IMG/VR virus record: IMGVR_UViG_3300025011_000016
From: a virus
Taxonomy: Duplodnaviria; Caudoviricetes
Direction: 5' to 3' (one strand)
DNA length: 64,000 nt
In this document: in pieces, positions 1 through 64,000 of the stretch
Position numbering within the stretch: position 1 is the first letter of the stretch
Layout of the letters: every line of letters starts with the position of its first letter
Translations under genes and position numbers: made by a program
The notes under the pieces: generated by a model
Database searches by the model: none
What the model saw: only the letters and a program-made list of their open reading frames with translations
What the model was told of the DNA's origin: nothing

Positions 1-429
1 ATAAATACTGAATTATGTAATATAAATACTCTTAAATATTATATGGATAATTTCTTAACATGGCGTAAAACTCATGATATTAAACCTATATTTGCTGAAA
101 AGCAAATAACTTCTTTAGACTTTGGGGGTACTATAGATCTATATTGTGAGTTTGATAATAAGAAAACAATAATTGATTATAAAACAAGTAAAAGTTTTTA
201 TTCATCAATGTTTCTTCAATTAGCAGGTTATACAATGCTTTTAGAGGAGAAAGGTTATATAGTAGAGCAAGTTGGTATTGTATTATTACATGAAACTGAT
301 TATAAAGAAAAGTTTATAAGTCGAGATGAGTTATCAATATATATAGAGAATTTTAAATTAGTAGTGAAGTTATTTCATTCCTGGTTTGATTTAAATGCAG
401 AAATATGGAAACGTAAACTATATGAGTAG
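1..429 (+). CDS. PD-(D/E)XK (RecB/Cas4-like) nuclease, 5'-truncated by window edge
   Basis: Frame is open from base 1. Motifs GGTIDL..IIDYKTS..QLAGY are typical of the RecB-family nuclease fold. Confidence 0.75.
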   Translation: MNTELCNINTLKYYMDNFLTWRKTHDIKPIFAEKQITSLDFGGTIDLYCEFDNKKTIIDYKTSKSFYSSMFLQLAGYTMLLEEKGYIVEQVGIVLLHETDYKEKFISRDELSIYIENFKLVVKLFHSWFDLNAEIWKRKLYE

Positions 430-1627
430 TGAGAAAGCCTATGTGATAATAAATCTCGCTGATGTGCATTTCGGATCTTTACCTGCAAAAGAATTATATG
501 ATCAGTTAAATAAAATTTTCTTAAAGAAGTTGGAAGAACTTCCCATAGTAGATGCCATAATAATTGATGGTGATTTATGTCATTTTAAGTTATCTATGAA
601 TTCACCTCATGCAAAGTATTTAGCACAATTTATTTCTAGAATGATAGAGATTGTAAATAAAAAGAATGTTAAAACTAAGAAGAAAACTAAAATCAGAGTA
701 GTTAAAGGTACTAAATCACATGATGAACTTGATCAGTTAGAAGTATTAGAAGTGTTTGCTAAAAACTCTAAATGTGATTTTAGAGTTATATCAACTGTTG
801 AAGAAGAATATCTTTTTGATGATTTATTAGTGTTATATATACCAGAAGAATATTTGGACAATAAAGATGAATACTATAAGGATTATTTTTCTACTAAGAA
901 TAAATATGATATGATTTTTGGTCATGGTTTAGTGGGAGAAGTAGCTTTTGCCGCTAGTAAACAAGAAGGTGAAACTACTTTAGCTAAAGCTCCTATATTT
1001 AAATCAGATCAATTATTATATATATGTCGCGGAATTGTGTTCTTTGGTCACATTCATAATTCGCAAGTTATTAAAGATAGAATATTCTATGTTGGTTCAT
1101 TTTCCAGATATGCTTTTGGTGAGGAGAATGAAAAAGGCTTTTACATAACAACATACTCACCATCTAATGGTAATTTCTTAAATGAATTTGTCGTTAATAC
1201 ATTAGCAAAGAGATTTGATACTGTAATAATAGATTATGGATCGAGTTTATTTAAGAATTCAGATAATCAACAAATTGAATACTTAACAAGTATAGTTAAT
1301 AATTTAGTTATTGATAATTTAAGATTGATTATTAATATACCAGAAGATTATCCTAATGCTTTATTACTTACTAATATGATACATGAAACCTTTAGTAAAC
1401 AAATGAATATTAAAATCATCATAAACAATAATGCTAAGATGAGACAAAAACGAGAAACTGACGAAAAGATTAATTTGTTATTAACTAGATATGGATTAAT
1501 ATTTGATAAATCCATATCACATGAAGAAAAAATATCTGAATTTATTAAGATCAAATATAATAAAGAAATTTCCGTAGAGAAGATTCGTATGTATCTTTAT
1601 GAGAAGATACTTAAGGAGGCTATATAG
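422..1627 (+). CDS. sbcD: SbcD/Mre11-like metallophosphoesterase nuclease
   Basis: Motifs ADVHFG, IDGDLCH, GTKSHD, GHG and FGHIH. ATG 422 is the likelier start than 395. Confidence 0.85.
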   Translation: MSSEKAYVIINLADVHFGSLPAKELYDQLNKIFLKKLEELPIVDAIIIDGDLCHFKLSMNSPHAKYLAQFISRMIEIVNKKNVKTKKKTKIRVVKGTKSHDELDQLEVLEVFAKNSKCDFRVISTVEEEYLFDDLLVLYIPEEYLDNKDEYYKDYFSTKNKYDMIFGHGLVGEVAFAASKQEGETTLAKAPIFKSDQLLYICRGIVFFGHIHNSQVIKDRIFYVGSFSRYAFGEENEKGFYITTYSPSNGNFLNEFVVNTLAKRFDTVIIDYGSSLFKNSDNQQIEYLTSIVNNLVIDNLRLIINIPEDYPNALLLTNMIHETFSKQMNIKIIINNNAKMRQKRETDEKINLLLTRYGLIFDKSISHEEKISEFIKIKYNKEISVEKIRMYLYEKILKEAI

Positions 1628-1629
1628 TT

Positions 1630-4600
1630 TTGGTTAATAAGAAATTTAAACTATCTATAAATGAGCAACCAAAAAAAATTGCCATCAAATTTGACATTTC
1701 GATTTTGAATTCTATGATCGGGTTTTTATTTAAACAATCAGTGCAAATTAATAGGAAAGCTCTTAATAATATGAAAAAATTATTTGATATTATTGATACA
1801 ACGATATATGAAGGTAATGATAAACTTGAAGCACGACTTAATTTTATAAAAACAGCTTTGGACGCTCGCATAACTAAACAATTCGAAAATGAAAGTATGA
1901 TTATAAATTTCTGTCGCGGTGATACTTATAATAAAGATACTGAAGAAATTATATCAGCAATCGGGGCCTATCGCAGAATAAACTACGAGGAGATAAAATT
2001 TATAAACAAAGCAATCCAAGATAGATTGAAATACTCTTATCTATTAGATATTAAAGATAGAATGTATAATGTTGTAGAGAAAATAGATTCTGGGGATTTT
2101 GAAAGCTTTCAGGATGTTAATGATGAATTAGTTGGACTATGTTCTCACCTATTGAATAAAACCAGAAAAACAAGTGTTCTTGATGATGTGACAACTTTTA
2201 GTTTAGATTCAGAATCATTTGAAACATCGATTACAGATATAGTCAATGCTCTCAGAGATCCATCAAAAAAATATAGGTGGCATTGTAGAGTAATTTACAA
2301 TGATAAACTTCTTTAATTGCGGGAAATCTCTTAGAGCTTCTTAATTGAAGATTGAGTAATCTGCATCCAATATTGTTAATACAACAATAAGGTTCAACGA
2401 CTAGAGTGTAAACTCGTAGATATATGAAATATATCGAAATGGGAAGCATCCTTGATGAAAAAGGTTGATGATATAGTCTTGTATCTTAATGTAAATTAAG
2501 GAAGTTCATAAGAGAACTGTATAGGAGTACATACCTATATGAAAAAACGCACGTATTTTGAAAACAGGCTTGAAAATGCTGAACCAGATACTGGCCCCTG
2601 GCTTTATATCTAAACGATTGTATATGTTTTTAGGCTTACCAGCTTATAAATAAGGTTGGCTCATTGGTAACAATGTGATATAAACTTCTTTAATTGCGGG
2701 GAACTTCTCATAGCTTTATACTAATAAAGATTGGACAATCCGCATCCAATATTCTTATAATAAGAATAAGGTTCAACGACTAGAGTGTAAACTCGTAGAT
2801 ATCGATAATATTGAAATGGGAAGCTCTCTTATTATATAAGAGATGAAGAGATAGTCTGGTATCCTATATTAATATAGGGAAGTTCATTTGAGAACTGTAT
2901 AGATTAATTATCTATATGAACATATCGGGTTTTAAATCAGGTATATTATTGAAAACTGCTAGAGATATAAAAAAGTATAATAAAGGAATTAAACCTAAAA
3001 AAGCAGGTAAAAAACCATGTGTATTATTACTAACACTTGAAAACTCAATTAGTGAATCCGTAGAGAGATTATTTAACATGGTTAGTACTTCTGAGGATAT
3101 TAGGAATTTTACTCCTAAGCAAGTTATTAAGAAATTAAAAGAAGATGGTGAATTAGTATTAACTGATGATGACGATATTGATATTATTATTAAATATTAT
3201 CCAAATAGAAGTATTGATACCTCTGATATATATACTATAGTTGAAGAATTAGCTGATGATGACAAAGAGGTAATAGCTTTAATTTTAGACTATATTAAAA
3301 GAATACGACCTGCTGAAAAAGCTAGTGACGAAAAAGAAGAATTAAAGAATATTACCAATGAATTGAAGAATCTAGCTACAGAATTAGATATACCAGTTAT
3401 TTCAGCCCATCAATATAGGGTGGCTTTATAGAGTGATTTATAAAGAGAACTTTTTTAATTGCAGGAAACTCCTTAGGACTTTATATAATAAAGATTGGAC
3501 AATCTGCATCCAATATTGTTAATACGACAATAAGGTTCAACGACTAGAGTGTGAACTCGTAGATATATAAGTTAATGATATATCGAAATTGAAAGCATCT
3601 AATAAGATGGTGATATAGTCTTGTATCCTATAGAAATATAGGGAAGTTCTTAAGAACTGCATTATATTACGAATAATGTGAAAATCGCAAATGAATAGAG
3701 CTGGAGCAAGTTCAGTTGATGCCGCATTACAAGCTAATAAAGAAGACTTGGCTAAATTTGTAGGTAGAGCCAATGTTGGAAGTGCCTATATTTCATGGGC
3801 CGCATGATGGTAATGTCATGTTGATACTTTTTTAATTGCAGGAAACTCCTTAGGACTTTATATAATAAAGATTGGACAATCTGCATCCAAGATTCTTACA
3901 TAAGAATAAGGTTCAACGACTAGAGTGTGAACTCGTAGATACTTTATGTATCGAAATGGAAAGCAACCTAATTTATAGGTTGAAGAGATAGTCTGGAATC
4001 CTAATGAGAATTAGGGATGTTTGAATAGAACTGGATTATATTACAAGTAATCTGAACATTACGGGGAAGTTTGTATAGAAGCTTCAACATACAGTAATGT
4101 ATGTTTTAAATTTTCTTTAATTGTCGGGGATCTCCTTATAGCTTAAACTACTTTCAATATAGTAATAATGTTTAAGATTGGACAATCCGCATCCAAGTCT
4201 CCCAAAAGAGAAAGGTTCAACGACTAGAGTGTAAACTCGTAGATACATTACGTATCGAAATAAGAAACCCCTTTATATAAAAAATATAGAGGGTGAAGAT
4301 ATAGTCTTGTATCCTAATTAATAATAGGGAAGTTCATAAGAGAACTGTATAAGTTTATGACTTATATGAAAATAACGACTTGAAAACTCAGATTGGGTAT
4401 GTATCATAAACGTCGAGCGTAAGAAAGGAACCGATCAATATTACTTAACCTTTAAAAGAGTTAAGATTCGTTATAGAGATCCAAATGATTTAGGTTATTT
4501 CAATCATCCATTTGATATTCAAAATAGAATGAAGCTTATTGACGACATATATTTAGAAAAATCATTATCTGAAGAAAGTCTAATGAGTGATTTTGAAGGT

Positions 4601-4717
4601 ATTGACGAGAATGTAAATAAAAAAGGTAAACGTAATGCTGTTGAAAGAGACGTTATTGATGATGATGATAAAAATGATTTATTTGACTTCACTAGAGCTA
4701 TTAATAAAACTGCATAA
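1630..4717 (+). CDS. dnaB: DnaB-like replicative helicase, 6 exons / 5 group I introns (~552 aa spliced)
   Basis: Exons 1630-2263, 2550-2644, 2928-3410, 3688-3787, 4064-4070 and 4378-4717 join in frame (1659 nt). Splicing restores RDPS|RILKTG, Walker A GLPA|GFKS, ILDY, SAH|QMNR and GSA|WE|VLENSD. Confidence 0.9.
2264..2549 (+). ncRNA. Group I intron dnaB-I1 (ORF-less)
   Basis: P1 CCAT/GTGG with U-G pair. Core AATTGCGGGAAA, AATCTGCATCC, GTTCAACGACTA, GATATAGTC. Ends in G. Confidence 0.88.
2645..2927 (+). ncRNA. Group I intron dnaB-I2 (in Walker A)
   Basis: P1 CCAGCT/GGTTGG, full core motifs, terminal G before GGT TTT AAA TCA. Confidence 0.9.
3411..3687 (+). ncRNA. Group I intron dnaB-I3
   Basis: Core motifs present and bulged P1. 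Removal gives SAH|QMNR. Confidence 0.88.
3788..4063 (+). ncRNA. Group I intron dnaB-I4
   Basis: P1 GCCT/GGGC and core motifs. Followed by a 7-nt exon. Confidence 0.85.
4071..4377 (+). ncRNA. Group I intron dnaB-I5
   Basis: P1 GAAGT/GCTTC and core motifs. Frame is restored into the 4529..4717 ORF. Confidence 0.85.
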
Positions 4718-4758
4718 AAAAATAAAGAATACACTTAAATGTGTATTCTTTATTTTTT
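4714..4758. terminator. Palindromic bidirectional terminator between convergent genes
   Basis: AAAAAAATAAAGAATACAC-ttaaat-GTGTATTCTTTATTTTTT. Confidence 0.7.
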
Positions 4759-4767
4759 AAGGTTTTA

Positions 4768-5103
4768 TTATAAGTTCATATCAATCCGCTTGAAATTTAA
4801 TGTTAATCTATAACCTTCATTATAATGATCATCTGATTGTTCCAATATACCTAAAGTGACTAAATGTCTAATACCTCTTGAAACAGCGGATTTATGTATA
4901 TTGAGCAATCGACTTATTTTCACTTGGGTTATCTGTTTAAATTTTTTATCGTCTAAAGCAACTATTAGATAAATTAGTATTCGATACTCCGCTTTCGTTA
5001 AATCAACTTCCCCTTCAATAATAGTTTTACAAAAATTAATAATAAAATCATACCCATTATCACATTCCATCATAATAATAACCTCCGTTATTTTATACTG
5101 CAC
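4768..5103 (-). CDS. Winged-helix HTH DNA-binding protein (MarR/RepL-like)
   Basis: LTKAEYRILIYL..ITQVKISRLLNIHKSAVSRGIRHLVTLGIL has an HTH pattern. Confidence 0.7.
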   Translation of the reverse strand: MQYKITEVIIMMECDNGYDFIINFCKTIIEGEVDLTKAEYRILIYLIVALDDKKFKQITQVKISRLLNIHKSAVSRGIRHLVTLGILEQSDDHYNEGYRLTLNFKRIDMNL

Positions 5104-5155
5104 TAATGAGATTGGATAACTGGTAATATAATATTACCAGTTATCCAATATTTAA

Positions 5156-5548
5156 TTAGTCGTCTTCTCTTGGTGGATGTTTAATTTTAGATTTGGAACG
5201 ATCTTCTCTTGGGAATTTTAGACTTAGGCGAAACGTCCCTTTGTCCTCATCAATCAATCCACATACCCTTAACTTCTTTAGATTACGTAAGAAGGTTTTC
5301 TCTCTAATACCTAGCTCACGCATCATGGATGGTGGATGGATTACTCTGAAGGTTTGATGTGATAAGGTACGTAGAAAATAGATTAACATTCGATACTCAT
5401 TACGCCCCAGTGTTTCACCATCAACGATCATTTTAGAAAATGCTGTAAGATACTCCTCTCTTGTAAGTGATTTGGTGGCATCTGAATTGTCTGATAATTG
5501 TCTCAAAATCTCTTTTCTTCTTGCTGATTCAACTTGTCTTTGTGACAT
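5156..5548 (-). CDS. Winged-helix HTH protein, paralog of the adjacent gene
   Basis: LGRNEYRMLIYFL..SMMRELGIREKTFLRNLKKLRVCGLI. Has an RBS (GGAGGA) and an upstream TATATATTAT motif. Confidence 0.6.
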   Translation of the reverse strand: MSQRQVESARRKEILRQLSDNSDATKSLTREEYLTAFSKMIVDGETLGRNEYRMLIYFLRTLSHQTFRVIHPPSMMRELGIREKTFLRNLKKLRVCGLIDEDKGTFRLSLKFPREDRSKSKIKHPPREDD

Positions 5549-5680
5549 ATAAAATCATCCTCCCTTTAATATTATGTAGTATTCTTAGTAATAATATATA
5601 TTTATATATAGTAATAAATATTTTTCGTATTAACGTATTTAAACATAATGGTAAAGATATTATATAAGGAGGTTATTGAT

Positions 5681-7351
5681 ATGGCTAGAAAGATAAAAGT
5701 CCGACGAGGACTTGAAGCTAACATAAAACAACTTGATGAAGCCGAATTTGGATTTACTGTTAATACCAAAAAGACCTTTATAGGTTCTGATATTGGTAAT
5801 ATTGAATTGGCTAACCAGGGTAGTCTTGATGAGTATAAGGCTGATAATGCGAAATACTTTATTAATGCCTTACGTCCACCAGTACCTATAGTTGGAGTAC
5901 CTACAGATGGGAGCGACATTGGGCCTGCACTAACAAATATAATTAATTATGCCAATGGGATTAGAGTATTTTTACCGGAAGGTGACTATAATCTTTACAC
6001 TGAAATTGTCAGAAACAATACTTTAGCTGAAACGGAAAAAATTCCGTTAAAACTTTTCGGTGCAGGACTTGATAAGACTAGAATATTTAACTTTGTGGAA
6101 AATGGTAGTGCTATTAGAGCTGAAGCTAATATTGGTGCTGATGGTGTCGGATTTGGTGTATTCGCAAAGGGAGGGTATATTGAAGACCTTAGTATATTAG
6201 GGCAGATAGGTGTCGCTAATTCTAGCGGTTTAACAATATCTTCTAATTGGTTCTTTGATCTTAGAAAAGTATTGATATATGGTCACTCGGATTACGGTGT
6301 AAATGTTACGGGAGTTGTAGGCATAAACCCTGACTACGTAGCATCTTTAGGGCTTAATATTAAGTCATGTATCCTAACGAGTAATAGAATTAATCTCTAT
6401 TCAGATTTTTATAATGTAGTACCCATGTTATTGGTAGAACTATCTATGATTTCAACTGCAACGGAATATGGTGTGAAAATGGGACCATCAACACACATTA
6501 AGTTTTCGCAAAATAGTATATCTGGCAATACTTTGGGTGGGATATGGCTCTATGGTACAAGTTACAAGGGAAAGGGTATTGAAATTCTAAATAATGAATT
6601 TGATGATAATGGTAGTGGTATAGGAGACTTTAATATCCAACTTGAACGTGCAAGTATGCCCGATATTAAACACAATATGTTTATCCTTCGGACTCCGGGT
6701 GTCGATGGTGTTGTGTTAGGTACTGACACGGCTATAACTACAGAAAATGTTTGTTATTTTGCCGATGTAGACAAAAACACATTCAATGTAAATTATGACA
6801 TCACAACAGTCTCCGGTAATCCAGTTGGATTAAGGTGCAAAAATAGTGCTGACAATACCCGATATGGTAAAAGTTTTGTAAATTTATTAGGTGAAACTAG
6901 TGGTAAATTTATTCATGTTGCTGAAACATTGAAAACAGATGCCTCTAGGGGGTATATAAATACCGCTAATACACTTATAGAAAATGATTACAGAGATACT
7001 CCAGACAGGTATATAGTTGGACCATTCCGAAAAAAACGCTTCGAGGTAACAATAGCACAAGATTCCGTTTTCTCTTTTATTCCTGCTAAAGCCAATGGGA
7101 AGTTATACATTAGTAAGGATGGCTATGCCAACCAAACCGCTGATATAAGATATAGGTGTATTGTAGGAGCTGAGGTTTGTGCCCACAACGTTGTCATAGT
7201 CGGAACGATTGTTGATGTATCTATATTACCGTTGACGGGCACGACAGGAACGGTTAATCGCATGACTGTTAGTGCATCTGGTCATACAATAATGTTTGAA
7301 AATCGCCAAGGTGGGCCTGTGACTATCACGTTTGAGCAAGGTTCTGTTTAA
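5681..7351 (+). CDS. Tail fibre/spike with right-handed beta-helix (pectin-lyase-like) domain
   Basis: N-terminal ARKIKVRRG..EFGFTVNTKKTFIG tail-fibre anchor motif, then VFLPEGDY..LFGAG and parallel beta-helix-like N/G-rich repeats. RBS AAGGAGG precedes ATG 5681. Confidence 0.65.
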   Translation: MARKIKVRRGLEANIKQLDEAEFGFTVNTKKTFIGSDIGNIELANQGSLDEYKADNAKYFINALRPPVPIVGVPTDGSDIGPALTNIINYANGIRVFLPEGDYNLYTEIVRNNTLAETEKIPLKLFGAGLDKTRIFNFVENGSAIRAEANIGADGVGFGVFAKGGYIEDLSILGQIGVANSSGLTISSNWFFDLRKVLIYGHSDYGVNVTGVVGINPDYVASLGLNIKSCILTSNRINLYSDFYNVVPMLLVELSMISTATEYGVKMGPSTHIKFSQNSISGNTLGGIWLYGTSYKGKGIEILNNEFDDNGSGIGDFNIQLERASMPDIKHNMFILRTPGVDGVVLGTDTAITTENVCYFADVDKNTFNVNYDITTVSGNPVGLRCKNSADNTRYGKSFVNLLGETSGKFIHVAETLKTDASRGYINTANTLIENDYRDTPDRYIVGPFRKKRFEVTIAQDSVFSFIPAKANGKLYISKDGYANQTADIRYRCIVGAEVCAHNVVIVGTIVDVSILPLTGTTGTVNRMTVSASGHTIMFENRQGGPVTITFEQGSV

Positions 7352-7449
7352 GTCGTATTTGACGCATTATACGACATAAAAACGTATATTTAAATAATAT
7401 AATTAGAGATTTAAAATCTCTAATTATATTATTTTTTTTCAAAATTATA

Positions 7450-7896
7450 TCATAAACCATTCTCCTGTCTATTCTTTTTTAATTCATTTTTCTCTAAGAT
7501 TAATATTTCATTTAATAAATTAAAGACATCTGTAGTAAATAGTTTTAATTTCTTTAAATTGAATTGTGTTATGCTGGTTAAATTATTTATTCGTAATATA
7601 GATGACCATAATTCTGTAGTCCCATACATTTCAAAGCATAAAGCTTTCGGTTGATAAATATATTTAATGAATTCAGTTTCTGTTAAAGTAACGTCCATTA
7701 TTACAGATTGCAGATAATCAATATATTTATCAATTAAAGAGACATTATTTATAACAATAGTGGTTAAATCAGGTAATATTAAAGTTGATTTATAATGTAA
7801 CTTATCATGAGATATGTCTAACCTCTTATTATATGAAATAAGAGACTCTAAAGTATTACATTTGGTTATTTTATTAGCCATTATATTAGCCTCCAA
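7450..7896 (-). CDS. Baseplate wedge protein, T4 gp53/LysM-like
   Basis: YIYQPKALCFEMYGTTELWSSILRINNL matches the gp53-like pattern. Confidence 0.55.
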   Translation of the reverse strand: MEANIMANKITKCNTLESLISYNKRLDISHDKLHYKSTLILPDLTTIVINNVSLIDKYIDYLQSVIMDVTLTETEFIKYIYQPKALCFEMYGTTELWSSILRINNLTSITQFNLKKLKLFTTDVFNLLNEILILEKNELKKNRQENGL

Positions 7897-7908
7897 TTAT
7901 AATATTAA

Positions 7909-8499
7909 TTAAAGAGTATATTCCCCAGCTTTCTTATGTACCCCTAAGATTTTATCTGGTGTTATAGGAGTTCCATTTACCATAATACCCCAGTCTCCTT
8001 TAGATGATACTGTGCCACTTGATGAAGACGATCCGGTTGAATATCGTACAGTATCTCCAACATTTATCATTTCCAATATATCGTATGCTGGATTTCTAAT
8101 AAAAACAGGTTTACTATTATCAGCATATTGCTCATTGAATTCATCATCTATTAACCATATATTACGAATATTTTTATCAACTACTTTACACGCCAATCTA
8201 GTTCCTTTTAATATATTACTAGGGGTAAATCTAAACCAACAATTTTTAAATCGTTTTAATGTTACATAGTTTTGTACTATTATATCATTATTAGGGGTAG
8301 GTTTATTAGTTTTATCATTGATGAAAATATTGGTATCCACGACTTCTTTTAATCTTGATGGAATATTGGTATAATTAAAAAGTGGCATCAACTTAGGTAT
8401 AAATACTTTAAATATTGAACTGTTGTTAGGAGTATCCTCCATAATGAAACAATACTCTGTTGAATTTAATTCTAATTTCTCCAATGATTCAAATCCCAT
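7909..8499 (-). CDS. Hypothetical, probably virion/baseplate protein
   Basis: Clean ORF co-oriented with the gp53-like gene, with a late-type promoter motif upstream. Confidence 0.45.
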   Translation of the reverse strand: MGFESLEKLELNSTEYCFIMEDTPNNSSIFKVFIPKLMPLFNYTNIPSRLKEVVDTNIFINDKTNKPTPNNDIIVQNYVTLKRFKNCWFRFTPSNILKGTRLACKVVDKNIRNIWLIDDEFNEQYADNSKPVFIRNPAYDILEMINVGDTVRYSTGSSSSSGTVSSKGDWGIMVNGTPITPDKILGVHKKAGEYTL

Positions 8500-8584
8500 A
8501 AATTCACCTCATTTGTATCTTATATTAATATAATGTAGTTTAAAATAAAAAAATAAGTGATTGCTCACTTATTTCTTAAATGAA

Positions 8585-9460
8585 TTATTTAACCATTCTG
8601 TATTCAAGTTTAGTAATTAACTTAGTTGTCTTATCAACATTGGCTAAAATTTCTGTCGTTTTAGTATCATTGATAAATTTACAGTGAGTTTCATTCGTTA
8701 CGGCATTATCTATAGATTCATAAGGAGAACCGATATCCTTAGTTAGATCATCAAAAGGTGATCCAACCGTTATTCCGAAGATATCATACATACTTTTACC
8801 AGTTATCTTAACTGACTTAATGATACCTGTTGTACCATCAGTACAAAGTTCTAGATTACTAGAAATTAAATATAGATCATCAGACTCATTGGTAATGTAT
8901 TTACTTCTGATAGTTAAAGTGTCACCACTATTGATACGTTTCATAGTGGAATCCAGATAATTGGCAGCATTTAATGTCAACATATCATCCATAAGTGAAT
9001 GTGGTACAATTGACACTGTAGAAACTTTATCATTTTTAACTCCAGTTATCAACACAAGAAAACTAGATTTATCCCTTAAGTATATAGCCATAGTCCTATC
9101 ACCTTTTGGTATCAAACCATCGGGTGTGCCCAATCGTTTAACATTTTCATCGAACGATGAATCTAGAGTAACACCCGATAGTTTATATATGTCTGAAGTT
9201 TCTTTTGTGACTAGGTTATTGGCTAAGGTTATACTATTTACACCAGAATCCGAACCGATGAGCGAAACACCTGTATTATATTCATATTCAAATTGTTCTT
9301 TGTCATCACGTATAACTGTACTAGGCTTACCGACTTGCTTAACAACTTGTTGTTTATCGACAGCCATTAAATCAGATAAATCCCCTTTAGAAGTAGCACC
9401 ACAACCTGTTAACAGCATTAACATAATGGAACATAGAGTCATTAGAATGAATTTGCACAT
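8585..9460 (-). CDS. Lipoprotein with three internal repeat domains
   Basis: Signal peptide with lipobox LTGC. Repeated units ending GKP, GTP and GSP. Confidence 0.7.
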   Translation of the reverse strand: MCKFILMTLCSIMLMLLTGCGATSKGDLSDLMAVDKQQVVKQVGKPSTVIRDDKEQFEYEYNTGVSLIGSDSGVNSITLANNLVTKETSDIYKLSGVTLDSSFDENVKRLGTPDGLIPKGDRTMAIYLRDKSSFLVLITGVKNDKVSTVSIVPHSLMDDMLTLNAANYLDSTMKRINSGDTLTIRSKYITNESDDLYLISSNLELCTDGTTGIIKSVKITGKSMYDIFGITVGSPFDDLTKDIGSPYESIDNAVTNETHCKFINDTKTTEILANVDKTTKLITKLEYRMVK

Positions 9461-9498
9461 TTCTCTTTAACCTCTTTCTCTCTTTTAATTTATATGTT

Positions 9499-9663
9499 TT
9501 AGATAGTGGTACGTTGGGATACTTCAGTGAACTTGGAGAAACACAGTCGCATAGCATCTAGATTATCAGTAATAAGGGCTTTATTCATTTCAACTCGTAT
9601 TTCATCATACTTTCCTTTCCTTTCTTCAGCTTCCCTGTTTAACTTTTCAAGATACTCTTCCAT
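9499..9663 (-). CDS. Small hypothetical protein (54 aa, MEEYLEKLNREAEE...)
   Basis: Read manually. RBS AAGGAG, and a TATATATTAT motif at 9702-9711 (minus strand). Confidence 0.55.
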   Translation of the reverse strand: MEEYLEKLNREAEERKGKYDEIRVEMNKALITDNLDAMRLCFSKFTEVSQRTTI

Positions 9664-9792
9664 AAAATAACAACTCCTTAATTTAATTATTGCTTAATAT
9701 TATAATATATATTTGAAATTCACTATGTTACGTTTTTATTTATGTCAGTACATTTATATAAATGGATCTAGTGATAAAAAGGATTTGATGTT

Positions 9793-12615
9793 ATGAAAAT
9801 TGTACCTAATAAACAACAAAAGAAAGCTGTTATTGAATCAGTGAAATGGTTAAAGAGTGGTTATAAACAAGTCTTTGAAATATCAGGTCCTCCAGGATCA
9901 GGTAAAACCTTTATAGTTTATTTAATACGAAAGGCAATGAAGCTAAATCCCTTGGATGTTCTATTTATGGCATATGTAGGAAAAGCTACAATGGCTTTGA
10001 CATTACAAGGTAATAATGCAAAGACAATGCATAGTTCTATTTATGATAGGGTTGATTTACCTAAGATGGATGAGAATGGTAAGTTTATTTTAAAAAATGG
10101 TAGAATACTTACAACTCCTGGTTTTGTTAAGAAAAAATCTTTACCTGATAATATAAAACTTATAGTGGTGGACGAAGGTTCTATGATTAATGAAAAATAC
10201 GCTTTAGATATTTTAAGCTTCAAGTTACCAGTTTTAGTGCTCGGGGACTTAAATCAGCTTTTTCCTATCTTTGGGAAACCTTATTTCTTAAGACAACCTG
10301 ATATTATATTAACAGAAATTATGAGACAGGCTAAAGATGATCCTATTATTCATTTAAGTCAAAAGGCAATTAATGGTGAAATTATTGAGATAGGAAAATA
10401 TGGTGATAGATGTTTTGTTATTAATAAAGAAGATATCACAGACAATATGCTTACAAAAACAGATATCGTTATTTGTGGTAAAAATAAGACACGGGATCAT
10501 ATAAATAAATATGTTAGAGAAGAAATATATAAAATAGACAAGCCTTATCCAGTAAAAGGTGAGAAATTAATATGTAGACAAAATAATTGGGATATGTCTG
10601 TCGATGAAGGTAAAATATTCTTAGTTAATGGTCTTGTAGGTTACGTTGAAGAAACACATTTAGACACTTATAATAAAAGATCTTTATGTATTGATTTTAG
10701 GCCTGAGTTTTTAAAAGAAACTTGTTTTGAAAGAGTAGCAATTGATTCTTTTATGAGTCACGTTGCATAGTAATATGCAATTGCAACTACTTTAATTGCG
10801 GGAAACTCCTTAGAACTTTATCTACTAATGTAACATGATAAAGATTGGACAATCTGCAGCCAATGATCTATTCATAATAGATTTAGGTCCAACGACTAGA
10901 ATGGGAAAGTTCGTAGGGCTCAAGTGAGTGGGTGAGACTCCCTTAAATCGAAATGGGTGGCCCCATTATAATAATTAGTATAATGGGTGAAGATATAGTC
11001 TGTGCTTTAAGGAAACTTAGAGAATAACTAACCGTAAGTCTTAATAACTATTCTGTATATAATTATATTATACAGTTAACAAATAATATAAGAACGGGGG
11101 TGATATAAAATGATTAAGACTTTTAAAACAAGAATACGACCGAATAAAGAACAAGAGGTATATTTAAATAAGTGCTTTGGGTATAGAAGGTTTATATATA
11201 ATAATGCGTTAGAATACTTTAATACTCTTTTAAAATATAATAATAATGTTATTGATAAGGATTTAAAGAAGTTCTTTGATAAATTTGATTATATTACTCA
11301 TATATATTCTAAGAAAGAAAAGGGACCGGGATTTGAATGGACTAAAGAATATAATAAGTCCATAAAGAATGAAGTGGCTAGTGATGTTAACTTAGCTGTT
11401 AATAGATTTTTTAAAGATATTAAAAATAAGAAGCGTTGTAAACTGCATTTTAAAAGAAAGGTTCATGGAAATGGATCGTTTAGAATATATAGTAAGCATA
11501 AAACTAATGTTATGATTCTTGATATGAAATTATTCTCTTTTATTATTAATAGAGAATTTGGTCATATGTCATTAAAAACATATGAGGACATAAGTTTCTT
11601 ATATCATCATGATATAAAAACAATGACTATTAGTATGAAGAATTTTAAATATTATGTCTCATTTACTTATGAAATAGATGTTCCAAAGCATAAGCATGAG
11701 AAAGATACCATAGGTATAGATTTAGGGATACATAATCCGGTAGTTTGTTTTGATGGAAAAGATATCATAAATCCTAAATTTCCGAAAGGAATTATTAAGA
11801 AACTAGAGAAGAGAGCCGATAAATTTTCAACGATAGTTTCTAAGAAGAAATATGATAAATGTAATCCATCAAAGAACTATATAAAAGCGAGAACCAAGCT
11901 TAATTATATTCATGGTAAGATAGTGAATATTAGAATGGATTATATTCAGAAGGTTTCAACCTTCTTAACTAAGACTTATAGAAATATCGTAGTTGATGAA
12001 TTTAGTTTTAAAGAATTACTAACAGAGTCTGATGGTATTAAACGTATTAATAGAGGTATACATAGAGTAGGTGCCTTTACGTTTATGCAAGTGTTAAAAT
12101 ATAAATGTCACTTTTACGGCAGTGAATATATTTTAGCCGAACCTAATAGTACCATTACATGCTCTGAATGTAATCATAAACTTAAAACTAAGTTGAAGTT
12201 ATCCCAAAGAGTCTTTAATTGTCCTGATTGTGGATATATAGATGATAGGGATAATAATGCGGCTATTAATATTTATAAGTCATATAAGAATCTTTATTAA
12301 CTAACGTAAATAGAGATTTCGCCGTTGGTCGGACGGTTTAAAGAACCTTGACGGTTAAGTTATTGTGGTATCTAACGAATACTACTAACACGACAGTATA
12401 AGCATTTATTTACACCATATGAACAGAGAGATAATAAACGTAGCTATTATAATAAATTTGAATTTGCCAACGCAATAAGCGTTCATTTATCACAAGGATC
12501 ACAATATAATACAGTTTTAATATATAATGAAAGAATGGGAGATAAAGAGTATTATAAGAAATGGTTATATACAGCAATATCGAGAGCGGTATCCGGATTA
12601 GTATTGGCCGTTTAA
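9793..12615 (+). CDS. RecD/Dda-like SF1 helicase, 2 exons (~390 aa spliced)
   Basis: Exon 1 9793-10746 has GPPGSGKT and VDEGSM. Exon 2 12397-12615 has SVHLSQGSQY and LYTAISRA. Junction reads VAID|YKHLF. Confidence 0.88.
10747..12396 (+). mobile_element. IStron-like element 1: group I intron + tnpB + omegaRNA-like right end
   Basis: Inserted after TTGAT. P1 TGAT/GTCA, ribozyme core 10790-11000, tnpB downstream of the S element, conserved right end ...CTAACACGACAG. Confidence 0.88.
11110..12300 (+). CDS. tnpB: TnpB (IS200/IS605-family RNA-guided nuclease)
   Basis: N-terminal KTRIRP..EQ..L..CFG..RFIYN, RuvC-I GIDLG, zinc finger CSEC..CPDC, RuvC-III DRDNNAAINI. Confidence 0.92.
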   Translation: MIKTFKTRIRPNKEQEVYLNKCFGYRRFIYNNALEYFNTLLKYNNNVIDKDLKKFFDKFDYITHIYSKKEKGPGFEWTKEYNKSIKNEVASDVNLAVNRFFKDIKNKKRCKLHFKRKVHGNGSFRIYSKHKTNVMILDMKLFSFIINREFGHMSLKTYEDISFLYHHDIKTMTISMKNFKYYVSFTYEIDVPKHKHEKDTIGIDLGIHNPVVCFDGKDIINPKFPKGIIKKLEKRADKFSTIVSKKKYDKCNPSKNYIKARTKLNYIHGKIVNIRMDYIQKVSTFLTKTYRNIVVDEFSFKELLTESDGIKRINRGIHRVGAFTFMQVLKYKCHFYGSEYILAEPNSTITCSECNHKLKTKLKLSQRVFNCPDCGYIDDRDNNAAINIYKSYKNLY

Positions 12616-12646
12616 TACATAATATTATTTGAAAGGAGTTAGTATA

Positions 12647-12799
12647 ATGCAACCACCTAAGGTATTAACAGACTTAATGAAACCATTAACTGAGCAGAAC
12701 AATAGATTAATATCTGAAACTCTTACTGATAAGATCAATAGAGTTAAATCAAAGTTTAATTTATATCACGGTAAAGGTAAAAAGAAACGACGTAAATAA
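12647..12799 (+). CDS. Small basic hypothetical protein (50 aa)
   Basis: Read manually. RBS GAAAGGAG, K/R-rich C-terminus. Confidence 0.5.
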   Translation: MQPPKVLTDLMKPLTEQNNRLISETLTDKINRVKSKFNLYHGKGKKKRRK

Positions 12800-12820
12800 A
12801 ATAATAGGAGGTTCTATTAT

Positions 12821-13099
12821 ATGAGTTTGGAAAGTTTACTAGCATTTGTAGCTAATGTTGGAGAAGATAAAATTGCAGGTTTTTCATTTAATAATAGTGG
12901 CAGGGTAATGTTTACATCAAGTAAAAGTTTCTCATTGGACGGAAATGTGACTGATGATGGATATCTTAAAATTGGGGATAGTGATACCGATGGGAATATT
13001 TACTACATGTATAAACCGATTGCTACTATCGAATCGATTATTGTAGTAGATGATGCTCTTGCCCGTGACAAACTTAATCTACGATACATCTTCGGTTAA
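12821..13099 (+). CDS. Hypothetical protein
   Basis: RBS AAGGAGG and a clean ORF. Confidence 0.6.
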   Translation: MSLESLLAFVANVGEDKIAGFSFNNSGRVMFTSSKSFSLDGNVTDDGYLKIGDSDTDGNIYYMYKPIATIESIIVVDDALARDKLNLRYIFG

Positions 13100-13240
13100 C
13101 CATTAAAATATAGAGAGGGAATTTATCCCACTCTATATTTTATCATTATGATAAATTTAACTATAACTTCAATTATATATTATTAGCTTAGAAACAATTA
13201 ATCAATGTAGAGTAAATAAAAAAATAGGGGGAATTTTAAG

Positions 13241-13723
13241 ATGAGAGACAAAGACATTAAAGAGTTCGAACATTCCATGGAAAGAATCCAGGAAAAGAAA
13301 AAGTTAATTGAGCGAGAAGAAAAACAAATTATGGTTAGATGCGCGCATCAAAACCGTCGCCGTAAATTGAAGATCAAGCCAATAGATGAACGAGGTAATT
13401 TCAAGTGTAAAGATTGCAGCACCGAATTCAATATGAATCCGATTATCCGTGAGGATCTAAAGCGGGCAATTCAAATTCTGCATGATGCCATTCAGCAAAT
13501 TCGCTGCTTTGCAGATCCTGACGAGGATGGAAAGATGATCCGTCTTCTCGGAGAAGCTGACTTCAACAACGAAGAAATACAACGCTTATACGCCCGGACT
13601 CTGGACGCGTATAGTAAGAATCGGAAGAAAGATAAATTCGGTGATCGAGATCGTGACAATTTCGGTTCTTATGGAACTGGCGCTATTAGCTTCATCGGTT
13701 CTCGTAAGAAAGACCGCAAGTAA
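13241..13723 (+). CDS. Hypothetical protein with possible Zn-binding CxH..CxxC
   Basis: RCAHQ...CKDC, with TATATATTAT at 13174-13183. Confidence 0.6.
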   Translation: MRDKDIKEFEHSMERIQEKKKLIEREEKQIMVRCAHQNRRRKLKIKPIDERGNFKCKDCSTEFNMNPIIREDLKRAIQILHDAIQQIRCFADPDEDGKMIRLLGEADFNNEEIQRLYARTLDAYSKNRKKDKFGDRDRDNFGSYGTGAISFIGSRKKDRK

Positions 13724-13898
13724 TCATTCTATTTTACAAGTGCATAAGATGGGCAACTATCTTATGCACTATTTATATCTCTTTTATTTAGGGAATTATT
13801 TTTTAAGGATAATTGATTCCGTAACATAGAAAATAACAAATTATTATTAGAGTAACATATCGATAAGTAATAGAAGAAGGAGATGTGAAATAAAAAAT

Positions 13899-16800
13899 AT
13901 GGCTAAATTTACAGATGATCAAATAGAACACATAGAAAGTGACATAGAGAAGATTCAGACTAAGCCTAAATATAATTGGGCTATTATATAGTGATATATA
14001 ATATAAACTTTTTTAATTGACGGAAACTTCCTTAGAGTCTAAACTACTAAATTGATATTTTAGTATATTGATGGCTGAGTGTAATTAACTCAGGTATAGT
14101 AATAATGTTTAGGATTGGATAATCCGCATCCAAGTCTCTTATAATAAGAGAAAGGTTCAACGACTAAATGTAGAGCTCAAGTGAGTGGGTGGAAATCCCT
14201 TAAATCGAAATGGAAAGCATCTTTAATAAAAGATGATGATATAGTCTTATATCCTAATGAAAATTAGGGAAGTTCATAATAGAACTGCACAGCTCAGCAA
14301 ACTGTGTGAAATAATGAATATGTACGTCAGCTATTTAGCACACCTAGGCGCATTACATTTATCTAAAGAGGTAATAAATAATTCTATAGATGAATGTATT
14401 AATCAAAATTCACCAGCTAACGAAATTAATATATATTTAGATGAAGGTGAGAATACTTTACTAGTTGCTGATAATGGTAGAGGAATAGCTTTCGATAAAA
14501 TGGAAATTGTGTGCACTAAATTACAAGCAGGTAGTAAGTTTACCAGAGAGGGTAGTGGTGGAGCTTCTGCTGGAGAAAACGGGTGTGGCATTACGGCCGT
14601 GAATTCGCTGTCGGAACACTTTGAGATAATCTCAACTCGTTATGGTGAAAGGGCTATAATTGAATTTGAATCTGGTAAGTTGGTCAGGTCACCAGTAATT
14701 AAAAAAATCGGTGATAAAACTAAACACGGTACTACAGTAAAATTTAAACCCAATCCATTTTACATGGGTGACGATTGTGATATCCCAACAGATTTATTGA
14801 TTGAATGGATTGAAAAAATAGTTTATTTAATGCCATCAAATATAGAAATATCACTAAGTGTCTCCAGAAAAGGTAAAGAATCTGCAATAAATAAAAAGTA
14901 TCGTAATAAAAATGGTTTAAAGGACTATATTTTGAAATTGTGTAAAAAGCCTATTTTAGATCCAATTCATTTTATGAAATCTTTAAAAATTAAAGAATTT
15001 GATAAAGGTAGAGAGATCGAAAGATTCATTGGATTAGAAACAGCTTTTACTTACAATTCAAATAGTATGGAACCTATTATTGAATCATTTTGTAATTTTG
15101 TGGTCACTGTTGAAGGGGGTATTCACAACGATGCTGTTAAACAAGGTGTTGTCCAATTCTTAGTTAGGAAAACTAAGGAGGGTTTATCTGATAAAGAATC
15201 GAAAAATATTGATATACTACCTATAGACGCTACTCAAGGATTAGTGTTGACATTATACTTAAGTACCGATATGAATATGATGTTTGCATCACAAACGAAA
15301 GAAAAACTTTCTAATAATGCTTTCTTCAAACCACTCAGAAACATGACATTTAATTCATTGGATGAATACTTTAAAAAAGAAGTTAATGATTTAAAGAAGA
15401 TAACAAGTTTTATTAAGACTAATGCTAAAGCAAGAATTGAATCAAACAAAGCTAGAAATGCTGTTATTAAAGGTGAAACTACTTCATTCGAAGAACACAA
15501 AATGAAGAATTTCTCTCCTGCAAATAATTTAGGGAATGATTACAGAGAGTTATTTGTTATAGAAGGTAAATTAGATTGCCTTATTTTCTTTAATTGACGG
15601 GAAACTCCTTAGAACTTCTTAATTGAAGATTGGACAATCCGCAGCCAAGTCTCTTTATATAAGAGAAAGGTTCAACGACTAGAGTATGTAAGCTCGTAGG
15701 TTTATTTATAATCCGAAATGGGAAAACAATAGATTTATTCTATTGAAGAGATAGTCTAATATCCTAATTAACATTAGGGAAGTTCATAAGAGAACTGTAT
15801 AGAGTTATAATCTATATGAATGATTGGATTCAGCAAAGGGTAGTGCAAGGTTAGGTAGGGATACGGATACTCAGGCATTATTTGCAATGCGAGGAGTTCC
15901 ACTTAATAGTTTTAATCTAAAGTTAGATAAAGTTTTATTGAATGATGAATTTAGGGATTTAACTAAAGTATTAAAATGTAATATCGGTGAACGATTTGAT
16001 ATTACAAAACTAAATTATAAAAAAATAATCATACTTACGGATGCGGATTAATTCATAGTCCCATTATGTAGTGATATATAATGTAAACTTCTTTAATTGA
16101 CGGGAAACTCCTTAGAACTTCTTAATTGAAGATTGGACAATCCGCAGCCAAGTCTCTTTATATAAGAGAAAGGTCCAACGACTAATAGTAGGGCTCAAGT
16201 GAGTGGGGTAATAACACCCTTTAAATCGAAAATAGAGGCATCTTTTATAAGATGATGATATAGTCTACACTTTATTGAAAGATAAAGAAAGATAGCATCT
16301 TTACATTATCTAACGAATAATGTTAATATGAATGGATTGATGGTTTGAGAATAGCCTCACTAATTTGTGTATTCTTCTTATGTCATATGCCAGAGATAAT
16401 TAAGCAAGGATATTTATATAAATCAGTATCACCACTATATTTATTAAATGATACTAAGGGTCATTTTATTATTGATAAAAAAGAGTATGTATCAGTTTTT
16501 GAAAAAGCTGTTAGAAATAACATTAAAGTTATTGATCCAGAAACTAATATTGTTTATACTAATAATGAGATGAAAGAGTTACTATTAAAGAATAGGGGAT
16601 ATTTAGAGGAGTTATACCGAGTTAGTAATCATTTTGCAGTTAATCCTTTTATCATTGAATACATCACCATATATGGGGATCAATCAAATTTCATAAATAA
16701 AATGAAAAAGAAATTCCCTGAGTTAACACTTGATGAAGAAAATGTTTTATCTGGTATATATGAAGGAAAATATCAGATTATTATATTGGATAAAATATTC

Positions 16801-17172
16801 GAAAAGAGAATTGCAACTCTTCGTAATATGATAAGGATAGTTAATGATAATAAAATCCATTATATAGTGAATGATAATCATGGTAATCAAGTTGACTCTA
16901 GAGGAATATTAACTTTAGGGGAATTCCTAACAGTATGTCAAAAATATCAACCAGAGATCGTGTCCAGGTTCAAAGGTTTGGGTGAGCTACAGCCCAATGA
17001 TTTATGGAAAACCACTCTTGATTTTGAGTCCCGTACCTTGATACGTTTAACAATGTCAGATGTTTTAGATGAATTAGAAAAGTTCAAAATATTACATTCT
17101 AACGACTCTATAGAATCAAGGAAAAAGCTTATGGGTAACTTCAAGATCGATAGAGAGGACTTAGATAATTAG
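13899..17172 (+). CDS. gyrB: Type IIA topoisomerase/gyrase B subunit, 4 exons / 3 introns (~792 aa spliced)
   Basis: Exons 13899-13967, 14317-15567, 15827-16048 and 16336-17172. Restores KP|NMY, TOPRIM EG|DSA and TDAD|IDG. Also NSIDE, DNGRG and RFKGLGE. Confidence 0.92.
13968..14316 (+). ncRNA. Group I intron gyrB-I1
   Basis: P1 AGCCT/GGGCT and core motifs. Confidence 0.88.
15568..15826 (+). ncRNA. Group I intron gyrB-I2
   Basis: P1 AAGGT/GCCTT and core motifs. No P2 hairpin. Confidence 0.9.
16049..16335 (+). ncRNA. Group I intron gyrB-I3
   Basis: P1 GGAT/GTCC and core motifs. Confidence 0.9.
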
Positions 17173-17191
17173 TTTTATATAAGATGAAAAT

Positions 17192-17887
17192 GTGAAATTC
17201 AACCCAACTATTCATTTAAAAGGAGTGTTTGTTATTATTAATGATTTAACTGGTAGGGAATTTGGTAGGTGGAAAGTTATTAAAATAACTGATGAGAGAA
17301 CTAAAGATGGTAATGTTAAATGGTTATGTGAATGTAGTTGTGAGAAGCGCACAACAAAAACTGTCAGTGGATCAAATTTAGTAAAAGGAGTTTCAACAAA
17401 CTGTGGATGTGTTCGTACAGAAAAAGTGAAAAAGCGGGCAAAACATGGTCTGTGGAACACTAGAATTTATAAAACATGGCATAGTATGAATAGAAGGTGT
17501 TCAAATCCTAAAGATTCGAATTATGTGAATTATGGAGGTCGTGGAATTACAGTATGTGAAGAATGGAAAGAAGTCATACCTTTTTATAATTGGGCTATAA
17601 ATAATGGTTATTCCAAAAAATTAACTATTGATAGAATAGATAACGATAAAGGATATTATCCTGAAAATTGCCGTTGGGTGAGTATGTATGTTCAAAGTAG
17701 GAATAAACGGAGTAATAATTTTATCACCTTTGAAGGTAAAAGTAAAATTATTACTGATTGGGCAAAATATACTGGATATGATATAACTACTATTAGACAT
17801 AGGATAAATAATAATTTACCTATTGAGGAAATATTAGCACGTAAACCGAATAGATATTTTATTGATATAAATATATTGAGTAAATGA
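17192..17887 (+). CDS. Free-standing HNH-type endonuclease
   Basis: WLCECSC..CGC, YGGRGITVCEEW and TIDRIDNDKGYYPENCRW. The true start may be slightly downstream. Confidence 0.8.
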   Translation: MKFNPTIHLKGVFVIINDLTGREFGRWKVIKITDERTKDGNVKWLCECSCEKRTTKTVSGSNLVKGVSTNCGCVRTEKVKKRAKHGLWNTRIYKTWHSMNRRCSNPKDSNYVNYGGRGITVCEEWKEVIPFYNWAINNGYSKKLTIDRIDNDKGYYPENCRWVSMYVQSRNKRSNNFITFEGKSKIITDWAKYTGYDITTIRHRINNNLPIEEILARKPNRYFIDINILSK

Positions 17888-17888
17888 T

Positions 17889-20303
17889 GTGGAGGGTATA
17901 ATGATGTCAGTAAATGATCGGAAACTGAATAATCAGGTTTATGATAAAAATATAGTGATTGGAAATATTGGTGATATATGCACTGGATATATGAAGATAT
18001 TTGGTGCAAATAATAATTTAATGCGCCACATCCCAATAATCGCGGACGGTTTGAAGCCCGGAGAACGACGTATTTTATATACAATGTCAGAAGTTATGGG
18101 TATTACACATAAGGGTAAACATAAGAAGTGTATGGGAATTGTGGGACGTACGGCTGATATACACCCTCACGGCGACCAGGCCTTATACAGCACATTAGTT
18201 AAACTAGCGCAGAAATGGCAAAATACAATTTGTCTGATTGATGGATCTGGAAATTTCGGTAGTCCGACTGGAGAAACTGAGGCTAGTATGCGATATACGG
18301 AGGCCCGTTTGAGTTTTTATTCATATAAATGTTTCTTTGAAGAATTTAACCCAAATATAGTAGATATGAAATTATCATATAATGGAGAAATATATGAGCC
18401 TGAATTCTTACCATCTAAATACCCAAATGTTTTAATTAATCAAGCATTTGGGATTGGATACGGTTTATCTAGCTCCATTCCAACATATAATTTCAAAGAA
18501 GTTATTGATTTAACAATTAAATTAATGAATGATCCTGATTATGGAGATATTGTTTTAATACCTGATAGTCCTTCAGGTTCTCATATTATTGATGATGGTC
18601 AGTTTGAGACTATATCGAAAACTGGTAAAGGTAAATTTAAAATGAGGGGAACAATTGAGATTGATAGTGAAAATAATATAGTAACCATTACTTCAGTACC
18701 TCTATATGTAAATAGTGATGATGTAAAAGCCGATATAATTGATTTATTCAAGGAAAATAAGATGCAGGGATTGAAGAAAATCGATGACCAATCTTCTGAA
18801 AGAAATGGTACTAAAGTAATATTTTATTTAAAAAAGGAAGTCGATCCCGTTTCGATTATGCATAGTATCTACACTAAGACTAATATGGAAAAGACTTATC
18901 CGATAAATTTTAAACTCATAGATGACTATCAAGATGTTGATTATAATATACGATCCCTTTTGTTAACTTGGCTAGACCAACGGAGAGAAGTTAAACGCCG
19001 TCTATTTAATCATACTCTCATCAAAGCGAAAGAAAGACAACATGTTTTAACCATTCTATTATTCATATTAAACAAAGATAATGCTGAGAAAACTATGAGT
19101 ATCGTTAAGAAGTCTGAAAATAAAAAAGAGATTATTAAGAAATTAATGAATTCATATGGCATTACATCATTACAGGCGGATACTATTGCCGAAATGAAAT
19201 TAACTGCATTTTCTAAAGAATCACTCAATAGATATATAAAAGAGAAAGTTGATATTGATGAGAAGGTTACTAAATATGAAAAACTTGTGCGTTCCATTAA
19301 GAAAATTGATAAAATTATTAAAGAAGAATTAGAAGAAGGAATTAAACTATTCGGTGAGCCAAGACGGAGTAAGATTATTAACATTGATGGTGAGGTTAAA
19401 ATTCGAGATACTAATCATTTAGTTTCATTTACATTAAATGGATTTGTTAAGAAATTACCTGAAGGATGTACATCTATTGGTTTCATTAATCAGAATGATT
19501 ATCCTATAGAGATTATTGAGATAAGGAATACAACAGATTTATTGATCTTTGATGAAAGTGGAAAAATATCTAAGCTTCCTGTTCATTTATTACAAAACAG
19601 TGAATTAACAGGAGAAGGTGAAAAGCTAAGTAAATATTGTAATATTAATGGTAGTATAAAAACTATAATACCAAAACCTACTACTGAGATATTATCTCAA
19701 GTTAAAATACCAATATATTTCTTAATGATAACTACCAATGGTATTATTAAGAAGACTTTAGCAAATTCATATACTAATATCAAAAATGATTTAATAGGTC
19801 TTATTGTTAAAGATGGCGATACATTAAGATCGGTTAAGCTATTGGCTGGAGACAAAGACGTGGTTATTTATACTAATAAAGGATTCGGTGTCAGACTTAA
19901 ATCTGATGACATTAAAACTACAAGTAGAATGTCTATTGGTATTAAAGCTTTAGAATTAGGTCCTAATGAGATAGTTATTGGTATGGATCTTGTTAATGAA
20001 AAGGATAAATACTTATTTGCATTAACTAATCATGGCACGGGTAAGAAATGTTTACTTAGTGCATTTAAAACTATGGACAGAAATAGTAAGCCCTTAAGAA
20101 TTATATCATTAGAGACTAATGAAGAGGTCATATTTATAAAAACTGTTAAAGGTAATGAAAATTTCAAAGCTTATATGAAAAATAAGATCGAAACTATAAA
20201 TATTGAAGAAGTATTTGAGTTGCCACGCTTATCAAAGGGTAAGAAGATACTGGGTGTACTCAAAGGAGATACTATAATTGACATCAAAGAAGTAACTAAG
20301 TAA
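17889..20303 (+). CDS. gyrA: Gyrase A / type IIA topoisomerase A subunit
   Basis: DGLKPGERR, HPHGD, catalytic MRYTE and C-terminal beta-pinwheel-like repeats. Confidence 0.93.
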   Translation: MEGIMMSVNDRKLNNQVYDKNIVIGNIGDICTGYMKIFGANNNLMRHIPIIADGLKPGERRILYTMSEVMGITHKGKHKKCMGIVGRTADIHPHGDQALYSTLVKLAQKWQNTICLIDGSGNFGSPTGETEASMRYTEARLSFYSYKCFFEEFNPNIVDMKLSYNGEIYEPEFLPSKYPNVLINQAFGIGYGLSSSIPTYNFKEVIDLTIKLMNDPDYGDIVLIPDSPSGSHIIDDGQFETISKTGKGKFKMRGTIEIDSENNIVTITSVPLYVNSDDVKADIIDLFKENKMQGLKKIDDQSSERNGTKVIFYLKKEVDPVSIMHSIYTKTNMEKTYPINFKLIDDYQDVDYNIRSLLLTWLDQRREVKRRLFNHTLIKAKERQHVLTILLFILNKDNAEKTMSIVKKSENKKEIIKKLMNSYGITSLQADTIAEMKLTAFSKESLNRYIKEKVDIDEKVTKYEKLVRSIKKIDKIIKEELEEGIKLFGEPRRSKIINIDGEVKIRDTNHLVSFTLNGFVKKLPEGCTSIGFINQNDYPIEIIEIRNTTDLLIFDESGKISKLPVHLLQNSELTGEGEKLSKYCNINGSIKTIIPKPTTEILSQVKIPIYFLMITTNGIIKKTLANSYTNIKNDLIGLIVKDGDTLRSVKLLAGDKDVVIYTNKGFGVRLKSDDIKTTSRMSIGIKALELGPNEIVIGMDLVNEKDKYLFALTNHGTGKKCLLSAFKTMDRNSKPLRIISLETNEEVIFIKTVKGNENFKAYMKNKIETINIEEVFELPRLSKGKKILGVLKGDTIIDIKEVTK

Positions 20304-20369
20304 TAAAAAATATACATCTGTTCACATATATAGGTAGTATATTAAGAGAAAGAGTGGGGTTTTAATAGA

Positions 20370-20933
20370 ATGGGAGAATTCATATTCTTAAGTAACTATG
20401 TAAAAGATTCTGAACGTATTACCGATATAACAGGATATCTATTAAGTCAAAAGATACAATATTATATTGGTGAGCCTTTAGAAGTTTCTGAAGGTTTGGA
20501 ATCAGAACTTGTTGGAATATATATTATTTTACCTACTACTTATGAAACTATTAATGATATATTCGATCGTAGGGAATTCATAAAGAATATACCCATTCAT
20601 CGAAGATTCATTATGACATATGAGGAAGAATTTAGACCAAAGATAGATAAGTTTTTATCTATATTATCAAATAAGAAATCGATACAATCTTTCAATTATA
20701 CTAAGAGTAAAGGAATACTTATGCTAATTACTGAAGTTGATGATAAAGTGGGATGTATTCCTGCTGATGTATTACTTAAATTAAATAAGAGTTTTGATAC
20801 CTTGACATATAGTTTAGACATGGACAGAGTAACACAGATATGCAATATATTTGGTTGTGATGTCGACGAGTTAACACATATACTTAGTGATGGTTTATGG
20901 ACTAAATTTGGAATTGATATATACAATCTATAA
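20370..20933 (+). CDS. Hypothetical protein
   Basis: Clean ORF followed by a palindromic terminator. Confidence 0.6.
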   Translation: MGEFIFLSNYVKDSERITDITGYLLSQKIQYYIGEPLEVSEGLESELVGIYIILPTTYETINDIFDRREFIKNIPIHRRFIMTYEEEFRPKIDKFLSILSNKKSIQSFNYTKSKGILMLITEVDDKVGCIPADVLLKLNKSFDTLTYSLDMDRVTQICNIFGCDVDELTHILSDGLWTKFGIDIYNL

Positions 20934-20939
20934 ATGATT

Positions 20940-20983
20940 AAAATAAAAGATATACGATTTAAATCGTATATCTTTTATTTTTT
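20940..20983. terminator. Perfect palindromic bidirectional terminator
   Basis: AAAATAAAAGATATACGATTT/AAATCGTATATCTTTTATTTT between convergent genes. Confidence 0.7.
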
Positions 20984-22252
20984 TTAAGCCTCATGATTAG
21001 ATACTAACTCGAATAACTCTCTAAAATCTACCATATTATGAAATACCTTTATTGTCATGTAATTAAGCATCCACGAGAAAATCCGCCTACTATTGTCATT
21101 CTTATTGAAATCGAGATAATATTCATTAATAAATTTTTCAGAACTCTCTATATCATCTTCAAGAGTTTTTCTTAATCTGGGATTTAAATCAGGATCTTTT
21201 AAATCCCTCTTTAGTTTATCTAATTGAGAATTTATTCTAACGGCGTCCTGTGGATGAGGATCGGCGATAGCCGTTAACATTCCCAAGGTTACATTAAGCA
21301 GATCATAACCCCAGTTTAATAGGGGAATTTTGTATATAATTTGATCGGAAATAAGGTTTTCTCGTTTATGTAGTTTATTTTGGAAGCTCATCATGGCTGG
21401 ACCATATCCATATGTGGAAGCAAAACTATCTGAGTATTTTTCTCCAGCATAACCAAATATATTTCTTGAATTTAAAGCACCCAACACTATAAGTTCGGGA
21501 CCTTTAATTACATTAATAAAACTCTTAACTTTAAAATACGCCATAATATTTAAATAACCTTCCCAAAAAGTTGTAGCTGCTCTAAGTAATCCAGGAAATT
21601 TATTTATCAATAATGACTCGACTAATTTTATCGTATTTGTATATTTACCCCCTAAATTAAACACATCATATATTCCTAAAACCATAAGTGTGTTTATAAT
21701 ATATACAGGACCATTTTTTATAAATTCTGGGACTAACATAATATCTAGTGGTAATTTAGACAGGAGTGTGAACATTGATATATCCATATTATGACCTATT
21801 TCATGAAGTATGACTGCCATAATTTCTTCTGCTGTTAAATCAGCGTATAATACTAACAGTATATCTATATTCACACCCACGTGCATAGTAGATACATCTG
21901 TAGATCCCGTATTATCTCGATGAAAGAAATTAAAAGCTCTTGGTATAGTAAATGCATTAAACGGGGTTGTTAATAATACAGGCTTCATAGGATAATAGAA
22001 ACATAAATAGAATTCACCAAATCCAAATTTCTGTTTAAATAACTTCTCTATAAGAATAACACTATCATTCTTATTCAGATCAGTTATTTTTATTGGGGTA
22101 TTAATTTTTTCTTTTAAATCGGAAAATTTGGGATTATCTTTTCGTATTATTTGTATTATTTTATCCAGTTCTTTTTCTATAATAAGAAATTCTTTAGGTT
22201 TACCATAATATGCTTCGGTAACAGGTTTCATAAATGATGTTAATATGCCCAC
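20984..22252 (-). CDS. HExxH zinc-metalloprotease-like protein, probably virion-associated
   Basis: AVILHEIGH..EKYSDSFA, with an AACA-N6-TA motif upstream on the minus strand. Confidence 0.55.
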   Translation of the reverse strand: MGILTSFMKPVTEAYYGKPKEFLIIEKELDKIIQIIRKDNPKFSDLKEKINTPIKITDLNKNDSVILIEKLFKQKFGFGEFYLCFYYPMKPVLLTTPFNAFTIPRAFNFFHRDNTGSTDVSTMHVGVNIDILLVLYADLTAEEIMAVILHEIGHNMDISMFTLLSKLPLDIMLVPEFIKNGPVYIINTLMVLGIYDVFNLGGKYTNTIKLVESLLINKFPGLLRAATTFWEGYLNIMAYFKVKSFINVIKGPELIVLGALNSRNIFGYAGEKYSDSFASTYGYGPAMMSFQNKLHKRENLISDQIIYKIPLLNWGYDLLNVTLGMLTAIADPHPQDAVRINSQLDKLKRDLKDPDLNPRLRKTLEDDIESSEKFINEYYLDFNKNDNSRRIFSWMLNYMTIKVFHNMVDFRELFELVSNHEA

Positions 22253-22283
22253 GATAAATCACTTCCTTCTATATATTCGATAT

Positions 22284-22310
22284 TAAACTATTGTTTAAAA
22301 CAATCATTTA
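22284..22310. promoter_or_regulatory. Back-to-back divergent late-type promoters (AACA-N6-TA on both strands)
   Basis: TA-aactat-TGTT-taa-AACA-atcatt-TA between divergent genes. Confidence 0.6.
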
Positions 22311-22342
22311 AATAGATAATGTTGATAGGTAGGTGTATTTAT

Positions 22343-23506
22343 ATGGCTAAAGATGACAGTGTTTTATTAGATGAGTTATATCCTTTAGTTGAAAAGGGTT
22401 TATCTAAAAAGGAAAATAGTATGAAGATAAAGAAAGCTGTTGGTGAGTTCTTAGATAGAAATTCTGAGAAATTAACTACTATTGGCCCGATCCATCAAAT
22501 GATGTTTACAGATGAAGATATGAAAAAACTATACGATGCTATCGAAGTTCCACCTGAGCAGATAAAAGAGATAATTAAGAAATCTCCATATATACAAACT
22601 CAGTGGAAGATTATGAATAATCCATTTAATTCAGCTTGTGTATTAGCACTCAGATTTTATAAATTACATAAGAATGATGAAATGGTTAATTCAGTCTTAA
22701 TATATCTAACTATGTCTATGTATCCATCATTATTTCATAAATACTTTCAGTTTGAACCCAATGAAAACATAATGAATTATACTATTAATAGCTTATCTAA
22801 TAAATTTAAAATTAAACAAACTGGTACTATATATGGGGCATTAATAGATACTGTTAGAGTGAATGATACAAAATATGGAGATGAGGTATTACATGGGACT
22901 GATAAAGAATTAGTAGATTATATTAACTCTATTAAAACTCGTTTGAATAGTTTATTAAAACATATCTCTATTGAGTTTTATAAGAATCATGAAAATAAAA
23001 ATTATATGAATTCAGACTCTGATAATTTAGAAGAAGAAAACTATCATGAAGCTGACAGTAATTTATATGCAATTGAAAGGATAACTAATAATGTAGTTCT
23101 TAAATTAACAGTAGAAGGGCCTAATATTAAATTGATCAATATGGCTGCTGAATTATCACAAGTTAGTAGAAATGAATTAAGGAATTATGTAAATTCAATG
23201 GTCTTAAATAATAATAGAGATGATATCAAAATTATAGTAGAGAGTATATTATTCTTATTTTTATTTGATTCACAAAATCAAATTCAAGAATTAAGTAGTA
23301 ATAAATTTCTATTGTATTGTAGAGAGATGTATCGAAAGTCTAATACAAATGATGAAAACATAATAAAGATAAAGAAGATATTAGACTCATGGTTAACTGA
23401 CTTAGGAACATATAAAAAGACCCAAAGATTAGCTACTATTAACTCATTTAGAAAAGCTTTATTTATGTTTTTTGTTATAAGTATCCAGAATGCAAATGTA
23501 GTTTAA
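22343..23506 (+). CDS. Hypothetical protein (jumbo-phage type)
   Basis: Long clean ORF. ATG 22343 follows AGGTG. Confidence 0.65.
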   Translation: MAKDDSVLLDELYPLVEKGLSKKENSMKIKKAVGEFLDRNSEKLTTIGPIHQMMFTDEDMKKLYDAIEVPPEQIKEIIKKSPYIQTQWKIMNNPFNSACVLALRFYKLHKNDEMVNSVLIYLTMSMYPSLFHKYFQFEPNENIMNYTINSLSNKFKIKQTGTIYGALIDTVRVNDTKYGDEVLHGTDKELVDYINSIKTRLNSLLKHISIEFYKNHENKNYMNSDSDNLEEENYHEADSNLYAIERITNNVVLKLTVEGPNIKLINMAAELSQVSRNELRNYVNSMVLNNNRDDIKIIVESILFLFLFDSQNQIQELSSNKFLLYCREMYRKSNTNDENIIKIKKILDSWLTDLGTYKKTQRLATINSFRKALFMFFVISIQNANVV

Positions 23507-23755
23507 AGATGATACGAATATGATTTAAATCATATTCGTATCATCTTTATCTTCCTCTATATAGACATCTTCACATTTTAAACCTCTAATTAACATACTC
23601 TCAAATATATCATCGGGAATTTCATTTACCAAGTATTTATTATATGAGTTGAGTTTACAACCGGCTTCTACATCTTTGACACCTATGAATTAGTTCATTC
23701 ATTAACATATCAGCTCCTTTATTTATATGTAAACACTTTTTTATAGTATAATGAA

Positions 23756-23767
23756 AACATTTTATTA
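23756..23767 (+). promoter_or_regulatory. Late-type promoter AACA-N6-TA upstream of the split RBS
   Basis: AACA-ttttat-TA. Implies a ~24-nt leader containing AAAGGAGG before the intron. Confidence 0.55.
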
Positions 23768-23790
23768 ATTGAGACATTATAAAGGAGGAT

Positions 23791-24381
23791 TCATATTGAG
23801 TCTCGTTGCATAGTAATATGTAATTGTAACTACTTTAATTGCGGGAAACTCCTTAGTGCTTAAAACACTTTTAAAGTAACAAAGTTTAAGATTGGACAAT
23901 CCGCAGCCAAAGTTATTATTTAATAACGAGGCTCAACGACTATCCCAATGGTACTAAAATGTACATTAGGAGTAGGGCTCAAGTGAGTGGGTGAGATTCC
24001 CTTAAATCGAAAAGGGTAGCCCCATTATTATAATGGGTGAAGATATAGTCTGTGCTTTAAGGAGACTTAGAGATATAACTTAACCGTAAGTAAGTCTTAA
24101 TAATTCATTCTTAATAAGATATTATTATAGTTATAACAAATAATATAAGAAGGGGGTGACGATAAATGTTTAAAACTTTTAAATACATCTGACTAAAAAA
24201 GCTATGTATTGACACGAAACTTATAAATAATGGCGATAACCAAGCCTATTAATAATATTTATAAGTTGTAAAAATCTTTATTAACTAGCGTAAATAGAGA
24301 TTTCGCCGTTGGTCGGACGGTTTAAAGAACCTTGACGGTTAAGTTATAAGTGGTATCTAACTAATACTACTAACACGACAG
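23791..24381 (+). mobile_element. Mini IStron-like element 2 (tnpB internally deleted) in the SD-AUG spacer
   Basis: Inserted after GGAT. P1 GGAT/GTCT, intact ribozyme core, tnpB remnant and same right end ...CTAACACGACAG. Confidence 0.88.
24166..24290 (+). pseudogene. tnpB: tnpB remnant (start MFKTFK and last codons only)
   Basis: Same RBS/leader as the full copies, then a stop after 8 codons. The 3' part aligns with ...ATTAATATTTATAAGT..AATCTTTATTAA of element 1. Confidence 0.75.
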
Positions 24382-24385
24382 GAAT

Positions 24386-26063
24386 ATGTCTATTACTAAA
24401 CAGGCTAGAAAACAAATGGAATTATTAATTTATTCAGTATTTACAGCTTTAGATCCAACTGGTTCTAATACTGCTAAATATAAAGAATTATTTGGTAAAA
24501 TGAATGATACTCAATTTGATAAATTCTTCAAAGATTTCTTTAAAGAGGAAGATGAGTATCTTATATTAGACGTTATTGATTATGAGTTAAATCTTCAAAT
24601 GGAAGATGTAGAAAGAGCTGCAAAGATTCTTGATGTACCTTTATTCGAAAAAGTTGCAATGCCATTTATTAACAACAATACAGAAAATCCTGTTGTTACT
24701 CAATATGAAGTTCCGGTTGGTTACATTAACTTGAAACGGGTTCAACAAATATTAGCTAAAAAAAATACTACATCTACAGAAATATCAACACGTTCTGCTA
24801 TAACAGGACAAGTTGTTGGTAAGGATAAAAATGCCAGAGATTCAGATCAGGAGAATTTTGCTCTTGTCACTTTAAATGCTACGAACACATTACGTGAGCT
24901 TTTGGGTTATGTTGCTTAGCCCCTATATACGGTAACGTATATAGCAAACTTCTTTAATTGCAGGAAATTCCTTAGAGCTTATTATATGAAGATTGGATAA
25001 TCTGCATCATATTTTCTAATGATTAAAATATTTTCTTACTAATAAATATACAATATTTTAAAGGATGTGAATTATAAAAATGTATATAGTCATTCGTAAA
25101 GATAGAGAAATATTTAAACTTGTAACATATCCTAAAGTCAAACCTGATACTTATGAAGTTAGTAATTATGGTAATATTAGAAATTTAAAAACTGGCAAAT
25201 TAGTAAAATTATTTCCCGATACAAAAGGTTATCCTTTTGCAAATCTTATGTATAAAAAATCCATTGCTCGTAGTGTTAATATCCATAGGTTGGTAGCGTG
25301 GGAATTTGTAGATGGATATGATATAGATCGAGGGAGAACTAATGTTAATCATCTGGACAGCGATCCTACTAATAATTATTATGAAAACCTTGAATGGGTT
25401 ACAACTAAAGAAAATAATCAACATGGTATTAAACATGGTAAGATTAGATTTGGTGCAGGTGGTAGTCTAAATTATAAAGCTAGATATAATGAAGAATTTT
25501 GTTCGTAAACTATGTCCATACATTGAAAAAGGACTCACTCAAATGGAAATAATGCATATTTACGGTTATAAAACAAGAAAAGAAAATAAAAGTTTATATT
25601 CTTTAATAGATGGAATTTACTGGGGTGTGTGGAGAGAGGTATCAAAAGAATTTAATATTAATATAAAACAAGAAAAATGTTCAACGACTATCCTTTAGAT
25701 GTGAAATTCATCATTAGGAGTAGGGCCTAAGTAGGTGGGTGAGACTCCCTTAAATCGAAATAAGAAGCATCTTATATAAGATGATGATATAGTCTTGTAT
25801 CCTATATAACTATAGGGAAGTTCATAAGAGAACTGCATAGATTAACGAACTATGTGAAAGTATCGCCCAGGAGTGATGACCTTGTGATGAAAAATCAAAT
25901 GTATGCTAGTATAGCTCAAAAAGGATATGTATCACTAGATGAACTACCGAACGATGTTGCCAATAAAACAACGCTGAATACAATTGATGTGCATCTTATT
26001 GGCTTAGGTATTAAAAGCGATTTAATCACTCAAGGATTATTAGTTAGAAAGACTATGAAATAA
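24386..26063 (+). CDS. RNA polymerase beta-subunit C-terminal fragment (~239 aa spliced; probably virion RNAP)
   Basis: Exons 24386-24907 and 25866-26063. VPVGYINLKR..ARDSDQENFAL..TLRELLG|PRSDD parallels bacterial RpoB VTVGYMYMLKL..RFGEMEVWAL..TLQEMLTVKSDD. Confidence 0.75.
24908..25865 (+). mobile_element. Group I intron with HNH endonuclease ORF in P6 region
   Basis: P1 GGGT/GCCC. Q motif lies before and R/S motifs after the ORF. Ends ...GTATCG. Confidence 0.88.
25080..25698 (+). pseudogene. Intron-encoded NUMOD4/HNH endonuclease, frameshifted
   Basis: HRLVAWEF..NHLDSDPTNNYYENLEW. One extra T in GAATTTTGTT (~25500) splits EEF|VRKLC into ORFs 25080..25508 and 25489..25698. Confidence 0.75.
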
Positions 26064-26104
26064 AAAAATAATAAGATGAGTTTAACTCATCTTATTATTT
26101 TTTC
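26063..26104. terminator. Perfect palindromic bidirectional terminator
   Basis: AAAAATAATAAGATGAGTT-t-AACTCATCTTATTATTTTT between convergent genes. Confidence 0.7.
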
Positions 26105-26672
26105 AATATGTTATTATACCTCTATTAGTACGAAACCATCCAAAATCAGTTTTTTCCATGGGATGTATAATAAAACCCTTATTATTGAGCTTCTGAAAAT
26201 ATTTCAAGTAATCAGGCTCATTATCACCAATTAATAATTTATTTAACAAAGCTGAAGCTTCTTCCTCTAATGAACCCGGACGGAGCTCTATAAAAATATA
26301 ACCCATGCGTACTTCAGATTTGATAGGCGTGGTACCTTTATGTATTAGATTGAGGATATTTACTAATGTAATGAAATTCATTTCTGATGTGCAGTGTAAT
26401 TCAGTCGAGAACCTTGATGTAATATTTGATAATTTCTTAACGCCGCTCTTAATGAGATAATCAATAGCTTCAAAATCAATTATGCCGTCCAAGGGTTTAT
26501 TTTCATCGAAGGTTACTTGTAAACAATCCAATTCATTTATAGTGCTAACACTATCCTTCCCCTCAATAATACAACCCACGACAGGATTATATCCTCTGAT
26601 TTTAAAGACCCTTCCATTTGGTAATTTGAAATATACATTTTTATCAAACATCACTATATCACTCCGATTCAT
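26103..26672 (-). CDS. Hypothetical protein
   Basis: Clean ORF in an operon with the upstream HExxH gene. Confidence 0.6.
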   Translation of the reverse strand: MNRSDIVMFDKNVYFKLPNGRVFKIRGYNPVVGCIIEGKDSVSTINELDCLQVTFDENKPLDGIIDFEAIDYLIKSGVKKLSNITSRFSTELHCTSEMNFITLVNILNLIHKGTTPIKSEVRMGYIFIELRPGSLEEEASALLNKLLIGDNEPDYLKYFQKLNNKGFIIHPMEKTDFGWFRTNRGIITY

Positions 26673-26675
26673 TTA

Positions 26676-27167
26676 TTACATTGATTTTAAAACATCTAGT
26701 CGTTTTATCAATTCAGTATTTTTAGGTAATTGAGTAACTATGTATTCTAACCCATGTATGGATTTTTCAATACCAATATTATTAACAGCATATGTATCAG
26801 CATCCAATTCTTTTTGATCAACTTGTTGAAATTTAGCTTTAAATGGACGCAGGAATGCATTCCATTGAGTTAATTGTTTACCTTCAAAATGACCACATTT
26901 AAAATGACCAATTTCATGAGCCAGTATAAATATTCGAGTATCTTCATCAGCATTCATATATAGTTGATCGACATATATTATTAAATCATTTAAACAGGTT
27001 TGGACTAAGGCAAATTTTATATTTTTAAAATTAAGTAGAGCCTCATCTAGAGCAACCGATATGTTTATACCATCATAAACAAATTGACTTAATAATGGGA
27101 CGGGTCGTTGTTTACCACATATTTCACCGAATATTAATTTAACATTACTAATAAAAGTTTTTAACAT
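26676..27167 (-). CDS. HExxH metallopeptidase-like protein (M48/ImmA-like)
   Basis: FILAHEIGH..ELDADTYA, with TATATATTAT at 27205-27214 (minus strand). Confidence 0.65.
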   Translation of the reverse strand: MLKTFISNVKLIFGEICGKQRPVPLLSQFVYDGINISVALDEALLNFKNIKFALVQTCLNDLIIYVDQLYMNADEDTRIFILAHEIGHFKCGHFEGKQLTQWNAFLRPFKAKFQQVDQKELDADTYAVNNIGIEKSIHGLEYIVTQLPKNTELIKRLDVLKSM

Positions 27168-27297
27168 TTGTCAAAACACCTTTCATTTTATTATACCTAC
27201 TATTATAATATATATTTATTTTATCACATATTACTAATATTGAATATTATTAGTATTGGAACATAGAAATAATTAAATTAAAGGAGTTGAGGTTATT

Positions 27298-27468
27298 ATG
27301 AATAATGAAGACACTGAATTATATGTAGTTACTGAAGTAGGAACTTTCGGGGAATTGAATATTGATGATCCTACCAAGAAAAAACTAAAAAGAAAAGACG
27401 AAGATATCATGTCAGTTATAAAAGAAGCCACTGAAATTAACCTTAGTAATATTATACCACAAAGATAA
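27298..27468 (+). CDS. Small hypothetical protein (56 aa)
   Basis: Read manually. RBS AAAGGAG and AACA-N6-TA at 27260-27271. Confidence 0.5.
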   Translation: MNNEDTELYVVTEVGTFGELNIDDPTKKKLKRKDEDIMSVIKEATEINLSNIIPQR

Positions 27469-27594
27469 CTTATTGAATGTATATAAGAAGATATTAATAT
27501 CTTCTTATATACATTTTAAGTTTTACTAAAAGTTAATTATCAATATAAATATATATTATCATGGTATAGATCAAGCCTATTAATATATTAAGGA

Positions 27595-28740
27595 GTGATA
27601 ATATTGCTAAAGTTATGTATTATTGGATTGGGTAATTGTGGTAATCAAATCGCTGAATTAGCAAAGAAAGAGAAGAATATTCCGGGTATCGCTATTAATA
27701 GTTCTGAAAAAGATCTTACTACTATCAATACTGTTGATAAGATCCTAATAGGCGATATGATGGGTAGTGGTAAAGATCGGAATGAAGCTAAACGCTTCAT
27801 AACTCAAAATATTCAGTTGATACTTCAACAAGAAGTATTTAAAAAGCTGATAGAAGAAAGTAACGTGATATTCATAGCTTCTTCTACTAGTGGCGGAACT
27901 GGCTCTGGTATGACACCGATCTTAACTGAAATACTTACGAAAATTTACCATGGGAAAAGATTCGTTGTCATTCATGTTTATCCGGCAATTAGTGAGTCTG
28001 TTGCGGCTCAACAAAACTCACTGGACTATTTAAAAGAGTTGAGACAATTTATTCCCAATATTACCTATATGGCTTATGATAATCATCGTAGGTCAAATGA
28101 GCCGACTGACAGAATGATGACTGAAATCAACATGCAAGTGGTTAATGACATTTGTGTGATCCGTGGAGATTATCAATACTCAACTCAATATAGTTCAATT
28201 GATGAAAAGGATATGCTTAAGTTAATTGAAACTCCAGGCCGGTTGTTGATAACAACTGTAAATGGTTTAAAGGAAAAAGATCTTGATGAAAAATCTGTTG
28301 AGGATATCTTAATATTTGATATCAAGAACACTTCAGTAGCAGTGGAAATTGAGCGTGACCGACTTATAAAAAGAATAGGTCTGATCACGAACTTAAATGA
28401 TAAAATCCATAAAGCATTCAATACTAAGTTAATTATCTTCAAAGAATTTATCGGTGAGCCGGTAGAAGGATTCGAACATATCCATATCAATAAAGGCCCA
28501 GATGAATCTAATCAAATTATTGTAATAATGTCTGGCTTATCAGTTCCAGACGATCGTATTCAGAAAATGATTCAAAGGATTGAAGAAGTTCGATCGGAGT
28601 TAATGAAAGTTCAAGGATCATCTATCCTCGATTCCATAAAAACCGAGGATATTGATATATTACGAGAAAACTCTGGACGGTTTGATCCAGAGAGTCAAAT
28701 TAACCTGACTGACGTTATGGCAAAATATCTTAAGCGTTAA
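27595..28740 (+). CDS. tubZ: Tubulin/FtsZ-family GTPase (TubZ/PhuZ-like)
   Basis: GLGNCGNQIA, GSGKDR and tubulin signature STSGGTGSG. Confidence 0.88.
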   Translation: MIILLKLCIIGLGNCGNQIAELAKKEKNIPGIAINSSEKDLTTINTVDKILIGDMMGSGKDRNEAKRFITQNIQLILQQEVFKKLIEESNVIFIASSTSGGTGSGMTPILTEILTKIYHGKRFVVIHVYPAISESVAAQQNSLDYLKELRQFIPNITYMAYDNHRRSNEPTDRMMTEINMQVVNDICVIRGDYQYSTQYSSIDEKDMLKLIETPGRLLITTVNGLKEKDLDEKSVEDILIFDIKNTSVAVEIERDRLIKRIGLITNLNDKIHKAFNTKLIIFKEFIGEPVEGFEHIHINKGPDESNQIIVIMSGLSVPDDRIQKMIQRIEEVRSELMKVQGSSILDSIKTEDIDILRENSGRFDPESQINLTDVMAKYLKR

Positions 28741-28834
28741 AACATTCAAATGATATCTTTATGAGGTGTAGTAATAAAATACATTTCATATAACAAAAAA
28801 GTAATCGTATAAAAATTAAGGAGGATTTATTGAG

Positions 28835-29704
28835 ATGAGTTTTAAAGATGTTTTGGAAGCAAAGATGCGTAAAATGAGCAAGGGTGAAAAAGTTGAGTTG
28901 CTGAGCGATAATGCGTCGGCCATTGTCAGCTTCTACATTAAGAAGGCATACCGAGAGCAGGATAATGTGACGGCATTGTTTGACAAAATGGAAGATGATC
29001 GGGAGAAGTTCGCTCCCACATTGATAAAAATGTTAAAGGAAGCTAAGAAAGAGGAACGGGATATTGATCTCGGCCTTGCCAGTGTTATCGGGGATTTCCT
29101 GGAGAAACGTAGCCCGAAATTAACTCAAGAAAACATTGATCTTTATGCCGATGCAGTTGATCAAATTCTAAAAGGCCGGGTAAAGAAAGTCAATAAGAAA
29201 CTTCAATTAGACAAAGGACTTATTAAGGAATTACTGGTAATTGTCCCAGATAAAGACTATGTATCCGATGTCAAATATATCGGCAACTATGTCGGCAGAA
29301 TTCTACGAAAACTATACTACATTACCAAAGATGATGAAATCGGTATCACTACCGTTAAAACTTTAACGAAACTCTTTAAGGAATTATTTGACGAGGAAAT
29401 GTTACCGGCCATCGCGACCGCTATTCTTCTCGAACGGAAATCCAGTATGGGTAATTTTAATGATAAACAAATCGCCATCTGGAATCTGTTAACAGATACT
29501 GCTTTGACAATCTACAATAAACTCGATAAAGATGTTCTTATCGATCAGATTGAGAATTATGTTAAGCGACGAGTATGGGATGCTGAAAAAGGAAAAGACT
29601 TTGCCCGCCGCATTCAACTGGATCAATTACCGGAAGATTATGACAAAATTTCCAAAGTTGTCAAGAAGCTTTCTTCCAAAGAAAAGACTAAGAAATATCT
29701 ATAG
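28835..29704 (+). CDS. Hypothetical helical protein
   Basis: Strong RBS AAGGAGG, visibly higher GC codon usage and AACA-N6-TA at 28792-28803. Confidence 0.65.
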   Translation: MSFKDVLEAKMRKMSKGEKVELLSDNASAIVSFYIKKAYREQDNVTALFDKMEDDREKFAPTLIKMLKEAKKEERDIDLGLASVIGDFLEKRSPKLTQENIDLYADAVDQILKGRVKKVNKKLQLDKGLIKELLVIVPDKDYVSDVKYIGNYVGRILRKLYYITKDDEIGITTVKTLTKLFKELFDEEMLPAIATAILLERKSSMGNFNDKQIAIWNLLTDTALTIYNKLDKDVLIDQIENYVKRRVWDAEKGKDFARRIQLDQLPEDYDKISKVVKKLSSKEKTKKYL

Positions 29705-29841
29705 ATATATTTAAAGAATGGGAAAGAATTCTCATATATATTCTTTCCCATATCTTTTTAATTTGACGGTCATAATTCCAAAATTTGACTGTTATATGTA
29801 AGTAAAAGAGAGAAAAAAATAAGAAGTGGGGAGAGATTAAT

Positions 29842-30717
29842 ATGATTTTAATGTATAATGAAACCAGAACTCCTTGGGTTGTAAAAGTTATCAACGATAA
29901 GGCTATTTGTTTAACTAAGGTTAAATCCTATACCCGAGGCGAGGAAATCGTTAAGCGCAGCGCACATATTTTCAGTTACAGTAATATCTTCGATGTTCCT
30001 GAAGGTGTTAGCATGGAAGACATAACGAAGAAATTCGTCAATATGAATGACGTGAAAATACTCATGGGGAAATCTTCTTCTGTTACTTTCAGTAAGAAGG
30101 ATTTCAATCCTTTCATTACGGCAAGTGACTATCTGCTCAAAGACATCTGTTTAATTTCTATCGACCTAAAAGGCCGTAAAATTATCAACGTCTCACATGA
30201 AGACATTTTCATTTTGGAGAATTTCATCCTCGGTGGCGAACTGACTATGATTGCATCTCTAAATGCATTCGACAGTGCTCTCAAAATTAAGTTATGGGAT
30301 TCTGAAACTAATACTGTTAACGTATACACCTTTACTTGTGAAGGTGTAGTACCTTGTCTAGTATGTAGTGAAGAAGTCCCACTCGGTAATGAAGAGGAGT
30401 ATGTGTTATATCTAAGAAAATTCAGACCGGGTAGACCGACTCACACCATTTTAGCTCTTGAAAAGGATCTAGCGAAGGTTAACAAAGCCGTTGACCCTGA
30501 ACGCTATAATATTATTACCATAACGGCGGATAATACCGACGAGATTCTTAAACCACTTATATTGGATAACCATAAAGCCATTACGCTGTTTACCGGCAAG
30601 CAACTTACAAAACATAGCGATATTCGCTATAGGGAACTAGCCAATATCCTTTTCACCAATTTCAATTTATTCTATGAGCTGTTTGACAACGGCAAGGTAT
30701 TCAAATCTAAAATCTGA
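29842..30717 (+). CDS. Hypothetical protein
   Basis: Clean ORF with terminators on both sides. Confidence 0.65.
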   Translation: MILMYNETRTPWVVKVINDKAICLTKVKSYTRGEEIVKRSAHIFSYSNIFDVPEGVSMEDITKKFVNMNDVKILMGKSSSVTFSKKDFNPFITASDYLLKDICLISIDLKGRKIINVSHEDIFILENFILGGELTMIASLNAFDSALKIKLWDSETNTVNVYTFTCEGVVPCLVCSEEVPLGNEEEYVLYLRKFRPGRPTHTILALEKDLAKVNKAVDPERYNIITITADNTDEILKPLILDNHKAITLFTGKQLTKHSDIRYRELANILFTNFNLFYELFDNGKVFKSKI

Positions 30718-30839
30718 TAAATAAAAAATAGCTAACCTTATTGGTTAGCTATTTTTTTATATCTCCTATATATTTTTAAGTTTATATTATGTGTTAAACT
30801 ATCTATTAAAGGAATAAAAATAATAGGAGGAAAAAGAAA

Positions 30840-32111
30840 ATGGCTAATAGCTTCTTAGATCGTTTAAGATCAATTGATAAAAAAGGGTTATTCACCCCAA
30901 CACAAACATCAATCAGTTATGCCAGTGGTTTTGTACCATTTGATTATCGAAATGGGTATATGGTTGAGGTAAGAGATTTACAAGAAACCTTAATAGATTC
31001 ATATCCATCAGTCGGTGTTATTGGAGGTACCTTTTTAACGATTATTGGAAAATCTGGTGTTGCAAAAACAACATTTGCCGCTCAACTGGCAGCTCAGATA
31101 GTTAATAGGTTTACAGATAATGCATTCGTGCAACACTATGATCTTGAACAAGCATTGACATATACTCGTATTAAGAATATCACAGGTATGACTCAACAAC
31201 AACTTGATGATAAATATATATTAAAACAAGAAAAGAATTATATTGAAGATATTTATGACGCAATTATGTTAGTTGCAAATCAAAAAGAGGAATTTAAGAA
31301 GGATTTTATTTATAATACAGGATTAAAAGATGAATTCAATAGACCCATACATGCGTATGTACCAACTGTAATGATCATAGATAGTCTCCCTACACTAGCA
31401 TCCAAAGAAGCCTCTGATTCAATAGAAGGTGGTACGTATACACTCAGACTGGCAAAAGCTGTTACTCAATTTTACAAACGATTGATGCCGATCATAAAAA
31501 CATATAATATTACGGTTATAGCTGTAAACCATATAAATGTTAAGATGGACATAAACCCCTTGGCTAAGACTCAGCCACAGCTATTGTATTTGAAAATGGA
31601 TGAGAGTATACCTTGCGGCCATGCAGCAATATATTTCGCAAATCTATTAGTAAAATTTATTGCTGTAGGTTCTAGTAAATTTACTACTGAAAAAGATGGT
31701 TTCGACGGTGTTACTATAAGATGTGAATTTCTTAAATCACGCACTAATAAGGCCGGTCAATCCTGTAATATGGTATATAATCAATCAACGGGTTTTGACC
31801 CCATAATGACACAATATCAATTTGCTAAAGATAATAATTTAATTGATGGACGGAATCCATATCAATATGTAATTGATAATAAAGATATAAAATTCGATTC
31901 GAGGCATTTTAGAAAAGCTTTTCTTACTGATGAAAAACTCAGATTTGCATTATTTAATAAAACAGTACCCATTCTCGAAAAACAATTATCTCATGTAGAT
32001 CCAGAGGATGCTAATAATATGTCAATAAGTGAAATATTCGAACGTCTTGAACGAACACAAGAAACTGCTTCCAATGAATTATCTATTGGTGATATTTTAA
32101 AAATTAGTTAA
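30840..32111 (+). CDS. recA: RecA/UvsX-like recombinase
   Basis: Walker A GKSGVAKTT, YDLEQAL, Walker B IIDSL and IAVNHI. Confidence 0.82.
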   Translation: MANSFLDRLRSIDKKGLFTPTQTSISYASGFVPFDYRNGYMVEVRDLQETLIDSYPSVGVIGGTFLTIIGKSGVAKTTFAAQLAAQIVNRFTDNAFVQHYDLEQALTYTRIKNITGMTQQQLDDKYILKQEKNYIEDIYDAIMLVANQKEEFKKDFIYNTGLKDEFNRPIHAYVPTVMIIDSLPTLASKEASDSIEGGTYTLRLAKAVTQFYKRLMPIIKTYNITVIAVNHINVKMDINPLAKTQPQLLYLKMDESIPCGHAAIYFANLLVKFIAVGSSKFTTEKDGFDGVTIRCEFLKSRTNKAGQSCNMVYNQSTGFDPIMTQYQFAKDNNLIDGRNPYQYVIDNKDIKFDSRHFRKAFLTDEKLRFALFNKTVPILEKQLSHVDPEDANNMSISEIFERLERTQETASNELSIGDILKIS

Positions 32112-32137
32112 ATATAAAAAAGGAGGAAAATAATATT

Positions 32138-32476
32138 ATGAGTAAATTATATACGTTAAAACAAATTCGGGAATTTGCAAAGGTGTACCTTCAACCAGAA
32201 TCTGAAACTGATAAATGTCGTGTTGTAGAAAATTCTCGTTTAAAGGTTTTTCTATGTGCCATTGCCGTAGATGATATAATTGATATTTTTCTAGATAATT
32301 ATTTACGAGTGGGTGATATTGTTGTCAATAACGATGGTGTTAAAGGTATTATTATCACAAAAGATCATGATACTATAACCGTAAACTATGGAGATAATTC
32401 TTGTATTATATATAGGGATATAGATGAAATAACCAAAGTGCAACATACCGTCAAAATGAGGAGTTTAGTGAAATGA
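32138..32476 (+). CDS. Hypothetical protein
   Basis: RBS AGGAGG. Paralogous to the next ORF. Confidence 0.6.
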   Translation: MSKLYTLKQIREFAKVYLQPESETDKCRVVENSRLKVFLCAIAVDDIIDIFLDNYLRVGDIVVNNDGVKGIIITKDHDTITVNYGDNSCIIYRDIDEITKVQHTVKMRSLVK

Positions 32477-32832
32477 AAGACAAAACTTATACTATTGAAC
32501 AAATAAAATCATATGCTGCGTATTGGTTAAAACCAGCAACTTGTTCTGATGTTAAAGATAGTGTTATTGAAAACGAACGATTGCAATCTTTTATACACTA
32601 CATTGACATGGAAGACGATAGTTCAAATATCGATAAGGTCTTAGAGAAACAATTAAAATCTGGTGATGTTGTATATGATCCAAATAATGTTATCGGAGTT
32701 GTTCGCACTATATATGGTAACGGTAGAGTCTCTGTGCAACAATTATCAGGGGATACAATTATTCAATGTTCATATGATACCCCAAAAGTATTATCTAAGT
32801 TAAATCCTTTATTCACAGGAAAATTAAGATGA
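32473..32832 (+). CDS. Hypothetical protein, paralog of the previous ORF
   Basis: Shared YT(L/I)xQIxxxAxxxLxP..EN.RL..F..GD(I/V)V pattern. ATGA overlap. Confidence 0.6.
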   Translation: MKDKTYTIEQIKSYAAYWLKPATCSDVKDSVIENERLQSFIHYIDMEDDSSNIDKVLEKQLKSGDVVYDPNNVIGVVRTIYGNGRVSVQQLSGDTIIQCSYDTPKVLSKLNPLFTGKLR

Positions 32833-33425
32833 TTGAAAAAGAGATTAAGGTTCTAAATATTGATAAAACTACTATTGAGACATTATTGATATCTAAAGGT
32901 TGTGCGTTATGTAAGGATGAGATTCAAGAGAATATTACCTATAGGGGAGATAGTTTAGGTTCCATACGATTGAGGAAAACTACATCTTCATTAACTGGTA
33001 ATGTATCATATGAATTAACTCGGAAAACTGATATTGAGAAACTTGATAATGAAGAATGTGTAATGCAAAATGAAAAGAGTATTGATATATCTGAACAAGA
33101 ATTTTGTACTGCTCAAAAACTATTTAACTGTATAGGTTTAATACAGGGAATTAGAGGAAAGAAACATCGTAGAAGTTTCCATTTAAATGGATTCTTATAT
33201 GAAATTGATAAATGGGTAGATGAAATTCTACCCATTACCTATTTAGAAGTAGAAACTCAAAATCCGAATTTAAGAATTATTAATGGATTAAAACAAATTT
33301 GGTCTGATGATGAAATTGCTACATTAGTTATAAGCACCGATGGTATTGGTACATTAGTTAAAATTCATAAGAATGTTGGAATTGAAGCTTATATTGAATC
33401 CCTTATGGTATTTCGTAGATCATAA
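32829..33425 (+). CDS. CYTH-domain protein (class IV adenylate cyclase/triphosphatase fold)
   Basis: N-terminal EKEIK (ExExK), IRLR, K.RRSF, EIDKW and YLEVE. Confidence 0.75.
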   Translation: MIEKEIKVLNIDKTTIETLLISKGCALCKDEIQENITYRGDSLGSIRLRKTTSSLTGNVSYELTRKTDIEKLDNEECVMQNEKSIDISEQEFCTAQKLFNCIGLIQGIRGKKHRRSFHLNGFLYEIDKWVDEILPITYLEVETQNPNLRIINGLKQIWSDDEIATLVISTDGIGTLVKIHKNVGIEAYIESLMVFRRS

Positions 33426-33527
33426 GTAAATAATATTTATATATTATTAATGTGAAAGGAGGTCATTGATGATAATATTTAAATACTCCAGTGTGATAAA
33501 ATAATATGAAGAAAGAAGGGAACCATA

Positions 33528-36500
33528 ATGGCAGTAACACCACCAAAGAAAGTGGTCCCAAATTTATCATTGAAAGAAACATTGCAAGAGAAGGAACAAT
33601 TATATCATGGTAAAGATGATATATTCGGAATGACATTACTTACCAATCCAGGGTATATTAGTGCATCTCGAAACATTATGTTTACTTCTCATTTAAGACA
33701 ATTCGTAAATTTGAATAAACCGGATTTCCCAAAAGTATTAACGAATTATGAAAATCTTGTTGGTAAACATTCAACTGGATATTTCAAACCTAAGAATGAT
33801 TTAATCGTTGTGGATAAGATACCCAAGTTTAATGATATAAATGATGCAAATCATTTATATCTATTATTCTTATATGATAAGAAGACTAATACTTACTCCG
33901 TTATACAGAAAAAGATCGTTGAAGATCTAACAGAGAAGTTTGGTTTTAAATATAAGAATGATCTTATGGATTCTAAATCTATCGGAGATAAAATACAAGG
34001 AGGTAAAACATTATATTCATCCACATCATATGATGAAGATGATAATTATAACTATGGTAGAAATATTAAGTTTATGTATCTACTTGAAAACAATACTATT
34101 GAAGATGCCATAAAGTGCTCTGAATCGTTATCTAAAGAAATGACTTCGACTGAGGTTGAAACTGTAAAGATATCATTCAATGATAATGAAATCATGTGTA
34201 ATCTTTATGGCAACAATGATGAATACAAAGGTTTTCCAGATATTAATGAAAGGGTTAAAGATAAGATCATATGTGCCAAAAGAAGAATTCATAACAATCA
34301 ATTATTATTCGATCTAAAGAAATCAAATCTACGTAAGATTAATTTTATGTCAGATAACTTATTCTTTATTGATGGAAAGATTGTTGATATTACTATCTAT
34401 TCAAATAAACCTATTGGAGAAATTGAAGATAATATCTTTAATCATCAAATGTTAAAATACCTTAAAATGCAAAAAGAATTTTATACTAAAGTTTTAGATA
34501 GGTGTAAAAAGATAATTGCATCTGGAGCTAAATATTCAAATGAAATAAATTTCTATTATAAGAAAGCTAAGAATATATTAGACGATAATTACATGTACAA
34601 GGAAGAAGATAACAGTGTATTTAGTAATATGGTTATTGAATTCCTTGTTGAACGAGAAGTTCCTTTATCAGTAGGACAGAAGATTACTGGTCGTTACGGT
34701 AATATAATTGCTGTATTTTCTTTAATTGTCGGGGATATCCTTATAGCTTAAACTACTATTAGTAACAAGTTTAAGATTGGACAATTCGCAGCCAAGATTG
34801 TTAATAAACAATAAGGTTCAACGACTAGAGTGAAAACTCGTAGATTCGAAAGAATTGAAATGGGAAAACGATAGATTTTAATCTATTGAAGATATAGTCT
34901 AATATCCTAATGGAAGTTAGGGAAGTTCATAAGAGAACTGCATTATATAATAATGTGAATACTTGAATAAAGGTATTATAAGTCAGATCATACCAGATGA
35001 AGAAATGCCATTTCTTGAAACTGGTGAACGTGTCGATTGTATATTCAACTCCCTAAAATTTTGGGGCTTTATGTAGTGATATATAATGAAAACTACTTTA
35101 ATTGCGGGAAAATTCTTATGGCTTTATAATATAAAGATTGGACAATCCGCAGCCAAGATTGTTAGTAAACAATAAGGTTCAACGACTAGAGTGAGAACTC
35201 GTAGATATTAATATCGAAATTGGTAGAATCTTCTATATAGAAGATTATGAGATAGTCTGGTATCCTATATAACTATAGGGAAGTTCATAAGGGAACTGCA
35301 TTAATTAATAATTACTGTGAACACAACGAGGTGTGATAAATCGCTTAACTGAGAAGGTCCGGGCGATGTAAAACCTTTCTAATTGCGGGGACATTTGTTA
35401 ATTTCAATTTACCAAGTTAATATATTAATGGCTTAGTCCAATCAACTAAGGTATGGTAATAAGAATTGAAATTGAGTAATCCGCAGCCAAGATTGTTAAT
35501 AAACAATAAGGTTCAACGACTAGAGTGAAAACTCGTAGGTTTATTTATAAGCCGAAACGGAAGGCTGGTAATACTTAATATTATTAGAAGATATAGTCTA
35601 AAACATTTGTGAACTCATTTCAGTTATATGAGCAGTCAATAAATTTTATATGTAATCGCATAAGAGAAAGAATTGCGATAACAGAAGATATCTCTATAAA
35701 AGAACAAATGGTATTTAGTATTGTGGGTCATTTTAATCCTGAAGAACAAAGAAGACTTAGGATATATTATGATAAGTTATCAGATAATGGTAAGGATCAT
35801 TTCTTCGATGATATAGTCAAGCAAGGTATCTATATACACATTCCTCCACTTTGGGAAGACGTATGTTTATTCGATAAACTAAGAGCAATATATGCTGAAT
35901 TCACATGGATAAAACCATACTCAGTTTATGTGAATAAATTTGGAAGAAAGATCAAAATGATGAAGGATTTAATTGTCGGAGAAATGTATGTTCTTAAATT
36001 AAATCAAACTTCAAAGAAAGGTTTTTCAGCCAGATCCACTGGTTCGTTATCGAAGAGAGGAATTCCTATTTATTTATATGGGACTATATAGAGTAATCTA
36101 TATTGTGAAAACATTTTAATTGACGGGAAACTCCTTAGAACTTCTTAATTGAAGATTGGACAATCCGCAGCCAAGTCTCTTATAATAAGAGAAAGGTTCA
36201 ACGACTAATTTAGAGCTCAAGTGAGTGGATGAGAATCCTTTTAAATCAAAATAAATGTCATCCGTAAAAATAATAAATAACGGATGGTGATATAGTCTTG
36301 TATCCTATATAGTTATAGGGAAGTTCATAAGAGAACTGCATAGATTAACGACCTATGTGAAAGTATCGGAGAAATCAAATAAAGCAAAAACCCATCAAGA
36401 ATTATATCCACATACGCCTCAATTTGTAGGGGCTGTTGTATAGTAATATATAATGAATCTTTCTTAATTGACGGGAACCTTCTTAGAGCCTTATTTACTA

Positions 36501-37552
36501 AACTATAAGTATTATAGTGGCCAGAATAATTAACTGGGTATAGTAATAAAAATAAGGATTGGATAATCCGCAGCCAAGATTCTTATATAAGAATAAGGTT
36601 CAACGACTATCGAAAGCTTTTAATTAAGTTAGTAGAGTAAGCTCACAAGTCAATAATGGTGAGTTAAAACAGAAAGCTCCTAGAAATAGGATAAAGATAT
36701 AGTCTGCTATCTCAAGGAAACTTGAGGAGTTCATAATGGAACTGCATAAATTGACGATTTATGTGAACAAAAAAGGATACGAATTGGAGATTACTTATAT
36801 AGTTTCCCTGCATAGTAATATGCAGTTTAACAACTCTTTTAATTGACGGGAAACTCCTTAGTGCTTTATAATATAAAGATTGGACAATCCGCAGCCAAGC
36901 CTCTTTATGAGAGAAAGGTTCAACGACTAGAGCATTGCTCATAGATTTACAAGTTAATGGTAAGTCGAAATGGAGAGCTCTATTAATAAACTTTATTAAT
37001 AGATGAAGATATAGTCTGCACCTTAAAGAAATTTAAGGACAATCTTTTGAATTGTAATACATGTTACGAATGTATTTAACATATTGGCAGGAAAATATTA
37101 ACAGTATGATAGGTGTCGATCCAGACATCATAGCTAAACTACATTTATTCTATAGGTCTTCAGTTGTTGGAAGAAGAAACTTAGGTGAAACTTTGGCAAC
37201 TAGACTTAAGTTATTAAATGATTTTAAGTATTCTGCGGAATTCAAAAATAGAAATGTTGAAATTTTACAGGCATATTTAAAAGCTATGGGCGTAAAGATT
37301 GTATTTGAAAATGAGAATATGTATATTGAAATCTATACTGATCAGTTAGAAGAATATTCATCTGAGGGTAGGATATATATATGTACTAAACGTGAGTTTG
37401 AAGCCGTTCAGAGAGAAGCAGAAGTTCGCAGAGAGTTCCGTGAGGATAAGTGCTTAGTGGGAACTCATGCTGAAGTTGAAGCTATTATTCAAGCTCGTAT
37501 CAGCGATCTAAACAAACGAGATACTCATTATGTAATTGACATAAATTTATAA
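33528..37552 (+). CDS. RNA polymerase beta-subunit C-terminal half (probably non-virion RNAP), 7 exons / 6 introns (~755 aa)
   Basis: Exons 33528-34700, 34966-35054, 35329-35345, 35610-36067, 36369-36419, 36777-36791 and 37088-37552 (2268 nt). Restores KITGRYG|NKG, FNSL|GVINR|LNSFQ, GIP|EK and TP|IRIGD|QEN. Confidence 0.88.
34701..34965 (+). ncRNA. Group I intron betaC-I1
   Basis: P1 TACGGT/GCTGTA and core motifs. Confidence 0.88.
35055..35328 (+). ncRNA. Group I intron betaC-I2
   Basis: P1 CCCT/GGGG and core motifs. Confidence 0.88.
35346..35609 (+). ncRNA. Group I intron betaC-I3 (no recognisable P9 domain)
   Basis: P1 ATCGCT/GGCGAT and core motifs. Only 11 nt lie between GATATAGTC and the terminal G. 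Confidence 0.8.
36068..36368 (+). ncRNA. Group I intron betaC-I4
   Basis: P1 TCCT/GGGA and core motifs. Confidence 0.88.
36420..36776 (+). ncRNA. Group I intron betaC-I5
   Basis: P1 GCCT/GGGC and core motifs with a variant P7-P8 region. Confidence 0.85.
36792..37087 (+). ncRNA. Group I intron betaC-I6
   Basis: P1 GGAGAT/GTTTCC and core motifs. Confidence 0.85.
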
Positions 37553-37693
37553 GGTGTGTTTATCACACCTTATTCTTTTTTTATTTCCGTATATATAGGA
37601 TTTATAAGTATATATTATAATATTAATAAACCTAAGAGTGTAAGTTAAGTTATACATATAAAGAGATATTTAGAAGGAGAGGAGAAATTTACT

Positions 37694-38518
37694 ATGATCC
37701 TTAAGAAAAATCTATTACCTATTATTAATACAACTGGAATTGCAAAGGTTATTGTGGTTGCTACTCAAAAAGGTGGATCTGCTAAGACAACATCTACATG
37801 TAATCTAGCTGTTGCTATGGCGGAACGAACAGGTAAACGAGTTGCCATAATTGATTTCGATCCACAAGGTCATGTTAGTACAACTTTTGGATATGATAAG
37901 ACAGCATATAAATCTACAATATATGATGTCCTTATTGGAGATCAACCATTAAGTTCAATCCGAGTAAAAACCAAATATGGAGTAGACATATATCCATCTA
38001 ATAGGGAACTTGCCAATATTGAACATGAAATCATCTTAAACAGAATTATGTTTCCAAGAGACAAGTTTGTGCTTAGAAATGTTATTGATGATATAAAACA
38101 TAGATATGATTATATCTTCATTGATACACCACCGAGTTTAAGTTTGATAACATTAAATGCTCTAGTGGCGGCAGATGAAATTCTTATTCCTGTCCAAATG
38201 GAACCATTGGGTGCTGACGGTCTAGTTGAATTGTTAGAAACTATAAGTTCAATAGTTAGACAATACAATCCCGATATTGTTATCAAAGGGGTTATTGGTA
38301 CTATGCTCGATAGACGAGCTAAGTCTATGGTTACTCAACTTGTCCAGGATATAAATATGTTCTGTGACAAAAATAAGATTCATATCTGTGAGACTTTCGT
38401 TAGGAGAGCGCCACGAATGTCTTATATTGGCGGTATACCTGTTATCTTAGGTGATCGTAAATGTGAAGCCGTTATGGATTATAAAAAAATATTAGAGGAG
38501 CTGTTCTGTTATGAGTAA
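37694..38518 (+). CDS. parA: ParA/Soj-family partition ATPase
   Basis: Deviant Walker A QKGGSAKTT, IDFDPQG and IDTPPSL. Confidence 0.92.
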   Translation: MILKKNLLPIINTTGIAKVIVVATQKGGSAKTTSTCNLAVAMAERTGKRVAIIDFDPQGHVSTTFGYDKTAYKSTIYDVLIGDQPLSSIRVKTKYGVDIYPSNRELANIEHEIILNRIMFPRDKFVLRNVIDDIKHRYDYIFIDTPPSLSLITLNALVAADEILIPVQMEPLGADGLVELLETISSIVRQYNPDIVIKGVIGTMLDRRAKSMVTQLVQDINMFCDKNKIHICETFVRRAPRMSYIGGIPVILGDRKCEAVMDYKKILEELFCYE

Positions 38519-39092
38519 GAAAGAAAAAATGCAACGTAGTACGTTAACACATTCACTTGAGCCGGTTGAATCACAAGGCTTTGATGACGAAGATTCTATT
38601 AGAAATGAGGAGGAAACTGCAATGAACAAAATTACCGAGGGAGAACAATCTAAACCGGATGGGAATATTGAAAATTTAATCGGGAGTATCAACAAAGAAG
38701 AAATCACTAGTGATAGTCAAATAAATGAAGTTTCAGGCACTACGGATGATAATGATCAACGTGTCCGTGTTCAATTACCCGAAAACGCGCTATATGATCA
38801 CAATGCAAAACAAGTGGTTGCCTTTGATTGTAGAGTTGGCGTTATATTGAATGGTGTGGAATTCAATCCAGAACAAATTGTTCAGAGAATATGGGATAGT
38901 ATCGAACGAAAAAGACTTGAGGGAATTAACGAGCCGCCCCGTATCATTCAATGGAAAAATAAACGTGAAGTCGAAAAGCCTAAACTAATAATTATTCCGG
39001 ACGTTCCTAAACAGGTATCAAAACCTGTAGTTACTCATAAGCCGGGTGCAGCTATATCAGCAATTGGAAGACAATTCGGAATGATGATTTAG
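38511..39092 (+). CDS. Hypothetical protein, translationally coupled to parA (candidate partner)
   Basis: 8-nt overlap with parA and an acidic, low-complexity N-terminus. Confidence 0.55.
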   Translation: MSKKEKMQRSTLTHSLEPVESQGFDDEDSIRNEEETAMNKITEGEQSKPDGNIENLIGSINKEEITSDSQINEVSGTTDDNDQRVRVQLPENALYDHNAKQVVAFDCRVGVILNGVEFNPEQIVQRIWDSIERKRLEGINEPPRIIQWKNKREVEKPKLIIIPDVPKQVSKPVVTHKPGAAISAIGRQFGMMI

Positions 39093-39186
39093 CAAATTAA
39101 TAGGAGGATTTTACAGATCCTTCTTTTTTTTCTCTTAATATCAAATTTAAATATATATTATATAGTTGGATTAAAAAATATATGGG

Positions 39187-42100
39187 GTGAAAGATATGGA
39201 TAAGCAAAATATAATATCACAATTAAGTGATATTCATCAAAGGTTATTAGAAAAAGAAGATTTTGTTGATACTATACAGAGACTAGAATTAATGAAGATC
39301 AATAGACTTATCAATTATCTTTTATATGCAATTACTGAATATGATCCAGATGACAAATTAATACTTCAATTATTAATAAGGATATTGCAAAATATCTTTA
39401 ATAATAGTAGTGAAATATCTCCTGTGACCGATGAGGATTATGATAAATTATATGAGTTAAACAGACAATTTAATAATGAAGAAATTGTTGGATCGTCTTT
39501 TAATAAATCCAATAAGATAATTTCAAGTCATAAATATCCTGATTTGAGAGGAACTCTAGATAAGGTCCATTTCATTAGAATTAAAGATAAGGGTAAAGAC
39601 AAACGAAGATCTATAGAAGATTTTATTAATACTGTAGAAAATAAAATAGGCAGATCTTTAACTAAGGATGAATCATTCGCCTATCTATTTCCTAAATGGG
39701 ATGGTATATCATGTATATTCGAATGTGATGAAAATGGTAATACCGATAAGGCATTATCTAGAGGTGATACTGATATAAATGAAGCGGTCGACTGGACTAA
39801 ATTGTTTAAAGGATCTAATTTCAAGTATGTGTTCGGTAATGATATAAATAGATTATTTGGTTTAAAAACAGAGATTGTAATGAGTCGTTCAAATTATAAA
39901 TTAATATGTGAAAAAGAAGGAGATCTTAAAAGTCCAAGGAGTGCCGTATCGTCTATATTAACTTCATTAACTGGTGACACATCGAATTTACCATATCTAA
40001 CTATAATACCTTTACAGACTCAGGAGTTTGAAACTAAATCTATATATACTCCAACTATAGTATATGATGAGTTTCCATACAGTGGAGGATATTTAAACAA
40101 TTTAGATGAGATCGAATTAAGAATGTTGGAGTTAAGAGAACGTATTTATACTGAAATGGATATAGATACAGATGGTGTGGTTTTTCGTTTAGCTGATCCA
40201 TATATACAAAAACTATTGGGTCGGGAAGATAAGATAAATAAATATGAGTTTGCATATAAATTCCCTCCAGAACAAAAGAAAACTATAATTAAAAATGTTA
40301 ATTTCTCAGTTGGTCTTTTAGGTTCAGTGCGACCAGTAGCAGTAATAAAACCTGTTACAATAAAAGGTAATACTATAACCAATATATCATTGGGTTCTAT
40401 AGATAGATTTGAAGAATTGGATTTAAGATTAGGTGATGAAGTTATAATAAAATATGATGTTATACCATACCTATCAATAGATTCAACATGTAGAAAAGGA
40501 GATGGGACTAAGTTTACAACTCCAACAAAATGTATATATTGTAAGGAAGAATTAGTTAAAGATCCCATATTGAAATGTATTAACGAAAAATGTAATTGTC
40601 GAATTATAGGTAAGATTCTAAACTATACTAGTAAGATGAGTATTTCAAATATGGATGTTGGAACAGTAACCACTTTATTTGAAAATAAGTTATTACGATC
40701 TATTGGTGATCTATATAAACTCAAAGATCATAAATCTGATATAGTTTCATTAAGTGGTTTTGGTGAAAAATCCTTTAATAATATTATTAAAGGTATTGAT
40801 TCAAGACGAGATGTTTATGATTATGAGTTATTGGGTTCATTGGGTATTACAGATATAGGTAGGAAAATGTTTAAGCGAATTTTAAATATATATTATATTG
40901 ATGAACTTATAGATTCAAGTACATGAGTCTCATTGCATAGTGATATGTAATAGTAATTACTTTAATTGCGGGGATCTCCTTAGAACTTAAAACACTCTAA
41001 AGTAATAATGTTTAAGATTGGACAATCCGCAGCCAAGATTCTTAATAAAGAATAAGGTTCAACGACTATCCCAGTGGATGTGAAATTCATCATTAGGAGT
41101 AGGGCTCAAGTGAGTTGGGTGAAATCCCATTAAATCGAAATGAGTAACCCCATTATAAACCATTATAATGGGTGAAGATATAGTCTGTGCTTTAAGGAAA
41201 CTTAAAGATATAACTTAATCGTAAGTCCTAAAAATTTCATTTATATATTATTACTATGATACTAACAAATAATATAAGAAAGGAGGTGAATTAAATTGAT
41301 TAAAACTTTTAAAACAAGAATACGACCGACGAAAGAACAAGAAGTATATTTAAACAAATGCTTTGGATACAGAAGGTTTATATATAATAATGCTTTAGAA
41401 TACTTTAATACGATCTTAGAATTCAATGGTAATAATCTGGATAAAACATTAAAGAAGTTCTTTAATAAGTTTGATTATATCACTAATATATATTCTAAGA
41501 AAGAAAAAGAACCTGAACTGGAATGGACTAGGGAATATAATAAAAACATAAAGGATCAGGTATCTAGTGATTTTAATATAGCTGTTAATAGATTCTTTAA
41601 CGATATTAAAAATAAGAAGCGATGTAAACTTCATTTTAAAAGAAAGATCCATGGAAATGGGTCTTTTAGAATATACAATAAAAATAAAGGTAATGTTAAA
41701 ATTCTTGATAAAAACATATTCTCTTTTATTATTAATAGAGAATATGGTCATATGTCATTAAAAACATATGAAGATATAAGCTTTTTATATCATCATGATA
41801 TAAAAACTATGTCTATTCGTATGAAGAATTTTAAATATTATGTTTCATTCACCTATGAATTGGACATTCCAAAGCATGATCATGAGAAAGACATCATAGG
41901 TATAGACTTAGGGATACATAATCCAGTAGTTTGTTTTGATGGAAAAGATGTCATAGCTCCTAAATTTCCGAAAGGAATTATTAAGAGACTAGAGAAGAAA
42001 GTCGATAAGTTTTCAACGATAGTTTCTAAGAAGAAATATGATAAACGTAATCCATCAAAGAACTATATAAAAGCGAGAACCAAGCTTAATGATATTTATA

Positions 42101-42952
42101 TTAAAATAACAAATATCAGAATGGATTATATCCAGAAGGTATCTACATTTTTAGCTAAAACTTATAAAAACGTTATAGTTGATGAATTTAGTTTTAAGGA
42201 TGTATTAACAGAGTCTGATGGTATTGAGCGTATAAATAGAGGTATACACAGAGTTGGTGCCTTTACATTTACCACAGTGTTAAAATATAAATGCCACTTT
42301 TATGGTAGTGAATATATTTTAGCATTACCTAACAGTACGAACACATGCTCTGTTTGTAATCATAAAGTTAAAACTAAAATGAAGTTATCTCAAAGAGTCT
42401 TTAATTGCCCACAATGTGGACATATAGATGATAGAGATAACAATGCGGCTATTAATATCTATAATACATTTAAACGATCTTTATTAACTAACGTAAATAA
42501 AGATTTCGCCGTTGGTCGGACGGTTCAAAGAACCTAAACGGTTAAGTTATTATGGTATCTAACGAATACCATTAACACGACAGTTATGCCTAAAGAATAA
42601 GATGGGAGGGCTGTTATTAATCCGTGGGATTAAAGAAATAACAGCCGTTAAAATTATTGAGGGCATAAAGTCGAATAAAAAACTTATTGATTTATTACGA
42701 TCCGAGATTAATTTAAGGAGGGATGTAAGACGATATACAATTAAAGTATGTTTTACTAAAGTTAGAGATAAAGATTTTGAGAAATTTCTTGAAAGTAAGA
42801 ATGTATTGGTTCTTGAAAAATATAATAAGGAGGTTGATGTGTTAATCATACCTTATAAAGATATTGATTCAGTCAAAGTTACTACTGCGAAGAAAGATGG
42901 TAAGGATATCGTAACCATCGATGAAGCTTATAAGATGTTTGGTTATAAGTAG
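39187..42952 (+). CDS. ligA: NAD-dependent DNA ligase, 2 exons (~698 aa)
   Basis: Exon 1 39187-40914 has PKWDG, DGVV, AYKF and a C4 zinc finger. Exon 2 42584-42952 has HhH and BRCT-like tail. Junction LID|LCLK is in frame. Confidence 0.9.
40915..42583 (+). mobile_element. IStron-like element 3: group I intron + tnpB
   Basis: Inserted after TAGAT. P1 AGAT/GTCT, core motifs and right end ...TTAACACGACAG. Confidence 0.88.
41296..42537 (+). CDS. tnpB: TnpB, close paralog of 11110..12300
   Basis: Same motifs (GIDLG, CSVC..CPQC, DRDNNAAINI). TTG start after AAGGAGG. The ORF reads into the right-end RNA. Confidence 0.92.
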   Translation: MIKTFKTRIRPTKEQEVYLNKCFGYRRFIYNNALEYFNTILEFNGNNLDKTLKKFFNKFDYITNIYSKKEKEPELEWTREYNKNIKDQVSSDFNIAVNRFFNDIKNKKRCKLHFKRKIHGNGSFRIYNKNKGNVKILDKNIFSFIINREYGHMSLKTYEDISFLYHHDIKTMSIRMKNFKYYVSFTYELDIPKHDHEKDIIGIDLGIHNPVVCFDGKDVIAPKFPKGIIKRLEKKVDKFSTIVSKKKYDKRNPSKNYIKARTKLNDIYIKITNIRMDYIQKVSTFLAKTYKNVIVDEFSFKDVLTESDGIERINRGIHRVGAFTFTTVLKYKCHFYGSEYILALPNSTNTCSVCNHKVKTKMKLSQRVFNCPQCGHIDDRDNNAAINIYNTFKRSLLTNVNKDFAVGRTVQRT

Positions 42953-43027
42953 CATTAATAAGAAATTATTTGCTACCTAACATATTAGTAAGGAAAAAAT
43001 AAAAAGAAGAAATGGGAGGGTTTAAAC

Positions 43028-43393
43028 ATGTCTAATTCAAACGAACAAGACAATTCACGCCTAATCGAAATCCGGGAAAACGTAAAGGAAATCAGCAAAA
43101 TTGCGGATCGGGCCGCCAAGTACCTTGATGAGGAAAACCGTATTACGATTACTCACTCACTGGCGATTCCGACGATCGTGTACGCATTCATGCGAGAAGC
43201 GATCAACTTCCTTACTGAAAATAAGGTGGTTGGTTCAGATATTGAAATTAATTTAATGCAGCTTTTGGATCTTGGTATTTCATACCGCGAAAACGACGAA
43301 GCCGAGAAAGAGGGTAATTTTACTCCTTATGCTCGACCGGGACAGGAATTTAAACTCCTCGTTAAGAGCGATGAAGATACTGAAGAGGCCTAA
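43028..43393 (+). CDS. Possible HU/IHF-like DNA-binding protein
   Basis: C-terminal IEINLMQLLDLGISYRE..PYARPGQEFKLLVK resembles the HU V.L.gFG.F...R..P.F.PGK.LK..VK pattern. The protein is acidic. Confidence 0.4.
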   Translation: MSNSNEQDNSRLIEIRENVKEISKIADRAAKYLDEENRITITHSLAIPTIVYAFMREAINFLTENKVVGSDIEINLMQLLDLGISYRENDEAEKEGNFTPYARPGQEFKLLVKSDEDTEEA

Positions 43394-43525
43394 AACTGGC
43401 AACGACATAGACAATGAGTTATTAACTAACTCATTGTCTATGTCAATTTAATGATACAATTTTTTTATTAATTAAGAGATGTTTTGTAATAGTTTAAACA
43501 TTATAGAGAGTTGGGGGAGTAATTC

Positions 43526-46500
43526 TTGAAGGACTTCATAAAGGATTATAACAACACCAATGAAGAAAATATCAATTTTGATCTAATGACACGATCACAT
43601 GATGCTGATTTAACAGAGTATGTTGTTAATACCTGTAAATCATTAGAAGTTCTTAAATATATTAAATTCATTGGTTATGAATATATAACTGATGAAACGA
43701 AAATAGATATTAATTACTATATGAGTACGAGGAAGAAAAGTAAGAAGAAAAATGAAACAAAGTATATGTACCTGCAAGATAGTCGATATGGTGAAATGCA
43801 TTTAAAGTTTCATTTAAAATGTAAAGATCGATCATTAACTTTTATCAAGAAGATATTATTACCAGTGGCTGATGATAATGATTATTATTTAGTTAAAGGT
43901 AAAAGACATTCATTATTATATCAACTAGTTGATAGTTCAACTTATACAACTAGACAGAATTTAACATTAAAATCATTAAGACCTATTACGATGAAACGAA
44001 CTGAAAGAATATATTCAGATACAGATGGTACTAAACATTCAGCTCCTTCATATGCAATTTATATCTTCAAGAAAGAAGTAGATATATTATTATTCTATTT
44101 TGCAAAGATAGGTGTGTCAAGAACTTTAGAATATTTTTCAGTAAATCATATAATGAAGTTTAAATCAGAAATTGAAGATACTATCAATAATATATATTTC
44201 TCAATTAATAGTAAATTACATGTAGAGATCAATAGACATTTCTTTGATAAATATCCATATGTTAAGAGTATAGTATTTATGATATTGAATATTTGCACTA
44301 ATAGATTAACTGTTGAAGATCTAGAAAATAAATCTTTCTGGATTGAAAAGATAGGCTCTATGAATGCGACTAATGCATATAACTATCTAGAAAAAGGTAC
44401 TAATACTTTAGTATTCTTTGATAGGTTATTAGATGAAACAACTAAGAATATTTTAAAAATTCATGATGAGAATAATAAAAATATATACTCTGTAATTCGT
44501 TGGATTAAATTATAGTCCCATTATAGAGTGATCTATATTGAAAACTTCTTTAATTGTCGGGAAACTCCTTAGTGCTTTATAAAGATAAAGATTGGACAAT
44601 CCGCAGCCAAGATTCTTATAATAGGAATAAGGTTCAACGACTAATTTAGAGCTCAAGTGAGTGAGTTTAATATAACTCTTAAATCGAAATAAGAAGCATC
44701 TTATATAAGATGATGATATAGTCTGTGCTTTATTGAAAGATAAAGAAAGATAACATCTTTACATTATCTAACGAATAATGTTAACACTCAGGTTTCAAAA
44801 CTTTAATGAATTACGTAAGAAAGATAATCTTGATCTTGCCAATAAACGTTTACGATGTAATGAACTCATCGCATCATTATTAACTAAAGCTTTTAGTACT
44901 AGAGTTGATAGAATTATTGGTTTTGGTAATAAAGTTACGTTAGATAACATTAAGGAAATATTCAAATTTCCAGGTGATGTAATAATGCAGCAATTGCATA
45001 AGTCAGGATTATTTAGATATGATATTTTATTGTCCATTATAGTAGTGATATTATAATGAATTTTCTTTAATTGGCGGGGACATTCTTAGGGCTTAAACTA
45101 CTAAAATATATCAGTGATGATATACTAACTAAGAGTAACTAACTTAGTATGAGTAATAATGTTTAAGATTGGACAATCCGCAGCTAAGCATCTTTATATA
45201 AACCCCCATAATTATTAATACGTTATACAATATAAAGGAGAGGTGTGACTGTAATGAAAGGACGATTGGGTGAAAATAAATGTCCCTCTTGTTACGAATA
45301 ATTATTCAATTAATTCTGAGGGATTTATTAGGAATGATAAATTCAATAGAATTTTGACCCGATGGAAAAATAATAGAGGTTATGAAGCTGTGCAATTATC
45401 ATGTATTGATGGTATAACAAGAAGTTTTACAATTCATAGATTGATGGCTCATCATTTTATACCAGGGTTCGACATTTCAGATAGATCCATTGTTGTTCAT
45501 CATAAGGACAGTGTAAATAAAACTAACTCATTAGATCTTCTAACCGTTTGTACTCAAAAAGAAAATATTAAGTATTCTATCGAAGAAGGTAATAAACCAA
45601 ATGGTGAAAAACATCCGATGGGTAAATTTCCAGATGAGCTGGCTAATAAAATAGTTGCCTTATTACAAAAAGAAAAAAGTACCGATGAAATATTTAATAT
45701 ATTAGATTTAGAAGTTAAGAAGAATATGCGTATATTTATAAATGATCTTAGAGCTAAACGAACCCGATTGTATTTAACTGAAGGTTTGGATTTAAAGAAG
45801 CATGTGCAGGAAAAACATGATATAAACTTGGTGAAGAGGGTGATTCGTTATATGAAGATAGGTATGACGGTAGATAATATAATCAATATGATTGGAAAAG
45901 GAAATGCTGGTAGGCATGAAAGGGAGAGATACTCCTCGTTAATACAAAGGATACATGACGGGAAAGCGTGGGGAAGATTATATAAAGATGATAGTTCAAC
46001 GACTAATGATGACTACATGGTTATTAAAATTAAAATGTAGTTATAGATTTACAAGCTAATGGTAAATCGAAATGGGGAACACCTCATATTAAGTTGATAT
46101 GAGATGAAGATATAGTCTGGTATCCTAATATTAAATTAGGGAAGTTCATAAGAGAACTGGGTTTCGTTGCGGAAAACCTGAACCTGGGGATAAAATTAAC
46201 GATCTCGACTTCTTTAGTAAGTTCAAATATACCCTAAATTTTGGGGCGTTATAGAGTGATCTATATAGATAAAATTCTTTAATTGTCGGGGAACTCCTTA
46301 GAACTTCTTAATTGAAGATTGGACAATCCGCAGCCAAGATTGTTGATAAACAATAAGGTTCAACGACTAGAGTATAACTCGTAGATATATAAGTTAATGA
46401 TATATCGAAATAAGTTTAATCTTCTTATAGAAGATTGTGATATAGTCTTGTATCCTATATAACATTAGGGAAGTTCATTTGAGAACTGTATAGAGTTACG

Positions 46501-47746
46501 ATCTATATGAAAGTATACGTAAAGGACCAAATTCCTTGGGTTTTAATAAATAGGCCCATGATCTTTTAATTGCGGGAAACTCCTTAGTACTTCTATATGA
46601 AGATTGGACAATCCGCAGCCAAAATTGTTGATAAACAATAAGGTTCAACGACTAGAGTATAACTCGTAGATATATAAGTTAATGATATATCGAAATATAG
46701 AACTATCGAAAGATAAAGAGATAGTCTGGTATCCTAATTAACATTAGGGAAGTTCACAGGAGAACTGCATTATTTTACGAATAATGTGAACTCATCGAAT
46801 AAAAATGATAATAATATCTCAGTTAAATATCGCGGCATACACCCGAGTTATCTGGCCCGCGTAGATATTAACGTTTGCGGTGAACGTAGAAATATAATTG
46901 CCGCCTTTTCTTTAATTGACGGGAACTCCCTTATAGCTTAAACTACTAATAGTAACAAGTTTAAGATTGGACAATCCGCAGCCAAGATTGTTATAAAACA
47001 ATAAGGTTCAACGACTAGAGTGATAACTCGTAGATTCGAAAGAATTGAAATGGGAAAACGATAGAGTTATTCTATTGAAGATATAGTCTAATATCCTAAT
47101 ATAAGTTAGGGAAGTTCATAAGAGAACTGCATAGATTGATAAACTGTGTGAATAAATGAATTCAGACCCTAGAAATAAATTTGGGGCAATATCGAGTGAT
47201 CGTTATTGTTAAACTACCTTGACTGCGGGAAACTTCTTAGAGCTTTAAATTGATAAAGATTGAACAATCCGCACCCGATATTCTATATAATAGAATAAAG
47301 TTCAACGACTAGAGCATATTTGCTCGTAGATATAAAGTTATATCGAAATTAGTAGAATCTCTTAGGAGATTATGAGATAGTCTGGTATCCTATATAACTA
47401 TAGGGAAGTTCATAAGAGAACTGTACTATTTAACGAATAGTATGAACACACGGGAACTAGTGGTATTATAACACCATTCTGTAAAACTAGTGGATTATTC
47501 TTCGATGGTGCATTTGAACCAGAAAGTTTTAAATATGATTTTGATAAGGAGATAACTGACTTTAGAAAATCAACTAGTAATAACATAATTGTTGATACTC
47601 ACTATGATAATATATCTGAGTATTTTGAAGGTAGAGAACGATTTAAAGAAATGAATAGTCGAATCAAAATATCAGAGATTGAACGAACTGATAATAGTAA
47701 GTATTATATTAAAATTAAGCTTGCTAGTAATACTGATGATATATAA
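43526..47746 (+). CDS. RNA polymerase beta-subunit N-terminal half (probably non-virion RNAP), 7 exons / 6 introns (~556 aa)
   Basis: Exons 43526-44505, 44792-45023, 46189-46235, 46520-46541, 46798-46881, 47159-47170 and 47453-47746 (1671 nt). Restores KFKYT|LKGPNSLG|NKN..RGIHPSYLARVDINVCG|NSDP|GTSG, matching the RpoB fork-loop region. Confidence 0.85.
44506..44791 (+). ncRNA. Group I intron betaN-I1
   Basis: P1 GGAT/GTCC and core motifs. Confidence 0.87.
45024..46188 (+). mobile_element. Group I intron betaN-I2 with HNH ORF
   Basis: P1 GAT/GTC. Q precedes the ORF, R lies inside the ORF 3' end, and S is at 46107. Confidence 0.85.
45270..46040 (+). CDS. Intron-encoded HNH homing endonuclease
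   Basis: IHRLMAHHF..VHHKDSVNKTN..TQKEN. GTG start. Confidence 0.8.
   Translation: MKINVPLVTNNYSINSEGFIRNDKFNRILTRWKNNRGYEAVQLSCIDGITRSFTIHRLMAHHFIPGFDISDRSIVVHHKDSVNKTNSLDLLTVCTQKENIKYSIEEGNKPNGEKHPMGKFPDELANKIVALLQKEKSTDEIFNILDLEVKKNMRIFINDLRAKRTRLYLTEGLDLKKHVQEKHDINLVKRVIRYMKIGMTVDNIINMIGKGNAGRHERERYSSLIQRIHDGKAWGRLYKDDSSTTNDDYMVIKIKM
46236..46519 (+). ncRNA. Group I intron betaN-I3
   Basis: P1 CCCT/GGGG and core motifs. Confidence 0.87.
46542..46797 (+). ncRNA. Group I intron betaN-I4
   Basis: P1 TGGGT/GCCCA and core motifs. Confidence 0.87.
46882..47158 (+). ncRNA. Group I intron betaN-I5
   Basis: P1 GCGGT/GCCGC and core motifs. Confidence 0.87.
47171..47452 (+). ncRNA. Group I intron betaN-I6
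   Basis: P1 CCCT/GGGG and slightly divergent core (GACTGCGGGAAA, AATCCGCACC). Confidence 0.85.
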
Positions 47747-47821
47747 GGAAACTAAAATTTCCATTATATTCCTGCTCTAATAAAATAAAGATAAGGGCTT
47801 AAAAACCCTTATTTTTTTAAA

Positions 47822-47855
47822 TATATATTATATAATGAATCAAGTAAATATATAA
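47822..47855 (+). promoter_or_regulatory. Early-type promoter cassette, copy 1 of a 34-nt exact repeat
   Basis: TATATATTATATAATGAATCAAGTAAATATATAA, identical at 48615-48648. Confidence 0.65.
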
Positions 47856-47870
47856 AGGGGGAATTACATA

Positions 47871-48539
47871 ATGACTGACAAAGAAAAAATTAAACAACAT
47901 CCTGCGTATATCCAGTACATTAAAAACCCTAGTAAAAAACTTCAAAAAATTGCACTTAAGAAAAGTGGAGGTAGTATATTCAAGTATATTAAAAAACCAA
48001 GTAAGAAAATTCAATTTCTTGCAGTTTCATTATTTGATCGTAATATTAAATACATCAAAAATCCGCGTGAAGGATTGCAATTAGCGGCAGTTCAAAATGA
48101 TGGATCGAATATTCAATATATTAAAAATCCGAGTACTATGATTCAACATAAGGCGGTATCTACAAATGGTGACGCTATTAAATATATCAAAAATCCGAGT
48201 GAGGAAATACAATTAGCTGCTATATATGAAAACCCATGGAGTATTAAATATATCAATAACCCCAATAAACGTGTGCAGTTAGCTGCTGTGACGTTAGTTG
48301 GTCATGTAATTCAATACATTAATACAGACCTTGACAAAGACGTGCAGTTAGCTGCAATAAAAGAGAATAAATATGTAAGTAAATATGAACATGAAAACAT
48401 TACCATCGACCCATATGATACGGATGATGGATGTTCTGTGTTGCCATATCGATATATGCGTCGTGATATATTACCATTCGCGTATATTCAAAACCCAGAT
48501 CCTGATGTAATTGACTATATGGTGCGGAATATATTATAA
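47871..48539 (+). CDS. Tandem-repeat protein (~23-aa IxYIKNPSxxxQLAAV repeats, DUF4116-like)
   Basis: About 7 repeat units are visible in the translation. Confidence 0.7.
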   Translation: MTDKEKIKQHPAYIQYIKNPSKKLQKIALKKSGGSIFKYIKKPSKKIQFLAVSLFDRNIKYIKNPREGLQLAAVQNDGSNIQYIKNPSTMIQHKAVSTNGDAIKYIKNPSEEIQLAAIYENPWSIKYINNPNKRVQLAAVTLVGHVIQYINTDLDKDVQLAAIKENKYVSKYEHENITIDPYDTDDGCSVLPYRYMRRDILPFAYIQNPDPDVIDYMVRNIL

Positions 48540-48614
48540 ATATAAAACTAAAAATAGGAATGTTGCATCTTTCAATATTCCTATTTTTTTATTAAACTTA
48601 ATAAAGTATTTAAC

Positions 48615-48648
48615 TATATATTATATAATGAATCAAGTAAATATATAA
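48615..48648 (+). promoter_or_regulatory. Early-type promoter cassette, copy 2
   Basis: Exact duplicate of 47822-47855, followed by GGAGG. Confidence 0.65.
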
Positions 48649-48661
48649 GGAGGTAAATGAC

Positions 48662-49000
48662 ATGACTATTCAAGTATCATATTCCGATGAGTATAAAGGT
48701 ATACATGGGGTTTCAATTGCTACTTATACACCAAGTGGTTTTAATGGTAAAGTTTACAAGAAATTAGCTCCTTCTAAATTATTAGTACATAGATTCAAAA
48801 CTATCACTGATAATACTTTACGTAAGGAAATATATAAAGAAGAGGTTTTGGACAAATTAGATCCATATGAAGTTTTGGATAAACTTGGAGTGAATATAGT
48901 GCTATTGTGTAATAGAGGAAGAGATACGTTTCCTCATCATATCGAAGCCGCTAAATGGCTATCTGAGAAAACTGGTATAGAATTATTGGAGGTTGAATAA
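48662..49000 (+). CDS. DUF488-like protein
   Basis: YKKLAPS..Y..EVL..L..IVLLC..HH..AKWL pattern. Confidence 0.45.
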   Translation: MTIQVSYSDEYKGIHGVSIATYTPSGFNGKVYKKLAPSKLLVHRFKTITDNTLRKEIYKEEVLDKLDPYEVLDKLGVNIVLLCNRGRDTFPHHIEAAKWLSEKTGIELLEVE

Positions 49001-49002
49001 AT

Positions 49003-49524
49003 ATGCTTTTTAATAATGTGCCAAAACAATATTTGATTCTTGAATGTACATTGATCACCGGCGTTAAAGAATATTTCTATATTGAAAACTTAGCTGCAAA
49101 TACTCTTAACTATTTAGACACTAATAGGACACCAGTAAGGTGTTATAAAATTAAAGACCTGTATTTAGGAAATACTGCTCTTATTTTAGAGAACTTAGAT
49201 AAGACTAAGGTTATTAATTTACATATAAATAACCTTTTGACCTATTCAAATATAACTAAGAATATTTTATTAATGAGTTTACGTGAATATAATGAGTTTA
49301 TCACTAAAAATTGTATCACTGATTGTATTCATTGGAAATCACCTCATTGTAAATTAAATATTGAGAATACTGATGATCTAGGAGTGCATTGTAATAATAT
49401 TGCTTTACTACATAATACACCCGATAATGAGAAAGGTGGTATTATAAAAGTATATTCTGTCTGGGATGGAATTAAAATGTTTGTCCACAAACTAATCAAA
49501 ACAATATATAAAGGTGGTGGATAA
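49003..49524 (+). CDS. Hypothetical protein
   Basis: Closely packed operon ORF. Confidence 0.55.
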   Translation: MLFNNVPKQYLILECTLITGVKEYFYIENLAANTLNYLDTNRTPVRCYKIKDLYLGNTALILENLDKTKVINLHINNLLTYSNITKNILLMSLREYNEFITKNCITDCIHWKSPHCKLNIENTDDLGVHCNNIALLHNTPDNEKGGIIKVYSVWDGIKMFVHKLIKTIYKGGG

Positions 49525-49527
49525 ACG

Positions 49528-49749
49528 ATGAAGAAAATGCCAACTATTGTAATTGAATTTAATAAGGATATTATTTTCACATTCAGTAAGTATATTAGTA
49601 ATGATGATATCAGAATATCTACATTAACTCTTATTGGAAAAACTACTGATGGAGATTGTGAATGTATTGTAAACTCCCGTTATATTGTGAAAATTGACCA
49701 TAGAGATATTATGAAGATTACTTATGTGAAGGAGAATGTAAATGTTTAA
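49528..49749 (+). CDS. Hypothetical protein
   Basis: Paralogous to the next ORF (IEFN..I.F..GD..C.VN..Y.V.ID.RDI). Confidence 0.55.
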   Translation: MKKMPTIVIEFNKDIIFTFSKYISNDDIRISTLTLIGKTTDGDCECIVNSRYIVKIDHRDIMKITYVKENVNV

Positions 49750-50023
49750 TCATCAACCTATTAAAATCGAATTTAATGATGAGATACGCTTCACTGAGCT
49801 TTGTGATGGTAATGTTGAAGAGTTACGAACTGCTGAATTGTTGTTGGTTGAAAAAAGTTCATGTGGAGATTTGTTATGTGTAGTTAATGAAGGACAATAT
49901 CTTGTAGATATAGATAGTAGGGATATTAAAAACGTACGATATATTGAAACTTTAAAAAGTTATATTAAGAGAGTGAGCTTAAATCATTTTGATATTGATA
50001 CTTTAGATTGGGATAAGAAATAA
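49742..50023 (+). CDS. Hypothetical protein
   Basis: Overlapping start, paralog of the previous ORF. Confidence 0.55.
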   Translation: MFNHQPIKIEFNDEIRFTELCDGNVEELRTAELLLVEKSSCGDLLCVVNEGQYLVDIDSRDIKNVRYIETLKSYIKRVSLNHFDIDTLDWDKK

Positions 50024-50097
50024 CTACATAATGAACTCATATATAAAGGGAAGAATTTATCTTCCCTTTATATTTTTATTATTAAAGAGGTGATATA

Positions 50098-50829
50098 TTG
50101 ACACAAACAAATGGAGAATTGGAAAAAATAAGCAGGGTTATAATACGACCAACTAAAGAATTATCATTAAGAATGCATGTTAGATTATTAAGAGAAACCG
50201 ATGGGAGAAAAGAAAACTTCCATAAAGTAGTTACATATGGTAGTAAGAACTACCTTAGTTTAGATATTCAAGGATATCTTACTCTTGAACTTAAAAGAGA
50301 TGACTGGTCACCAGATAAATGGCTGAGAATAACTCAAGCTAATATTTTTCATGTCATTAAAGGTTTTAAAGCGATGTTAAACTCTATATATACTGGAGAT
50401 ATATTCGCAGTCACTAAAGGTAAGAAAACGATTATGTATAAGGGCAAAGTTAATGAGCATACCCAAAACTTAAATAATTTGGGTACTAATAATTGGTTAA
50501 GGATTTCACCGGCAATTATATATGATGAAAATGACATATCATATGAAGGAGTGATTCTATATATTAATAAAACTGAAAACTATGTACCATTATCAATTGA
50601 TGAATTTGAATCATTATTATATGCTCTTGAAAAAGTAGATATTTTCTTATATTCACAGGAGATACTGAATTATTTTATGCTTAGTCTAAAAGATCAAAAA
50701 TTAGAAATTCAACCTACATTTAAGAAAGTATTTAATAAATCCGATCATCCTATATTTAATAAGGAAGCTGAAGAAGTTAAAAGTACAATATTCAAAGAAG
50801 AAAGTCCTAAAGAATTCTTTGGTATTTAG
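50098..50829 (+). CDS. Hypothetical protein
   Basis: TTG start after GAGGTG and a clean ORF. Confidence 0.6.
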   Translation: MTQTNGELEKISRVIIRPTKELSLRMHVRLLRETDGRKENFHKVVTYGSKNYLSLDIQGYLTLELKRDDWSPDKWLRITQANIFHVIKGFKAMLNSIYTGDIFAVTKGKKTIMYKGKVNEHTQNLNNLGTNNWLRISPAIIYDENDISYEGVILYINKTENYVPLSIDEFESLLYALEKVDIFLYSQEILNYFMLSLKDQKLEIQPTFKKVFNKSDHPIFNKEAEEVKSTIFKEESPKEFFGI

Positions 50830-50879
50830 AAATATATATTATAATGCTAATATAACAAAATAAAGGAGGTAAAAATACT

Positions 50880-51263
50880 ATGAAACTATTAGATAAATAC
50901 GAGGATATCTCTACATCATTAGAGCATATCGTAAGGAACTTTAGCTTATATCAAATCAAAGATATTAATTTCTACACTGAGCCACAAAAAGATCAAAGGA
51001 TTAAAGACATAATTCTATATATAAAAGGAGTCACTTTGTATGATCCTATCAGTGGAAGAGAGGTTGAGATTGCATGTAAATATGATGGACCTTTCTTAAC
51101 AACCTTTAATATATTCTCAGTTACTATTTCAAACTCATTAGATAGTTCAATTATTACTATATCAACTAATATTGATGCTCTTGAAGAATCTATTGAGCGT
51201 ACCAACATAATTAAGATCATTGGATTGTTAAAAACTAAGCGTAGACAAAGATCGAGTAGATAA
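50880..51263 (+). CDS. Hypothetical protein
   Basis: RBS AAGGAGG, with TATATATTAT at 50833-50842. Confidence 0.6.
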   Translation: MKLLDKYEDISTSLEHIVRNFSLYQIKDINFYTEPQKDQRIKDIILYIKGVTLYDPISGREVEIACKYDGPFLTTFNIFSVTISNSLDSSIITISTNIDALEESIERTNIIKIIGLLKTKRRQRSSR

Positions 51264-51271
51264 AAAGAGGT

Positions 51272-51931
51272 GTGAGGATGAAAGAAGAGAAGATAAGAGT
51301 GTTCATGGGGAGATTGGTATTGACTTCAGGGGATGAATTTCATGAAGTTGAATTATTCTATCCGAGTAAGAAACTTAAGAAAGGTTTCGGTTACATTAAA
51401 GGAAATCTAGTATATATTTTTCATGGTCGGATAGAAAAGTTTAAGAAGAGTAGTCTAAAAGCTGGGGTATATAGTAAAGGTAATGAGTACATATTTATTG
51501 AACCGACTATAGATAAAAGTCTATATTCTCTAGATAACATAATCGAATTGAATCTTGATAAGATATTTAACGAAGTTTCCAAGGATGAGACTAACTTTAT
51601 TTCACCAGAAGATATTGAGGTCATAAATATTAATGCTGAAGTTTATGTACCTACGATAAAGGAAGATGATGATTTTCTAAAGTACATTGTTAAGAGAATA
51701 ATCATTGAGAAAAAAATTAATCTTAAAAACTATAAGGGCAAATTCACCAATCAATATGCCCTTAATAATATGAAATCTGGTTTAAACAAAGAAACCAAAA
51801 TGACAGTAACTAATTTTAAAATCTGGTGTGAAATCCTAGATGTCAAATGGGAAATTATGATTTCTGATAATGGAACTGATAAGTTGAATCCATTATCAGA
51901 TGATATAATAGTTTCTAGTAATCAATTCTAA
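51272..51931 (+). CDS. Hypothetical protein
   Basis: Clean ORF. Confidence 0.6.
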   Translation: MRMKEEKIRVFMGRLVLTSGDEFHEVELFYPSKKLKKGFGYIKGNLVYIFHGRIEKFKKSSLKAGVYSKGNEYIFIEPTIDKSLYSLDNIIELNLDKIFNEVSKDETNFISPEDIEVININAEVYVPTIKEDDDFLKYIVKRIIIEKKINLKNYKGKFTNQYALNNMKSGLNKETKMTVTNFKIWCEILDVKWEIMISDNGTDKLNPLSDDIIVSSNQF

Positions 51932-52178
51932 AATTAGGGAAGGGGTGTTTTTATAGTGTGGCCCAGTTGGTATGAAAATTATTATTCAAGTTCATTCTGT
52001 AGTTGTATGGATATTGATTTTGAAAGTATTCAATATTATTTATTTGAATGGCGTGAATTAACAAGTAAAGTAATTCGATGTTATATAGATAAAGGGGATT
52101 TACGTTCTTCTCATCCACCGTAGTATTTAATCAATTTGATATCTATATAAATTTAAATAAAAGAGGAGAGAGTGTAGG

Positions 52179-52595
52179 ATGAGTGAATTTTGGTTATCTG
52201 AAAAGTCTAAGGAGAAAATCGATAAACACATTATAGATGTCTTTATCGATAGTATTAACTTTGCTATGGATTTGTGCACTATCGATAATCAAGATAGTGA
52301 AGAAAATCCCCTTACCCAGAAACATATCGAATGTATAATTAGGAATAGTAAAACTGTAATTAGTCATTGGTATCCACCAGAGTGTATACATGATGTTGAA
52401 ATAACATTCGTTGGTCGTATGGCTAAAATACAAGTTGATGTTGATTTTGAAGTCATTGAGAAATATTTATTGTCACAGAATAACGGTAAGCCTCCATCGG
52501 GTAGCAGTATAACCCATGAAAATAAACCTAAAAAATCTAAATCAAAACCTAAGAATACTAAACCCATAATTACTAAACCGAATTACTTAAACTAA
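52179..52595 (+). CDS. Hypothetical protein
   Basis: Clean ORF with a K/P-rich tail, followed by a terminator. Confidence 0.55.
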   Translation: MSEFWLSEKSKEKIDKHIIDVFIDSINFAMDLCTIDNQDSEENPLTQKHIECIIRNSKTVISHWYPPECIHDVEITFVGRMAKIQVDVDFEVIEKYLLSQNNGKPPSGSSITHENKPKKSKSKPKNTKPIITKPNYLN

Positions 52596-52691
52596 TAAAA
52601 ATAACGGAGAGAAATCTCCGTTATTTTTTTATAATCACTTTTAAAACAAGAGTTAACAAATTTATAATAGACTTACGAATGGAGTGATTAA

Positions 52692-55358
52692 ATGCGAATA
52701 CTTTATTTATGTCTTAAGAATTATGCTAGTATATATACTGCAATGAAAAAGAAGAAATTAATATTGGATCTTAGTAAATCTAAGAATAGGATAGTGTTAT
52801 TAATTGGAGACAATGGTACAGGAAAGACATCAATTATGAGTGCACTACAACCATTTGCTTATTCAGGTAATGGTGATGTACGTAACTCTGAAGATTTAAT
52901 ACTACCTGAAGTTGATGGTTATAAAGAGATCCATATAGAAAATGGAGAAGTTGTTTATATCATAAAACATCACTATATTTATAATAAAACTACTGGAAGA
53001 ACTATTAAGAGTTTCATTACTAAAGATGGTATTGAACTAAATTCAAATGGTAATGTTAAATCATTTATAGAGATAGTATTATTGGAACTGGGTCTTGAAA
53101 TTGATTTTTTAAAATTATTAAGATTGGGATCGAATGTGACTAATTTCATAGATATGAAAGCATCTGAAAGAAAGAACTTTACATCTGAATTATTATCAGA
53201 TATTGACATATACTCACAATTTTATAAAAAAATAAATGAAGATACTAGAATATTAAAAACCGTGTTAAGATCGGTTATAGAGAAGATCGATAAATTAAAA
53301 ATCCTAGATGAACAAGATATAGTTAATGAAATATTATTATTGAGTAATAAATTAACTGATTTAAATCTAAAGAAAGATAATATTAATAGTTCTATGTGGA
53401 CTAAACGAGGCGCTTTAGAAAGTCTAGTTCCAGAGGGAGTTAAAGAATTTTTAACTACATTAAATGATGAAAGTGAACAGGCTAAAGTTTTAGCTAATAT
53501 AATAAAACATGATCGAGATAAACTTAAGAAACTGGATGTAATAATTATAGATAGTGTCGATGATAGTTTAATGACTATCTCATCCAATATAAATAATAAT
53601 GAGAATTTGATTACCACCAATACTAATATGATAAATTTCTATTTTAAACAATTAGAAATCTATTTTACACAAAAAGACGAAAAAGAAAATAGTCTAAAGT
53701 ATATATCATCAGATTCAGAATATAGTAAATTAAGTGATATGTATCTACAGTTCAGTAAGACTAAAGAAAAATATGATAAATTATATAAAAATTATGTATC
53801 TAAATGTACTAAAGAAGATATGTTAACCGCTCTTAGACTAATGCAAGAAATTGATAGTTTCATATCCAATATCCATACATTTAATCATGATGGGGTAGTT
53901 AAAGTCATTGATCACATCATGAATAGAGATAACATTGATTACATAATTAAAGAAAATGTTAATGATATTGACAGTAAGATTTCCAATCTAAAACTTATGA
54001 ATTCAAATAATGATACTAATAAGAATAAAGTATTCATACTAATGAAACCAACAGAATGTAGAGTAAATAATTGCTCGTATATAAATTTCTATAAAACTAT
54101 GAGTGGGAATACAAATGAGACTCCAATTAGTAAAATTAAGAAGGATATTAATATATTAGAAGATAAAAGAGAATTCTTTTTATCATTAGGAGATATTAAT
54201 AAGAATATAGAGTATATATTACTTCTTATTAAATCAAATTCAGTTCTTATTAATAAGATGCCCGAACCATTCTTTGATATAACAAAATTATTAACCTCAA
54301 TTAAGAATTGTTTACCTTTCTTTAATGAAAATAAAGTAACTGCATATATAACTGCTTTAGAAGAATTAGAAGATTATAGACAGTTGAAAGATAAGCTTAA
54401 AGATATTAAAAAGGAATTAACCTTTATAGAGAAAAATGCCGTATCATTATCATCCATGAGAAAAGAATTAAGTGATTTAGATATTAACATTTACAAGATA
54501 CAAACGGATATAGAGAAATTAAAGACAGATAACTTAAAACTTACTAAAAGAAACGATAATTTTAGGGTTTTATTCGAGTCTTTAAGTACGTACAAAGAGA
54601 TATCTCTAAATATCGAGCTTAAACGAAAAGAACTAGAACGTTTGCTCTCGTCGATAGAAAATAAGAAAGGGATAAGTAAAAGGATCGAAGAATTTGTACT
54701 TTTCAAACAAGATCAAGAGAAAAAAATCATCGTGTTAAATAATGAAATAAAGAAAATTGAAGATAATATCAATAATAATAAATTTAAACTAAAAGAATTT
54801 GAGTTATTAAGTAAAGAAAGAATTCTTTTGGAAGATAAGTTTGACGAAATAAGTATTTTGAGAGAAGCTCTTTCATCTAATAAAGGAATGCCATTATTAT
54901 TTATTCAGTTATATCTTAAGAATACCAAAATGATAGTTAATAACCTATTGGACTTTATATTTAAGGGCGAATTAGAGATTGATGATTTTGAAATTAATGA
55001 TAAAGAGTTTAAAATCCCTTATATTAAAAATGGCATTAGAGTAAATGATATTATATCCACGTCCCAAGGTGAAATGAGTTTTGTATCTTTAGCATTATCA
55101 TTCGCATTAATAACTCAATCTATAGAGAAATATAATATATTATTATTAGATGAAATTGATTCGACATTAAGCCAAAAAAATAGACCTTTGTTTCTAAGCA
55201 TACTTGAAAAACAATTGGATATCATAAATGCTAAACAAGCTTTTCTTACAACACATAGTAATGTATTTGATAATTACCCAGTTGATCTAATAATAACATC
55301 AGATGTTAATATAGATAATTATACTGACGTTAATATATTATTTTCATATGCGGCATAA
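52692..55358 (+). CDS. sbcC: SbcC/Rad50 SMC-like ATPase
   Basis: Walker A GDNGTGKT, long coiled coil, signature-like SQGE, Walker B LLDEID and TTH. Confidence 0.88.
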   Translation: MRILYLCLKNYASIYTAMKKKKLILDLSKSKNRIVLLIGDNGTGKTSIMSALQPFAYSGNGDVRNSEDLILPEVDGYKEIHIENGEVVYIIKHHYIYNKTTGRTIKSFITKDGIELNSNGNVKSFIEIVLLELGLEIDFLKLLRLGSNVTNFIDMKASERKNFTSELLSDIDIYSQFYKKINEDTRILKTVLRSVIEKIDKLKILDEQDIVNEILLLSNKLTDLNLKKDNINSSMWTKRGALESLVPEGVKEFLTTLNDESEQAKVLANIIKHDRDKLKKLDVIIIDSVDDSLMTISSNINNNENLITTNTNMINFYFKQLEIYFTQKDEKENSLKYISSDSEYSKLSDMYLQFSKTKEKYDKLYKNYVSKCTKEDMLTALRLMQEIDSFISNIHTFNHDGVVKVIDHIMNRDNIDYIIKENVNDIDSKISNLKLMNSNNDTNKNKVFILMKPTECRVNNCSYINFYKTMSGNTNETPISKIKKDINILEDKREFFLSLGDINKNIEYILLLIKSNSVLINKMPEPFFDITKLLTSIKNCLPFFNENKVTAYITALEELEDYRQLKDKLKDIKKELTFIEKNAVSLSSMRKELSDLDINIYKIQTDIEKLKTDNLKLTKRNDNFRVLFESLSTYKEISLNIELKRKELERLLSSIENKKGISKRIEEFVLFKQDQEKKIIVLNNEIKKIEDNINNNKFKLKEFELLSKERILLEDKFDEISILREALSSNKGMPLLFIQLYLKNTKMIVNNLLDFIFKGELEIDDFEINDKEFKIPYIKNGIRVNDIISTSQGEMSFVSLALSFALITQSIEKYNILLLDEIDSTLSQKNRPLFLSILEKQLDIINAKQAFLTTHSNVFDNYPVDLIITSDVNIDNYTDVNILFSYAA

Positions 55359-55402
55359 TAAAAAAAGAAGTTGTGTATTAATACACAACTTCTTTTTATT
55401 AT
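55357..55402. terminator. Palindromic terminator after sbcC
   Basis: AAAAAGAAGTTGTGTATT/AATACACAACTTCTTTTT. Confidence 0.65.
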
Positions 55403-55602
55403 TCCAATATAAGCTCACAACCAAAATCTAATAAATCCTTTTCCTCAAAATAAACACCCCATGGTATAATACTCATTTCAAAAACCTCTTTCATATTATA
55501 TTTTTATTCTATCTATTAATATAATATATACTTGAATATATCAACATTACGAATCTTATAAATTAATGAGGATGTACATATTATGTACATCCTCATTAAT
55601 TT

Positions 55603-56850
55603 TCAATTATCTGTGGGTGAATACCATTCTATTACTTTATATGCTCTTCCAGATACATCAGTAGCATAGTTTCCATCATTACTAAATTTAATTTTACCAA
55701 CATCTCTCTTAGTTGGTATGGGGTAATCATTTATTTGTTGTGAGTCTCTATCTAGAGCGATAAAGTGCCATTCACCGGTGTCTATACATTTCTTTATATA
55801 GATTTGAACACCACGATTTTCATATTCAATATATTTATTACCGGCTTCACTTCTAAAGGGTCTATCCATACCATCAAGCCTATCTTGAATCATCTGATCG
55901 TACCTGTCGGTATCTTCATCATTATCTGACATACCCCGTAAGTTACCTAATAATTCACGGGGATCTAAACCCTCATCCTCTTTAGTATTACCATAATCTC
56001 TGATAAAGTTACCCCTACCATGACTAATAATTTTAGATAAATAAGCTGAAGCTAAACGATCATTACTATTACCACCTTCAGCTTCTTTAGTTTTAGCATC
56101 TACTTTGAATTTGAAATCAGTAACTATCTTCTTAACATTGGCTATCTCTTTTATAACAGATAATTTATTTACTTTAGATGCTAAAACAGTTTGTGCCAAG
56201 TCAGTTATATACTTACTGATACCACGAACTTTAGCATCTTCCATTTGTCGATATTTCTTTTCTAAATCTTTAGAAAATATATTAACTTCATTTAATAATG
56301 CGTATAAGAGAGTAAGTTCTTCAGCGAATTCTTTTTTATAGGGATTATCTTGCTTTTTAAGTTTATCATAACCTCGTCTTTGTTCATCGATAATACCATC
56401 TTCAATATCATCATCTTCATCTCGATGTAAGAGTTCATCAATATCAATAAGATTAGATAAGGCATCGTCATTTTTATTACCGATTTCATTCTCTTCTGAA
56501 AAATCAGTAATTGTTCCCATTGACATCATAGTTGCATTTAATCCACTATGTTTTTTATTCTTCTTTTTTTTCTTAGTATGTGATGAGAATAATATTTGTT
56601 CAGGTTCATCTTGAATAATAACTTGTTTAGATTCACTCTTAGGTTTTTCTTTAACTTCCTTTATTGGTTCTATAATAGGATTTATTTTTGCCTTAGGCTC
56701 TGGACTTTTAGGTTTAGTATATTCAGGACTATATTTTGTCTGATTAACAACAGGTATACGTTTTTTTAAAGATTTAATCTCAGAAATCATATCATTTCTA
56801 TTAATAGGCATATTAATTTGGATATGGTATCTTTCGTCCATAAAAACCAC
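55603..56850 (-). CDS. Hypothetical protein with acidic and basic low-complexity tracts
   Basis: Long clean minus-strand ORF with RBS AAGGG. Confidence 0.65.
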   Translation of the reverse strand: MVFMDERYHIQINMPINRNDMISEIKSLKKRIPVVNQTKYSPEYTKPKSPEPKAKINPIIEPIKEVKEKPKSESKQVIIQDEPEQILFSSHTKKKKKNKKHSGLNATMMSMGTITDFSEENEIGNKNDDALSNLIDIDELLHRDEDDDIEDGIIDEQRRGYDKLKKQDNPYKKEFAEELTLLYALLNEVNIFSKDLEKKYRQMEDAKVRGISKYITDLAQTVLASKVNKLSVIKEIANVKKIVTDFKFKVDAKTKEAEGGNSNDRLASAYLSKIISHGRGNFIRDYGNTKEDEGLDPRELLGNLRGMSDNDEDTDRYDQMIQDRLDGMDRPFRSEAGNKYIEYENRGVQIYIKKCIDTGEWHFIALDRDSQQINDYPIPTKRDVGKIKFSNDGNYATDVSGRAYKVIEWYSPTDN

Positions 56851-56989
56851 CCTTCCTTAGTAATATGTATTAATTATTATAATGAATGACATTGATCATG
56901 ATAAATGTTTATATATTATAATAAGGTACAGTTTGAATTATTATTTTCGTTTTAACAATTGTATAATAGAAAGGTGTTGATTTATATTT

Positions 56990-59900
56990 ATGGATTTCAT
57001 GAAAGGTATTAATAAAGAGAATGTCATGTTAATTAATATAATATATCATAATAAGAGAAAAGAGAATAATTATAATGATTACTTAGATATTATCACTAAA
57101 GATTTAACCACAGGTGAAAAAATACTTACAACTATCGAGAATCCTGAAATGGATATATATTTTACAAAAGAGGAGCATAGAAATTATGACTATAATAAGA
57201 ACTTTATGGAAATTGATAAGACTGATAGACATAGATTTAAATATAAAGATCTAACTAGATCCATAGCTAAAATGGCTGGGCCTAGTTATGAGAACTTCAT
57301 TAAACAATCTATAGAAACACAAAATTATGCTAGAATAAATAATATCCATAAATATAAATATGTATTTGGATCTGATGTTGATATTGAAAATTGGTATAGA
57401 ATTCAATGGTTATTAAATTATGATAATAATAAACCTAAATCCGTAACTAAGCTATTTCTCGACATAGAAGTCGACGGTCGGGATGTACCTGGATTCCCCA
57501 GAGATGGTGAAGTGCCAATTAATGCTGTAACGATAGTAGATGAATTTAGTAATCAATCATTTACATTCTTATTGGATAATCCATTAAACCCTCAAATAGA
57601 AGATTTTAAAAATGATGTGGAATCTTTTGTTGAAGAACTACATAATGATTTTGATGAATCATATGGGGAATTAAAATATAACTTATTTATTTATGATGAT
57701 GAAGTTCAAATGTTAATAGATGTATTTAAATTGATTAACACTCTGAACCGAGATTTCCTATTAGTGTGGAATATGAGTAAAATGATGCTCCTTATAAAGG
57801 CGACTTTATAAGAAAATTTCTTTAACTGCTGGAAACTCCTTAGAGCCTTTATTATCAGAGTATAATAATATAAAGGATTGGGCAATCAGCAATCAAGTTC
57901 AATAACAAACTAAGTTTTATTACATTTATTAGAGGAGGGTAAAACATGTATATAGTAATACGCAAAGATAAAGAAGTATTTAAATTATCAACTTATCCTG
58001 GGATTAAAAAAGATATGTATTCTATTAGTAACTACGGGTCTATACGTAATAATGTGACAAACGAGATATTTTTTCCAACATCGAGAAACTCAGCAGGTTA
58101 TGTACACACTTCTTTATGTACAGAATCATTTAAAGTTTACACTAGTGTTTTGGTATCACGTTTAGTTGCTTGGGAATTTTGTGATGGTTATGATAAGGAA
58201 CTAAATAGGGTGGAAGTCAATCATAAAGATATCAACAGGGCTAATAATTATTATGAGAATTTAGAATGGGTGACTCGGGGAGAAAATACTAAATTTGCCT
58301 ACGTGCATGGCAATCGTAAGGTGATAGTGCCAGATTCTAGGGGACCAAGAGCAAAGATACGCGGATCATTAAATCCCAAGAATGTTTTCAGTGAAGAGTT
58401 TGTACATGAACTCTGTCAGTTATTCACGGACGGTAAGAGCACTAAAGAGATATTAAAAATATTCAATACGAGTAAAAAATTAAATACACAACTCTATTCA
58501 TTACTCATGACTTTGAAACATAGAAAAGGATGGGGACATATTACGGAAAAATATGTATATTGATATTTGTTATTGAAAAGATTCAACGACTAGAGTGAGA
58601 ACTCGTAGACCCTTTTCATGGGGTGGACATAATAAGTCCTTCGCGAAATGGGAAACATCTCCGATGTGGAGATGAAGATATAGTCTGATATCTTAGGGAA
58701 ATCCTAAGGAAGTTCATAAGAGAACTGCGTAGTATAAAAAACTATGTGAACTGTTTGTTCGATGTGCCGTACATGATCGCACGTATGTTAGAATTAGGAA
58801 TGAATCCTGTTGAAGTGATGTGTCATAAAGATTTTAAAATACAAGAAGCTTTTTTCAAAAAAGATCTTCGAAATTTTATGATAGCTAATAAAGGAGATTA
58901 TTTTAAGATATCATCTTATACTGTATATTTAGACCAAATGATAGTATATGCCAGTTTAAGAAAAGGAGGTAGTCAGTTACGATCAAATGCTCTTAGCTAC
59001 ATTGCTCAAGTTGAAATTGGTGATGAAAAATTAGACTATTCTGAAGATGCTAATATCAAAACTTTACCATATGTTAATTACAAGAAATTCGTTAAATACA
59101 ATATCAAAGACGTTTTACTACAACTTGGAATTGAGAGAAAAACTCATGATATTGATAATGTTTATTTAAGATCGTATACAAATGTAACAGCTTATTCAAA
59201 AGTATTTAGACAAACGGTATTTTATAGTGCCGGTGATTCTTTAATTGACGGGAAACTCCTTATAGCTTCTTAATGAAGATTGGACAATCCGCAGCCAAGA
59301 TTCTTATAATAAGAATAAGGTTCAACGACTAGAGTATAACTCGTAGGTTTAATAACTGAAATGGGAAACCGATAGAATTTATTCTATTGAAGATATAGTC
59401 TATTATCCTAAAGTAATTTAGGGAAGTTCATAAGAGAACTACATTATCTTACAAATAATGTGAATTATAGGTTCTTAAAAAACAGAGCATTTTTAGAGTT
59501 TTATAAACAAGGTTTGATTATTGGTAATAATACCAATATTGATTATGGATTACCTCCTCAGATAGCTAAAGAAAAAGATGAGGATGATGAGAAATTTGCA
59601 GGTGCATTAGTTGGTGATCCTGAATTGAATAGTAAGACTGGTATAATGATGTTAGGAACTCCAAGTAAATACATCTATGATAACGTTGTAGATATGGATA
59701 GCTTTGTCCCATTATGTAGTAATATGTAATGAAAACTTCTTTAATTGACGGGGAACTCCTTAGAACTTCTTAATCGAAGATTGGACAATCCGCAGCCAAG
59801 ATTCTTATTATATAGAATAAGGCTCAACGACTATCCCATTGGTATTGAAATATACAACAGGAGTAGGGCTCAAATGAGTGGGTGAAATTCCCTTAAATCG

Positions 59901-60600
59901 AAATAAGAAGCATCTTATATAAGATGATGATATAGTCTGAACTCATATGAGAATATGAGAGAGTTTACTTTATATTATCTAATAAATAATATTAACAAAT
60001 TGATGGGTAAATATTGCTCATATAAAACTTCTTTAATTGACGGGAAACTCCTTAGAACTTCTTAACTGAAGATTGGACAATCCGCAGCCAAGATTCTTAC
60101 ATAAGAATAAGGTTCAACGACTAGAGTGTGACTCGTAGATATAAAGTTATATCGAAATGAAAAGCTCTCTTAATAAGAGATGAAGATATAGTCTAATATC
60201 CTATATAATTATAGGGAAGTTCATAAGAGAACTGTATAGAGTTACGATCTATATGAATACCATGGCGTTTTATCCTAATATGATTATGGCTTTTAATATA
60301 TCACCAAATTGTATAATCGGTAAATTACTCTTAGACACAACCATAGAAGACCTATATAATATCAAAGATATTGAAGCCGATATATATGATTGTGGGCGAG
60401 ACTTCGTAGATAACATGTTAATTAACAATCCTGGTAACATGGGCAGTAAATGGTTTAATCTTCCGAAAATAGAAGAACTTAATGAGTTAATACGAGAGAA
60501 GTTCTTAATGAATAAGAAGACTAAACTAATTATACCTGACTCATATAAAGATAAGTTATTTATTGAGAATCTAGTAATAAATATTAAAGGAGTGAAATGA
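56990..60600 (+). CDS. Family-B DNA polymerase, exonuclease + motif A part of a split enzyme; 5 exons / 4 introns (~606 aa)
   Basis: Exons 56990-57778, 58758-59218, 59471-59699, 60003-60008 and 60265-60600. ExoI FLDIE, ExoII WNMS|FD, ExoIII YNIKD and motif A VVDMD|MG|AFYP. Confidence 0.88.
57779..58757 (+). mobile_element. Group I intron pol-I1 with HNH ORF
   Basis: P1 GAGT/GCTC. Divergent core (AACTGCTGGAAA, AATCAGCAA), R GATTCAACGACTA and S AAGATATAGTC. Confidence 0.87.
57946..58563 (+). CDS. Intron-encoded NUMOD4/HNH homing endonuclease
   Basis: SRLVAWEF..NHKDINRANNYYENLEW. Paralog of 25080. Confidence 0.85.
   Translation: MYIVIRKDKEVFKLSTYPGIKKDMYSISNYGSIRNNVTNEIFFPTSRNSAGYVHTSLCTESFKVYTSVLVSRLVAWEFCDGYDKELNRVEVNHKDINRANNYYENLEWVTRGENTKFAYVHGNRKVIVPDSRGPRAKIRGSLNPKNVFSEEFVHELCQLFTDGKSTKEILKIFNTSKKLNTQLYSLLMTLKHRKGWGHITEKYVY
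59219..59470 (+). ncRNA. Group I intron pol-I2
   Basis: P1 CGGT/GCCG and core motifs. Confidence 0.87.
59700..60002 (+). ncRNA. Group I intron pol-I3
   Basis: P1 GGAT/GTCC and core motifs. Ends AAATTG. Confidence 0.85.
60009..60264 (+). ncRNA. Group I intron pol-I4
   Basis: P1 TGGGT/GCTCA and core motifs. Confidence 0.85.
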
Positions 60601-60601
60601 A

Positions 60602-61258
60602 ATGATTAATTCACCTATAATGGAATTAACCTCGAAGGACATTAAGAAGTTAAATGAATTCAATCAAATTGTAAAAAGAGTTTTTAATGGTATTTATATA
60701 TTTAGTGATGGGATAATTATGACTGATCCAGAAATAGGTAATAGAGTTAATAAAGGTGTTCATTTTGCAACAACTTCAATACAACCTATTGATAATATAC
60801 CGAGTAATTATTATATGTCTCTTAAATGTGATAAGATATTTAAATTCATTCGTGATAATAAAAAGAATATACGATATTTAACAATAGATGGAGGTGATTT
60901 ATATATTGATCTTAAAGATGAGAGTAAAGAAATTATTGGACGTATTTTTGATGCTGATGATAATCTTTATTTGAAGAAACGCGCCATATCAAACACTATA
61001 GAGTATCATAAAACACATTCATCATTAGTGTCTCAGAATGTTATTGAATCATTATCTGATAACGAAATATATACTTATGGTGATGATGAATATAGAGTCC
61101 GAATAACTAAGGAATTATTACCGGCTCTAAAGAGGGATATGAAAGTTAATATTTCATTCAGAGATGAAGTCGGTGATCCAACACTTTTTTATATTATATT
61201 ATCTGTGGATAAAGGTGATGTTATAACATATCATATGTATAAGTGTATAAAGTACTAA
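60602..61258 (+). CDS. Hypothetical protein
   Basis: RBS AAAGGAG, directly after the polymerase stop. Confidence 0.6.
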   Translation: MINSPIMELTSKDIKKLNEFNQIVKRVFNGIYIFSDGIIMTDPEIGNRVNKGVHFATTSIQPIDNIPSNYYMSLKCDKIFKFIRDNKKNIRYLTIDGGDLYIDLKDESKEIIGRIFDADDNLYLKKRAISNTIEYHKTHSSLVSQNVIESLSDNEIYTYGDDEYRVRITKELLPALKRDMKVNISFRDEVGDPTLFYIILSVDKGDVITYHMYKCIKY

Positions 61259-61373
61259 TATAAAATAATGGTATGAATTTAATTCATACCATTATTTTTT
61301 TTGCTAAATTTCACTAATTAAATTATTCAGGAACAGAACTATAATATATCATACATGAAAGGGAAGGTGTATA

Positions 61374-63166
61374 ATGGCTAATCCCAAAGATAATGATTCG
61401 AATTTAGTCAAAAAAGTAGAAAAACCTTTGGCTAAATTAAATACTCTATTTAATGATATCATGGATACTATTTCGTTTAACACTTTTAATACGGATAGTA
61501 AGCATGAGAAAGAATTACAGAAATTTGCTAAGGAAATTGATGAGGTTGTTTCCCAAGAAATTAAGAACTTAACCACATTTACGGGAGATGACATATCAAC
61601 TTTCTTAGTAAAATTATTTAATGAATATGATAATAATGCCAATACTGACTTTAAGAATATCGAAGATATATTCAATACAAAAGACAATAGTGTTTTTCAA
61701 TTCTTTCAAGATAAATATAAAAATGTAAATTTATTATATGATGATCTAAATATGATCTGTAGTAAATTATCGGAATTAAATGAAGCCGTCTTAGCGACTA
61801 GAGATGCTATTGTAACTTCAGACGATATAGGTCAATCGATAACGCGTACATTGAAATTTAAAGAAGTTGTTGAAAGTAATGAGAATACAAGTTATATAAA
61901 GCTTATTGAGAATATGGAAAAGAAATTTAAATTAACTCAGAAACTTAAGAATCATATCATTCCAAAAACACTTCAATATGGTAAGTATTATGCGTATATA
62001 ATACCATATGCTAAATTATTTGAAAGATATTACAATGATAAGGTAAAAGATGATAGAATGGTTTCCTCTTTAGAGTCATCAGTAACACCTGACTTTATAA
62101 CTGAAGTTAAAGAAAGTGTAAATGCTATATCTAAAACGAATATATTACCTAACGATATGTCTAAAGCACTAAAAGGTTATTTAGAAGGTATTGAAGTTCA
62201 TAATGATGAGATCGCAATTCCAGTTATTGAAGGAATTGATATCAGTATATTATTAGAGGATATGTTAGATGATCCTGATGAATTTAAATCAAATGTTGAA
62301 AAAACATTAAAGAATTCCACTAAGAAATCTAAAGGAAAAACTACTACCGATATATTTCCAGAATCAACTATTAATATGAAAAAATCGAATAAAGATAGTG
62401 ATTTTGTTAATATAAAAGGTTGTTATGTTAAGCTAATAGAACCTAGAAAAATAATACCTGTAAAGATACTTGATCAAGTAATTGGGTATTATTTTATTCA
62501 TGATACAGCATATGATACTCATAAATCCCCATTTACTACAACTATTAAAATGAATCCCGCTAATAATACCAATGATGCTGAAAATATGTTCTTATCTAAA
62601 ATAACAGATAAAGTTGTTAAAGCATTCGATAAAAGTTTTTTAGAAAAGAATATTAAGTTTAAAGAACTTATTATGAATGCTTTAACATATAATGATATTT
62701 ACAAAAAGCAACTAAAATTTCAATTTATACCTAAGGATTATATCCAAGAATTTACCGTTAATGAAGATGAGGAAGGTGAAGGTACATCTATATTAATGCC
62801 TTCATTGTTTTATGCTAAATTATACTTAGCGTTACTTATCTTTAAGATGATGTCTATCATCACTAAATCTAATGATACCAAAGTTAATTATGTAAAACAA
62901 TCTGGAATTGATACTAATGTTGTTAATAAGGTTCAAGAAGTTGCTCGGTCAATTAAGGATCGTCAGGTAAATTTCATGGACATATTGAATTATAATAGTA
63001 TTATCTCTAAGATTGGAGCTAATAAGGAGCTCTTTATTCCTGTGGGCCGCTCTGGGGAACGTGGACTTGAATTTGACATTATTTCAGGGCAAGAGATTTC
63101 CCTGAACACAGAACTAATGGAAATGCTAAAATCGAGCTTCATTAGCTTGACTGGAGTCCCCTCGGT
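61374..63166 (+). CDS. Probable portal protein, exon 1 (continues beyond the window)
   Basis: Large late-promoter gene. QYGKYYAYIIP, KSNDTKVNYVK and LTGVPS resemble T4-gp20-like portal landmarks. Interrupted by an intron. Confidence 0.5.
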
Positions 63167-64000
63167 AAAATAATATATAGCCGATGATAAACTTCTTTAA
63201 TTGACGGGAATATCCTCAGAGCTTTAAACTACTAAACTAGTATAGTGATATGCTAAGTGGCTAGGAGTAATTAACCTAGGTATAGTAATAATGTTTAAGA
63301 TTGGATAATCCGCAACCAAGATTCTAATGTTATTAAATATTATTTCTTATATTCATCATAACAGAGCTATAAATATAATTATATGAAAGGATTGTGAGTA
63401 ATGCGAAATATAGTTGAAATATTTAAACCGATTTATATTTATGGTGAACGCACTAATTATTTAGTTAGTGATTGGGGGACTGTAATGAATGGGACTACCA
63501 AGAAGGAGTTAAAACAACGTCTTAATGCTGATAACTATTATGAAGTTACATTATGGGTAAATAATAAAGCCGTTAATCGAAGGATACATAGATTGGTGGC
63601 CGAAACCTTTCTTGAGAATCCAAATAATTATCCTGTAGTAAATCATAAAAAAGGTGGATTAACAGAGGATGGGCAATGGAATAATTGTGTTTTAAACTTA
63701 GAACATACAACTATTTCATATAATACAAAACATGCATATGATACGGGTTTAAAGAACCCTTTAGTTGGAGAGGAATGTGGGTTTAATATATATCCGGAAC
63801 CATTAATAGATAAAATTATCAATAAACTATTAATGGCTATACCACCGGACATTATAGCCGATGAACTTGGGGTAAAAGTATCATTAGTTACAAGTGTGCG
63901 TGATGGATATTCATGGAAACATAAAATTAAAGGTCTTGTTTTTCCTAAACCTGCTTTTGCCCACACTAATGAATATACATATGAATTAAAATTTAAAATT
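63167..64000 (+). mobile_element. Group I intron (3' end outside window) with HNH ORF
   Basis: P1 TCGGT/GCCGA, AATTGACGGGAA and AATCCGCAACC, followed by an ORF. Confidence 0.82.
63401..64000 (+). CDS. Intron-encoded NUMOD4/HNH endonuclease, 3'-truncated by window
   Basis: Read manually: MRNIVEIFKP..IHRLVAETFLENPNNYPVVNHKKG..NNCVLNLE. Open to the end of the window. Confidence 0.8.
   Translation, partial: MRNIVEIFKPIYIYGERTNYLVSDWGTVMNGTTKKELKQRLNADNYYEVTLWVNNKAVNRRIHRLVAETFLENPNNYPVVNHKKGGLTEDGQWNNCVLNLEHTTISYNTKHAYDTGLKNPLVGEECGFNIYPEPLIDKIINKLLMAIPPDIIADELGVKVSLVTSVRDGYSWKHKIKGLVFPKPAFAHTNEYTYELKFKI

Follow-up and report, generated by a model that had tools for sequence, protein, structure and literature searches.

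The window analysed here is the whole 64,000-nucleotide stretch of virus record IMGVR_UViG_3300025011_000016 (Caudoviricetes). A virion RNA polymerase (RNAP) beta-like gene in it, a homolog of the RNAP domain of AR9 gp077, has its coding sequence split by a group I intron encoding an endonuclease and its leader occupied by a further, ORF-less element (Table 1). The exon junction of the former intron was mapped against the uninterrupted 239-aa protein of a relative (L001), and the N-termini of the homologs align to the ATG at 24386. Upstream of the gene lies a perfect palindromic hairpin, revealed by spurious miRNA-model matches on both strands (Rfam), which is likely a transcript boundary; it escaped a simple terminator scan, its stem not being G+C-rich.

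Table 1. Features of the interrupted RNAP beta-like gene and of the two full-length IStrons in the window
Feature	Position	Strand	Basis and remarks
Perfect 24-bp palindromic hairpin	23503-23550	.	immediately follows the stop codon of the preceding gene (22319-23506)
AACA-N6-TA motif	23756-23767	+	AR9 late-promoter consensus; predicted TSS A23767
Predicted 5' exon, leader of ~24 nt	23767-23790	+	ends in SD AAAGGAGG (23781-23788) and AU
ORF-less IStron (mini element)	23791-24381	+	ends placed by comparison with copies A and B (ORFs are restored when these are removed)
Group I ribozyme core, P1 to P9	23791-24072	+	RF00028; core blocks invariant in the three copies
Remnant of the tnpB translation start	24150-24192	+	SD-like AAGGGGGTGA, ATG 24166, 8 codons to TGA
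Transposon right end with predicted omegaRNA scaffold	24219-24381	+	ends AACACGACAG; omega-G at 24381
First 20 nt of the 3' exon, GAATATGTCTATTACTAAAC	24382-24401	+	predicted TnpB guide/target half of the empty site; includes the start codon
Coding exon 1, 174 codons, virion RNAP beta-like fragment	24386-24907	+	phrog_3233, phrog_23439, tblastn, AR9 annotation
Second group I intron with HNH/NUMOD4 endonuclease ORF (25080-25508)	24908-25865	+	Pfam HNH_3, NUMOD4; intron-core similarity
Coding exon 2 of the RNAP beta-like gene	25866-26063	+	matches residues 173-238 of the L001 protein (tblastn)
Full IStron copy A, 1650 nt	10747-12396	+	Rfam 80.8 bits; in a RecD/PIF1-like helicase gene; left flank TTGAT
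Full IStron copy B, 1669 nt	40915-42583	+	Rfam 80.3 bits; in an NAD-dependent DNA ligase gene; left flank TAGAT

The leader element (591 nt) consists of a group I intron joined to an IS605-type right end, and its sequence had been described in an earlier sequence-only reading, all sequence statements of which matched base for base upon re-reading. AAAGGAGGAT terminates at 23790, and the exon resumes at G24382 (GAAT, then the ATG). In the Rfam search a group I intron was recognised in full at 23781-24072 (86.3 bits, E 1e-20, full-length model RF00028); this was the fourth highest score among the 22 window introns listed (range 56.6-95.4 bits), many of which interrupt ORFs. In the Rfam alignment the conserved P1 U.G pair corresponds to U23790/G23800; the IGS (UGAGUCU, 23797-23803) places G23800 opposite U23790, and GGAU (23787-23790) is the exon half of P1. 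Near the other end of the ribozyme, J7/9 (UGU, 24051-24053) can pair with ACA (24378-24380), which would form P9.0. In the canonical register P10 is weak, and a 1-nt shift is needed for a 5-bp pairing of A and U only. A proximal 3' splice site right behind P9 (~24072) was considered and rejected as the principal one, since splicing of copies A and B has to occur at the distal ACAG end and the P9.0 partners and terminal G are invariant.

BLAST and alignments revealed that 23791-24183 aligns with the left parts of copies A and B, and that 24219/24250-24381 aligns with their right ends, a match far beyond chance; all three IStron copies of the window terminate in the same sequence. Copies A and B both encode TnpB (Pfam OrfB_IS605, Cas12f1-like_TNB and HTH_OrfB_IS605). 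The copy A tnpB (11110-12300) aligns end to end with ISDra2-type TnpB, and keeps the DRD...N motif and the zinc-finger cysteines, and that of copy B (41296-42537) is likewise full length; both genes appear intact. The family ends (…GAT| and …ACAG|) were validated by removal of copy B, whose exons are exactly contiguous in the intron-less relative G001 (20187|20186, one 702-aa frame). Removal of copy A joins 322 and 73 aa and brings AAA_30 beside UvrD_C_2. P1 covaries with the exon, being UGAU/GUCA in copy A, AGAU/GUCU in copy B and GGAU/GUCU in the mini element. The left flanks (TTGAT, TAGAT and AGGAT, respectively) all end in GAT, as do those of further copies and loose ends, the mini flank being the furthest from TTGAT. 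No tnpA was found in the three window copies, and the gap between ribozyme and tnpB in copy A is just 88 nt.

With regard to the features of IStrons, 1) a group I ribozyme forms the 5' part of the mini element, as it does in copies A and B, 2) a tnpB gene follows the ribozyme in copies A and B and is missing from the mini element, where homology to full tnpB ends at 24183 (BLAST end points and alignment to copy A), so that what is left of the gene is 6 homologous codons (24166-24183) and, within the right end, decayed coding sequence of the TnpB C-terminus, and 3) the splice sites coincide with the transposon ends and restore the host sequence, namely the exon contiguity of copy B, the ORF of copy A and the SD-AUG leader at the mini element. 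The element also resembles PATE- or MITE-like non-autonomous derivatives of IS200/IS605 in having both ends, no ORF and full copies in the window. The alignments thus make the mini element an ORF-less, internal-deletion derivative of the TnpB-carrying IStrons in the same window.

The mini right end is 93% identical to that of copy A over 132 nt and 82% identical to that of copy B over 163 nt (BLAST), and four stem-loops are predicted to be conserved across 4 copies, with one compensatory pair; the scaffold matched no Rfam family. By analogy with IS605/IStron biology (10.1101/2023.11.20.567912), the guide of an omegaRNA made from this end would lie at 24382-24401. The right end common to both TnpB elements is thus retained and the predicted guide spans the start codon, as had been described from the sequence.

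A search of IMG/VR with the right-end 22-mer gave no match. Searching with an 18-mer gave 50 metagenome loci, among which only one (L044, with a tnpB 3' end and the right end) is a true copy, the others being rejected as chance matches in G+C-rich DNA. Another locus (L066) looked like the mini element with a different left flank and was also rejected, since its mismatches are concentrated in the initial 90 nt of the intron, which points to a chimeric assembly with another copy located in a coding gene and flanked by TAGAT.

Careful examination of the leader revealed that removal of 23791-24381 gives AAAGGAGGAU|GAAUAUG, in which GGAGG is separated from the AUG by 6 nt, the spacing that the sequence-only reading had proposed; in 15 other plus-strand genes of the window, 5-11 nt separate GGAGG from the start codon. 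As long as the intron is present, the strong SD lies 597 nt away from the AUG, and the ATG has just AGGA (24380-24383) near it, 2 nt upstream, again as had been noted. UUG23796 is located 7 nt after the SD in the unspliced RNA and starts a 5-codon ORF across the IGS; ribosomes on this ORF could disturb P1 and so affect the efficiency of splicing in vivo. RNAfold unpaired probabilities at the SD and AUG gave no clear separation of the spliced from the unspliced form. An upstream coding exon was rejected, because no reading frame is open across the junction (there is an in-frame TAA upstream) and the homolog N-termini align to the ATG.

Transcription probably starts close to the SD. The AR9 late-promoter consensus is AACA-(6N)-TA/G, its final base being the TSS, and for g077, the homolog in AR9, a late promoter (P077) has been validated (PMC5312081). 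A corresponding AACA-N6-TA motif precedes the SD (Table 1), from which a 5' exon of probably only ~24 nt is predicted. In 4 of the 5 other homolog groups the same motif was located 30-50 nt ahead of the ATG, and none was found inside the mini element; the motif is weak and common, with 62 occurrences on the plus strand of the window. A sigma-70 promoter scan performed no better than shuffles and was discounted, as these phages use their own RNAPs.

Empty sites in related phages had been named as informative for this locus, and the SD-ATG leader was indeed uninterrupted in seven distinct relatives (56-83% aa identity), the insertion being absent from all 7 of the 7 sampled. On this sample the insertion is lineage-specific. 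Groundwater contigs bridge both boundaries of the mini element, and the other joints and loose ends belong to other intron copies; the empty-allele joint 23790|24382 was not seen when DNA contigs of four runs, all belonging to a single groundwater study, were compared over 21000-27000. It was also noticed that relatives L060-L063 appear with SD-to-ATG spacings of only 0-3 nt, suggesting that the host may tolerate such short spacing and that some translation from AGGA-AU-AUG is possible. The relatives' sites do not match the predicted guide, L060 agreeing at 12 of 20 positions (manual count).

Based on these observations, we consider it likely that the mini element is a tolerated selfish insertion, an ORF-less IStron in the short leader of a late virion RNAP gene, with efficient translation needing its splicing. 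A non-autonomous mini element would have arisen from the TnpB-carrying IStrons of this uncultured jumbo phage through loss of tnpB by internal deletion, and would have landed after a GAT motif that happened to form the 3' edge of the SD region. Transcription would probably start ~24 nt upstream, at the AR9-type late promoter; the ribozyme guide GUCU would pair with exon GGAU, cleavage would follow U23790, and this end would be joined to G24382, past the terminal G24381. Such ligation would recreate AAAGGAGGAU-GAAUAUG, a leader of the type found in the intron-less relatives. With the strong SD 597 nt away and only the 4-nt AGGA near the AUG, efficient translation of the RNAP beta-like gene should need splicing, and the unspliced RNA would be translated poorly; probable dependence of this kind is soundly inferred from the SD-to-start spacing together with the uninterrupted leaders in the seven relatives. 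Most likely, the dependence is a by-product of an insertion made harmless by splicing, and not an evolved switch.

Compatible with this explanation, and by itself somewhat unlikely, is that the mini element also acts as a guide-RNA satellite, its omegaRNA directing TnpB supplied in trans to cut the intron-less alleles of co-infecting close relatives, which recombination then converts; this would amount to RNA-guided homing of an ORF-less intron. Consistent with it are the right end, intact although the ORF is deleted, the TnpB encoded in the same genome, the lack of room for tnpA in any copy, and the GAT common to the left flanks of all known copies, as expected of a TAM. However, the four DNA runs of the source study held no empty-site allele, the sites of the relatives differ from the guide as described above, and the mini flank is the one deviating most from TTGAT, TAM and TnpB activity being predictions.

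That the leader intron has evolved as a switch, gating the virion RNAP subunit while TnpB in trans binds the scaffold, blocks splicing and tunes timing or amount, is improbable. Competition between TnpB/omegaRNA formation and splicing has been demonstrated experimentally in a clostridial IStron (10.1101/2023.11.20.567912), and the parts for it are present here, the scaffold stem-loops being kept at the above identity to copy A and both tnpB genes being full length, with that of copy A aligned end to end. Tuning by TnpB in trans remains speculative, since nothing points to an evolved function: absence of the insertion from all seven sampled relatives gives no sign of conservation or selection, TnpB binding would merely reduce the output of an essential structural enzyme, and there is no sensor domain, a search of 23500-24700 with Rfam at E up to 1 having returned no riboswitch family or aptamer. 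The position is also compatible with chance, as ~0.6% of the GAT sites in the window fall in an SD-to-start gap and the genome has at least 6-7 IStron copies. We regard as highly doubtful, too, a two-fate RNA which, when spliced, assembles the RBS and start of the virion RNAP subunit and, when captured by the TnpB of a sister IStron, guides the nuclease to that same start; if true, RNAP production would be coupled to, and traded off during infection against, RNA-guided homing or exclusion of intron-less competitors. Very improbable is a dead relic that no longer splices, with weak or SD-independent initiation on unspliced RNA or poor expression: the weak P10 and the very short SD spacings tolerated in relatives would suit it, but the ribozyme scores as high as introns within essential ORFs, the P1 guide still fits the exon, there is no change in omega-G, the P9.0 partners or any core block from copies whose splicing is obligatory, the gene encodes an essential virion RNAP subunit, and the orphan consensus SD is retained exactly at the 5' splice site.

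Introns of phages are considered to survive chiefly within conserved coding sequence. If splicing of the mini element is confirmed, the tolerated insertion described here would be a natural mobile group I intron in a translation initiation region, and the second natural case, after the C. difficile c-di-GMP ribozyme, in which group I splicing is required to bring an RBS to its AUG. The element would also be a clean test bed for the conflict between splicing and omegaRNA formation, as translation of the downstream ORF reports the fate of the RNA and TnpB acts strictly in trans. The window further adds to the evidence that AR9-like jumbo phages from an aquifer carry TnpB IStrons without tnpA, a point relevant to whether homing endonucleases can be replaced by TnpB.

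Among known systems, the closest in architecture are the IS200/IS605-type group A IStrons (CdISt1 of C. difficile and relatives; PMC4227781), which share the 5' group I ribozyme, the 3' IS right end, splice sites identical to the element ends and TnpB (ORF B) in full copies, and which likewise include natural variants without ORFs and many intergenic insertions. Their T-rich target pentanucleotide, which ends in GAT, and their 3' ...CAG are matched in part, copy A having TTGAT. ORF-less, phage-borne and intergenic IStrons have been described, with 42% of 202 sites being intergenic (Tourasse et al. 2014, PMC4227781). In contrast to group A IStrons, the host here is an AR9-like jumbo phage from groundwater, tnpA is absent from the copies, even as a remnant, ACAG stands in place of TCAG at the 3' terminus, and the ORF-less copy is flanked by AGGAT instead of TTGAT and lies within a translation initiation region, so that its exons are non-coding or proximal to the start codon.

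As in CboIStron and CdiIStron (Zedaveinyte et al., 10.1101/2023.11.20.567912), the omegaRNA scaffold is predicted to overlap the 3' splice-site region and the guide to correspond to the 3' exon. According to that work a mini element without ORFs is expected to splice, and a PATE with IStron ends and no ORFs is included; right-end truncations stimulate splicing in published IStron studies (PMC4227781, 10.1101/2023.11.20.567912). Whereas intragenic bacterial elements and engineered mini-IS were used there, the mini copy here is natural and known from sequence, would rely on the TnpB of other copies, and is carried on an RNA bearing the ribosome-binding region of its gene.

The sequence-only reading, which was aware of no group I intron splitting an RBS, overstated the novelty of the arrangement: splicing of a C. 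difficile group I ribozyme is reported to place the RBS beside the start codon (Lee et al. 2010, as presented in PMC3984707 and PMC9481103). Like that c-di-GMP-II riboswitch/group I allosteric ribozyme, as those accounts portray it, the mini element is a 5' UTR ribozyme whose splicing would set the RBS-AUG distance, here bringing the RBS to a working distance at the sequence level, which is a resemblance in mechanism and not membership of the class. The C. difficile ribozyme is controlled by an aptamer lying upstream of it, uses an alternative site of GTP attack and has no transposon end or guide RNA, whereas here no aptamer is detectable, the predicted 5' exon is only ~24 nt long and the intron is a recent copy of a mobile element. 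Finally, as in the introns of AR9/PBS1-type phages, the same gene family has been invaded, in a late gene with an AACA-N6-TA promoter, the annotation of AR9 gp077 joining 3 pieces and including an HNH intron ORF; those introns, unlike the mini element, lie inside coding sequence, carry homing endonucleases and lack IS ends.

Direct reading of the window bore out the layout proposed in the sequence-only reading, in which an intron separates a Shine-Dalgarno (SD) sequence from the start codon of an RNAP subunit gene: AAAGGAGGAT terminates at 23790, and GAAT followed by ATG 24386 comes after 24381. In the Rfam alignment, the P1 U.G pair has its conserved U at U23790, opposite G23800. BLAST and two alignments within the window revealed that positions 23791-24183 of this mini copy share 78-82% identity with the left portions of two full tnpB copies, A and B, while BLAST and alignments gave 82-93% identity between 24219/24250-24381 and their right ends, confirming the common right end noticed earlier; AACACGACAG was the terminus shared by all three, with divergence beyond. 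Four stem-loops form when the right end is folded; they are conserved across four copies, with one compensatory change, and the mini copy has them all. Since the mini copy retains the start of tnpB (a ribosome-binding site and six homologous codons, then a stop; 24166-24192), a degenerate piece of its C-terminal coding sequence and the whole right end, the element at 23791-24381 is, judged by its sequence, an ORF-less IStron derived by internal deletion.

Positions of features in the window
Feature	Position	Remarks
Complete group I intron (mini copy)	23781-24072	86.3 bits, Rfam
Copy A	10747-12396	Full tnpB; Pfam OrfB_IS605, Cas12f1-like_TNB, HTH_OrfB_IS605
Copy B	40915-42583	Full tnpB; Pfam OrfB_IS605, Cas12f1-like_TNB, HTH_OrfB_IS605
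Second group I intron, internal to RNAP gene	24908-25865	HNH/NUMOD4 endonuclease ORF
Intron-dense regions	2241-4329, 13958-16287, 34665-37038, 46225-47111, 59184-60216	
Tubulin/PhuZ-like gene	27595-28740	1.5 kb downstream of RNAP gene
Perfect 24-bp A/T-rich palindrome	23503-23550	3′ of the stop of gene 22319-23506

Splice sites were checked on the two intragenic copies. When copy B is excised from its host gene, an NAD-dependent ligase, a frame that stays open over at least 499 codons, the maximum searched, is fused to 123 codons. The exon junction was base-exact against an intron-less relative (IMG/VR contig G001), where the match to the final 200 residues of exon 1 runs to 20187 and exon 2 picks up at 20186 within one 702-aa frame. 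Excision of copy A from a RecD-like helicase gene fuses 322 to 73 codons, upon which AAA_30/AAA_19 adjoins UvrD_C_2 in a RecD-like arrangement. The exon and P1 guide covaried (UGAU/GUCA in A, AGAU/GUCU in B, GGAU/GUCU in the mini copy). Together, these results give a family rule in which the cut comes after ...GAU and the exons are joined after ...ACAG, which predicts the mini copy junction to be 23790|24382. A P9.0 can be drawn between UGU of J7/9 (24051-24053) and ACA (24378-24380) before the terminal G, both putative partners being invariant across the three copies. The TnpB of copy A could be aligned over its full length with structures of ISDra2-type TnpB; in both A and B, tnpB looked intact, the remaining space was too small for tnpA, and TnpB may substitute for a homing endonuclease. 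In a public 2.2-kb contig (L066, 1-340), the mini element is joined to sequence from another IStron copy, namely its coding left flank, which ends in TAGAT, and its initial 90 nt; we rejected this join as a genuine allele and regard it as a chimeric assembly from the repeated intron core. The intron-rich phage bins of the source study may hold further chimeric joins.

The source phage, from a groundwater metagenome study, is a jumbo phage that has not been cultured; its relatives include the Bacillus phages AR9/PBS1, and it has genes for a split multisubunit RNAP, a PhuZ-like tubulin, GyrA and LigA. Rfam detected 22 group I introns above the gathering score in the 64 kb, and at least 3 additional ones were missed by fast filters or carried ORFs; the default filters skipped copies A and B, though both score ~80 bits. 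Up to 7 introns were clustered within ~2.4 kb, with some intervening exons of only tens of bases. A nucleus-like compartment, if built by the phage, would uncouple transcription from translation and might partly explain the tolerance of many introns, including that in the leader.

The ORF downstream of the mini copy encodes a virion RNAP beta-like fragment. It matched phrog_3233 and the RNAP domain of AR9 gp077, whose annotation is virion RNAP subunit, as well as proteins of phiR1-37/CR5 that carry RNAP beta subunit or virion structural protein annotations. Its N-terminus aligned residue for residue with the homologs, indicating that ATG 24386 is the family's start; in this frame a TAA lies two codons upstream of the mini copy junction, across which no open reading frame was found. 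The gene was present in all seven distinct related phages compared (metagenomic L001, L002, L003, L057-59 with 83% aa identity, L060/61 and L062/63, plus AR9). In the six metagenomic relatives the start codon comes straight after the SD, and the leader contains no intron. The window exons, if ligated, would give AAAGGAGGAU-GAAUAUG, in which the 15-mer TAAAGGAGGATGAAT is identical to the uninterrupted L060/61 leader. The predicted 6-nt SD-AUG spacing held as sequence arithmetic, and GGAGG-to-start spacing was 5-11 nt in 15 other plus-strand genes of the window. The late-promoter consensus of AR9 is AACA-N6-TA/G, whose final base is the TSS, and P077, the promoter of the homologous AR9 gene, is a validated late promoter (PMC5312081). 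A motif of this type, AACATTTTATTA, was located at 23756-23767, with counterparts at similar distance in 4 of 5 other homolog groups and none within the mini element. Because the motif is short and common, we only infer a late promoter in the window, from which the predicted 5′ exon would be only ~24 nt. The internal HNH intron of the RNAP gene was shared by two more distant relatives (L060-L063, ~3035-4000; only 62-64% identity), where a 177-aa first ORF precedes an HNH/NUMOD4 ORF and the site seems identical to that of the window (after residue 174); L001 and the closest relative (83%) were devoid of it. The 280-nt spacer beyond the palindrome is missing in L001, where the two genes lie 24 nt apart.

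Most likely, the mini copy is a selfish insertion rendered tolerable by splicing, and the strong SD and AUG would meet only in spliced RNA as a consequence of insertion. Two features had escaped the sequence-only reading: predicted splicing also makes an in-frame AUG (AU|G) at the junction, directly after GGAGG, and in unspliced RNA UUG23796, 7 nt past the SD, opens a 5-codon ORF, MSLVA, with its stop at 23811 (window 23784-23813). Because this ORF crosses the internal guide sequence, the loading of ribosomes may compete with P1 formation in unspliced RNA. Translation may not be strictly gated by splicing, since SD spacings of 0-3 nt are seemingly used in L060-L063 and folding energies fail to discriminate spliced from unspliced RNA. 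GGAGG at 23784 is an orphan with the element in place and reaches the 6-nt spacing only upon its removal. In unspliced RNA an AGGA lies 2 nt ahead of the AUG, as had been read. It is possible that splicing is tuned by sister-copy TnpB acting in trans, the components being available (conserved stem-loops in the mini copy, full tnpB in A and B) and TnpB/omegaRNA being known to antagonise splicing in a clostridial IStron, which splices more when its right end is truncated (10.1101/2023.11.20.567912), but there was no sign of selection for such a circuit and the insertion is lineage-specific. With probably at least 6-7 IStron copies in the genome and ~0.6% of GAT sites in the window falling in SD-to-start gaps, one such landing is unremarkable.

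Tourasse et al. described IStrons that lack ORFs and IStrons carried by C. botulinum phages, with 58% of 202 sites intragenic and hence 42% not (PMC4227781), and a PATE with IStron ends was shown by Zedaveinyte et al. (10.1101/2023.11.20.567912). A group I intron splitting an RBS had been thought undescribed, but the c-di-GMP ribozyme of C. difficile, when it splices, brings the RBS up to the start codon (summarized by Hausner et al., PMC3984707), and predicted splicing of the mini copy would similarly set the RBS near the start codon. Both the parts and the principle thus have precedents. The novelty lies in how they are combined: a transposon-derived intron without an ORF occupies the region where translation of an essential phage gene is initiated, with sister copies as the potential source of TnpB.

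Follow-up and report, generated by a model that had tools for sequence, protein, structure and literature searches.

Between positions 33528 and 37552 on the plus strand of the 64-kb stretch of DNA that was analysed (the window), a phage gene is cut six times within 2.4 kb, and two of the pieces left between the cuts are only 17 and 15 nt long, which raises the question of what the insertions are and how such a gene could still yield an intact protein. According to our protein comparisons, the interrupted gene is the orthologue of AR9 g089, encoding the C-terminal half of the β subunit of a non-virion multisubunit RNA polymerase (RNAP). It is carried by an uncultured, AT-rich groundwater jumbo phage of an AR9-like lineage, and the insertions are very probably six group I introns that contain no ORF and are of the phage (IA-like) type. 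A preliminary description of this DNA had placed six introns of an RNAP β C-terminal gene at 34701-37087; that span proved exact, from the first base of intron 1 to the last base of intron 6, and the gene identity was borne out by the AR9 and PDB matches.

Exon 1 alone matched PDB 7S00 chain C (AR9 g089; E 3e-73) and 7OGP_C (1e-9), with 42.5% identity to AR9 g089 by tblastn, while exon 2 carries the Rpb2 domain-6 motif (Pfam PF00562 RNA_pol_Rpb2_6, E 1.6e-7). The N-terminal half of β is a separate gene of the same genome (window 43523-44505 against the AR9 RNAP β gene at 83359-84321, E 1e-37). When the seven exons of 1173, 89, 17, 458, 51, 15 and 465 nt were joined, the frame was open over 755 aa, and alignment of this product to the AR9 non-virion β subunit, a check that the preliminary description had proposed, gave one HSP (37% identity over 643 residues, E 4e-122) without gaps at the junctions; the GRYGNKG, LGVxNRLN, SARST and RIGxxE motifs all aligned gaplessly, although in AR9 the gene is a single uninterrupted ORF and here it is cut six times. 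Uninterrupted IMG/VR relatives, which a single-protein scan of viral contigs missed and an alignment query recovered, were 64–68% identical to the spliced product, gapless at every junction and colinear with it over residues 1-755 or 13-755. When cultured phages were searched with the locus by Megablast, nothing beyond one 42-nt match was returned.

The exon–intron boundaries, all on the plus strand (a slash marks a splice junction), are as follows. Exon 1 (33528..34700; 1173 nt, residues 1-391), delimited by its ORF and the tblastn match with AR9 g089, ends at GRYG and is followed by intron 1 (34701..34965; 265 nt, phase 0, no ORF, RF00028 score 56.8 bits), in which U34700 lies opposite a G in P1 and the last base is G. 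Exon 2 (34966..35054; 89 nt), colinear with the relatives, runs from NKG to FNS and the first two bases (CT) of a Leu codon; intron 2 (35055..35328; 274 nt, phase 2, 76 bits) has a P1 in which CCCU/AA faces UUGGGG, a U.G pair marking the splice site. Exon 3, a micro-exon (35329..35345; 17 nt), comprises the final base of that Leu codon, GVINR and the base that begins the following Leu codon, and it is required to restore GVINR, which was found in all uninterrupted relatives. Intron 3 (35346..35609; 264 nt, phase 1, 56.6 bits) lacks the P9 domain and has a P1 of AUCGCU over GGCGAU, again with U.G at the splice site. The earlier reading of these two junctions as NSL/GVINR/LN was right to within one codon, but both actually lie inside the Leu codons.

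Exon 4 (35610..36067; 458 nt) extends from (L)NSFQ through SARSTG to RGIP, is colinear with the relatives and gave a tblastn HSP with AR9 gp089 residues 411-554. Intron 4 (36068..36368; 301 nt, phase 0, 78.7 bits; P1 UCCU/AU over AUGGGA) interrupts a motif that uninterrupted relatives read as RG[IV]PEKS, and this set its 3′ end. Alternative ends after 36350 or 36359, which are in frame and add 6 or 3 residues, were rejected: the uninterrupted relatives lack the extra residues, and the sister introns place the terminal G 6–9 nt past UGUGAA. This fourth junction, RGIP/EKS with the 3′ splice site after 36368, had been absent from the preliminary description. Exon 5 (36369..36419; 51 nt) has the same length and a near-identical sequence in the relatives L004 and L008, and intron 5 (36420..36776; 357 nt, phase 0, 74 bits; P1 GCCU/C over GGGGC) carries a long P5 extension. 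The second micro-exon, exon 6 (36777..36791; 15 nt), encodes IRIGD and restores the IRIGD or IRIGx motif of the relatives. It is followed by intron 6 (36792..37087; 296 nt, phase 0, 94.6 bits; P1 GGAGAU/UA over UAGUUUCC) and by exon 7 (37088..37552; 465 nt including the stop codon), which runs from QENINS to the C-terminus and is colinear to residue 755 with L002–L004.

In protein terms the junctions are GRYG/NKG, the CT/A Leu codon of NSL-GVINR, the T/TG Leu codon of GVINR-L-N, RGIP/EKS, HTP/IRIGD and IRIGD/QEN, and the predicted exon–exon joints are GGT/AAT, CCCT/AGG, CGCT/TGA, CCT/GAG, CCT/ATA and GAT/CAG; the first of these junctions and TP/IRIGD/QEN agree with those proposed initially, as do the two micro-exons. 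A twintron arrangement was rejected, as the spacers of 17 and 15 nt code for GVINR and IRIGD, conserved in uninterrupted orthologues.

The RF00028 covariance model matched all six introns over its full length (1-253) at 56.6–94.6 bits, recognising the catalytic core (P3–P8) in each, with E-values between 1e-11 and 1e-23 when the whole window was searched; the matches lie at 34665-37038 and exceed the Rfam gathering score of 50 bits, which introns 1 and 3 barely pass. At every exon–intron border the last exon U pairs with G in the minimum-free-energy P1 hairpin, the positions of these U residues having been fixed independently of the hairpins by protein colinearity, and each intron ends in a terminal G (omega G). 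In an alignment of 16 introns from the window, 20 of 39 consensus pairs showed compensatory double changes, and MAFFT/RNAalifold recovered part of the intron structure only. P10 pairings, assessed by eye, are weak (0–3 pairs). Because of the covariance-model E-values, the single AR9 gp089 HSP and the gapless junctions, the six-intron arrangement is, on sequence grounds, far beyond chance. ORF and Pfam searches of the six introns (264–357 nt) revealed no endonuclease ORF; the only two stop-to-stop frames of at least 60 aa (85 and 106 aa) are on the minus strand, span exons and have no Pfam match. Each intron also contains an in-frame stop 7–16 codons from its start.

Could one or more of these introns have ceased to splice, leaving a pseudogene copy in a defective phage? 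The scores of introns 1 and 3 near the Rfam threshold would fit such decay, as would the structure of intron 3, which alone among the six has no P9 domain (no P9–P9.2 columns in alignment A2) and whose 3′ splice site lies 11 nt past GAUAUAGUCU. Against this, introns at this site in three relatives (L005–L007) share the short, P9-less 3′ end, the intron helices co-vary, the frame is intact over seven exons with all motifs kept, and the read depth in the source sample, about 300x, points to an abundant phage population, so that a decaying gene appears highly improbable. Nothing usable on group I introns that naturally lack P9 was found in the literature.

The tandem layout itself might be questioned, since repeated intron cores can be mis-joined during assembly into false tandem introns, and the unitigs do break in those cores, where depth rises 10–20 fold. 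Yet read mapping of four DNA runs showed that zero-mismatch unitigs from three groundwater samples, at about 300x depth, bridge every exon with intron sequence on both sides, each exon–intron border lying within a single unitig of equal depth in two or three of the samples. Exon 3 is bridged by a 250-nt unitig (35262-35511) in two samples (X1 and X2=X3), and exon 6 by a 276-nt unitig (36610-36885) in three. The exon order also agrees with the orthologues, and we consider an assembly artefact scarcely credible. Among the joints listed for the four DNA runs there was no exon–exon joint; the joints shown connect paralogous intron cores. No RNA run was among those listed as containing the sequence.

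Comparison with 80 close relatives indicated where such insertions accumulate. All six sites belong to the quarter of the protein with the highest conservation, in keeping with the initial claim of insertions in conserved core motifs, the junctions ranging from the 78th to the 99.9th conservation percentile (J1 at the latter). About 60 of the 80 have no intron in this gene, and occupancy varies freely. Uninterrupted alleles among the closest protein hits span J1-J2 (P0002, P0003), J1-J3 (P0009) or J4-J5 (P0006), and those of the IMG/VR loci L002, L004 and L008 span all six junctions. The same sites are recurrently occupied, with a maximum of three insertions in any relative; six of the 20 interrupted loci were not confirmed as group I, and the Rfam gathering score missed most large insertions. 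The insertions strike a few motifs at slightly shifted positions (after KITG, KITGR, GRYG, GVINR or IRIG), and the larger ones at the same sites, of 830–1,675 nt, may carry endonuclease genes.

These repeated hits on the same motifs, and the possible endonuclease genes within the larger insertions, would accord with retained immunity, by which each ORF-less intron disrupts the recognition site of a competitor's homing endonuclease and shields the RNAP gene. According to PMC11620839, co-infecting phages can interfere with one another through an intron endonuclease that targets the RNAP gene of a jumbo phage. The hot spots are predicted equally well by simple homing into conserved sequence, however, and the endonuclease is putative only, none having been identified at this locus. 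Such protection, which is compatible with a selfish origin plus a benefit, seems to us unlikely, though not far-fetched.

From the sequence we infer how splicing, its order and the spread of the introns would proceed. A primary transcript of about 4 kb would contain six independent ribozymes, in each of which P1 would arise from pairing of the last 4–6 exon bases with that intron's internal guide, a U.G wobble marking the cleavage site; free guanosine would open each intron, and release would follow the terminal G, giving a 2,268-nt reading frame for the 755-aa subunit. Exons of 17 and 15 nt would suffice, as they could supply six P1 bases for the downstream intron and a few P10 bases for the upstream one, and neighbouring introns could therefore be spliced in any order. 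On unspliced RNA, ribosomes would be stopped by the in-frame intron stops. The introns themselves would be selfish elements gathering where codons are most conserved and least mutable.

The six guanosine-dependent steps, or optional skipping of the 15- or 51-nt exon, could instead serve to tune the timing or amount of active late polymerase; the late transcription programme requires this gene product, as established for the AR9 nvRNAP (PMC7598289). Both borders of exon 5, and both of exon 6, fall in phase 0, so skipping either would stay in frame, and the arithmetic of the initial suggestion that the 15-nt exon could be skipped was correct, with IRIGD being lost. Skipping would remove an almost invariant motif, though, group I chemistry offers no ready exon-skipping route, and a regulatory device sits poorly with the intron-free gene of most close relatives and its freely variable occupancy; we regard it as very doubtful. 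There was no sign in this analysis that exon 6 or the 51-nt exon is skipped, and in-frame skipping is a matter of arithmetic only.

Intron paralogues within the window bear on how selfish elements of this kind might have spread. Intron 1 shares about 90% identity with the intron at 46873-47158 in the β N-half gene, and its guide has changed from GCUGU to GCCGC, matching the exon change from ACGGU to GCGGU; intron 2 and two relatives are all preceded by CCCU. Close paralogues behind the same exon bases in other genes suggest spread inside the genome directed by the guide sequence, a reading that rests on only 4–5 shared bases. It is conceivable, but rather improbable, that all belong to one intron swarm, multiplying by guide-directed reverse splicing within the genome with the guide retuned after insertion, in which saturated RNAP motifs would be immune to rivals' homing endonucleases and the P9-less lineage would be stably kept at one site.

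The six-intron RNAP gene is a real, extreme case of known selfish-intron crowding, with no new mechanism. Self-splicing introns in jumbo-phage multisubunit RNAP genes are familiar from AR9/PBS1, where g190 sits inside an intron of the late gene g189 (PMC5312081), and from the phiKZ-like PhiPA3, for which PMC11620839 reports an intron endonuclease in an RNAP gene; those genes have one or few, endonuclease-bearing introns, whereas the groundwater phage has six ORF-less ones in 2.4 kb, separated in places by 15 and 17 nt. Jug phages carry 18.5 group I introns per 360–402 kb genome, about half validated by metatranscriptome reads (PMC12880540), and in these and crAss-like phages essential genes are likewise fragmented by many small group I introns. 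Our window, from an AR9-like lineage, is far denser (22 Rfam matches, about 29 by a family HMM, or roughly one intron per 2–3 kb), well above published intron-rich phages. In organelles rather than phages, self-splicing introns of highly conserved genes may likewise be separated by an exon of only a few bases, with 3-bp examples in fungal mitochondria and a 1-nt one in placozoan cox1 (as cited in PMC12308204), and the phage exons are longer than those extremes.

The locus indicates how heavy an intron load can be, since six ribozymes must all work for one essential polymerase subunit, and it is a contemporary case of the 'enhanced intron mobility' proposed as the cause of split jumbo-phage RNAP genes (PMC7598289). 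Related introns with differing targets, one of them P9-less, are ready material for ribozyme biochemistry. For annotation, many database entries for this protein stop at KITG or GRYG because gene callers fragment such intron-split genes.

Two internal terminator-like matches proved to be P1 hairpins, belonging to introns 2 and 5, and were rejected as terminators. An intrinsic terminator-like hairpin with a 10-pair stem and a T-rich tail (T run) lies at the end of the gene (37549..37573, plus strand), overlapping the stop codon.

The coding frame at 33528-34700, which precedes six introns, was 42.5% identical to g089 of Bacillus phage AR9, which is annotated as encoding the C-terminal half of the non-virion RNA polymerase (nvRNAP) beta subunit, and matched the solved AR9 nvRNAP chain 7S00_C (E 3e-73). 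Alignment to the AR9 and phiKZ beta subunits, one of the checks proposed in the preliminary description, bore out this identity: the spliced product (joined frame of 2,268 nt, 755 amino acids) aligned with AR9 gp089 in a single HSP (37% identity over 643 residues, E 4e-122), while the 33528-34700 frame matched PHIKZ071 of phiKZ weakly; exon 2 matched Pfam RNA_pol_Rpb2_6. The presence of six group I introns in this phage gene was confirmed as an observation. The neighbouring genes encode a CYTH-domain protein upstream (32799-33425; Pfam E 2.8e-5) and a ParA/MinD-type ATPase downstream (37685-38518; AAA_31, E 1e-50).

Boundaries were chosen so that every intron follows a T and ends in G and the joined exons stay open and colinear with AR9 gp089. 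The seven exons, all on the + strand, are exon 1 (33528-34700), exon 2 (34966-35054, 89 nt), exon 3 (35329-35345, 17 nt), exon 4 (35610-36067, 458 nt), exon 5 (36369-36419, 51 nt), exon 6 (36777-36791, 15 nt) and exon 7 (37088-37552), which ends the joined frame; a terminator-like hairpin overlaps the stop codon. Introns 1 to 6 measure 265, 274, 264, 301, 357 and 296 nt, and the range originally noted, 34701-37087, runs exactly from the first base of intron 1 to the last base of intron 6. None of the six contains an ORF, each having the sequence of a complete small ribozyme, and in every one the frame of the upstream exon closes 7-16 codons past the 5' splice site, as would be expected were ribosomes to be excluded from the ribozyme core. 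Both borders of exon 6 are phase 0, as are those of exon 5, so that skipping of the 15-nt exon would indeed be in frame, as had been claimed; no feature pointing to real skipping of the 15-nt or 51-nt exon was found, and the motif that loss of the 15-nt exon would delete is nearly invariant in relatives.

Of 80 related loci fetched from IMG/VR, the closest (L002, L003, L004 and L008; 62-68% identity over the whole product) each carry a single uninterrupted ORF aligning to residues 1-755 or 13-755, with no alignment gaps at the six junctions against uninterrupted orthologues. The 3' end of intron 4, ambiguous by sequence alone, was fixed because relatives read RG[IV]PEKS without extra residues. 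In DNA reads from three groundwater samples of one study, each exon lay with flanking intron on both sides inside zero-mismatch, equal-depth unitigs (35262-35511 bridging the 17-nt exon and 36610-36885 the 15-nt exon), and unitigs broke only within repeated intron cores.

The whole 64-kb window (G+C about 30%, AT-rich) gave 22 matches above the gathering score of the Rfam group I intron model, six of them within 34701-37087 (56.6-94.6 bits, full model), and a family HMM built from the Rfam matches found about 29 complete or partial intron cores, all on the + strand; other clusters lie at 2.2-4.3, 14-16.3, 44.5-47.4 and 59.2-60.2 kb. The hallmark of P1 is pairing of the last exon U with G, and the minimum free energy structure of the 24-34 nt around each 5' border, folded by themselves, was a hairpin that placed this U opposite G in all six introns. 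Among 16 introns aligned from the window, compensatory two-sided changes preserve 20 of the 39 consensus pairs, so the ribozyme folds are under selection. Intron 3 (35346-35609) lacks P9, P9.1 and P9.2, has a long P5 extension instead, and is cut at its 3' splice site 11 nt past the P7 strand GAUAUAGUCU; introns at the same GVINR|L site in L005, L006 and L007 (62-66% protein identity) end 7-11 nt past GAUAUAGUCU, a shared short 3' end that marks a conserved P9-less lineage.

In an alignment of 42 sequences (the spliced product and 41 distinct orthologues without interruption), the eight residues flanking each junction had mean top-residue frequencies of 0.64-0.86 (gene-wide mean, 0.54), and nowhere in the protein was conservation higher than at GRYG|NKG. 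We take the junction motifs to be equivalent to the bacterial GNKG, PSRMN and RFGEME segments, the GNKG lysine presumably acting at the initiating-nucleotide site as in bacterial RNAP. Together with the AR9 g089 homology, the six Rfam matches and the 17- and 15-nt exons, the junctions' conservation percentiles within the protein (78-99.9) support the preliminary reading. About 60 of the 80 loci are uninterrupted and at least 20 carry one or more interruptions, with group I cores confirmed in insertions of 14; the maximum was three (L015), against six here. Insertions recur at KITG|RYG, GRYG|NKG, GVINR|L and around IRIG, and in a large protein database, sampled with a length filter that biases towards fragments, many gene-caller fragments of this protein stop exactly at such motifs. 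A further recurrent break, after EMYVLK (near residue 556 in the spliced product), was seen in six database homologues (P0055, P0070, P0072, P0088, P0095 and P0107); the present gene has no intron there.

Group I introns in jumbo-phage RNAP genes are known (PMC5312081, PMC11620839), as are intron-rich uncultured phages (PMC12880540) and organellar micro-exons between self-splicing introns (PMC12308204). The phenomenon is thus of a known kind, of which this gene is an extreme member by intron number and spacing.

All six introns are predicted from their sequences to be spliced. P1 of intron 3 would use the last six bases of the 17-nt exon, whose first bases would join intron 2 in a short P10, while GGAGAU of the 15-nt exon would form P1 of intron 6; with separate exon bases used, neighbouring introns would not compete and could splice independently.

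The cores of introns 1-6 share 55-72% identity, so the six are not recent duplicates of each other. Intron 1 (34701-34965) has a sister at 46873-47158, in the separate gene for the N-terminal half of beta; end to end, the two are about 90% identical. Two guide bases differ (GCUGU versus GCCGC) in step with the exons (ACGGU versus GCGGU), the guide of the 46873-47158 intron having been altered to suit the 5' exon there. The exon bases CCCU precede intron 2 as well as its relatives at 46236 and 47171, and all three retain GGGG as guide. Target choice seems to track the short guide. The CCCU introns (35051-35066, 46232-46250 and 47167-47185) are 79-81% identical across two genes, a 12-nt exon (47159-47170) and then a further intron come after the 46873-47158 intron, and GCCU precedes both intron 5 and an intron at about 13970. 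A 73-nt core block in introns 1-3 (34773-34845, 35134-35206 and 35468-35540) is 90-96% identical, against 65-72% for the whole introns, a mosaic that suggests exchange or recombination between intron copies. Taken together, core divergence, the intron 1 sister, the CCCU/GGGG set and the 73-nt block are consistent with intragenomic spread to sites matching short guides, as might occur by reverse splicing. In intron 4, two small hairpins ahead of the 3' splice site make up a 42-nt 3' tail (36320-36361). This module is common to many introns of the window and is 100% identical to the tail (1201-1242) of a group I intron in the RNAP beta-prime gene of the jumbo Vibrio phage vB_pir03 (L082); outside the tail, that intron resembles intron 4 far less.

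Follow-up and report, generated by a model that had tools for sequence, protein, structure and literature searches.

What interrupts the DNA ligase gene of this phage, and can the phage still make a complete ligase? In the window (the 64-kb stretch of phage DNA that we analyzed), gene callers divide the NAD-dependent DNA ligase into proteins of 576 and 116 amino acids. An initial annotation had placed a 1,669-nt insertion within the gene, directly after ATAGAT, and this is confirmed: a ribozyme, a tnpB gene, and a structured right end lie, in that order (the layout of an IStron), within positions 40915..42583 of the plus strand. The observation is real and far beyond chance, with one coordinate wrong: the insertion had been given as 40915-42603, but the similarity to the sister copies stops at 42583. 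We set the boundaries by the end of that similarity, by the in-frame junction of the ligase exons, and by the terminal G. The 5' boundary is directly after T40914, the end of ATAGAT, and the 3' boundary is G42583, where ...AACACGACAG is followed by TTATGCC. This span alone yields both a length of 1,669 nt and an in-frame junction between LID and LCLK.

Exon 1 of the ligase (39196..40914, plus strand) encodes the adenylation domain and the OB fold (Pfam DNA_ligase_aden and DNA_ligase_OB), as well as the first helix-hairpin-helix motifs. The gene probably starts at ATG 39196, which is preceded by a Shine-Dalgarno-like motif (GGGGTGA) and is where public assemblies begin their 576-aa ligase call; GTG 39187 is the mechanical start of the open reading frame. 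Exon 2 (42584..42952, plus strand) has 122 codons and a stop, and encodes a further helix-hairpin-helix motif and a BRCT-like tail, for which the Pfam match is weak (E = 0.043, below the cut-off). When 40914 is joined to 42584 in silico, the product is a 695-aa ligase in which ...ELID continues into LCLK.... The in-frame fusion that had been predicted is borne out by comparison with ten uninterrupted ligases from related phages (689-701 aa): there is no insertion or deletion relative to any of them across the junction. The nearest of these (70% identity) reads ELID then LCLN, and its empty site, TAGAC/TTATGTC, lies at the same codon boundary. Exon 2 is 74% identical to its nearest homolog, with a dN/dS of 0.27. 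We dropped the stop-free frame of exon 2 as evidence: among windows of 122 codons drawn at random from the plus strand, 13% have no stop codon, a frequency explained by the mostly coding nature of the strand.

The 5' part of the insertion is a predicted group I ribozyme. RF00028 from Rfam matches 40905-41207 on the plus strand (80.3 bits, versus a gathering score of 50; E = 2.5e-20), across model positions 1-253 of 253, and the core from P1 to P9 occupies 40915..41207. (An Rfam scan of the whole window with default filters missed this match.) Positions 40925-40930 contain the internal guide sequence, GAGUCU. In P1, AGAU from exon 1 pairs with GUCU from the intron, and in the Rfam alignment the last exon base, U40914, forms a U.G wobble pair exactly at the in-frame junction. 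The ends of the element are the predicted splice sites, and removing it in silico restores the open reading frame of the host gene. In all four of the copies compared, the base at exon position -4 forms a pair with the internal guide (U:A twice, A:U once, and G.U once), which suggests that P1 is adapted to each insertion site. We dropped P10 as support for the ligase copy: it forms 5 bp with the copy's own exon 2 in both the helicase and the mini copies, versus 3 bp in the ligase copy, which is no better than with the exons of the other copies. The ribozyme has a large insertion where P7.1/P7.2 would lie, and its core resembles introns of Staphylococcus phages (by blastn); both features are consistent with subgroup IA. 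The P2 hairpin (40935-40948) sits where IS200/IS605 elements have their left-end palindrome, and we infer from the published description of IStrons (PMC4227781) that it is this palindrome. Both this hairpin and the terminal hairpin of the right end are conserved near the ends of the element, with a putative role as sites for TnpA.

Could the ligase instead be made without splicing, as two polypeptides or as a truncated protein? The products would be a 576-aa ligase that ends in ...ELIDSST and a 116-aa piece that begins at ATG 42602; both of these open reading frames exist as called genes, and the adenylation domain and the OB fold, which form the catalytic core, are wholly within exon 1. However, the ribozyme is complete, and the in-frame junction is precisely where its P1 falls. 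Exon 2 is conserved and stays in register when aligned with the uninterrupted homologs, which also align with the six codons that precede ATG 42602 in exon 2. Furthermore, ATG 42602 is not preceded by a Shine-Dalgarno motif; many of the neighboring starts that we tabulated match 5-6 of 6 positions. We consider it very unlikely that the ligase is made without splicing.

It is even harder to believe that the assembly placed a repeat in the ligase gene by mistake. The element is a multicopy repeat, several contigs break within it, and in the public contig L012 two copies have been joined into a chimera. But nine contigs from the ENA, JGI, and Logan assemblies, which come from different assemblers and samples, show the same left junction without a mismatch, and four of them cross the complete element and continue into exon 2; wherever a contig reaches the element, its sequence is the same. 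The ligase site has its own specific internal guide sequence, and the copy-specific sequence is unbroken from end to end.

The tnpB of the ligase copy (41296..42537, plus strand; 413 aa with a TTG start) was identified with Pfam and by alignment to ISDra2 TnpB. It matches all three of the TnpB families in Pfam (HTH_OrfB_IS605, OrfB_IS605, and Cas12f1-like_TNB) and aligns over its full length to the structures of ISDra2 TnpB (8bf8, 8exa, and 8h1j; E = 1e-22). In this alignment, the RuvC residues D204, E297, and D381 correspond to D191, E278, and D361 of ISDra2 TnpB, and both CxxC pairs of the zinc finger are kept (CSVC at 351 and CPQC at 371). The Shine-Dalgarno sequence AAGGAGGTGA (41280..41289, plus strand), which includes a perfect AGGAGG, ends 6 bases before the TTG. 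The initial annotation had described this gene as a diverged but intact paralog of the tnpB in the helicase gene, and we agree: the two genes are 86.5% identical at the nucleotide level, the proteins share 327 identical residues in a 413-column alignment (the helicase copy being encoded at 11110-12300), and the catalytic residues are present. The check that it had suggested, dN/dS between the two genes, gave 0.18 (bootstrap 95% interval of 0.12-0.26) with dS = 0.49. This ratio indicates purifying selection, not neutral drift. It had also reported that the open reading frame reads through the right end. The frame does cross the first right-end hairpins and terminates in ...AVGRTVQRT, but this is not special to the ligase copy: three of the four proteins in the family have the long tail, which is the default, and the helicase copy is short by way of a 1-nt deletion.

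The right end (42476..42583, plus strand) has four stem-loops in about 108 nt and is the presumed scaffold of an omegaRNA. It overlaps the last 62 nt of tnpB and terminates in ...ACGACAG, with G42583 as the presumed terminal G of the intron; all of the right ends that we examined terminate in ACAG, as ...ACACGACAG. It is the most conserved block among the aligned right ends, the scaffolds are nearly identical across copies, and it is kept in the mini copy, which lacks tnpB. The terminal hairpin carries one compensatory pair (G-C to A-U). The predicted fold is only modestly better than that of shuffled sequence (z = -1.8), and a search of the right end against Rfam matched no family at E ≤ 1. 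Based on the published layout of the omegaRNAs of IS605 elements and IStrons (10.1101/2023.11.20.567912; PMC13565253), we infer that the guide is the first 18 nt of exon 2 (42584..42601, plus strand; TTATGCCTAAAGAATAAG). This sequence is unique in the window even if 3 mismatches are allowed.

Which class of IStron does this resemble? Group A IStrons insert after pentanucleotides similar to TTGAT and end with CAG (PMC4227781), and for IS605-type IStrons the TAM has been published as TTGAT (10.1101/2023.11.20.567912). The ligase copy follows TAGAT (40910..40914, plus strand), the last 5 bases of exon 1, which form the exon strand of P1 and are the presumed TAM and transposon target. The helicase copy follows TTGAT, the mini copy follows AGGAT, and ATGAT also occurs among the sister copies; GAT is constant, and positions -4 and -5 deviate from the published motif. 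The 3' terminus is ACAG and not the TCAG of group A, which is a one-base difference (CAG and the terminal G are common to both) from a motif whose definition drew on few families. TnpB is of the IS605 family, and in group A tnpA (ORF A, for a Y1 transposase) is optional and has frequently been lost. Among the 68 open reading frames of the window, we found no tnpA or Y1 transposase in the 25 listed of the 51 Pfam families that matched. An RF00028 ribozyme and a tnpB with all three Pfam families in one 1,669-nt insertion is the combination that marks an IStron. The element is very probably a TnpA-less IS200/IS605-type (group A-like) IStron, located in the helix-hairpin-helix region of a phage NAD-dependent ligase. 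As such it is an additional example of a class that has already been described, including in phages of Clostridium botulinum (PMC4227781).

The initial annotation counted the ligase insertion as the second full copy, which is too few. We delimited four copies, in the ligase gene, in the helicase gene, in a third gene on another contig of the phage, and as a mini copy without tnpB, so that the full-length copies number at least three and there is one mini copy; two additional right ends are flanked by other sequence. The sister copy in the gene for a RecD/Pif1-like helicase (10747..12396, plus strand; 1,650 nt after TTGAT, with a tnpB of 396 aa) is 85.6% identical to the ligase copy over the whole length, and its tnpB and both helicase exons have support from Pfam. 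At the third site (L013), Pfam matched neither of the exons. Four full-length IStron sequences differ by 8-15% overall, and the tnpB reading frame is open in 4/4 family members (396-413 aa). The mini-IStron (23791..24381, plus strand; 591 nt after AGGAT) retains the ribozyme (RF00028, 86.3 bits), remnants of tnpB, and a right end with the common motifs; it illustrates what the decay of tnpB looks like. We also considered whether another tnpB remnant (L018) was nuclease dead, and rejected this reading: the catalytic D, which is the second D of DRD, is retained.

The divergence of the copies had been taken to imply independent insertions. The insertion sites are indeed separate, but separate acquisitions are not favored over spread within the lineage, given a dS of 0.49 and no close outside relative: a search of IMG/VR with TnpB found no relatives, and outside this phage, no TnpB relative has more than 38% identity. 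Because there is no closer relative, the divergence probably accrued in this lineage while the genes stayed intact, and spread with divergence within the lineage would fit at least as well as separate acquisitions. Searching for the right-end motif gave no match in IMG/VR and, in metagenome contigs, one contig of 1,017 bp; the latter collection is evidently incomplete for this phage, because the search missed a 241,705-bp JGI contig with this locus. Other phage contigs of about 210-250 kb (P0128 and similar) encode TnpBs with around 30% identity, which we set aside: the one we examined (L016) has no adjoining group I intron, and its TnpB element is neither an IStron nor a relative of the family in the ligase gene.

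How might the element persist? We propose that the ligase gene would be transcribed straight through the IStron and that most transcripts would self-splice (40914 to 42584), so that full-length ligase would still be made. Some of the unspliced transcripts would be translated to yield TnpB, which would bind an omegaRNA made up of the right-end scaffold and the initial ~16-20 nt of exon 2. Because the 3' junction at which splicing occurs is also needed to form the omegaRNA, the two processes would be mutually exclusive for each transcript, as has been shown in clostridial IStrons; TnpB-omegaRNA competes with splicing in IStrons (10.1101/2023.11.20.567912). The complex would cut intron-free ligase alleles, (T)NGAT followed by TTATGCCTAAAG..., in related phages that infect the same cell, and recombinational repair from the occupied allele would copy the IStron in. 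This would be RNA-guided intron homing, and a 2026 review proposes intron homing by TnpA-less IStrons (PMC13565253). Movement to a new site would need TnpA in trans or reverse splicing. Where it can be tested, the interpretation in the initial annotation (the architecture, the restored ligase, and an intact tnpB under selection) is supported by the sequence. Its further points, a silent insertion and an essential ligase, are assumptions.

Homing may be inefficient at this site: TnpB might cleave the cognate empty site poorly because it has TAGAT instead of the canonical TTGAT. Also, a current homing target is not in evidence, because no empty allele was found (the JGI metagenome contigs that we searched have no exact match to the 21-nt spliced junction) and because the site in the nearest relative has diverged (it differs at the last base of the TAM and at 5 of 18 guide positions). 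The IStron might be a fossil that splices and is tolerated but no longer moves or homes, with TnpB expressed little or not at all and a signal of selection that predates the settling of the copies in this genome. The TTG start of tnpB would fit with this, as would the noncanonical motif, the missing empty allele, the lack of tnpA among the families listed for the window's open reading frames, the family member that is already without tnpB, and a clonal population (0-1 mismatches in 9.7 kb across assemblies). However, the low dN/dS holds over substantial divergence and all four tnpB frames are open, the ribosome-binding site of tnpB is perfect, and the lack of close relatives elsewhere makes it most likely that the genes diverged within this lineage while staying intact. 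We consider a fossil to be unlikely.

Homing as described above would be purely selfish. Alternatively, the phage might benefit, either by using TnpB and its omegaRNAs as a weapon against co-infecting relatives, with one guide for each interrupted core gene, or by using the elements as a brake on splicing that tunes the expression of the ligase and the helicase. Several copies interrupt core replication genes and would each take a distinct guide from the exon that follows, and with near-identical scaffolds, any TnpB could load any guide. There are precedents for both roles: an endonuclease encoded in an intron of phage PhiPA3 is reported to mediate interference between phages (PMC11620839), and the binding of TnpB represses splicing in clostridial IStrons (10.1101/2023.11.20.567912). 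But sequence cannot separate a benefit to the phage from selfish drive, the site in the nearest known relative would probably escape cleavage, and we saw no regulatory signal: in a scan of 39000-43200, promoter-like and terminator-like sites were at the level expected by chance. A benefit to the phage is conceivable, and we doubt it. A broader scenario is speculative, though we would give it slightly more credence. The phage has at least five right ends with nearly interchangeable scaffolds and with guides from different genes, including those for the ligase and the helicase. If the TnpBs cross-load these guides, then the family might act, without a transposase, as a multiplexed RNA-guided homing drive or as a weapon of exclusion against intron-less relatives that infect the same cell, and it might have been born in this lineage by the fusion of an IS605 tnpB with a resident group I intron, so that its origin as an IStron would be independent of the bacterial ones.

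To our knowledge, IStrons have been dissected so far only in the chromosomes of clostridia and Bacillus, and the published IStrons of phages are limited to IS607-type copies in phages of C. botulinum. The family described here is of the IS605 type and has several diverged copies, in genes such as the ligase and a helicase of a jumbo phage, with a tnpB under purifying selection and no tnpA found in the window. The only obvious payoff for retaining tnpB in this setting would be RNA-guided homing or the exclusion of competitors between co-infecting phages. For testing these ideas, the family also offers constructs with a single TnpB, scaffolds that are almost identical, guides that are known, and the natural motifs TTGAT, TAGAT, ATGAT, and AGGAT. 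They would also reveal how much relaxation of the TAM this clade of TnpB tolerates.

Among known systems, the group A element CdISt1 (CdiIStron) of Clostridioides difficile and relatives is similar in its described features (Braun 2000; Tourasse 2014, PMC4227781; Zedaveinyte 2023/24, 10.1101/2023.11.20.567912). Both begin with a group I ribozyme, followed by tnpB (ORF B) and a structured right end; in both, the transposon ends coincide with splice sites, which are predicted ones in the ligase IStron, the target is of the TTGAT type and ends with T (TTGAT itself for the sister copy in the helicase gene), the exon ends with a U that forms a U.G pair, and the element ends with CAG. Derivatives of CdISt1-type elements without TnpA or without any open reading frame exist, as they do here. 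In contrast, CdISt1 is in a bacterial chromosome and our family is in a virulent-looking jumbo phage from groundwater, with a relaxed NNGAT motif (TAGAT, ATGAT, or AGGAT), ACAG instead of TCAG, and no tnpA seen. The group B (IS607-type) elements CbISt3 and CbISt4, from the C. botulinum phages c-st and D-1873 (PMC4227781), are a precedent for IStrons on large phage genomes, but their target sites end with GG, they end with CGG, splicing is after G rather than U, and they either encode a serine-recombinase TnpA or descend from elements that do. The best match (by tblastn) of the ligase-copy TnpB in the record for phage c-st is 30% identical.

ISDra2 (Karvelis 2021, PMC8612924; structures 8exa and 8h1j) resembles the ligase IStron in the whole length of TnpB, in the catalytic residues, in a TTGAT-type TAM, and in forming its omegaRNA from the right end and the flank, which is presumed for the ligase IStron. 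Unlike the ligase IStron, ISDra2 has no intron and does have tnpA, and its transposition and cleavage have been demonstrated. The td intron of phage T4 with I-TevI and, as reported, the gp210 intron of PhiPA3 (PMC11620839) are self-splicing introns in core genes with a nuclease directed at the intron-free alleles of co-infecting relatives, an arrangement that is predicted for the ligase IStron too. Those protein homing endonucleases recognize a long site themselves, whereas the nuclease of the ligase IStron would be guided by RNA, with the target set by the flanking exon.

In deposited phage genomes, the nearest TnpB is from the Staphylococcus jumbo phage Machias (MW349128.1); it is 32.7% identical to the ligase-copy TnpB, so that the two proteins agree at only about one third of their residues. 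As in our phage, the element lies inside a replication gene (gyrB, in a phage of ~270 kb). It follows ...CGGAT and ends with ...AACAAGACAG, versus ...AACACGACAG for the ligase IStron. Its ribozyme core is much smaller and was not detected by Rfam at E ≤ 0.01. We found no paper in the literature that calls this element an IStron. The Machias record annotates it as "transposase" only, with a joined coding sequence for gyrB.

The NAD-dependent DNA ligase gene of this phage is interrupted by a real, well-delimited IStron. The 5' part of the element matches RF00028 across the full model (40905-41207; 80.3 bits, where the gathering score is 50). In the Rfam alignment of P1, AGAU of the exon and UCA of the intron are paired with UGAGUCU, and the U.G wobble falls at T40914; the first base of the intron is thus 40915, in agreement with the initial annotation. 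The 3' end follows from the sister copies. The last 30 nt, ending in ...TAACACGACAG, are common to the three elements in the window (at 12396, 24381, and 42583), and in a pairwise alignment with the copy in the RecD/Pif1-like helicase gene, similarity ends exactly at G42583. Thus, the element is 40915-42583, or 1,669 nt. The initial annotation had extended it to 42603, which is 20 nt too far; the length of 1,669 nt and the LID|LCLK junction that it reported both fit an end at 42583 and no other. Exon 1 continues into the element with zero mismatches in all nine of the contigs that we read (from ENA, JGI, and Logan, and from several samples), and four of the nine include an exact copy of the full element.

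With 40914 joined to 42584, the reading frame is kept, and the ligase is 695 amino acids long from the probable start, ATG 39196. (The mechanical ORF starts at GTG 39187; ATG 39196, used in public gene calls, is closely preceded by GGGGTGA, and the protein probably begins with MDKQ... at 39196.) When the joined ligase is aligned with ten uninterrupted homologues from related large phage contigs (689-701 amino acids), there are no indels at the junction. The closest of these (70% identity) reads YYIDELID|LCLN, with its empty site at the same codon boundary (CTTATAGAC|TTATGTCTAAATGATAG). Relative to the uninterrupted relative, exon 1 has 71% amino acid identity and a dN/dS of 0.14; for exon 2, the corresponding values are 74% and 0.27, which argues that exon 2 is kept as a maintained coding sequence. 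No Shine-Dalgarno motif precedes the internal ATG at 42602, so to judge from the sequence, the expression of exon 2 probably depends on splicing. Also, the dS to the nearest uninterrupted ligase (L010 1760-3850) is far lower for exon 2 (42584-42949; 0.61) than for exon 1 (39196-40914; 1.58); the difference may reflect small-sample noise, constraint on the nucleotides close to the junction, or an earlier co-conversion tract. That the ligase is essential is an assumption. Public gene calls split the gene into a 576-amino-acid protein, which ends with three intron-encoded residues (SST), and an unannotated ORF of 116 amino acids (window positions 40924-40926 and 42602), so annotation that is unaware of introns misreports the ligase gene.

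Between the ribozyme and tnpB is a spacer of 88 nt that ends with a perfect Shine-Dalgarno motif (AAGGAGGTGA). tnpB starts with TTG and encodes 413 amino acids, with matches to the Pfam families HTH_OrfB_IS605, OrfB_IS605, and Cas12f1-like_TNB. Residues 3-389 align with structures of ISDra2 TnpB (E = 1e-22); D204, E297, and D381 align to D191, E278, and D361 of ISDra2, and both CxxC pairs are present. The initial annotation had proposed comparing dN/dS between the ligase and helicase copies of tnpB. Across 388 codons (Nei-Gojobori), dS was 0.49, dN was 0.089, and the ratio was 0.18 (bootstrap 95% interval, 0.12-0.26), so since the two copies split, tnpB has evolved under purifying selection, not neutrally.

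No part of the family is more conserved than the right end (42476-42583, about 108 nt), which is kept even in the 591-nt copy that lacks tnpB (23791-24381). The position and size of the right end are as expected for an omegaRNA scaffold, and we consider it a putative one. The consensus of five right ends contains four stem-loops, and the terminal hairpin includes one compensatory change from G-C to A-U. No Rfam family matched the right end, and as a single sequence, it folds just slightly better than shuffled sequences (z = -1.8). tnpB overlaps hairpins 1 and 2 and part of hairpin 3. This read-through of the right-end RNA had been described for the ligase copy. The read-through is present, but the tail (...SLLTNVNKDFAVGRTVQRT) is common to three of the four family proteins, so it is the default state; the helicase copy lost its tail by a 1-nt deletion.

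Among 5.8 billion proteins, four are at least 84% identical to the TnpB of the ligase copy, and the next best is 38% identical. Besides the ligase copy, the full-length family members are the helicase copy (10747-12396, + strand) and a third copy on a 248,564-bp contig (L013 2138-3785), where neither exon beside the element had a Pfam match. The fourth protein (P0122) is from a chimeric assembly, a 3,952-bp contig (L012 1963-3614; ENA ERZ909591): the first ~600 nt match the helicase copy exactly, and what follows is a further family copy (identity of 82-91%) that has a different 3' flank, ACAG|ATAAGGTAGATACC. Overall identity among the four full-length sequences is 85-92%, where the top value involves the chimera; the helicase, ligase, and L013 copies are 86-89% identical. 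A further right end, with the new 3' flank ACAG|GATGGAGATATTG, is at positions 1-183 of a 1,017-bp contig (L018; JGI Ga0209319_1043958). The 3' end of tnpB on that contig reads IDGRDNNAS, as compared to IDDRDNNAA in the ligase copy, and retains the aspartate that aligns to D361 of ISDra2.

The motif before the element is TTGAT for the helicase copy, ATGAT for L013, TAGAT for the ligase copy, and AGGAT for the tnpB-less copy. In all four of these delimited copies, there is pairing between exon position -4 and base 6 of the internal guide, GAGUC(A/U), consistent with a match between each ribozyme and its own site. The tnpB-less copy separates a Shine-Dalgarno motif (AAAGGAGG) from the ATG (24386) of an ORF at 24386-24919, and by its placement, this upstream ribosome-binding site would be adjacent to the start codon only after splicing. 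This copy has a P10 of 5-6 bp with the downstream exon. In a tree of the ribozymes, those of the four IStrons group together (support of 1.0) in a clade nested among the phage's ORF-less introns, the closest of which are 73-76% identical. Because the tree does not include bacterial IStron ribozymes as outgroups, we view the origin of the family within this phage as a hypothesis.

The AT-rich window comes from an uncultured jumbo phage and encodes gyrase A and B, a DnaB-like helicase, the RecD/Pif1-like helicase, tubulin, a ParA-type ATPase, an SMC-like protein, and HNH endonucleases. Eighteen public contigs, the longest of 272,509 bp, encode the protein from ligase exon 1; they are from groundwater metagenomes (PRJNA268031, Rifle aquifer) and JGI samples 3300024999 and 3300025000. 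At the Rfam gathering threshold, the 64-kb window contains 22 group I introns, all on the + strand; the 23rd, from a more sensitive Rfam scan, is the 5' part of the ligase IStron. Twenty-three in 64 kb, all on the + strand, is an unusually high density for any phage region, and some are tightly clustered (for instance, at 34665-37038 and 46225-47111). Outside the intron core, no deposited phage genome is similar to the region.

How the element might act can be proposed from published work on IStrons and TnpB (PMC4227781; 10.1101/2023.11.20.567912; PMC13565253). The IStron would be transcribed within the ligase mRNA and would then splice itself out. Unspliced RNA would yield TnpB and an omegaRNA whose guide would be the first ~16-20 nt of exon 2, so that splicing and omegaRNA formation would compete for one 3' junction. 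The complex would cut intron-free ligase alleles with a motif ending in GAT (putative target, TTATGCCTAAAGAATAAGAT), and repair off the occupied genome would copy the IStron into the cut allele. In a lytic phage, empty alleles would come solely from a co-infecting relative, so the likely payoff is homing or exclusion between phages. This would parallel protein homing endonucleases (PMC11620839).

Several observations are weak points. P10 of the ligase copy is just 3 bp, and the motif before it is TAGAT, not TTGAT. The exact 21-nt spliced junction of an empty allele had no match in JGI metagenome contigs, a set that is incomplete for this phage. At the nearest relative's site, the last base of the TAM and 5 of 18 guide positions differ. 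Finally, no Y1 transposase was among the matches listed (25 of 51 Pfam families, for 68 window ORFs); the copies might have reached new sites via TnpA acting in trans (from the host or an earlier genome) or by reverse splicing.

By its sequence, the element seems to function as a group A (IS200/IS605-type) IStron does, and it largely qualifies as one. However, the group A definition has a TCAG terminus, whereas the ligase IStron ends in ACAG, and the IStrons of this phage have the looser target NNGAT. The most fitting name for the element is a TnpA-less, group A-like IStron. IStrons were already known from phage genomes, namely the IS607-type elements of C. botulinum phages c-st and D-1873 (PMC4227781), and a 2026 review proposes intron homing as a way in which TnpA-less IStrons could spread, also from one co-infecting phage to another (PMC13565253). 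The value of the ligase IStron is that it belongs to a diverged, selected, and apparently transposase-less multi-copy phage family, which offers a concrete test case for RNA-guided intron homing between viruses.

The nearest TnpB from a deposited phage (33% identity) is from Staphylococcus jumbo phage Machias (MW349128.1; L017 900-2585). This tnpB, annotated as "transposase," is inside gyrB, and the element follows CGGAT and ends with AAGACAG. A group I-like core of very small size (AATTGCTGGAAAGG ... TTCAACGACTAA ... GATATAGTCT) precedes this tnpB, and Rfam gave no match for the core at E <= 0.01. A large phage-like contig from ENA (212,183 bp; L016 2501-3709) encodes a TnpB of 402 amino acids, ~30% identical to that of the ligase copy. 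It is located between genes, near a reverse transcriptase (RVT_1) gene, with no detectable group I intron beside it. Many similar 402-amino-acid TnpBs are found on contigs of 230-250 kb.

Follow-up and report, generated by a model that had tools for sequence, protein, structure and literature searches.

Six predicted group I introns in a jumbo-phage gene encoding the N-terminal half of an RNA polymerase beta subunit

Phage genes interrupted by group I introns are well known, and the RNA polymerase (RNAP) genes of jumbo phages are among them. The passages of the AR9/PBS1 report used here (PMC5312081) describe an early gene, g190, located inside an intron of the late gene g189; the locus analyzed here resembles that system in its lineage, which is the same by protein homology, in a group I intron within a multisubunit RNAP gene and in an intron-borne gene. 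In contrast to AR9, where gp105 is uninterrupted (1491-nt CDS), its homolog in our window (the whole stretch of 64,000 nucleotides of DNA that was analyzed) carries six introns. Three group I introns, with exon skipping, are reportedly present in orf142 of the Staphylococcus phage Twort, a finding attributed to Landthaler and Shub in 1999 (cited in PMC11878797), compared with six in the present gene. In phage PhiPA3 the virion RNAP beta gene contains a group I intron, which encodes the HNH homing endonuclease gp210 (PMC11620839). At both loci a group I intron with an HNH gene has entered a beta-like RNAP gene of a jumbo phage at a highly conserved motif. However, PhiPA3 is a nucleus-forming Pseudomonas phage with one intron in a different subunit and at a different site, and activity and competition were demonstrated experimentally, whereas the six introns described here, five of them without a nuclease gene, are known from sequence alone.

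Large phages, both cultured and uncultured, with essential genes fragmented by many group I introns and with abundant HNH nucleases are a further parallel. According to the excerpts available, Jug phages, with genomes of 360-402 kb, have 18.5 group I introns per genome (PMC12880540), and 45 introns are spread over 37 genes in the Bastillevirinae (PMC11878797). Within these excerpts the intron density of the huge phages amounts to ~0.05 per kb, compared with ~0.37 per kb here (24 in 64 kb), and no exons in the 12-22-nt range are described. According to partial texts, the mitochondrial cox1 gene of Agaricus bisporus is packed with group I introns (PMC2987802) and placozoan cox1 contains micro-exons (PMC5436844); as far as these texts go, an essential gene has accumulated many group I introns in its most conserved part and retains very short exons between them, as is the case here. 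In contrast, cox1 is located in organelle genomes, its splicing is often aided by maturases and nuclear factors, and its introns come from different families and not from one recently expanded family. Jumbo phages have split RNAP genes, for which an origin by heavy intron traffic and subsequent rearrangement has been suggested (PMC7598289), and the six-intron locus fits this suggestion. What is unusual here is how many introns a single gene has and how they are arranged: it is interrupted six times, five of the introns fall within 55 codons, and complete ribozymes flank exons of 12 and 22 nt.

Judged by homology to AR9 gp105, the N-terminal half of the non-virion RNAP beta subunit is encoded at 43526-47746 on the plus strand. 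Considering all the sequence evidence, we regard it as very probable that this gene was colonised by six selfish, predicted self-splicing group I introns of one phage family; the host of the introns would be an uncultured AR9/PBS1-like jumbo phage from groundwater. The predicted arrangement comprises seven exons (980, 232, 47, 22, 84, 12 and 294 nt), separated by six introns (286, 1165, 284, 256, 277 and 282 nt):

43526-44505, plus strand: exon 1, 980 nt, residues 1-326 and 2 nt of codon 327
44506-44791, plus strand: intron 1, 286 nt, without ORF, phase 2, after codon 326.67
44792-45023, plus strand: exon 2, 232 nt, residues 327-404, aligning with AR9 gp105 ~324-401 and with the relatives
45024-46188, plus strand: intron 2, 1165 nt, phase 0 after D404, with an HNH ORF between P6 and P7
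45270-46040, plus strand: putative HNH endonuclease ORF encoded in intron 2, 256 aa, GTG start
46189-46235, plus strand: exon 3, 47 nt, residues 405-419 and 2 nt
46236-46519, plus strand: intron 3, 284 nt, without ORF, phase 2 in codon 420
46520-46541, plus strand: exon 4, 22 nt, finishing L420 and continuing with KGPNSLG (TLKGPNSLG in the relatives)
46542-46797, plus strand: intron 4, 256 nt, without ORF, phase 0 after G427
46798-46881, plus strand: exon 5, 84 nt, residues 428-455, NKNDNNISVKYRGIHPSYLARVDINVCG
46882-47158, plus strand: intron 5, 277 nt, without ORF, phase 0 after G455
47159-47170, plus strand: exon 6, 12 nt, AATTCAGACCCT, encoding NSDP, residues 456-459
47171-47452, plus strand: intron 6, 282 nt, without ORF, phase 0 after P459
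47453-47746, plus strand: exon 7, 294 nt including TAA, residues 460-556

Joining the exons restores an ORF of 1671 nt with a single, terminal stop codon and no internal one, which is colinear with uninterrupted relatives. The predicted spliced product has 556 aa; residues 1-556 align to residues 1-556 of the uninterrupted 556-aa protein P0002 with 69% identity, and a second uninterrupted relative (P0004) is 68% identical from end to end. The identity to AR9 gp105 is 29%. In tblastn searches exon 1 matched AR9 83359-84324 with 99% coverage (E 8e-38) and residues 2-323 of gp105 (E 2.5e-51). Using P0002 in place of the spliced window protein, to which it is 69% identical, chain c of PDB 7S00, the beta subunit of the AR9 non-virion RNAP, was matched by residues 3-495 (E 4.5e-75). 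A search of Pfam with the gp105-type protein revealed no family at E<=0.01; PF04565 (Rpb2 domain 3) showed a faint match in segments of three out of 20 relatives (best E 0.16). With a profile of the intron-rich segment AR9 was the only match in PDB, with no bacterial beta subunit, and megablast detected no similarity between the entire locus and GenBank phages. The earlier note had recognized the N-terminal part of RNAP beta, six introns between 44506 and 47452 and a spliced ORF of 1671 nt, and all three statements hold, the outer limits to the base. It also had the six introns chop one conserved region into exons of 47, 22, 84 and 12 nt. These exons do add up to 165 nt, spread over 1264 nt, and the gene does contain six introns; the micro-exons, however, are bounded by five of them (introns 2 to 6), since intron 1 is located 232 coding nt upstream.

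The exact splice boundaries were set by homology and group I rules and not by the ends of the Rfam matches. Exon 1 begins with a TTG start codon, and GGGGGAG is located 7 nt upstream. The junction at intron 1, which ends in G, restores RWM as in the relatives. Exon 3, DKINDLDFFSKFKYT, corresponds to DKINDMDFFSKFRYT of the relatives; exon 5 aligns with RGLHPSYLGRLGL of AR9 and with the relatives; the counterparts of exon 6 are CGNSDPGTSG in relatives and AGDPGASG in AR9. In exon 7, GTSGIITPF aligns to GASGSLTPF of AR9, and the C-terminus is colinear with P0002 through residue 556. Several other boundaries were considered and rejected. The ends of the Rfam matches (...TTAGGG) were not accepted as 3' splice sites because ~47 more conserved, covarying bases follow, forming two hairpins in each intron, and only the later G yields homologous junctions. 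An exon 4 at 46497-46518 is in frame, yet its peptide would be TIYMKVY and not the KGPNSLG of the relatives. A 23-nt exon 4 combined with a 95-nt exon 5 was ruled out by the homologs and by the conserved intron end TGAA-N-G. The Rfam start of intron 5 at 46853 is 29 nt too far upstream and counts exon bases as intron; the splice site follows 46881. An intein, a split gene or a frameshift was also rejected, as the inserts contain stops in all frames and ribozyme cores; moreover, exons of just 4-28 codons cannot be separate proteins.

Conserved columns were defined using 59 full-length relatives. The window protein retains 41 of the 42 family-invariant residues and 37 of the 39 near-invariant columns, with one of the latter misses being merely the TTG start. 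The only exception in an invariant column is G447A, which has Ala here and Gly in all 59 full-length relatives and in AR9. Five of the six introns are located within residues 404-459 (55 codons), the stretch that is richest in family-conserved residues: the density of conserved columns per residue is 0.29 in 405-459, compared with 0.13 in exon 1 and 0.06 in exon 7. Residues 404-463 are presumably equivalent to the rifampicin-region motifs of the E. coli beta subunit (GPGG, HPSHYGR).

The assignment of the inserts to group I was based on Rfam family RF00028 (group I intron; gathering score 50 bits) and on core motifs. Introns 1, 3, 4 and 5 matched above the gathering score (44496-44745, 84.8 bits; 46225-46470, 59.1 bits; 46519-46749, 68.7 bits; 46853-47111, 69.6 bits), and intron 6 under it (47161-47405, 43.1 bits, E 8e-9). 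Intron 2 is split by its 771-nt ORF and therefore matched in its 3' part alone (46013-46141, 21 bits, E 0.027). The core elements J3/4-P4, P4'-P6, J6/7-P7 and J8/7-P7' were probed with motif strings from this intron family. Each of the six introns contains the three downstream motifs in the correct order (0-2 mismatches); for a match of the J3/4-P4 probe to introns 1, 3, 5 and 6, 2-4 substitutions had to be allowed. In intron 2 the order is AATCCGCAGC at 45175, GTTCAACGACTA at 45994 and AGATATAGTC at 46108, followed by the tail hairpin at 46142; the best match of its J3/4-P4 probe (45264) is misplaced, and an AATTG-GCGGGG element can be discerned by eye only.

Folding of exon positions -8 to -1 with the 5' end of the intron (RNAfold) paired U(-1) with a G in P1 in every case, and every intron terminates with G. 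The P1 energies range from -1.4 kcal/mol in intron 2, where the helix is weak (4 bp), to -8.9 in intron 5. The other pairings are GGAU/AGUCC (intron 1), CCCU/GGGG (introns 3 and 6), UGGGU/GCCCA (intron 4) and GCGGU/GCCGC (intron 5). Across 21 introns, 91% of the cells of the 3' tail hairpin are paired and 48 cells are changed on both sides; none of 500 shuffles was equally high. The pre-mRNA would be restored by six independent guanosine-initiated cis-splicing reactions, in which a guide pairing of 4-5 nt may enable each intron to find its own 5' exon. Exon 6 has to be recognized from both sides, as the 3' exon by the guide of intron 5 and as the 5' exon by the guide of intron 6. Pairing is possible between its bases 1-4 and intron 5 (P10) and between its bases 9-12 and intron 6 (P1). 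The P10 helices of the introns, assessed by eye, comprise just 3-7 bp. The 12 nt of exon 6 would barely accommodate the upstream P10 (AAUU) and the downstream P1 (CCCU) with no overlap. The locus is a test case for the choice of splice sites among adjoining, closely related ribozymes.

About 100 loci of relatives were compared. Most are uninterrupted, including the closest full-length relatives with 69% identity (e.g. L006, L084 and L103), and the maximum is two introns, at the same or neighboring sites (351.33, 404, 419.67, 422, 425.67, 458/459 and 460.33); the site of intron 3 (419.67) is also occupied in L016 and that of intron 6 (459) in L012. This distribution identifies the introns as optional mobile elements. 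In a motif search the inserts of the relatives shared core motifs and the tail with the window introns, and their ORFs are located in P6. An Rfam search of the relatives' loci gave no match at the gathering score, and at E<=1 five of these loci gave two RF00028 matches, both in L015. At least 13 ORF-bearing introns of relatives, none of them found at the curated threshold, are thus missed, which indicates that surveys undercount such introns.

The ORF of intron 2 extends at its 3' end into the P7 strand of the ribozyme and matched PHROG 59 (E 3.1e-17) and PHROG 959 (E 4.9e-15), both annotated as HNH endonuclease. In Pfam no match was found for this ORF, and HNH_3 was absent even at E<=10; nuclease ORFs in introns of relatives carry PF13392 and PF07463. 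The ORF is 56-58% identical to the ORFs of introns at the same site (aa 404) in L014, L011 and L088, compared with ~30% for ORFs at other intron sites, and in its 5' part intron 2 most resembles the L014 intron at this site. Intron 2 may have arrived, or may persist, through nuclease-driven homing.

The same intron family occurs at no fewer than 24 places and in many genes of the window, with 65-89% similarity among the introns. The nearest kin of introns 1, 3, 4, 5 and 6 are located in other genes, in each case behind the target tetramer of the intron in question. The exon end GGAU is shared by intron 1 and its nearest kin at 16039, CCCU by introns 3 and 6 and the intron at 35045, UGGGU by intron 4 and the intron at 59999, and (G/A)CGGU by intron 5 and its nearest kin at 34665, with a compensating change of the guide. 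A nuclease-bearing intron with same-site kin in other phages stands side by side with nuclease-less copies with kin in their own genome. Judged from the sequences, these traits (absence or variability in relatives, spread over many genes and a homing-type HNH nuclease) are marks of selfish mobile introns. The five ORF-less mini-introns would have spread within the genome. Because their nearest kin follow the same 4-5-nt sequence, the pattern fits two routes, namely insertion directed by the guide in a manner resembling reverse splicing, or homing with later loss of the nuclease gene. That the mini-introns spread by guide-directed reverse splicing into RNA and copying back to DNA, and not by nuclease homing, is a possibility we put forward with considerable doubt, given that it is drawn from five introns and a rough base rate and that the 5' similarity partly includes the guide sequence itself. 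If true, this phage would offer a natural example of group I introns transposing to new sites in a burst that is still under way. To our knowledge, such bursts have long been proposed and have rarely been caught in the act. The pile-up probably marks positions that tolerate insertions and from which they are not easily deleted, and not a designed control device.

An alternative explanation, which appears unlikely to us, is that the array was kept as a shield of an essential gene against the intron nucleases of competitors, while the intron 2 nuclease attacks intron-less rivals. Insertion of an intron removes the intact target of a homing nuclease, and an intron in or next to the site is sufficient to destroy it. 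Nuclease-bearing introns of the same family are in fact present in relatives at sites 404, 419.67, 422, 425.67 and 458-460, and an intron HNH nuclease in an RNAP beta gene gave PhiPA3 a measured edge over PhiKZ (PMC11620839). Homing, however, yields immunity as an automatic by-product, so that no selection is needed to explain it, and "selected for" and "left behind" look the same in these sequence data.

The earlier note had further proposed that splicing efficiency could act as a multiplicative checkpoint on phage transcription. Extended to a switch, the product of six splicing steps would make the yield of a late polymerase steeply dependent on Mg2+, GTP or temperature and would time or gate late-gene expression. 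That all six excisions are required for the full-length 556-aa subunit is true by construction, and group I splicing requires guanosine and Mg2+. The sections of PMC5449584 used here also describe the AR9 non-virion polymerase as the late-gene enzyme. Nevertheless, we consider this explanation very improbable. The multiplication is arithmetic, and a regulatory checkpoint would predict a conserved arrangement, but relatives with 59-69% identity have no introns and further relatives carry one or two in variable positions, which leaves the functional reading unsupported. The same introns are also found in many unrelated genes of the window, one of them carries a homing-type nuclease, and no regulation-specific sequence feature was found at the locus. 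The six splicing steps may cost or delay expression. The locus is a real, extreme case of the known invasion by selfish DNA, with no sign of a purpose-built regulatory switch.

A decaying pseudogene or misassembled repeated intron copies, with an exon model that is coincidental, can practically be dismissed: the similarity of the introns invites assembly errors, one invariant Gly is replaced by Ala and a short contig shows a collapse, but the seven exons are ordered and in frame with no internal stop, the invariant residues are otherwise kept, the U.G and terminal-G rules are obeyed at all six introns, and the 4221-nt locus is 100% identical in three other metagenome assemblies from different samples (L110, L111 and L113), which argues against a one-off misassembly. 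About a quarter of this essential gene is missed by ORF callers. The collapse in the short contig (L114) comprises 286 nt between introns 3 and 4, which have a stretch of ~100 nt in common; the two introns are fused there and the intervening exon 4 is lost, which illustrates the fragility of the arrangement.

In the AT-rich window (GC about 30%) the first two thirds of Bacillus phage AR9 gp105, counted from the N-terminus, are matched by the open reading frame 43526-44515. The AR9 protein carries the annotation non-virion RNA polymerase beta subunit, N-terminal half, and is encoded by an uninterrupted gene of 1491 nt. The last third of gp105 was found as fragments between introns, in three different frames. 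A protein search with exon 1 retrieved many relatives, including uninterrupted 556-aa proteins with 68-69% identity, and every junction was fixed by aligning the gene to these proteins.

Exons and introns of the beta subunit gene, positioned by alignment to uninterrupted relatives
43526-44505, + strand, exon 1
44506-44791, + strand, intron 1
44792-45023, + strand, exon 2
45024-46188, + strand, intron 2
46189-46235, + strand, exon 3
46236-46519, + strand, intron 3
46520-46541, + strand, exon 4
46542-46797, + strand, intron 4
46798-46881, + strand, exon 5
46882-47158, + strand, intron 5
47159-47170, + strand, exon 6
47171-47452, + strand, intron 6
47453-47746, + strand, exon 7

The joined exons comprise 1671 nt, and the only stop codon stands at the end. 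Both this length and the exon sizes agree exactly with the spliced reading frame proposed in the earlier note from the sequence alone. Residues 1-556 of the product align to residues 1-556 of the uninterrupted relative P0002, which matches the structure of the AR9 subunit (PDB 7S00 chain c, E 4.5e-75). Of 42 positions at which 59 full-length relatives never vary, the spliced protein retains 41. The only position lost is 447 in the motif HPSY-x-G-R, where Gly, present in 59/59 full-length relatives and in AR9, is exchanged for Ala (codon GCC, 46855-46857). The density of conserved columns is highest in residues 405-459 (0.29 per residue; exon 1 has 0.13 and exon 7 has 0.06). We take this segment to be equivalent to the rifampicin-region motifs of E. 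coli RpoB (..GPGG.. and ..HPSHYGR..); neither a PDB profile search nor a Pfam search confirmed this equation.

The complete gene of 4221 nt is 100% identical in three assemblies from other samples (scaffolds of 248 kb, 242 kb and 29 kb), and shorter contigs agree with the locus along their length. The exception is L114, which belongs to the same phage (99.3% identity) and is 4.5 kb long; 286 nt are missing from this contig (L114:3000-3300; window 46339-46624). The deletion runs from within intron 3 to the matching point of intron 4, across about 100 nt common to both, and leaves one hybrid intron. As the 22 nt of exon 4 are lost, splicing would yield a frame-shifted message. L114 represents a collapse in assembly or else a defective recombinant, and in both cases it shows the fragility of such an intron array.

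Using Rfam model RF00028 at the curated threshold, 22 group I introns were found in the whole window, all on the + strand and four of them in this gene. A permissive scan added 47161-47405 (43 bits, E 8e-9), which belongs to intron 6, and also matched 46013-46141, the 3' part of intron 2. Intron 1 (match at 44496-44745) scored 84.8 bits in the whole-window run at the gathering threshold, yet it was absent from the permissive run on 43400-48000; the absence is due to the filtering or reporting of the tool and not to the sequence. The ends of the Rfam matches ("...TTAGGG") were ruled out as 3' splice sites, since about 47 more structured bases follow. This tail is common to most introns of the window and consists of two hairpins, TGAA, 5-8 bases and a G. 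In an alignment of 21 tails, 91% of the cells pair, compared with 72% in shuffles, and changes on both sides occur in 8 of the 12 pairs. None of 500 shuffles and no slid register came near the observed pairing, and we therefore assign the tails to the intron RNA.

All six introns of the gene end with G and contain the three downstream core motifs, correctly ordered. In each of them the 5' splice site is preceded by a U that, in the local fold, pairs with a G of the internal guide sequence. The J3/4-P4 probe fits less well: four introns require 2-4 substitutions, and for intron 2 the element was seen by eye only. Judged by these sequence features, all six introns are predicted to be spliced. 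Further dense clusters of the same family are located at 2241-4329 (5 Rfam hits), 34665-37038 (6) and 59184-60216 (3); the gene holding the second of these (GRYG|NKG motif) is probably the C-terminal half of the RNAP beta subunit.

Intron 2 owes its length to an ORF of 256 aa (45270-46040) inserted between P6 and P7. The ORF gave matches to HNH endonuclease families of phages (PHROG 59, E 3e-17) and to no Pfam model. Its final 15 or so codons overlap the J6/7-P7 strand (GTTCAACGACTA at 45994; 45994-46040), so that some bases of the catalytic core are also coding. The 5' part of intron 2 is nearest to an intron at the same site (404) in a related phage, and its ORF is 56-58% identical to ORFs of site-404 introns versus about 30% for ORFs of introns elsewhere. 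This is the pattern that would be expected for a site-specific homing lineage.

For comparison, 107 loci of relatives were taken from sets of metagenomic and viral contigs, and tblastn matches of the spliced protein were chained on each. Most of these loci, including the closest full-length ones, have an uninterrupted gene; 13 distinct loci contain one or two interruptions and none contains more. The refined junctions of the relatives lie at protein positions 351.33, 404, 419.67, 422, 425.67, ~435.67, 458/459 and 460.33, and the six introns of the window gene at 326.67, 404, 419.67, 427, 455 and 459. Several sites are common to both sets to the base, and the concentration of junctions identifies 404-460 as a family-wide insertion hot spot. 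At least 13 inserts of relatives (L002, L012-L016, L024, L027, L069, L091, L092, L098) carry group I core motifs and the family tail. In most of them the core motifs are correctly ordered and the P7 strands show 0-1 mismatch, nearly all have the tail, and the fit is poorer for the inserts of L016 and L069. Rfam at the curated threshold detected none of the inserts in these 145 kb of loci. They are mostly 900-1400 nt long with HNH ORFs; because the match to the Rfam model is disrupted by an ORF in the P6 loop, surveys based on cmscan undercount ORF-bearing phage introns.

All introns of the window belong to a single family (61-89% similarity by a lenient measure). The five introns without an ORF have their nearest kin in other genes of the window, inserted after the same short exon end. 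Intron 1 and the intron at 16039 follow GGAU, introns 3 and 6 and the intron at 35045 follow CCCU, and intron 4 and the intron at 59999 follow UGGGU. For intron 5 and the intron at 34665 the exon ends are GCGGU and ACGGU, and the guide changes in step from GCCGC to GCUGU. When nearest kin were determined by the 3' 170 nt alone, which excludes the guide, the tetramer matched in three of the five; the base rate of tetramer sharing is about 8% among 14 introns with readable sites, a rough count rather than a formal test. The pattern suggests a guide-directed spread of the ORF-less introns inside the genome; it may also stem from concerted evolution or from a nuclease that acts in trans.

Exon 6 consists of only 12 nt (AATTCAGACCCT). 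The final four bases form P1 with the guide of intron 6, and the first four can pair with AAUU directly 5' of the guide G of intron 5, the canonical place of P10. Since each contact takes four bases at opposite ends of the exon, 12 nt accommodate both without a shared base. In the 22-nt exon 4, UGGGU is available to intron 4 and AAA to intron 3. The P10 pairings are short and were read by eye. The reading frame would be preserved if exon 5, exon 6, both of these, or exons 3 and 4 together were skipped.

On the best-supported reading the locus is an accumulation of selfish group I introns, of an ordinary type but taken to an extreme. These introns, one still with a homing nuclease, would have gathered where an essential gene is most conserved, since such places allow only precise excision and related phages supply donors. 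A function of the array in competition or immunity is plausible by analogy with PhiPA3 gp210 (PMC11620839), although it is indistinguishable here from simple leftover homing. The multiplicative splicing checkpoint on phage transcription suggested in the earlier note restates that six steps multiply, and a dedicated regulatory role is argued against by the absence of the introns from the closest relatives, by the different intron sites among relatives and by the presence of the same family in many other genes. The six introns may cause a cost or delay.

Intron-rich large phages have been described; Bastillevirinae contain 45 introns in 37 genes (PMC11878797), a gene of AR9 is located inside the intron of a late gene (PMC5312081), and crowded group I introns (PMC2987802) and micro-exons (PMC5436844) are known from mitochondrial cox1. 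Just upstream of the beta subunit gene, a TnpB-type ORF (OrfB_IS605, Cas12f1-like TNB; 41296-42537) is located inside the DNA ligase gene.

Follow-up and report, generated by a model that had tools for sequence, protein, structure and literature searches.

The polymerase locus described here raises the question of whether six nucleotides lying between two group I introns can be a genuine exon and, if so, whether that exon supplies part of a DNA polymerase active site. The window, by which we mean the whole 64,000-nt stretch of DNA that was analysed, comes from an uncultured groundwater giant phage, and a near-identity DNA search of GenBank phages with it found nothing. In our best explanation, which as a whole we hold to be very probably correct, the plus strand of the window at 56990-60600 encodes the N-terminal subunit (exonuclease plus motif A) of a split family-B DNA polymerase of the AR9/PBS1 type, interrupted by four group I introns. 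Exon 1 (56990-57778) is homologous to AR9 g132 and ends in WNMS, as judged from its ORF, from tblastn to AR9/PBS1-type polymerases and from a gap-free alignment with homologs P0005-P0011. It is followed by intron 1 (57779-58757), which gives a weak match to the Rfam family RF00028 (58496-58709, 26 bits) and contains an HNH endonuclease ORF (57946-58563; Pfam HNH_3, E 1e-7); its boundaries were set by U57778, G58757 and the alignment across WNMS/FDVPY. Exon 2 (58758-59218), recognized by its ORF and the spliced-model alignment, leads into intron 2 (59219-59470), an ORF-less group I intron scoring 71.6 bits against RF00028 and delimited by U59218, G59470 and the RQTV/FLKNRA alignment. Exon 3 (59471-59699) ends in GAT ATG GAT (D-M-D), the last Asp being the catalytic motif-A residue equivalent to RB69 D411. 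Beyond it lie intron A (59700-60002), the micro-exon ATGGGT (60003-60008; Met494-Gly495), intron B (60009-60264) and exon 5 (60265-60600), which starts with GCG TTT TAT CCT (AFYP) and runs to the stop codon. The spliced five-exon model is 606 aa long and shows no gap against uninterrupted homologs of 606-609 aa; it is collinear with six uninterrupted homologs and AR9 gp132, with zero gaps at all four junctions, and all five exons are in frame, intact and carry conserved residues throughout. One of the homologs, P0005, matches Pfam DNA_pol_B_exo1 and, weakly, DNA_pol_B.

When exon 3 is joined through the micro-exon to exon 5, the product reads YIYDNVVDMDMGAFYPNMIMAFNISPNC, and in the spliced-model alignment the motif DMGAFYP arises only once both introns have been removed. 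This motif has the family-B motif A form DxxSLYP (Asp, two residues, then [SA]-[LMF]-Y-P) and aligns to RB69 D411-P417; the profile places it on RB69 404-438, with Met-Gly opposite L412-T413, directly after the catalytic D411. Further evidence comes from relatives in which the site is uninterrupted. A relative with 72% identity (P0004, locus L006) has the same Met-Gly residues within contiguous DNA (DMDMGAFYPNMIM), reading GATATGGATATGGGAGCT where the window has GATATGGAT, then ATGGGT, then GCG. The sole difference within the micro-exon is a synonymous third base, and the T of the window is the one needed for a U.G pair in the following intron. Contiguous DMDMGAFYP was found in five relatives (L006, L046, L058, L130, and L136), and a two-residue spacer is kept in all 72 of the distinct uninterrupted homolog contexts. 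By comparison, a random 6-nt sequence would encode Met-Gly with a chance of about 1 in 1000 (1/64 x 4/64). Judged by the relatives, then, the 6-nt exon carrying two active-site residues is confirmed as real, in agreement with the initial annotation, which had placed ATGGGT between two introns and inside a DxxSLYP-type motif A. The intron boundaries proposed there (59700-60002 and 60009-60264) also held, each intron being preceded by U and ending in G at positions consistent with the homolog alignment.

Intron A is 303 nt long and ORF-less, and accounts for an RF00028 match at 59669-59959 (85.6 bits, E 1e-21; gathering score 50). Its 5′ splice site follows U59699 in a P1 helix formed by GGAU (59696-99) and GUCC (59706-09) with a U59699.G59706 wobble; the helix has only four exon pairs, plus one or two on the intron side. 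P1-A is supported by covariation between exon and guide among relatives: GGAU is matched by GUCC in the window, its paralogs, L102 and L012, whereas GACU is matched by GGUC at seven loci (L024, L035, L039, L040, L043, L059, and L078) where the lineage sits 1 nt downstream. Homologs at exactly the same codon occur at L102/L107 and L012, and at least eight relatives carry a member of the lineage at the motif-A Asp codon, the guide having changed to compensate. The remaining core comprises P2 (59711-14/59720-23), P3 (59736-41/59905-10), P7 (59829-33/59933-37), P8 (59911-26) and P9 (59942-59). Downstream is a 41-nt A/T-rich tail in which a hairpin (59973-78/59986-91) precedes a stretch of 11 nt whose last base, G60002, is the sole G of the tail. 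Paralogs at 16039 and 44496, together with the TnpB introns of the window, share with intron A the GAT before the splice site, the GUCC guide, and the tail of hairpin, 10-11 nt and G; this conserved spacing places the 3′ end at G60002. The tail was also considered as a product of the insertion of intron B, an origin that we rejected as it is common to these same subfamily members. Although intron A is related in sequence to the TnpB introns at 10747 and 40915, at 303 nt and without an ORF it is not an IStron, but rather an empty relative of those introns.

A shorter exon was weighed at this point. Were the 3′ splice site of intron A at G60005, a 3-nt exon (GGT) would remain and the protein would read DMDGAFYP, in frame; G60005-60007 are indeed the next Gs past G60002. 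This placement is very improbable, as the homologs all show two residues here and never one, the spacing from the tail hairpin in the subfamily points to G60002, and 60003-60005 are required for the P1 of intron B.

Intron B (256 nt, ORF-less) accounts for an RF00028 match at 59999-60216 (69.5 bits, E 7e-17). It is preceded by U60008 and its last base is G60264. Both introns have an RF00028 core (P3-P9) that scores above the gathering threshold of 50, and a terminal G. P1-B (60003-60010/60014-60021; 8 bp, -5.9 kcal/mol) extends from the exon into the intron, and all six micro-exon bases are paired in it (AUGGGU/GCUCAU), with U60008.G60016 as the wobble; the initial annotation had assigned five of the six bases to this helix and is corrected accordingly. 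P7 (60119-23/60189-93), P8 (approximately 60166-80) and P9 (60200-16) follow, then P9.1/P9.2 and the terminal G60264. The closest paralogs, at 2635 (79%) and 46225 (78%), have in common with intron B an AAAU..UU loop ahead of the guide G. A site-B intron was not found in any other genome among ~160 related loci searched, and support for the 5′ splice site therefore comes from these paralogs in place of an orthologous comparison. Intron B lacks P2, and its P3 (60028-34/60159-64) contains one C-A mismatch or 1-nt bulge; given these two features, its splicing could be inefficient or dependent on a protein factor.

A more severe version of this idea is that one of the introns, most likely B, no longer splices, and that the gene is a decaying pseudogene or depends on a trans-acting factor or on the neighbouring ribozyme. 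The P2 and P3 features and the missing orthologue would fit, as would an RF00028 score that ranks 15th of the 22 introns in the window. We nevertheless regard loss of splicing as highly unlikely, since the five exons have stayed intact and conserved, the P4-P6, P7, J8/7 and P9 elements of intron B fit the family consensus, and the T at position -1 is a wobble-compatible choice among synonymous codons. The sequence was moreover recovered at ~300x depth in one sample and in identical form in samples from other studies, and so represents a replicating population.

The presence of 22 related introns also made it necessary to consider that the tandem is a mis-assembly of near-identical copies, and contig mapping at 85% identity does yield repeat-induced joints. 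The joints listed in that mapping were rejected as cross-mappings between intron paralogs. A Logan unitig from run X1 is identical to the window over 59910-60054, at a depth of 284 compared to 316-320 in the flanking exons, i.e., at the phage's own depth, and exact matches to 59844-60013 and 60103-60301, on both sides of the junction, occur among contigs of a separate study (X5). Together with the fact that the intervening 6 nt encode precisely the expected residues, these data leave mis-assembly with almost no probability, and the tandem junction is genuine. Intron-less alleles, which would appear as the joints 59699>60003, 60008>60265 or 59699>60265, were not seen in DNA contigs from four runs, in an assembly product that drops rare variants.

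How two introns came to lie 6 nt apart is suggested by their relationship to each other. Overall they are 68% identical, against 79% and 73% for their best paralogs, and in a tree they fall in different halves, albeit with weak support (60/96). The two are not sisters, and intron B comes from another subfamily among the introns carried by this phage. Tandem duplication of A to give B was rejected, because B is closer to paralogs elsewhere (79%) than to A and the two differ at their 5′ and 3′ ends. A twintron, with one intron nested in the other, was likewise rejected in view of the separate complete cores, P1 helices and terminal Gs and the coding nature of the 6 nt between them. The arrangement would instead reflect independent acquisitions of ORF-less, phase 0 introns within motif-A codons, intron A following the catalytic Asp codon and intron B following the Gly codon two residues later.

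Introns A and B both come with a P1 of their own, including the U.G wobble at the 5′ splice site, and with a terminal G. Exon 3, ATGGGT and exon 5 would therefore be joined, to give D-M-D-M-G-A-F-Y-P, by a pair of ordinary self-splicing reactions that proceed independently. Sequence and comparison establish the two ribozyme cores, adherence to the splice-site rules and the protein that is restored; that both introns splice efficiently is what we infer. The two reactions would probably not be simultaneous. The micro-exon is the entire 5′ strand of P1-B and G60002 is immediately adjacent to the first base pair of that helix, so A and B should be unable to dock at the same time; splicing would then be sequential, in either order, with the same mRNA as the outcome. 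Steric competition or ordered splicing, in other words, may reasonably be expected on purely geometric grounds. It had been proposed that the upstream intron also needs micro-exon bases for pairing, a claim that found no support: P10 between the micro-exon and AGCUUU, 5′ of the guide, could amount to one base pair at most in intron A (A60003-U59705). Inspection showed no convincing P10 in either intron, that of B being limited to a potential offset pairing of 4 bp; not all group I introns require this helix.

Some exon skipping, in which the 5′ site of A is joined to the 3′ site of B, is likely as a by-product, since the P3-P7 halves of the two introns are identical at 95 of 102 positions (93%) and the 5′ exon ends, AUGGAU and AUGGGU, can cross-pair with both guides. 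The predicted energies are -5.1 kcal/mol for the micro-exon with guide B and -6.0 with guide A, and -3.9 for the end of exon 3 with guide A and -3.0 with guide B. As was predicted initially, the alignment of the spliced model confirms that skipping leaves the reading frame intact. It is harder to argue for skipping as the principal outcome, or as a regulated one, with a hybrid or cooperative ribozyme producing DMD-AFYP as a throttle on replication. Such a reading could draw on the in-frame deletion of two residues, on the similarity of the cores (by which a chimeric fold would cost little), on the cross-pairing guides, and on the precedents of Twort orf142 and a SIOphi gene discussed below. 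However, the spacer is absent from none of the 72 homolog contexts, the micro-exon residues are identical to those of the closest relatives, and each intron retains its cognate P1 and terminal G. Moreover, from what is established of family-B motif A, a product without the L412-T413 equivalents would probably be a non-working polymerase. We thus consider predominant or regulated skipping quite improbable and retain removal of both introns as the main pathway. On a bolder reading, the ribozymes would be mutually exclusive, splicing obligatorily ordered, and skipping dependent on conditions, so that the pair would act as a throttle or timer on active DNA polymerase. This proposal is unlikely; if true, the tandem would be more than two parasites side by side, namely a built-in polymerase throttle.

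The locus offers a clean natural substrate in which two self-splicing ribozymes are separated by an exon no longer than one P1 strand, and with it a rare chance to ask how they cope. In the polymerases of AR9-type jumbo phages, furthermore, introns have landed repeatedly at the catalytic Asp codon of motif A, the relatives showing at least three insertion points inside a 7-nt stretch. There is also a practical consequence for annotation, in that ORF callers fragment the polymerase gene and miss two active-site residues, and motif A would come out shortened in any pipeline that fuses the neighbouring ORFs.

Among known systems, the polymerases of AR9/PBS1 (g132, exonuclease plus partial catalytic domain), BpSp (gp207/206) and LPJP1 share the split architecture and the motif-A layout (DFDLSSLYP) at ~30-35% identity. 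The polymerase genes of BpSp and LPJP1 are interrupted too, but elsewhere in the gene; AR9 g132 has no intron, and the motif-A intron is absent from all of these phages. The exon-skipping precedent invoked for tandem introns, orf142 of Staphylococcus phage Twort, was borne out as far as its citation by title goes (Landthaler and Shub, 1999, cited in PMC11878797 and PMC3073962): three group I introns interrupt one gene, with skipping of exons. The phage gene described here is comparable in having at least two related introns in one ORF (four in the polymerase gene), in that related ORF-less IA2-type introns lie close together in an essential gene, and in that similarity of neighbours gives scope for skipping. 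It differs in that the exon is 6 nt long, coincides with the 5′ strand of the P1 that follows and lies in a catalytic motif, and in that skipping is here a prediction. According to a study of Bastillevirinae phages (Weglewska et al., 2025, PMC11878797), two or three introns interrupt the polymerase genes, a small exon of phiNIT1 rNDPL was revealed by nanopore cDNA, and an exon of a SIOphi gene is skipped in >47% of transcripts, so that joining of a first 5′ site to a second 3′ site has been observed. Common to both cases are a pile-up of introns in replication genes of Bacillus-type phages and small internal exons missed by annotation; those polymerases, however, belong to a different family and come from cultured phages with RNA proof, whereas splicing is a prediction in ours. 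Still smaller exons occur in mitochondria, where a 1-nt exon lies between group I introns of placozoan cox1 (PMC5436844) and a 3-nt exon has been described (Cummings et al., 1990, as cited in PMC8971849), so the 6-nt exon is no overall size record. As in those mini-exons, a few bases coding for an indispensable residue are cut off on either side by group I introns that are independent of each other, an arrangement that originates when a second intron is inserted beside an existing one. The organellar introns are, however, of the IB type and often protein-dependent, whereas the phage pair is IA2-like. The tandem takes a known arrangement to an extreme and does not amount to a new mechanism.

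The 6-nt exon ATGGGT (60003-60008) in motif A of the polymerase gene is real, and the gene model that includes it is well supported. The five-exon model comprises 1821 nt and encodes 606 aa, and its product aligned without gaps at every junction with AR9 gp132 and with six uninterrupted homologs (606-637 aa) that had been retrieved by a search with exon 5 alone. Motif A reads DMDMSSFYP, DMDFSSMYP, DMDFTAMYP or DFDLSSLYP in homologs and DMD-MG-AFYP in the window. In the closest relative, P0004 (locus L006, 72% identity), DMDMGAFYPNMIM occurs as contiguous residues. The L006 DNA is GATATGGATATGGGAGCT vs. GATATGGAT / ATGGGT / GCG in the window, with one difference inside the micro-exon, at the synonymous third position of the Gly codon, which is T in the window, as a group I 5′ splice site requires. 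Uninterrupted DMDMGAFYP was found in four more distinct relatives, and DFDMGAFYP in a fifth (L135). Two residues separate the Asp from [SA][LMF]YP in all 72 distinct uninterrupted DNA contexts among the ~160 loci fetched; none lacks this spacer. In the family profile alignment, the motif A stretch corresponds to residues 404-438 of RB69 gp43, with D493 equivalent to the catalytic D411, M494 to L412, G495 to T413, and Y498 to Y416. The homolog contexts and the RB69 alignment thus place both micro-exon residues right after the catalytic Asp, and the joined motif proposed in the initial annotation is borne out.

The gene most closely resembles the DNA polymerase found in Bacillus, Staphylococcus, and Listeria jumbo phages of the AR9/PBS1 type (~30% identity). 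Its AR9 counterpart, g132, carries a polymerase annotation listing the exonuclease and part of the catalytic domain, and the portal region comes after it. Directly 3′ of the polymerase gene, in the place of AR9 g131 (DnaQ-like exonuclease), is a 218-aa ORF (60602-61258) for which Pfam gave no match. The window is strongly A/T rich and contains 22 matches to RF00028, the Rfam group I intron model, above gathering score in its 64 kb. Sequence reading and Rfam alignments placed intron 2 at 59219-59470 and yielded exactly the boundaries first proposed for intron A (59700-60002; 85.6 bits), ATGGGT, and intron B (60009-60264; 69.5 bits), both introns exceeding the RF00028 gathering score of 50. Intron 1 (57779-58757) holds the only nuclease gene in the four polymerase introns, an HNH endonuclease ORF (57946-58563; Pfam HNH_3), which could drive co-conversion of the downstream ORF-less introns.

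Introns A and B both fall between codons, are preceded by U (U59699 and U60008), and end in G (G60002 and G60264). The tail of intron A consists of a hairpin with a CTAA-type loop followed by 10-11 nt and the terminal G, as in its paralogs, and G60002 is the sole G among the final 41 nt. Since this layout is common to the A paralogs and the TnpB-carrying introns, the 3′ end of intron A is placed at G60002. The 5′ end of intron B is like that of its paralogs, an AAAU..UU loop followed by the guide G, and this likeness supports predicted cleavage after U60008. An assembly artefact at the tandem junction is ruled out by a unitig from sequencing run X1, which covers 59910-60054 with zero differences at a depth of 284 (316-320 in the flanking exons), and by soil metagenome contigs from another study (run X5) that exactly match 59844-60013 and 60103-60301. 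Over 59100-60700, short, 100%-identical contigs came from this soil metagenome and from a sediment metagenome (run X6), both from studies apart from the groundwater source.

Judging by sequence, the two introns are different elements. They share 68% identity overall; the nearest kin of A in the window are at 16039 (73%) and 44496 (72%), and those of B at 2635 (79%) and 46225 (78%). A maximum-likelihood tree placed A and B in separate halves with weak support (60/96). Intron A, its paralogs, and the TnpB-carrying introns (10747 and 40915) have in common a ...GAT target, a GUCC guide, and the tail type. Members of this subfamily (16039-16345, 44496-44800, 10735-12426, and 40903-42593) all follow ...GAT, with GUCC or a close variant as guide, and a specific P7.1/P7.2 insertion is common to intron A and the ligase copy at 40915. 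A-lineage introns occupy the same codon in relatives with polymerase identities of only 35-66%, either right after GAT (L102/L107 and L012) or one base on, after GAC-T (L024/L025/L026, L035, L039, L040, L043, L059, and L078). These placements make the codon for the catalytic Asp in motif A a recurring insertion site of introns in the polymerases of related jumbo phages. GUCC is paired with GGAU in the former group and GGUC with GACU in the latter, and this compensatory change of guide supports P1-A and its 5′ splice site. The L102 intron (5802-6590) is 789 nt long and may contain an ORF. Among ~160 loci, site B was intron-free in every relative, and none had two introns within motif A. At L143 (4795-6059; IMG/VR 3300001528_000360), the same polymerase gene has three introns, two of them in tandem near residues 424-464 with a short, poorly conserved exon between them.

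All six micro-exon bases, and not five as initially described, can pair in P1-B (AUGGGU/GCUCAU, including two G.U pairs), and two intron-side A-U pairs extend this to an 8-bp local hairpin (-5.9 kcal/mol). P1-A comprises four exon pairs (GGAU/GUCC) and one or two intron-side pairs. The upstream intron had also been said to need the exon bases; this holds for the geometry but not for pairing, as no convincing P10 was found for either intron. G60002 would have to enter the G-binding site of A while its 3′ neighbor, A60003, forms the first pair of P1-B. We reasonably infer that the two active sites cannot be assembled simultaneously, and the reactions would thus occur in sequence. Either order should yield the same mRNA, and nothing seen forces one of them. 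UGAUGGG (60001-60007), lying across the 3′ splice site of A, can form 7 bp (-8.2 kcal/mol) with CCCAUUA (59708-59714) in the guide/P2 region of the same intron, a stronger pairing than the cognate P1-A. It probably results from the repeated DMDM codons but could compete with the correct fold.

Owing to the D-M-D-M-G of the protein, the 5′ exon ends of A and B, AUGGAU and AUGGGU, resemble one another, and each cross-pairs with both guides (micro-exon with guide A, -6.0 kcal/mol; exon 3 end with guide B, -3.0 kcal/mol). Across their P3-P7 halves, A and B match at 95 of 102 positions, so a hybrid fold joining the 5′ site of A to the 3′ site of B would be cheap, and we infer that it may offer a route to skipping. 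The predicted loss is M494-G495 in frame, as anticipated in the initial annotation. Intron B has no P2, and its P3 (60159-60164 with 60028-60034), CUUCUU(U) with GAAAAG, contains either a C x A mismatch or a single bulged C; paralogs have CUUCUU/[AG]AGAAG or CUUUUU/GGAAAG, and the P3 of B looks like half a compensatory change. Given these two features, B may be the weaker ribozyme of the pair. Ordered splicing with regulated skipping is a speculative reading that we consider quite unlikely.

Many of the 22 RF00028 matches in the window form tandem groups (2241/2635, 3401/3778/4061, 34665/35045/35292, 36061/36410/36782, and 46225/46519/46853), and inspection suggests ~20-nt exons near 36770-36790 and 46517-46540. 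Phage genes with group I introns in tandem, short exons overlooked by annotation, and skipping have been described for Twort and Bastillevirinae (PMC11878797); exon skipping is reported there for Twort orf142, the precedent first invoked for this locus, and for a SIOphi gene with an exon skipped in >47% of transcripts. The literature search found no paper combining group I introns, micro-exons, and bacteriophages. In mitochondria, exons between group I introns that are shorter than this 6-nt exon are known, at 3 nt (PMC8971849) and 1 nt (PMC5436844). The 6-nt exon is the shortest phage exon found in the literature searched and is a more extreme case of a known arrangement.
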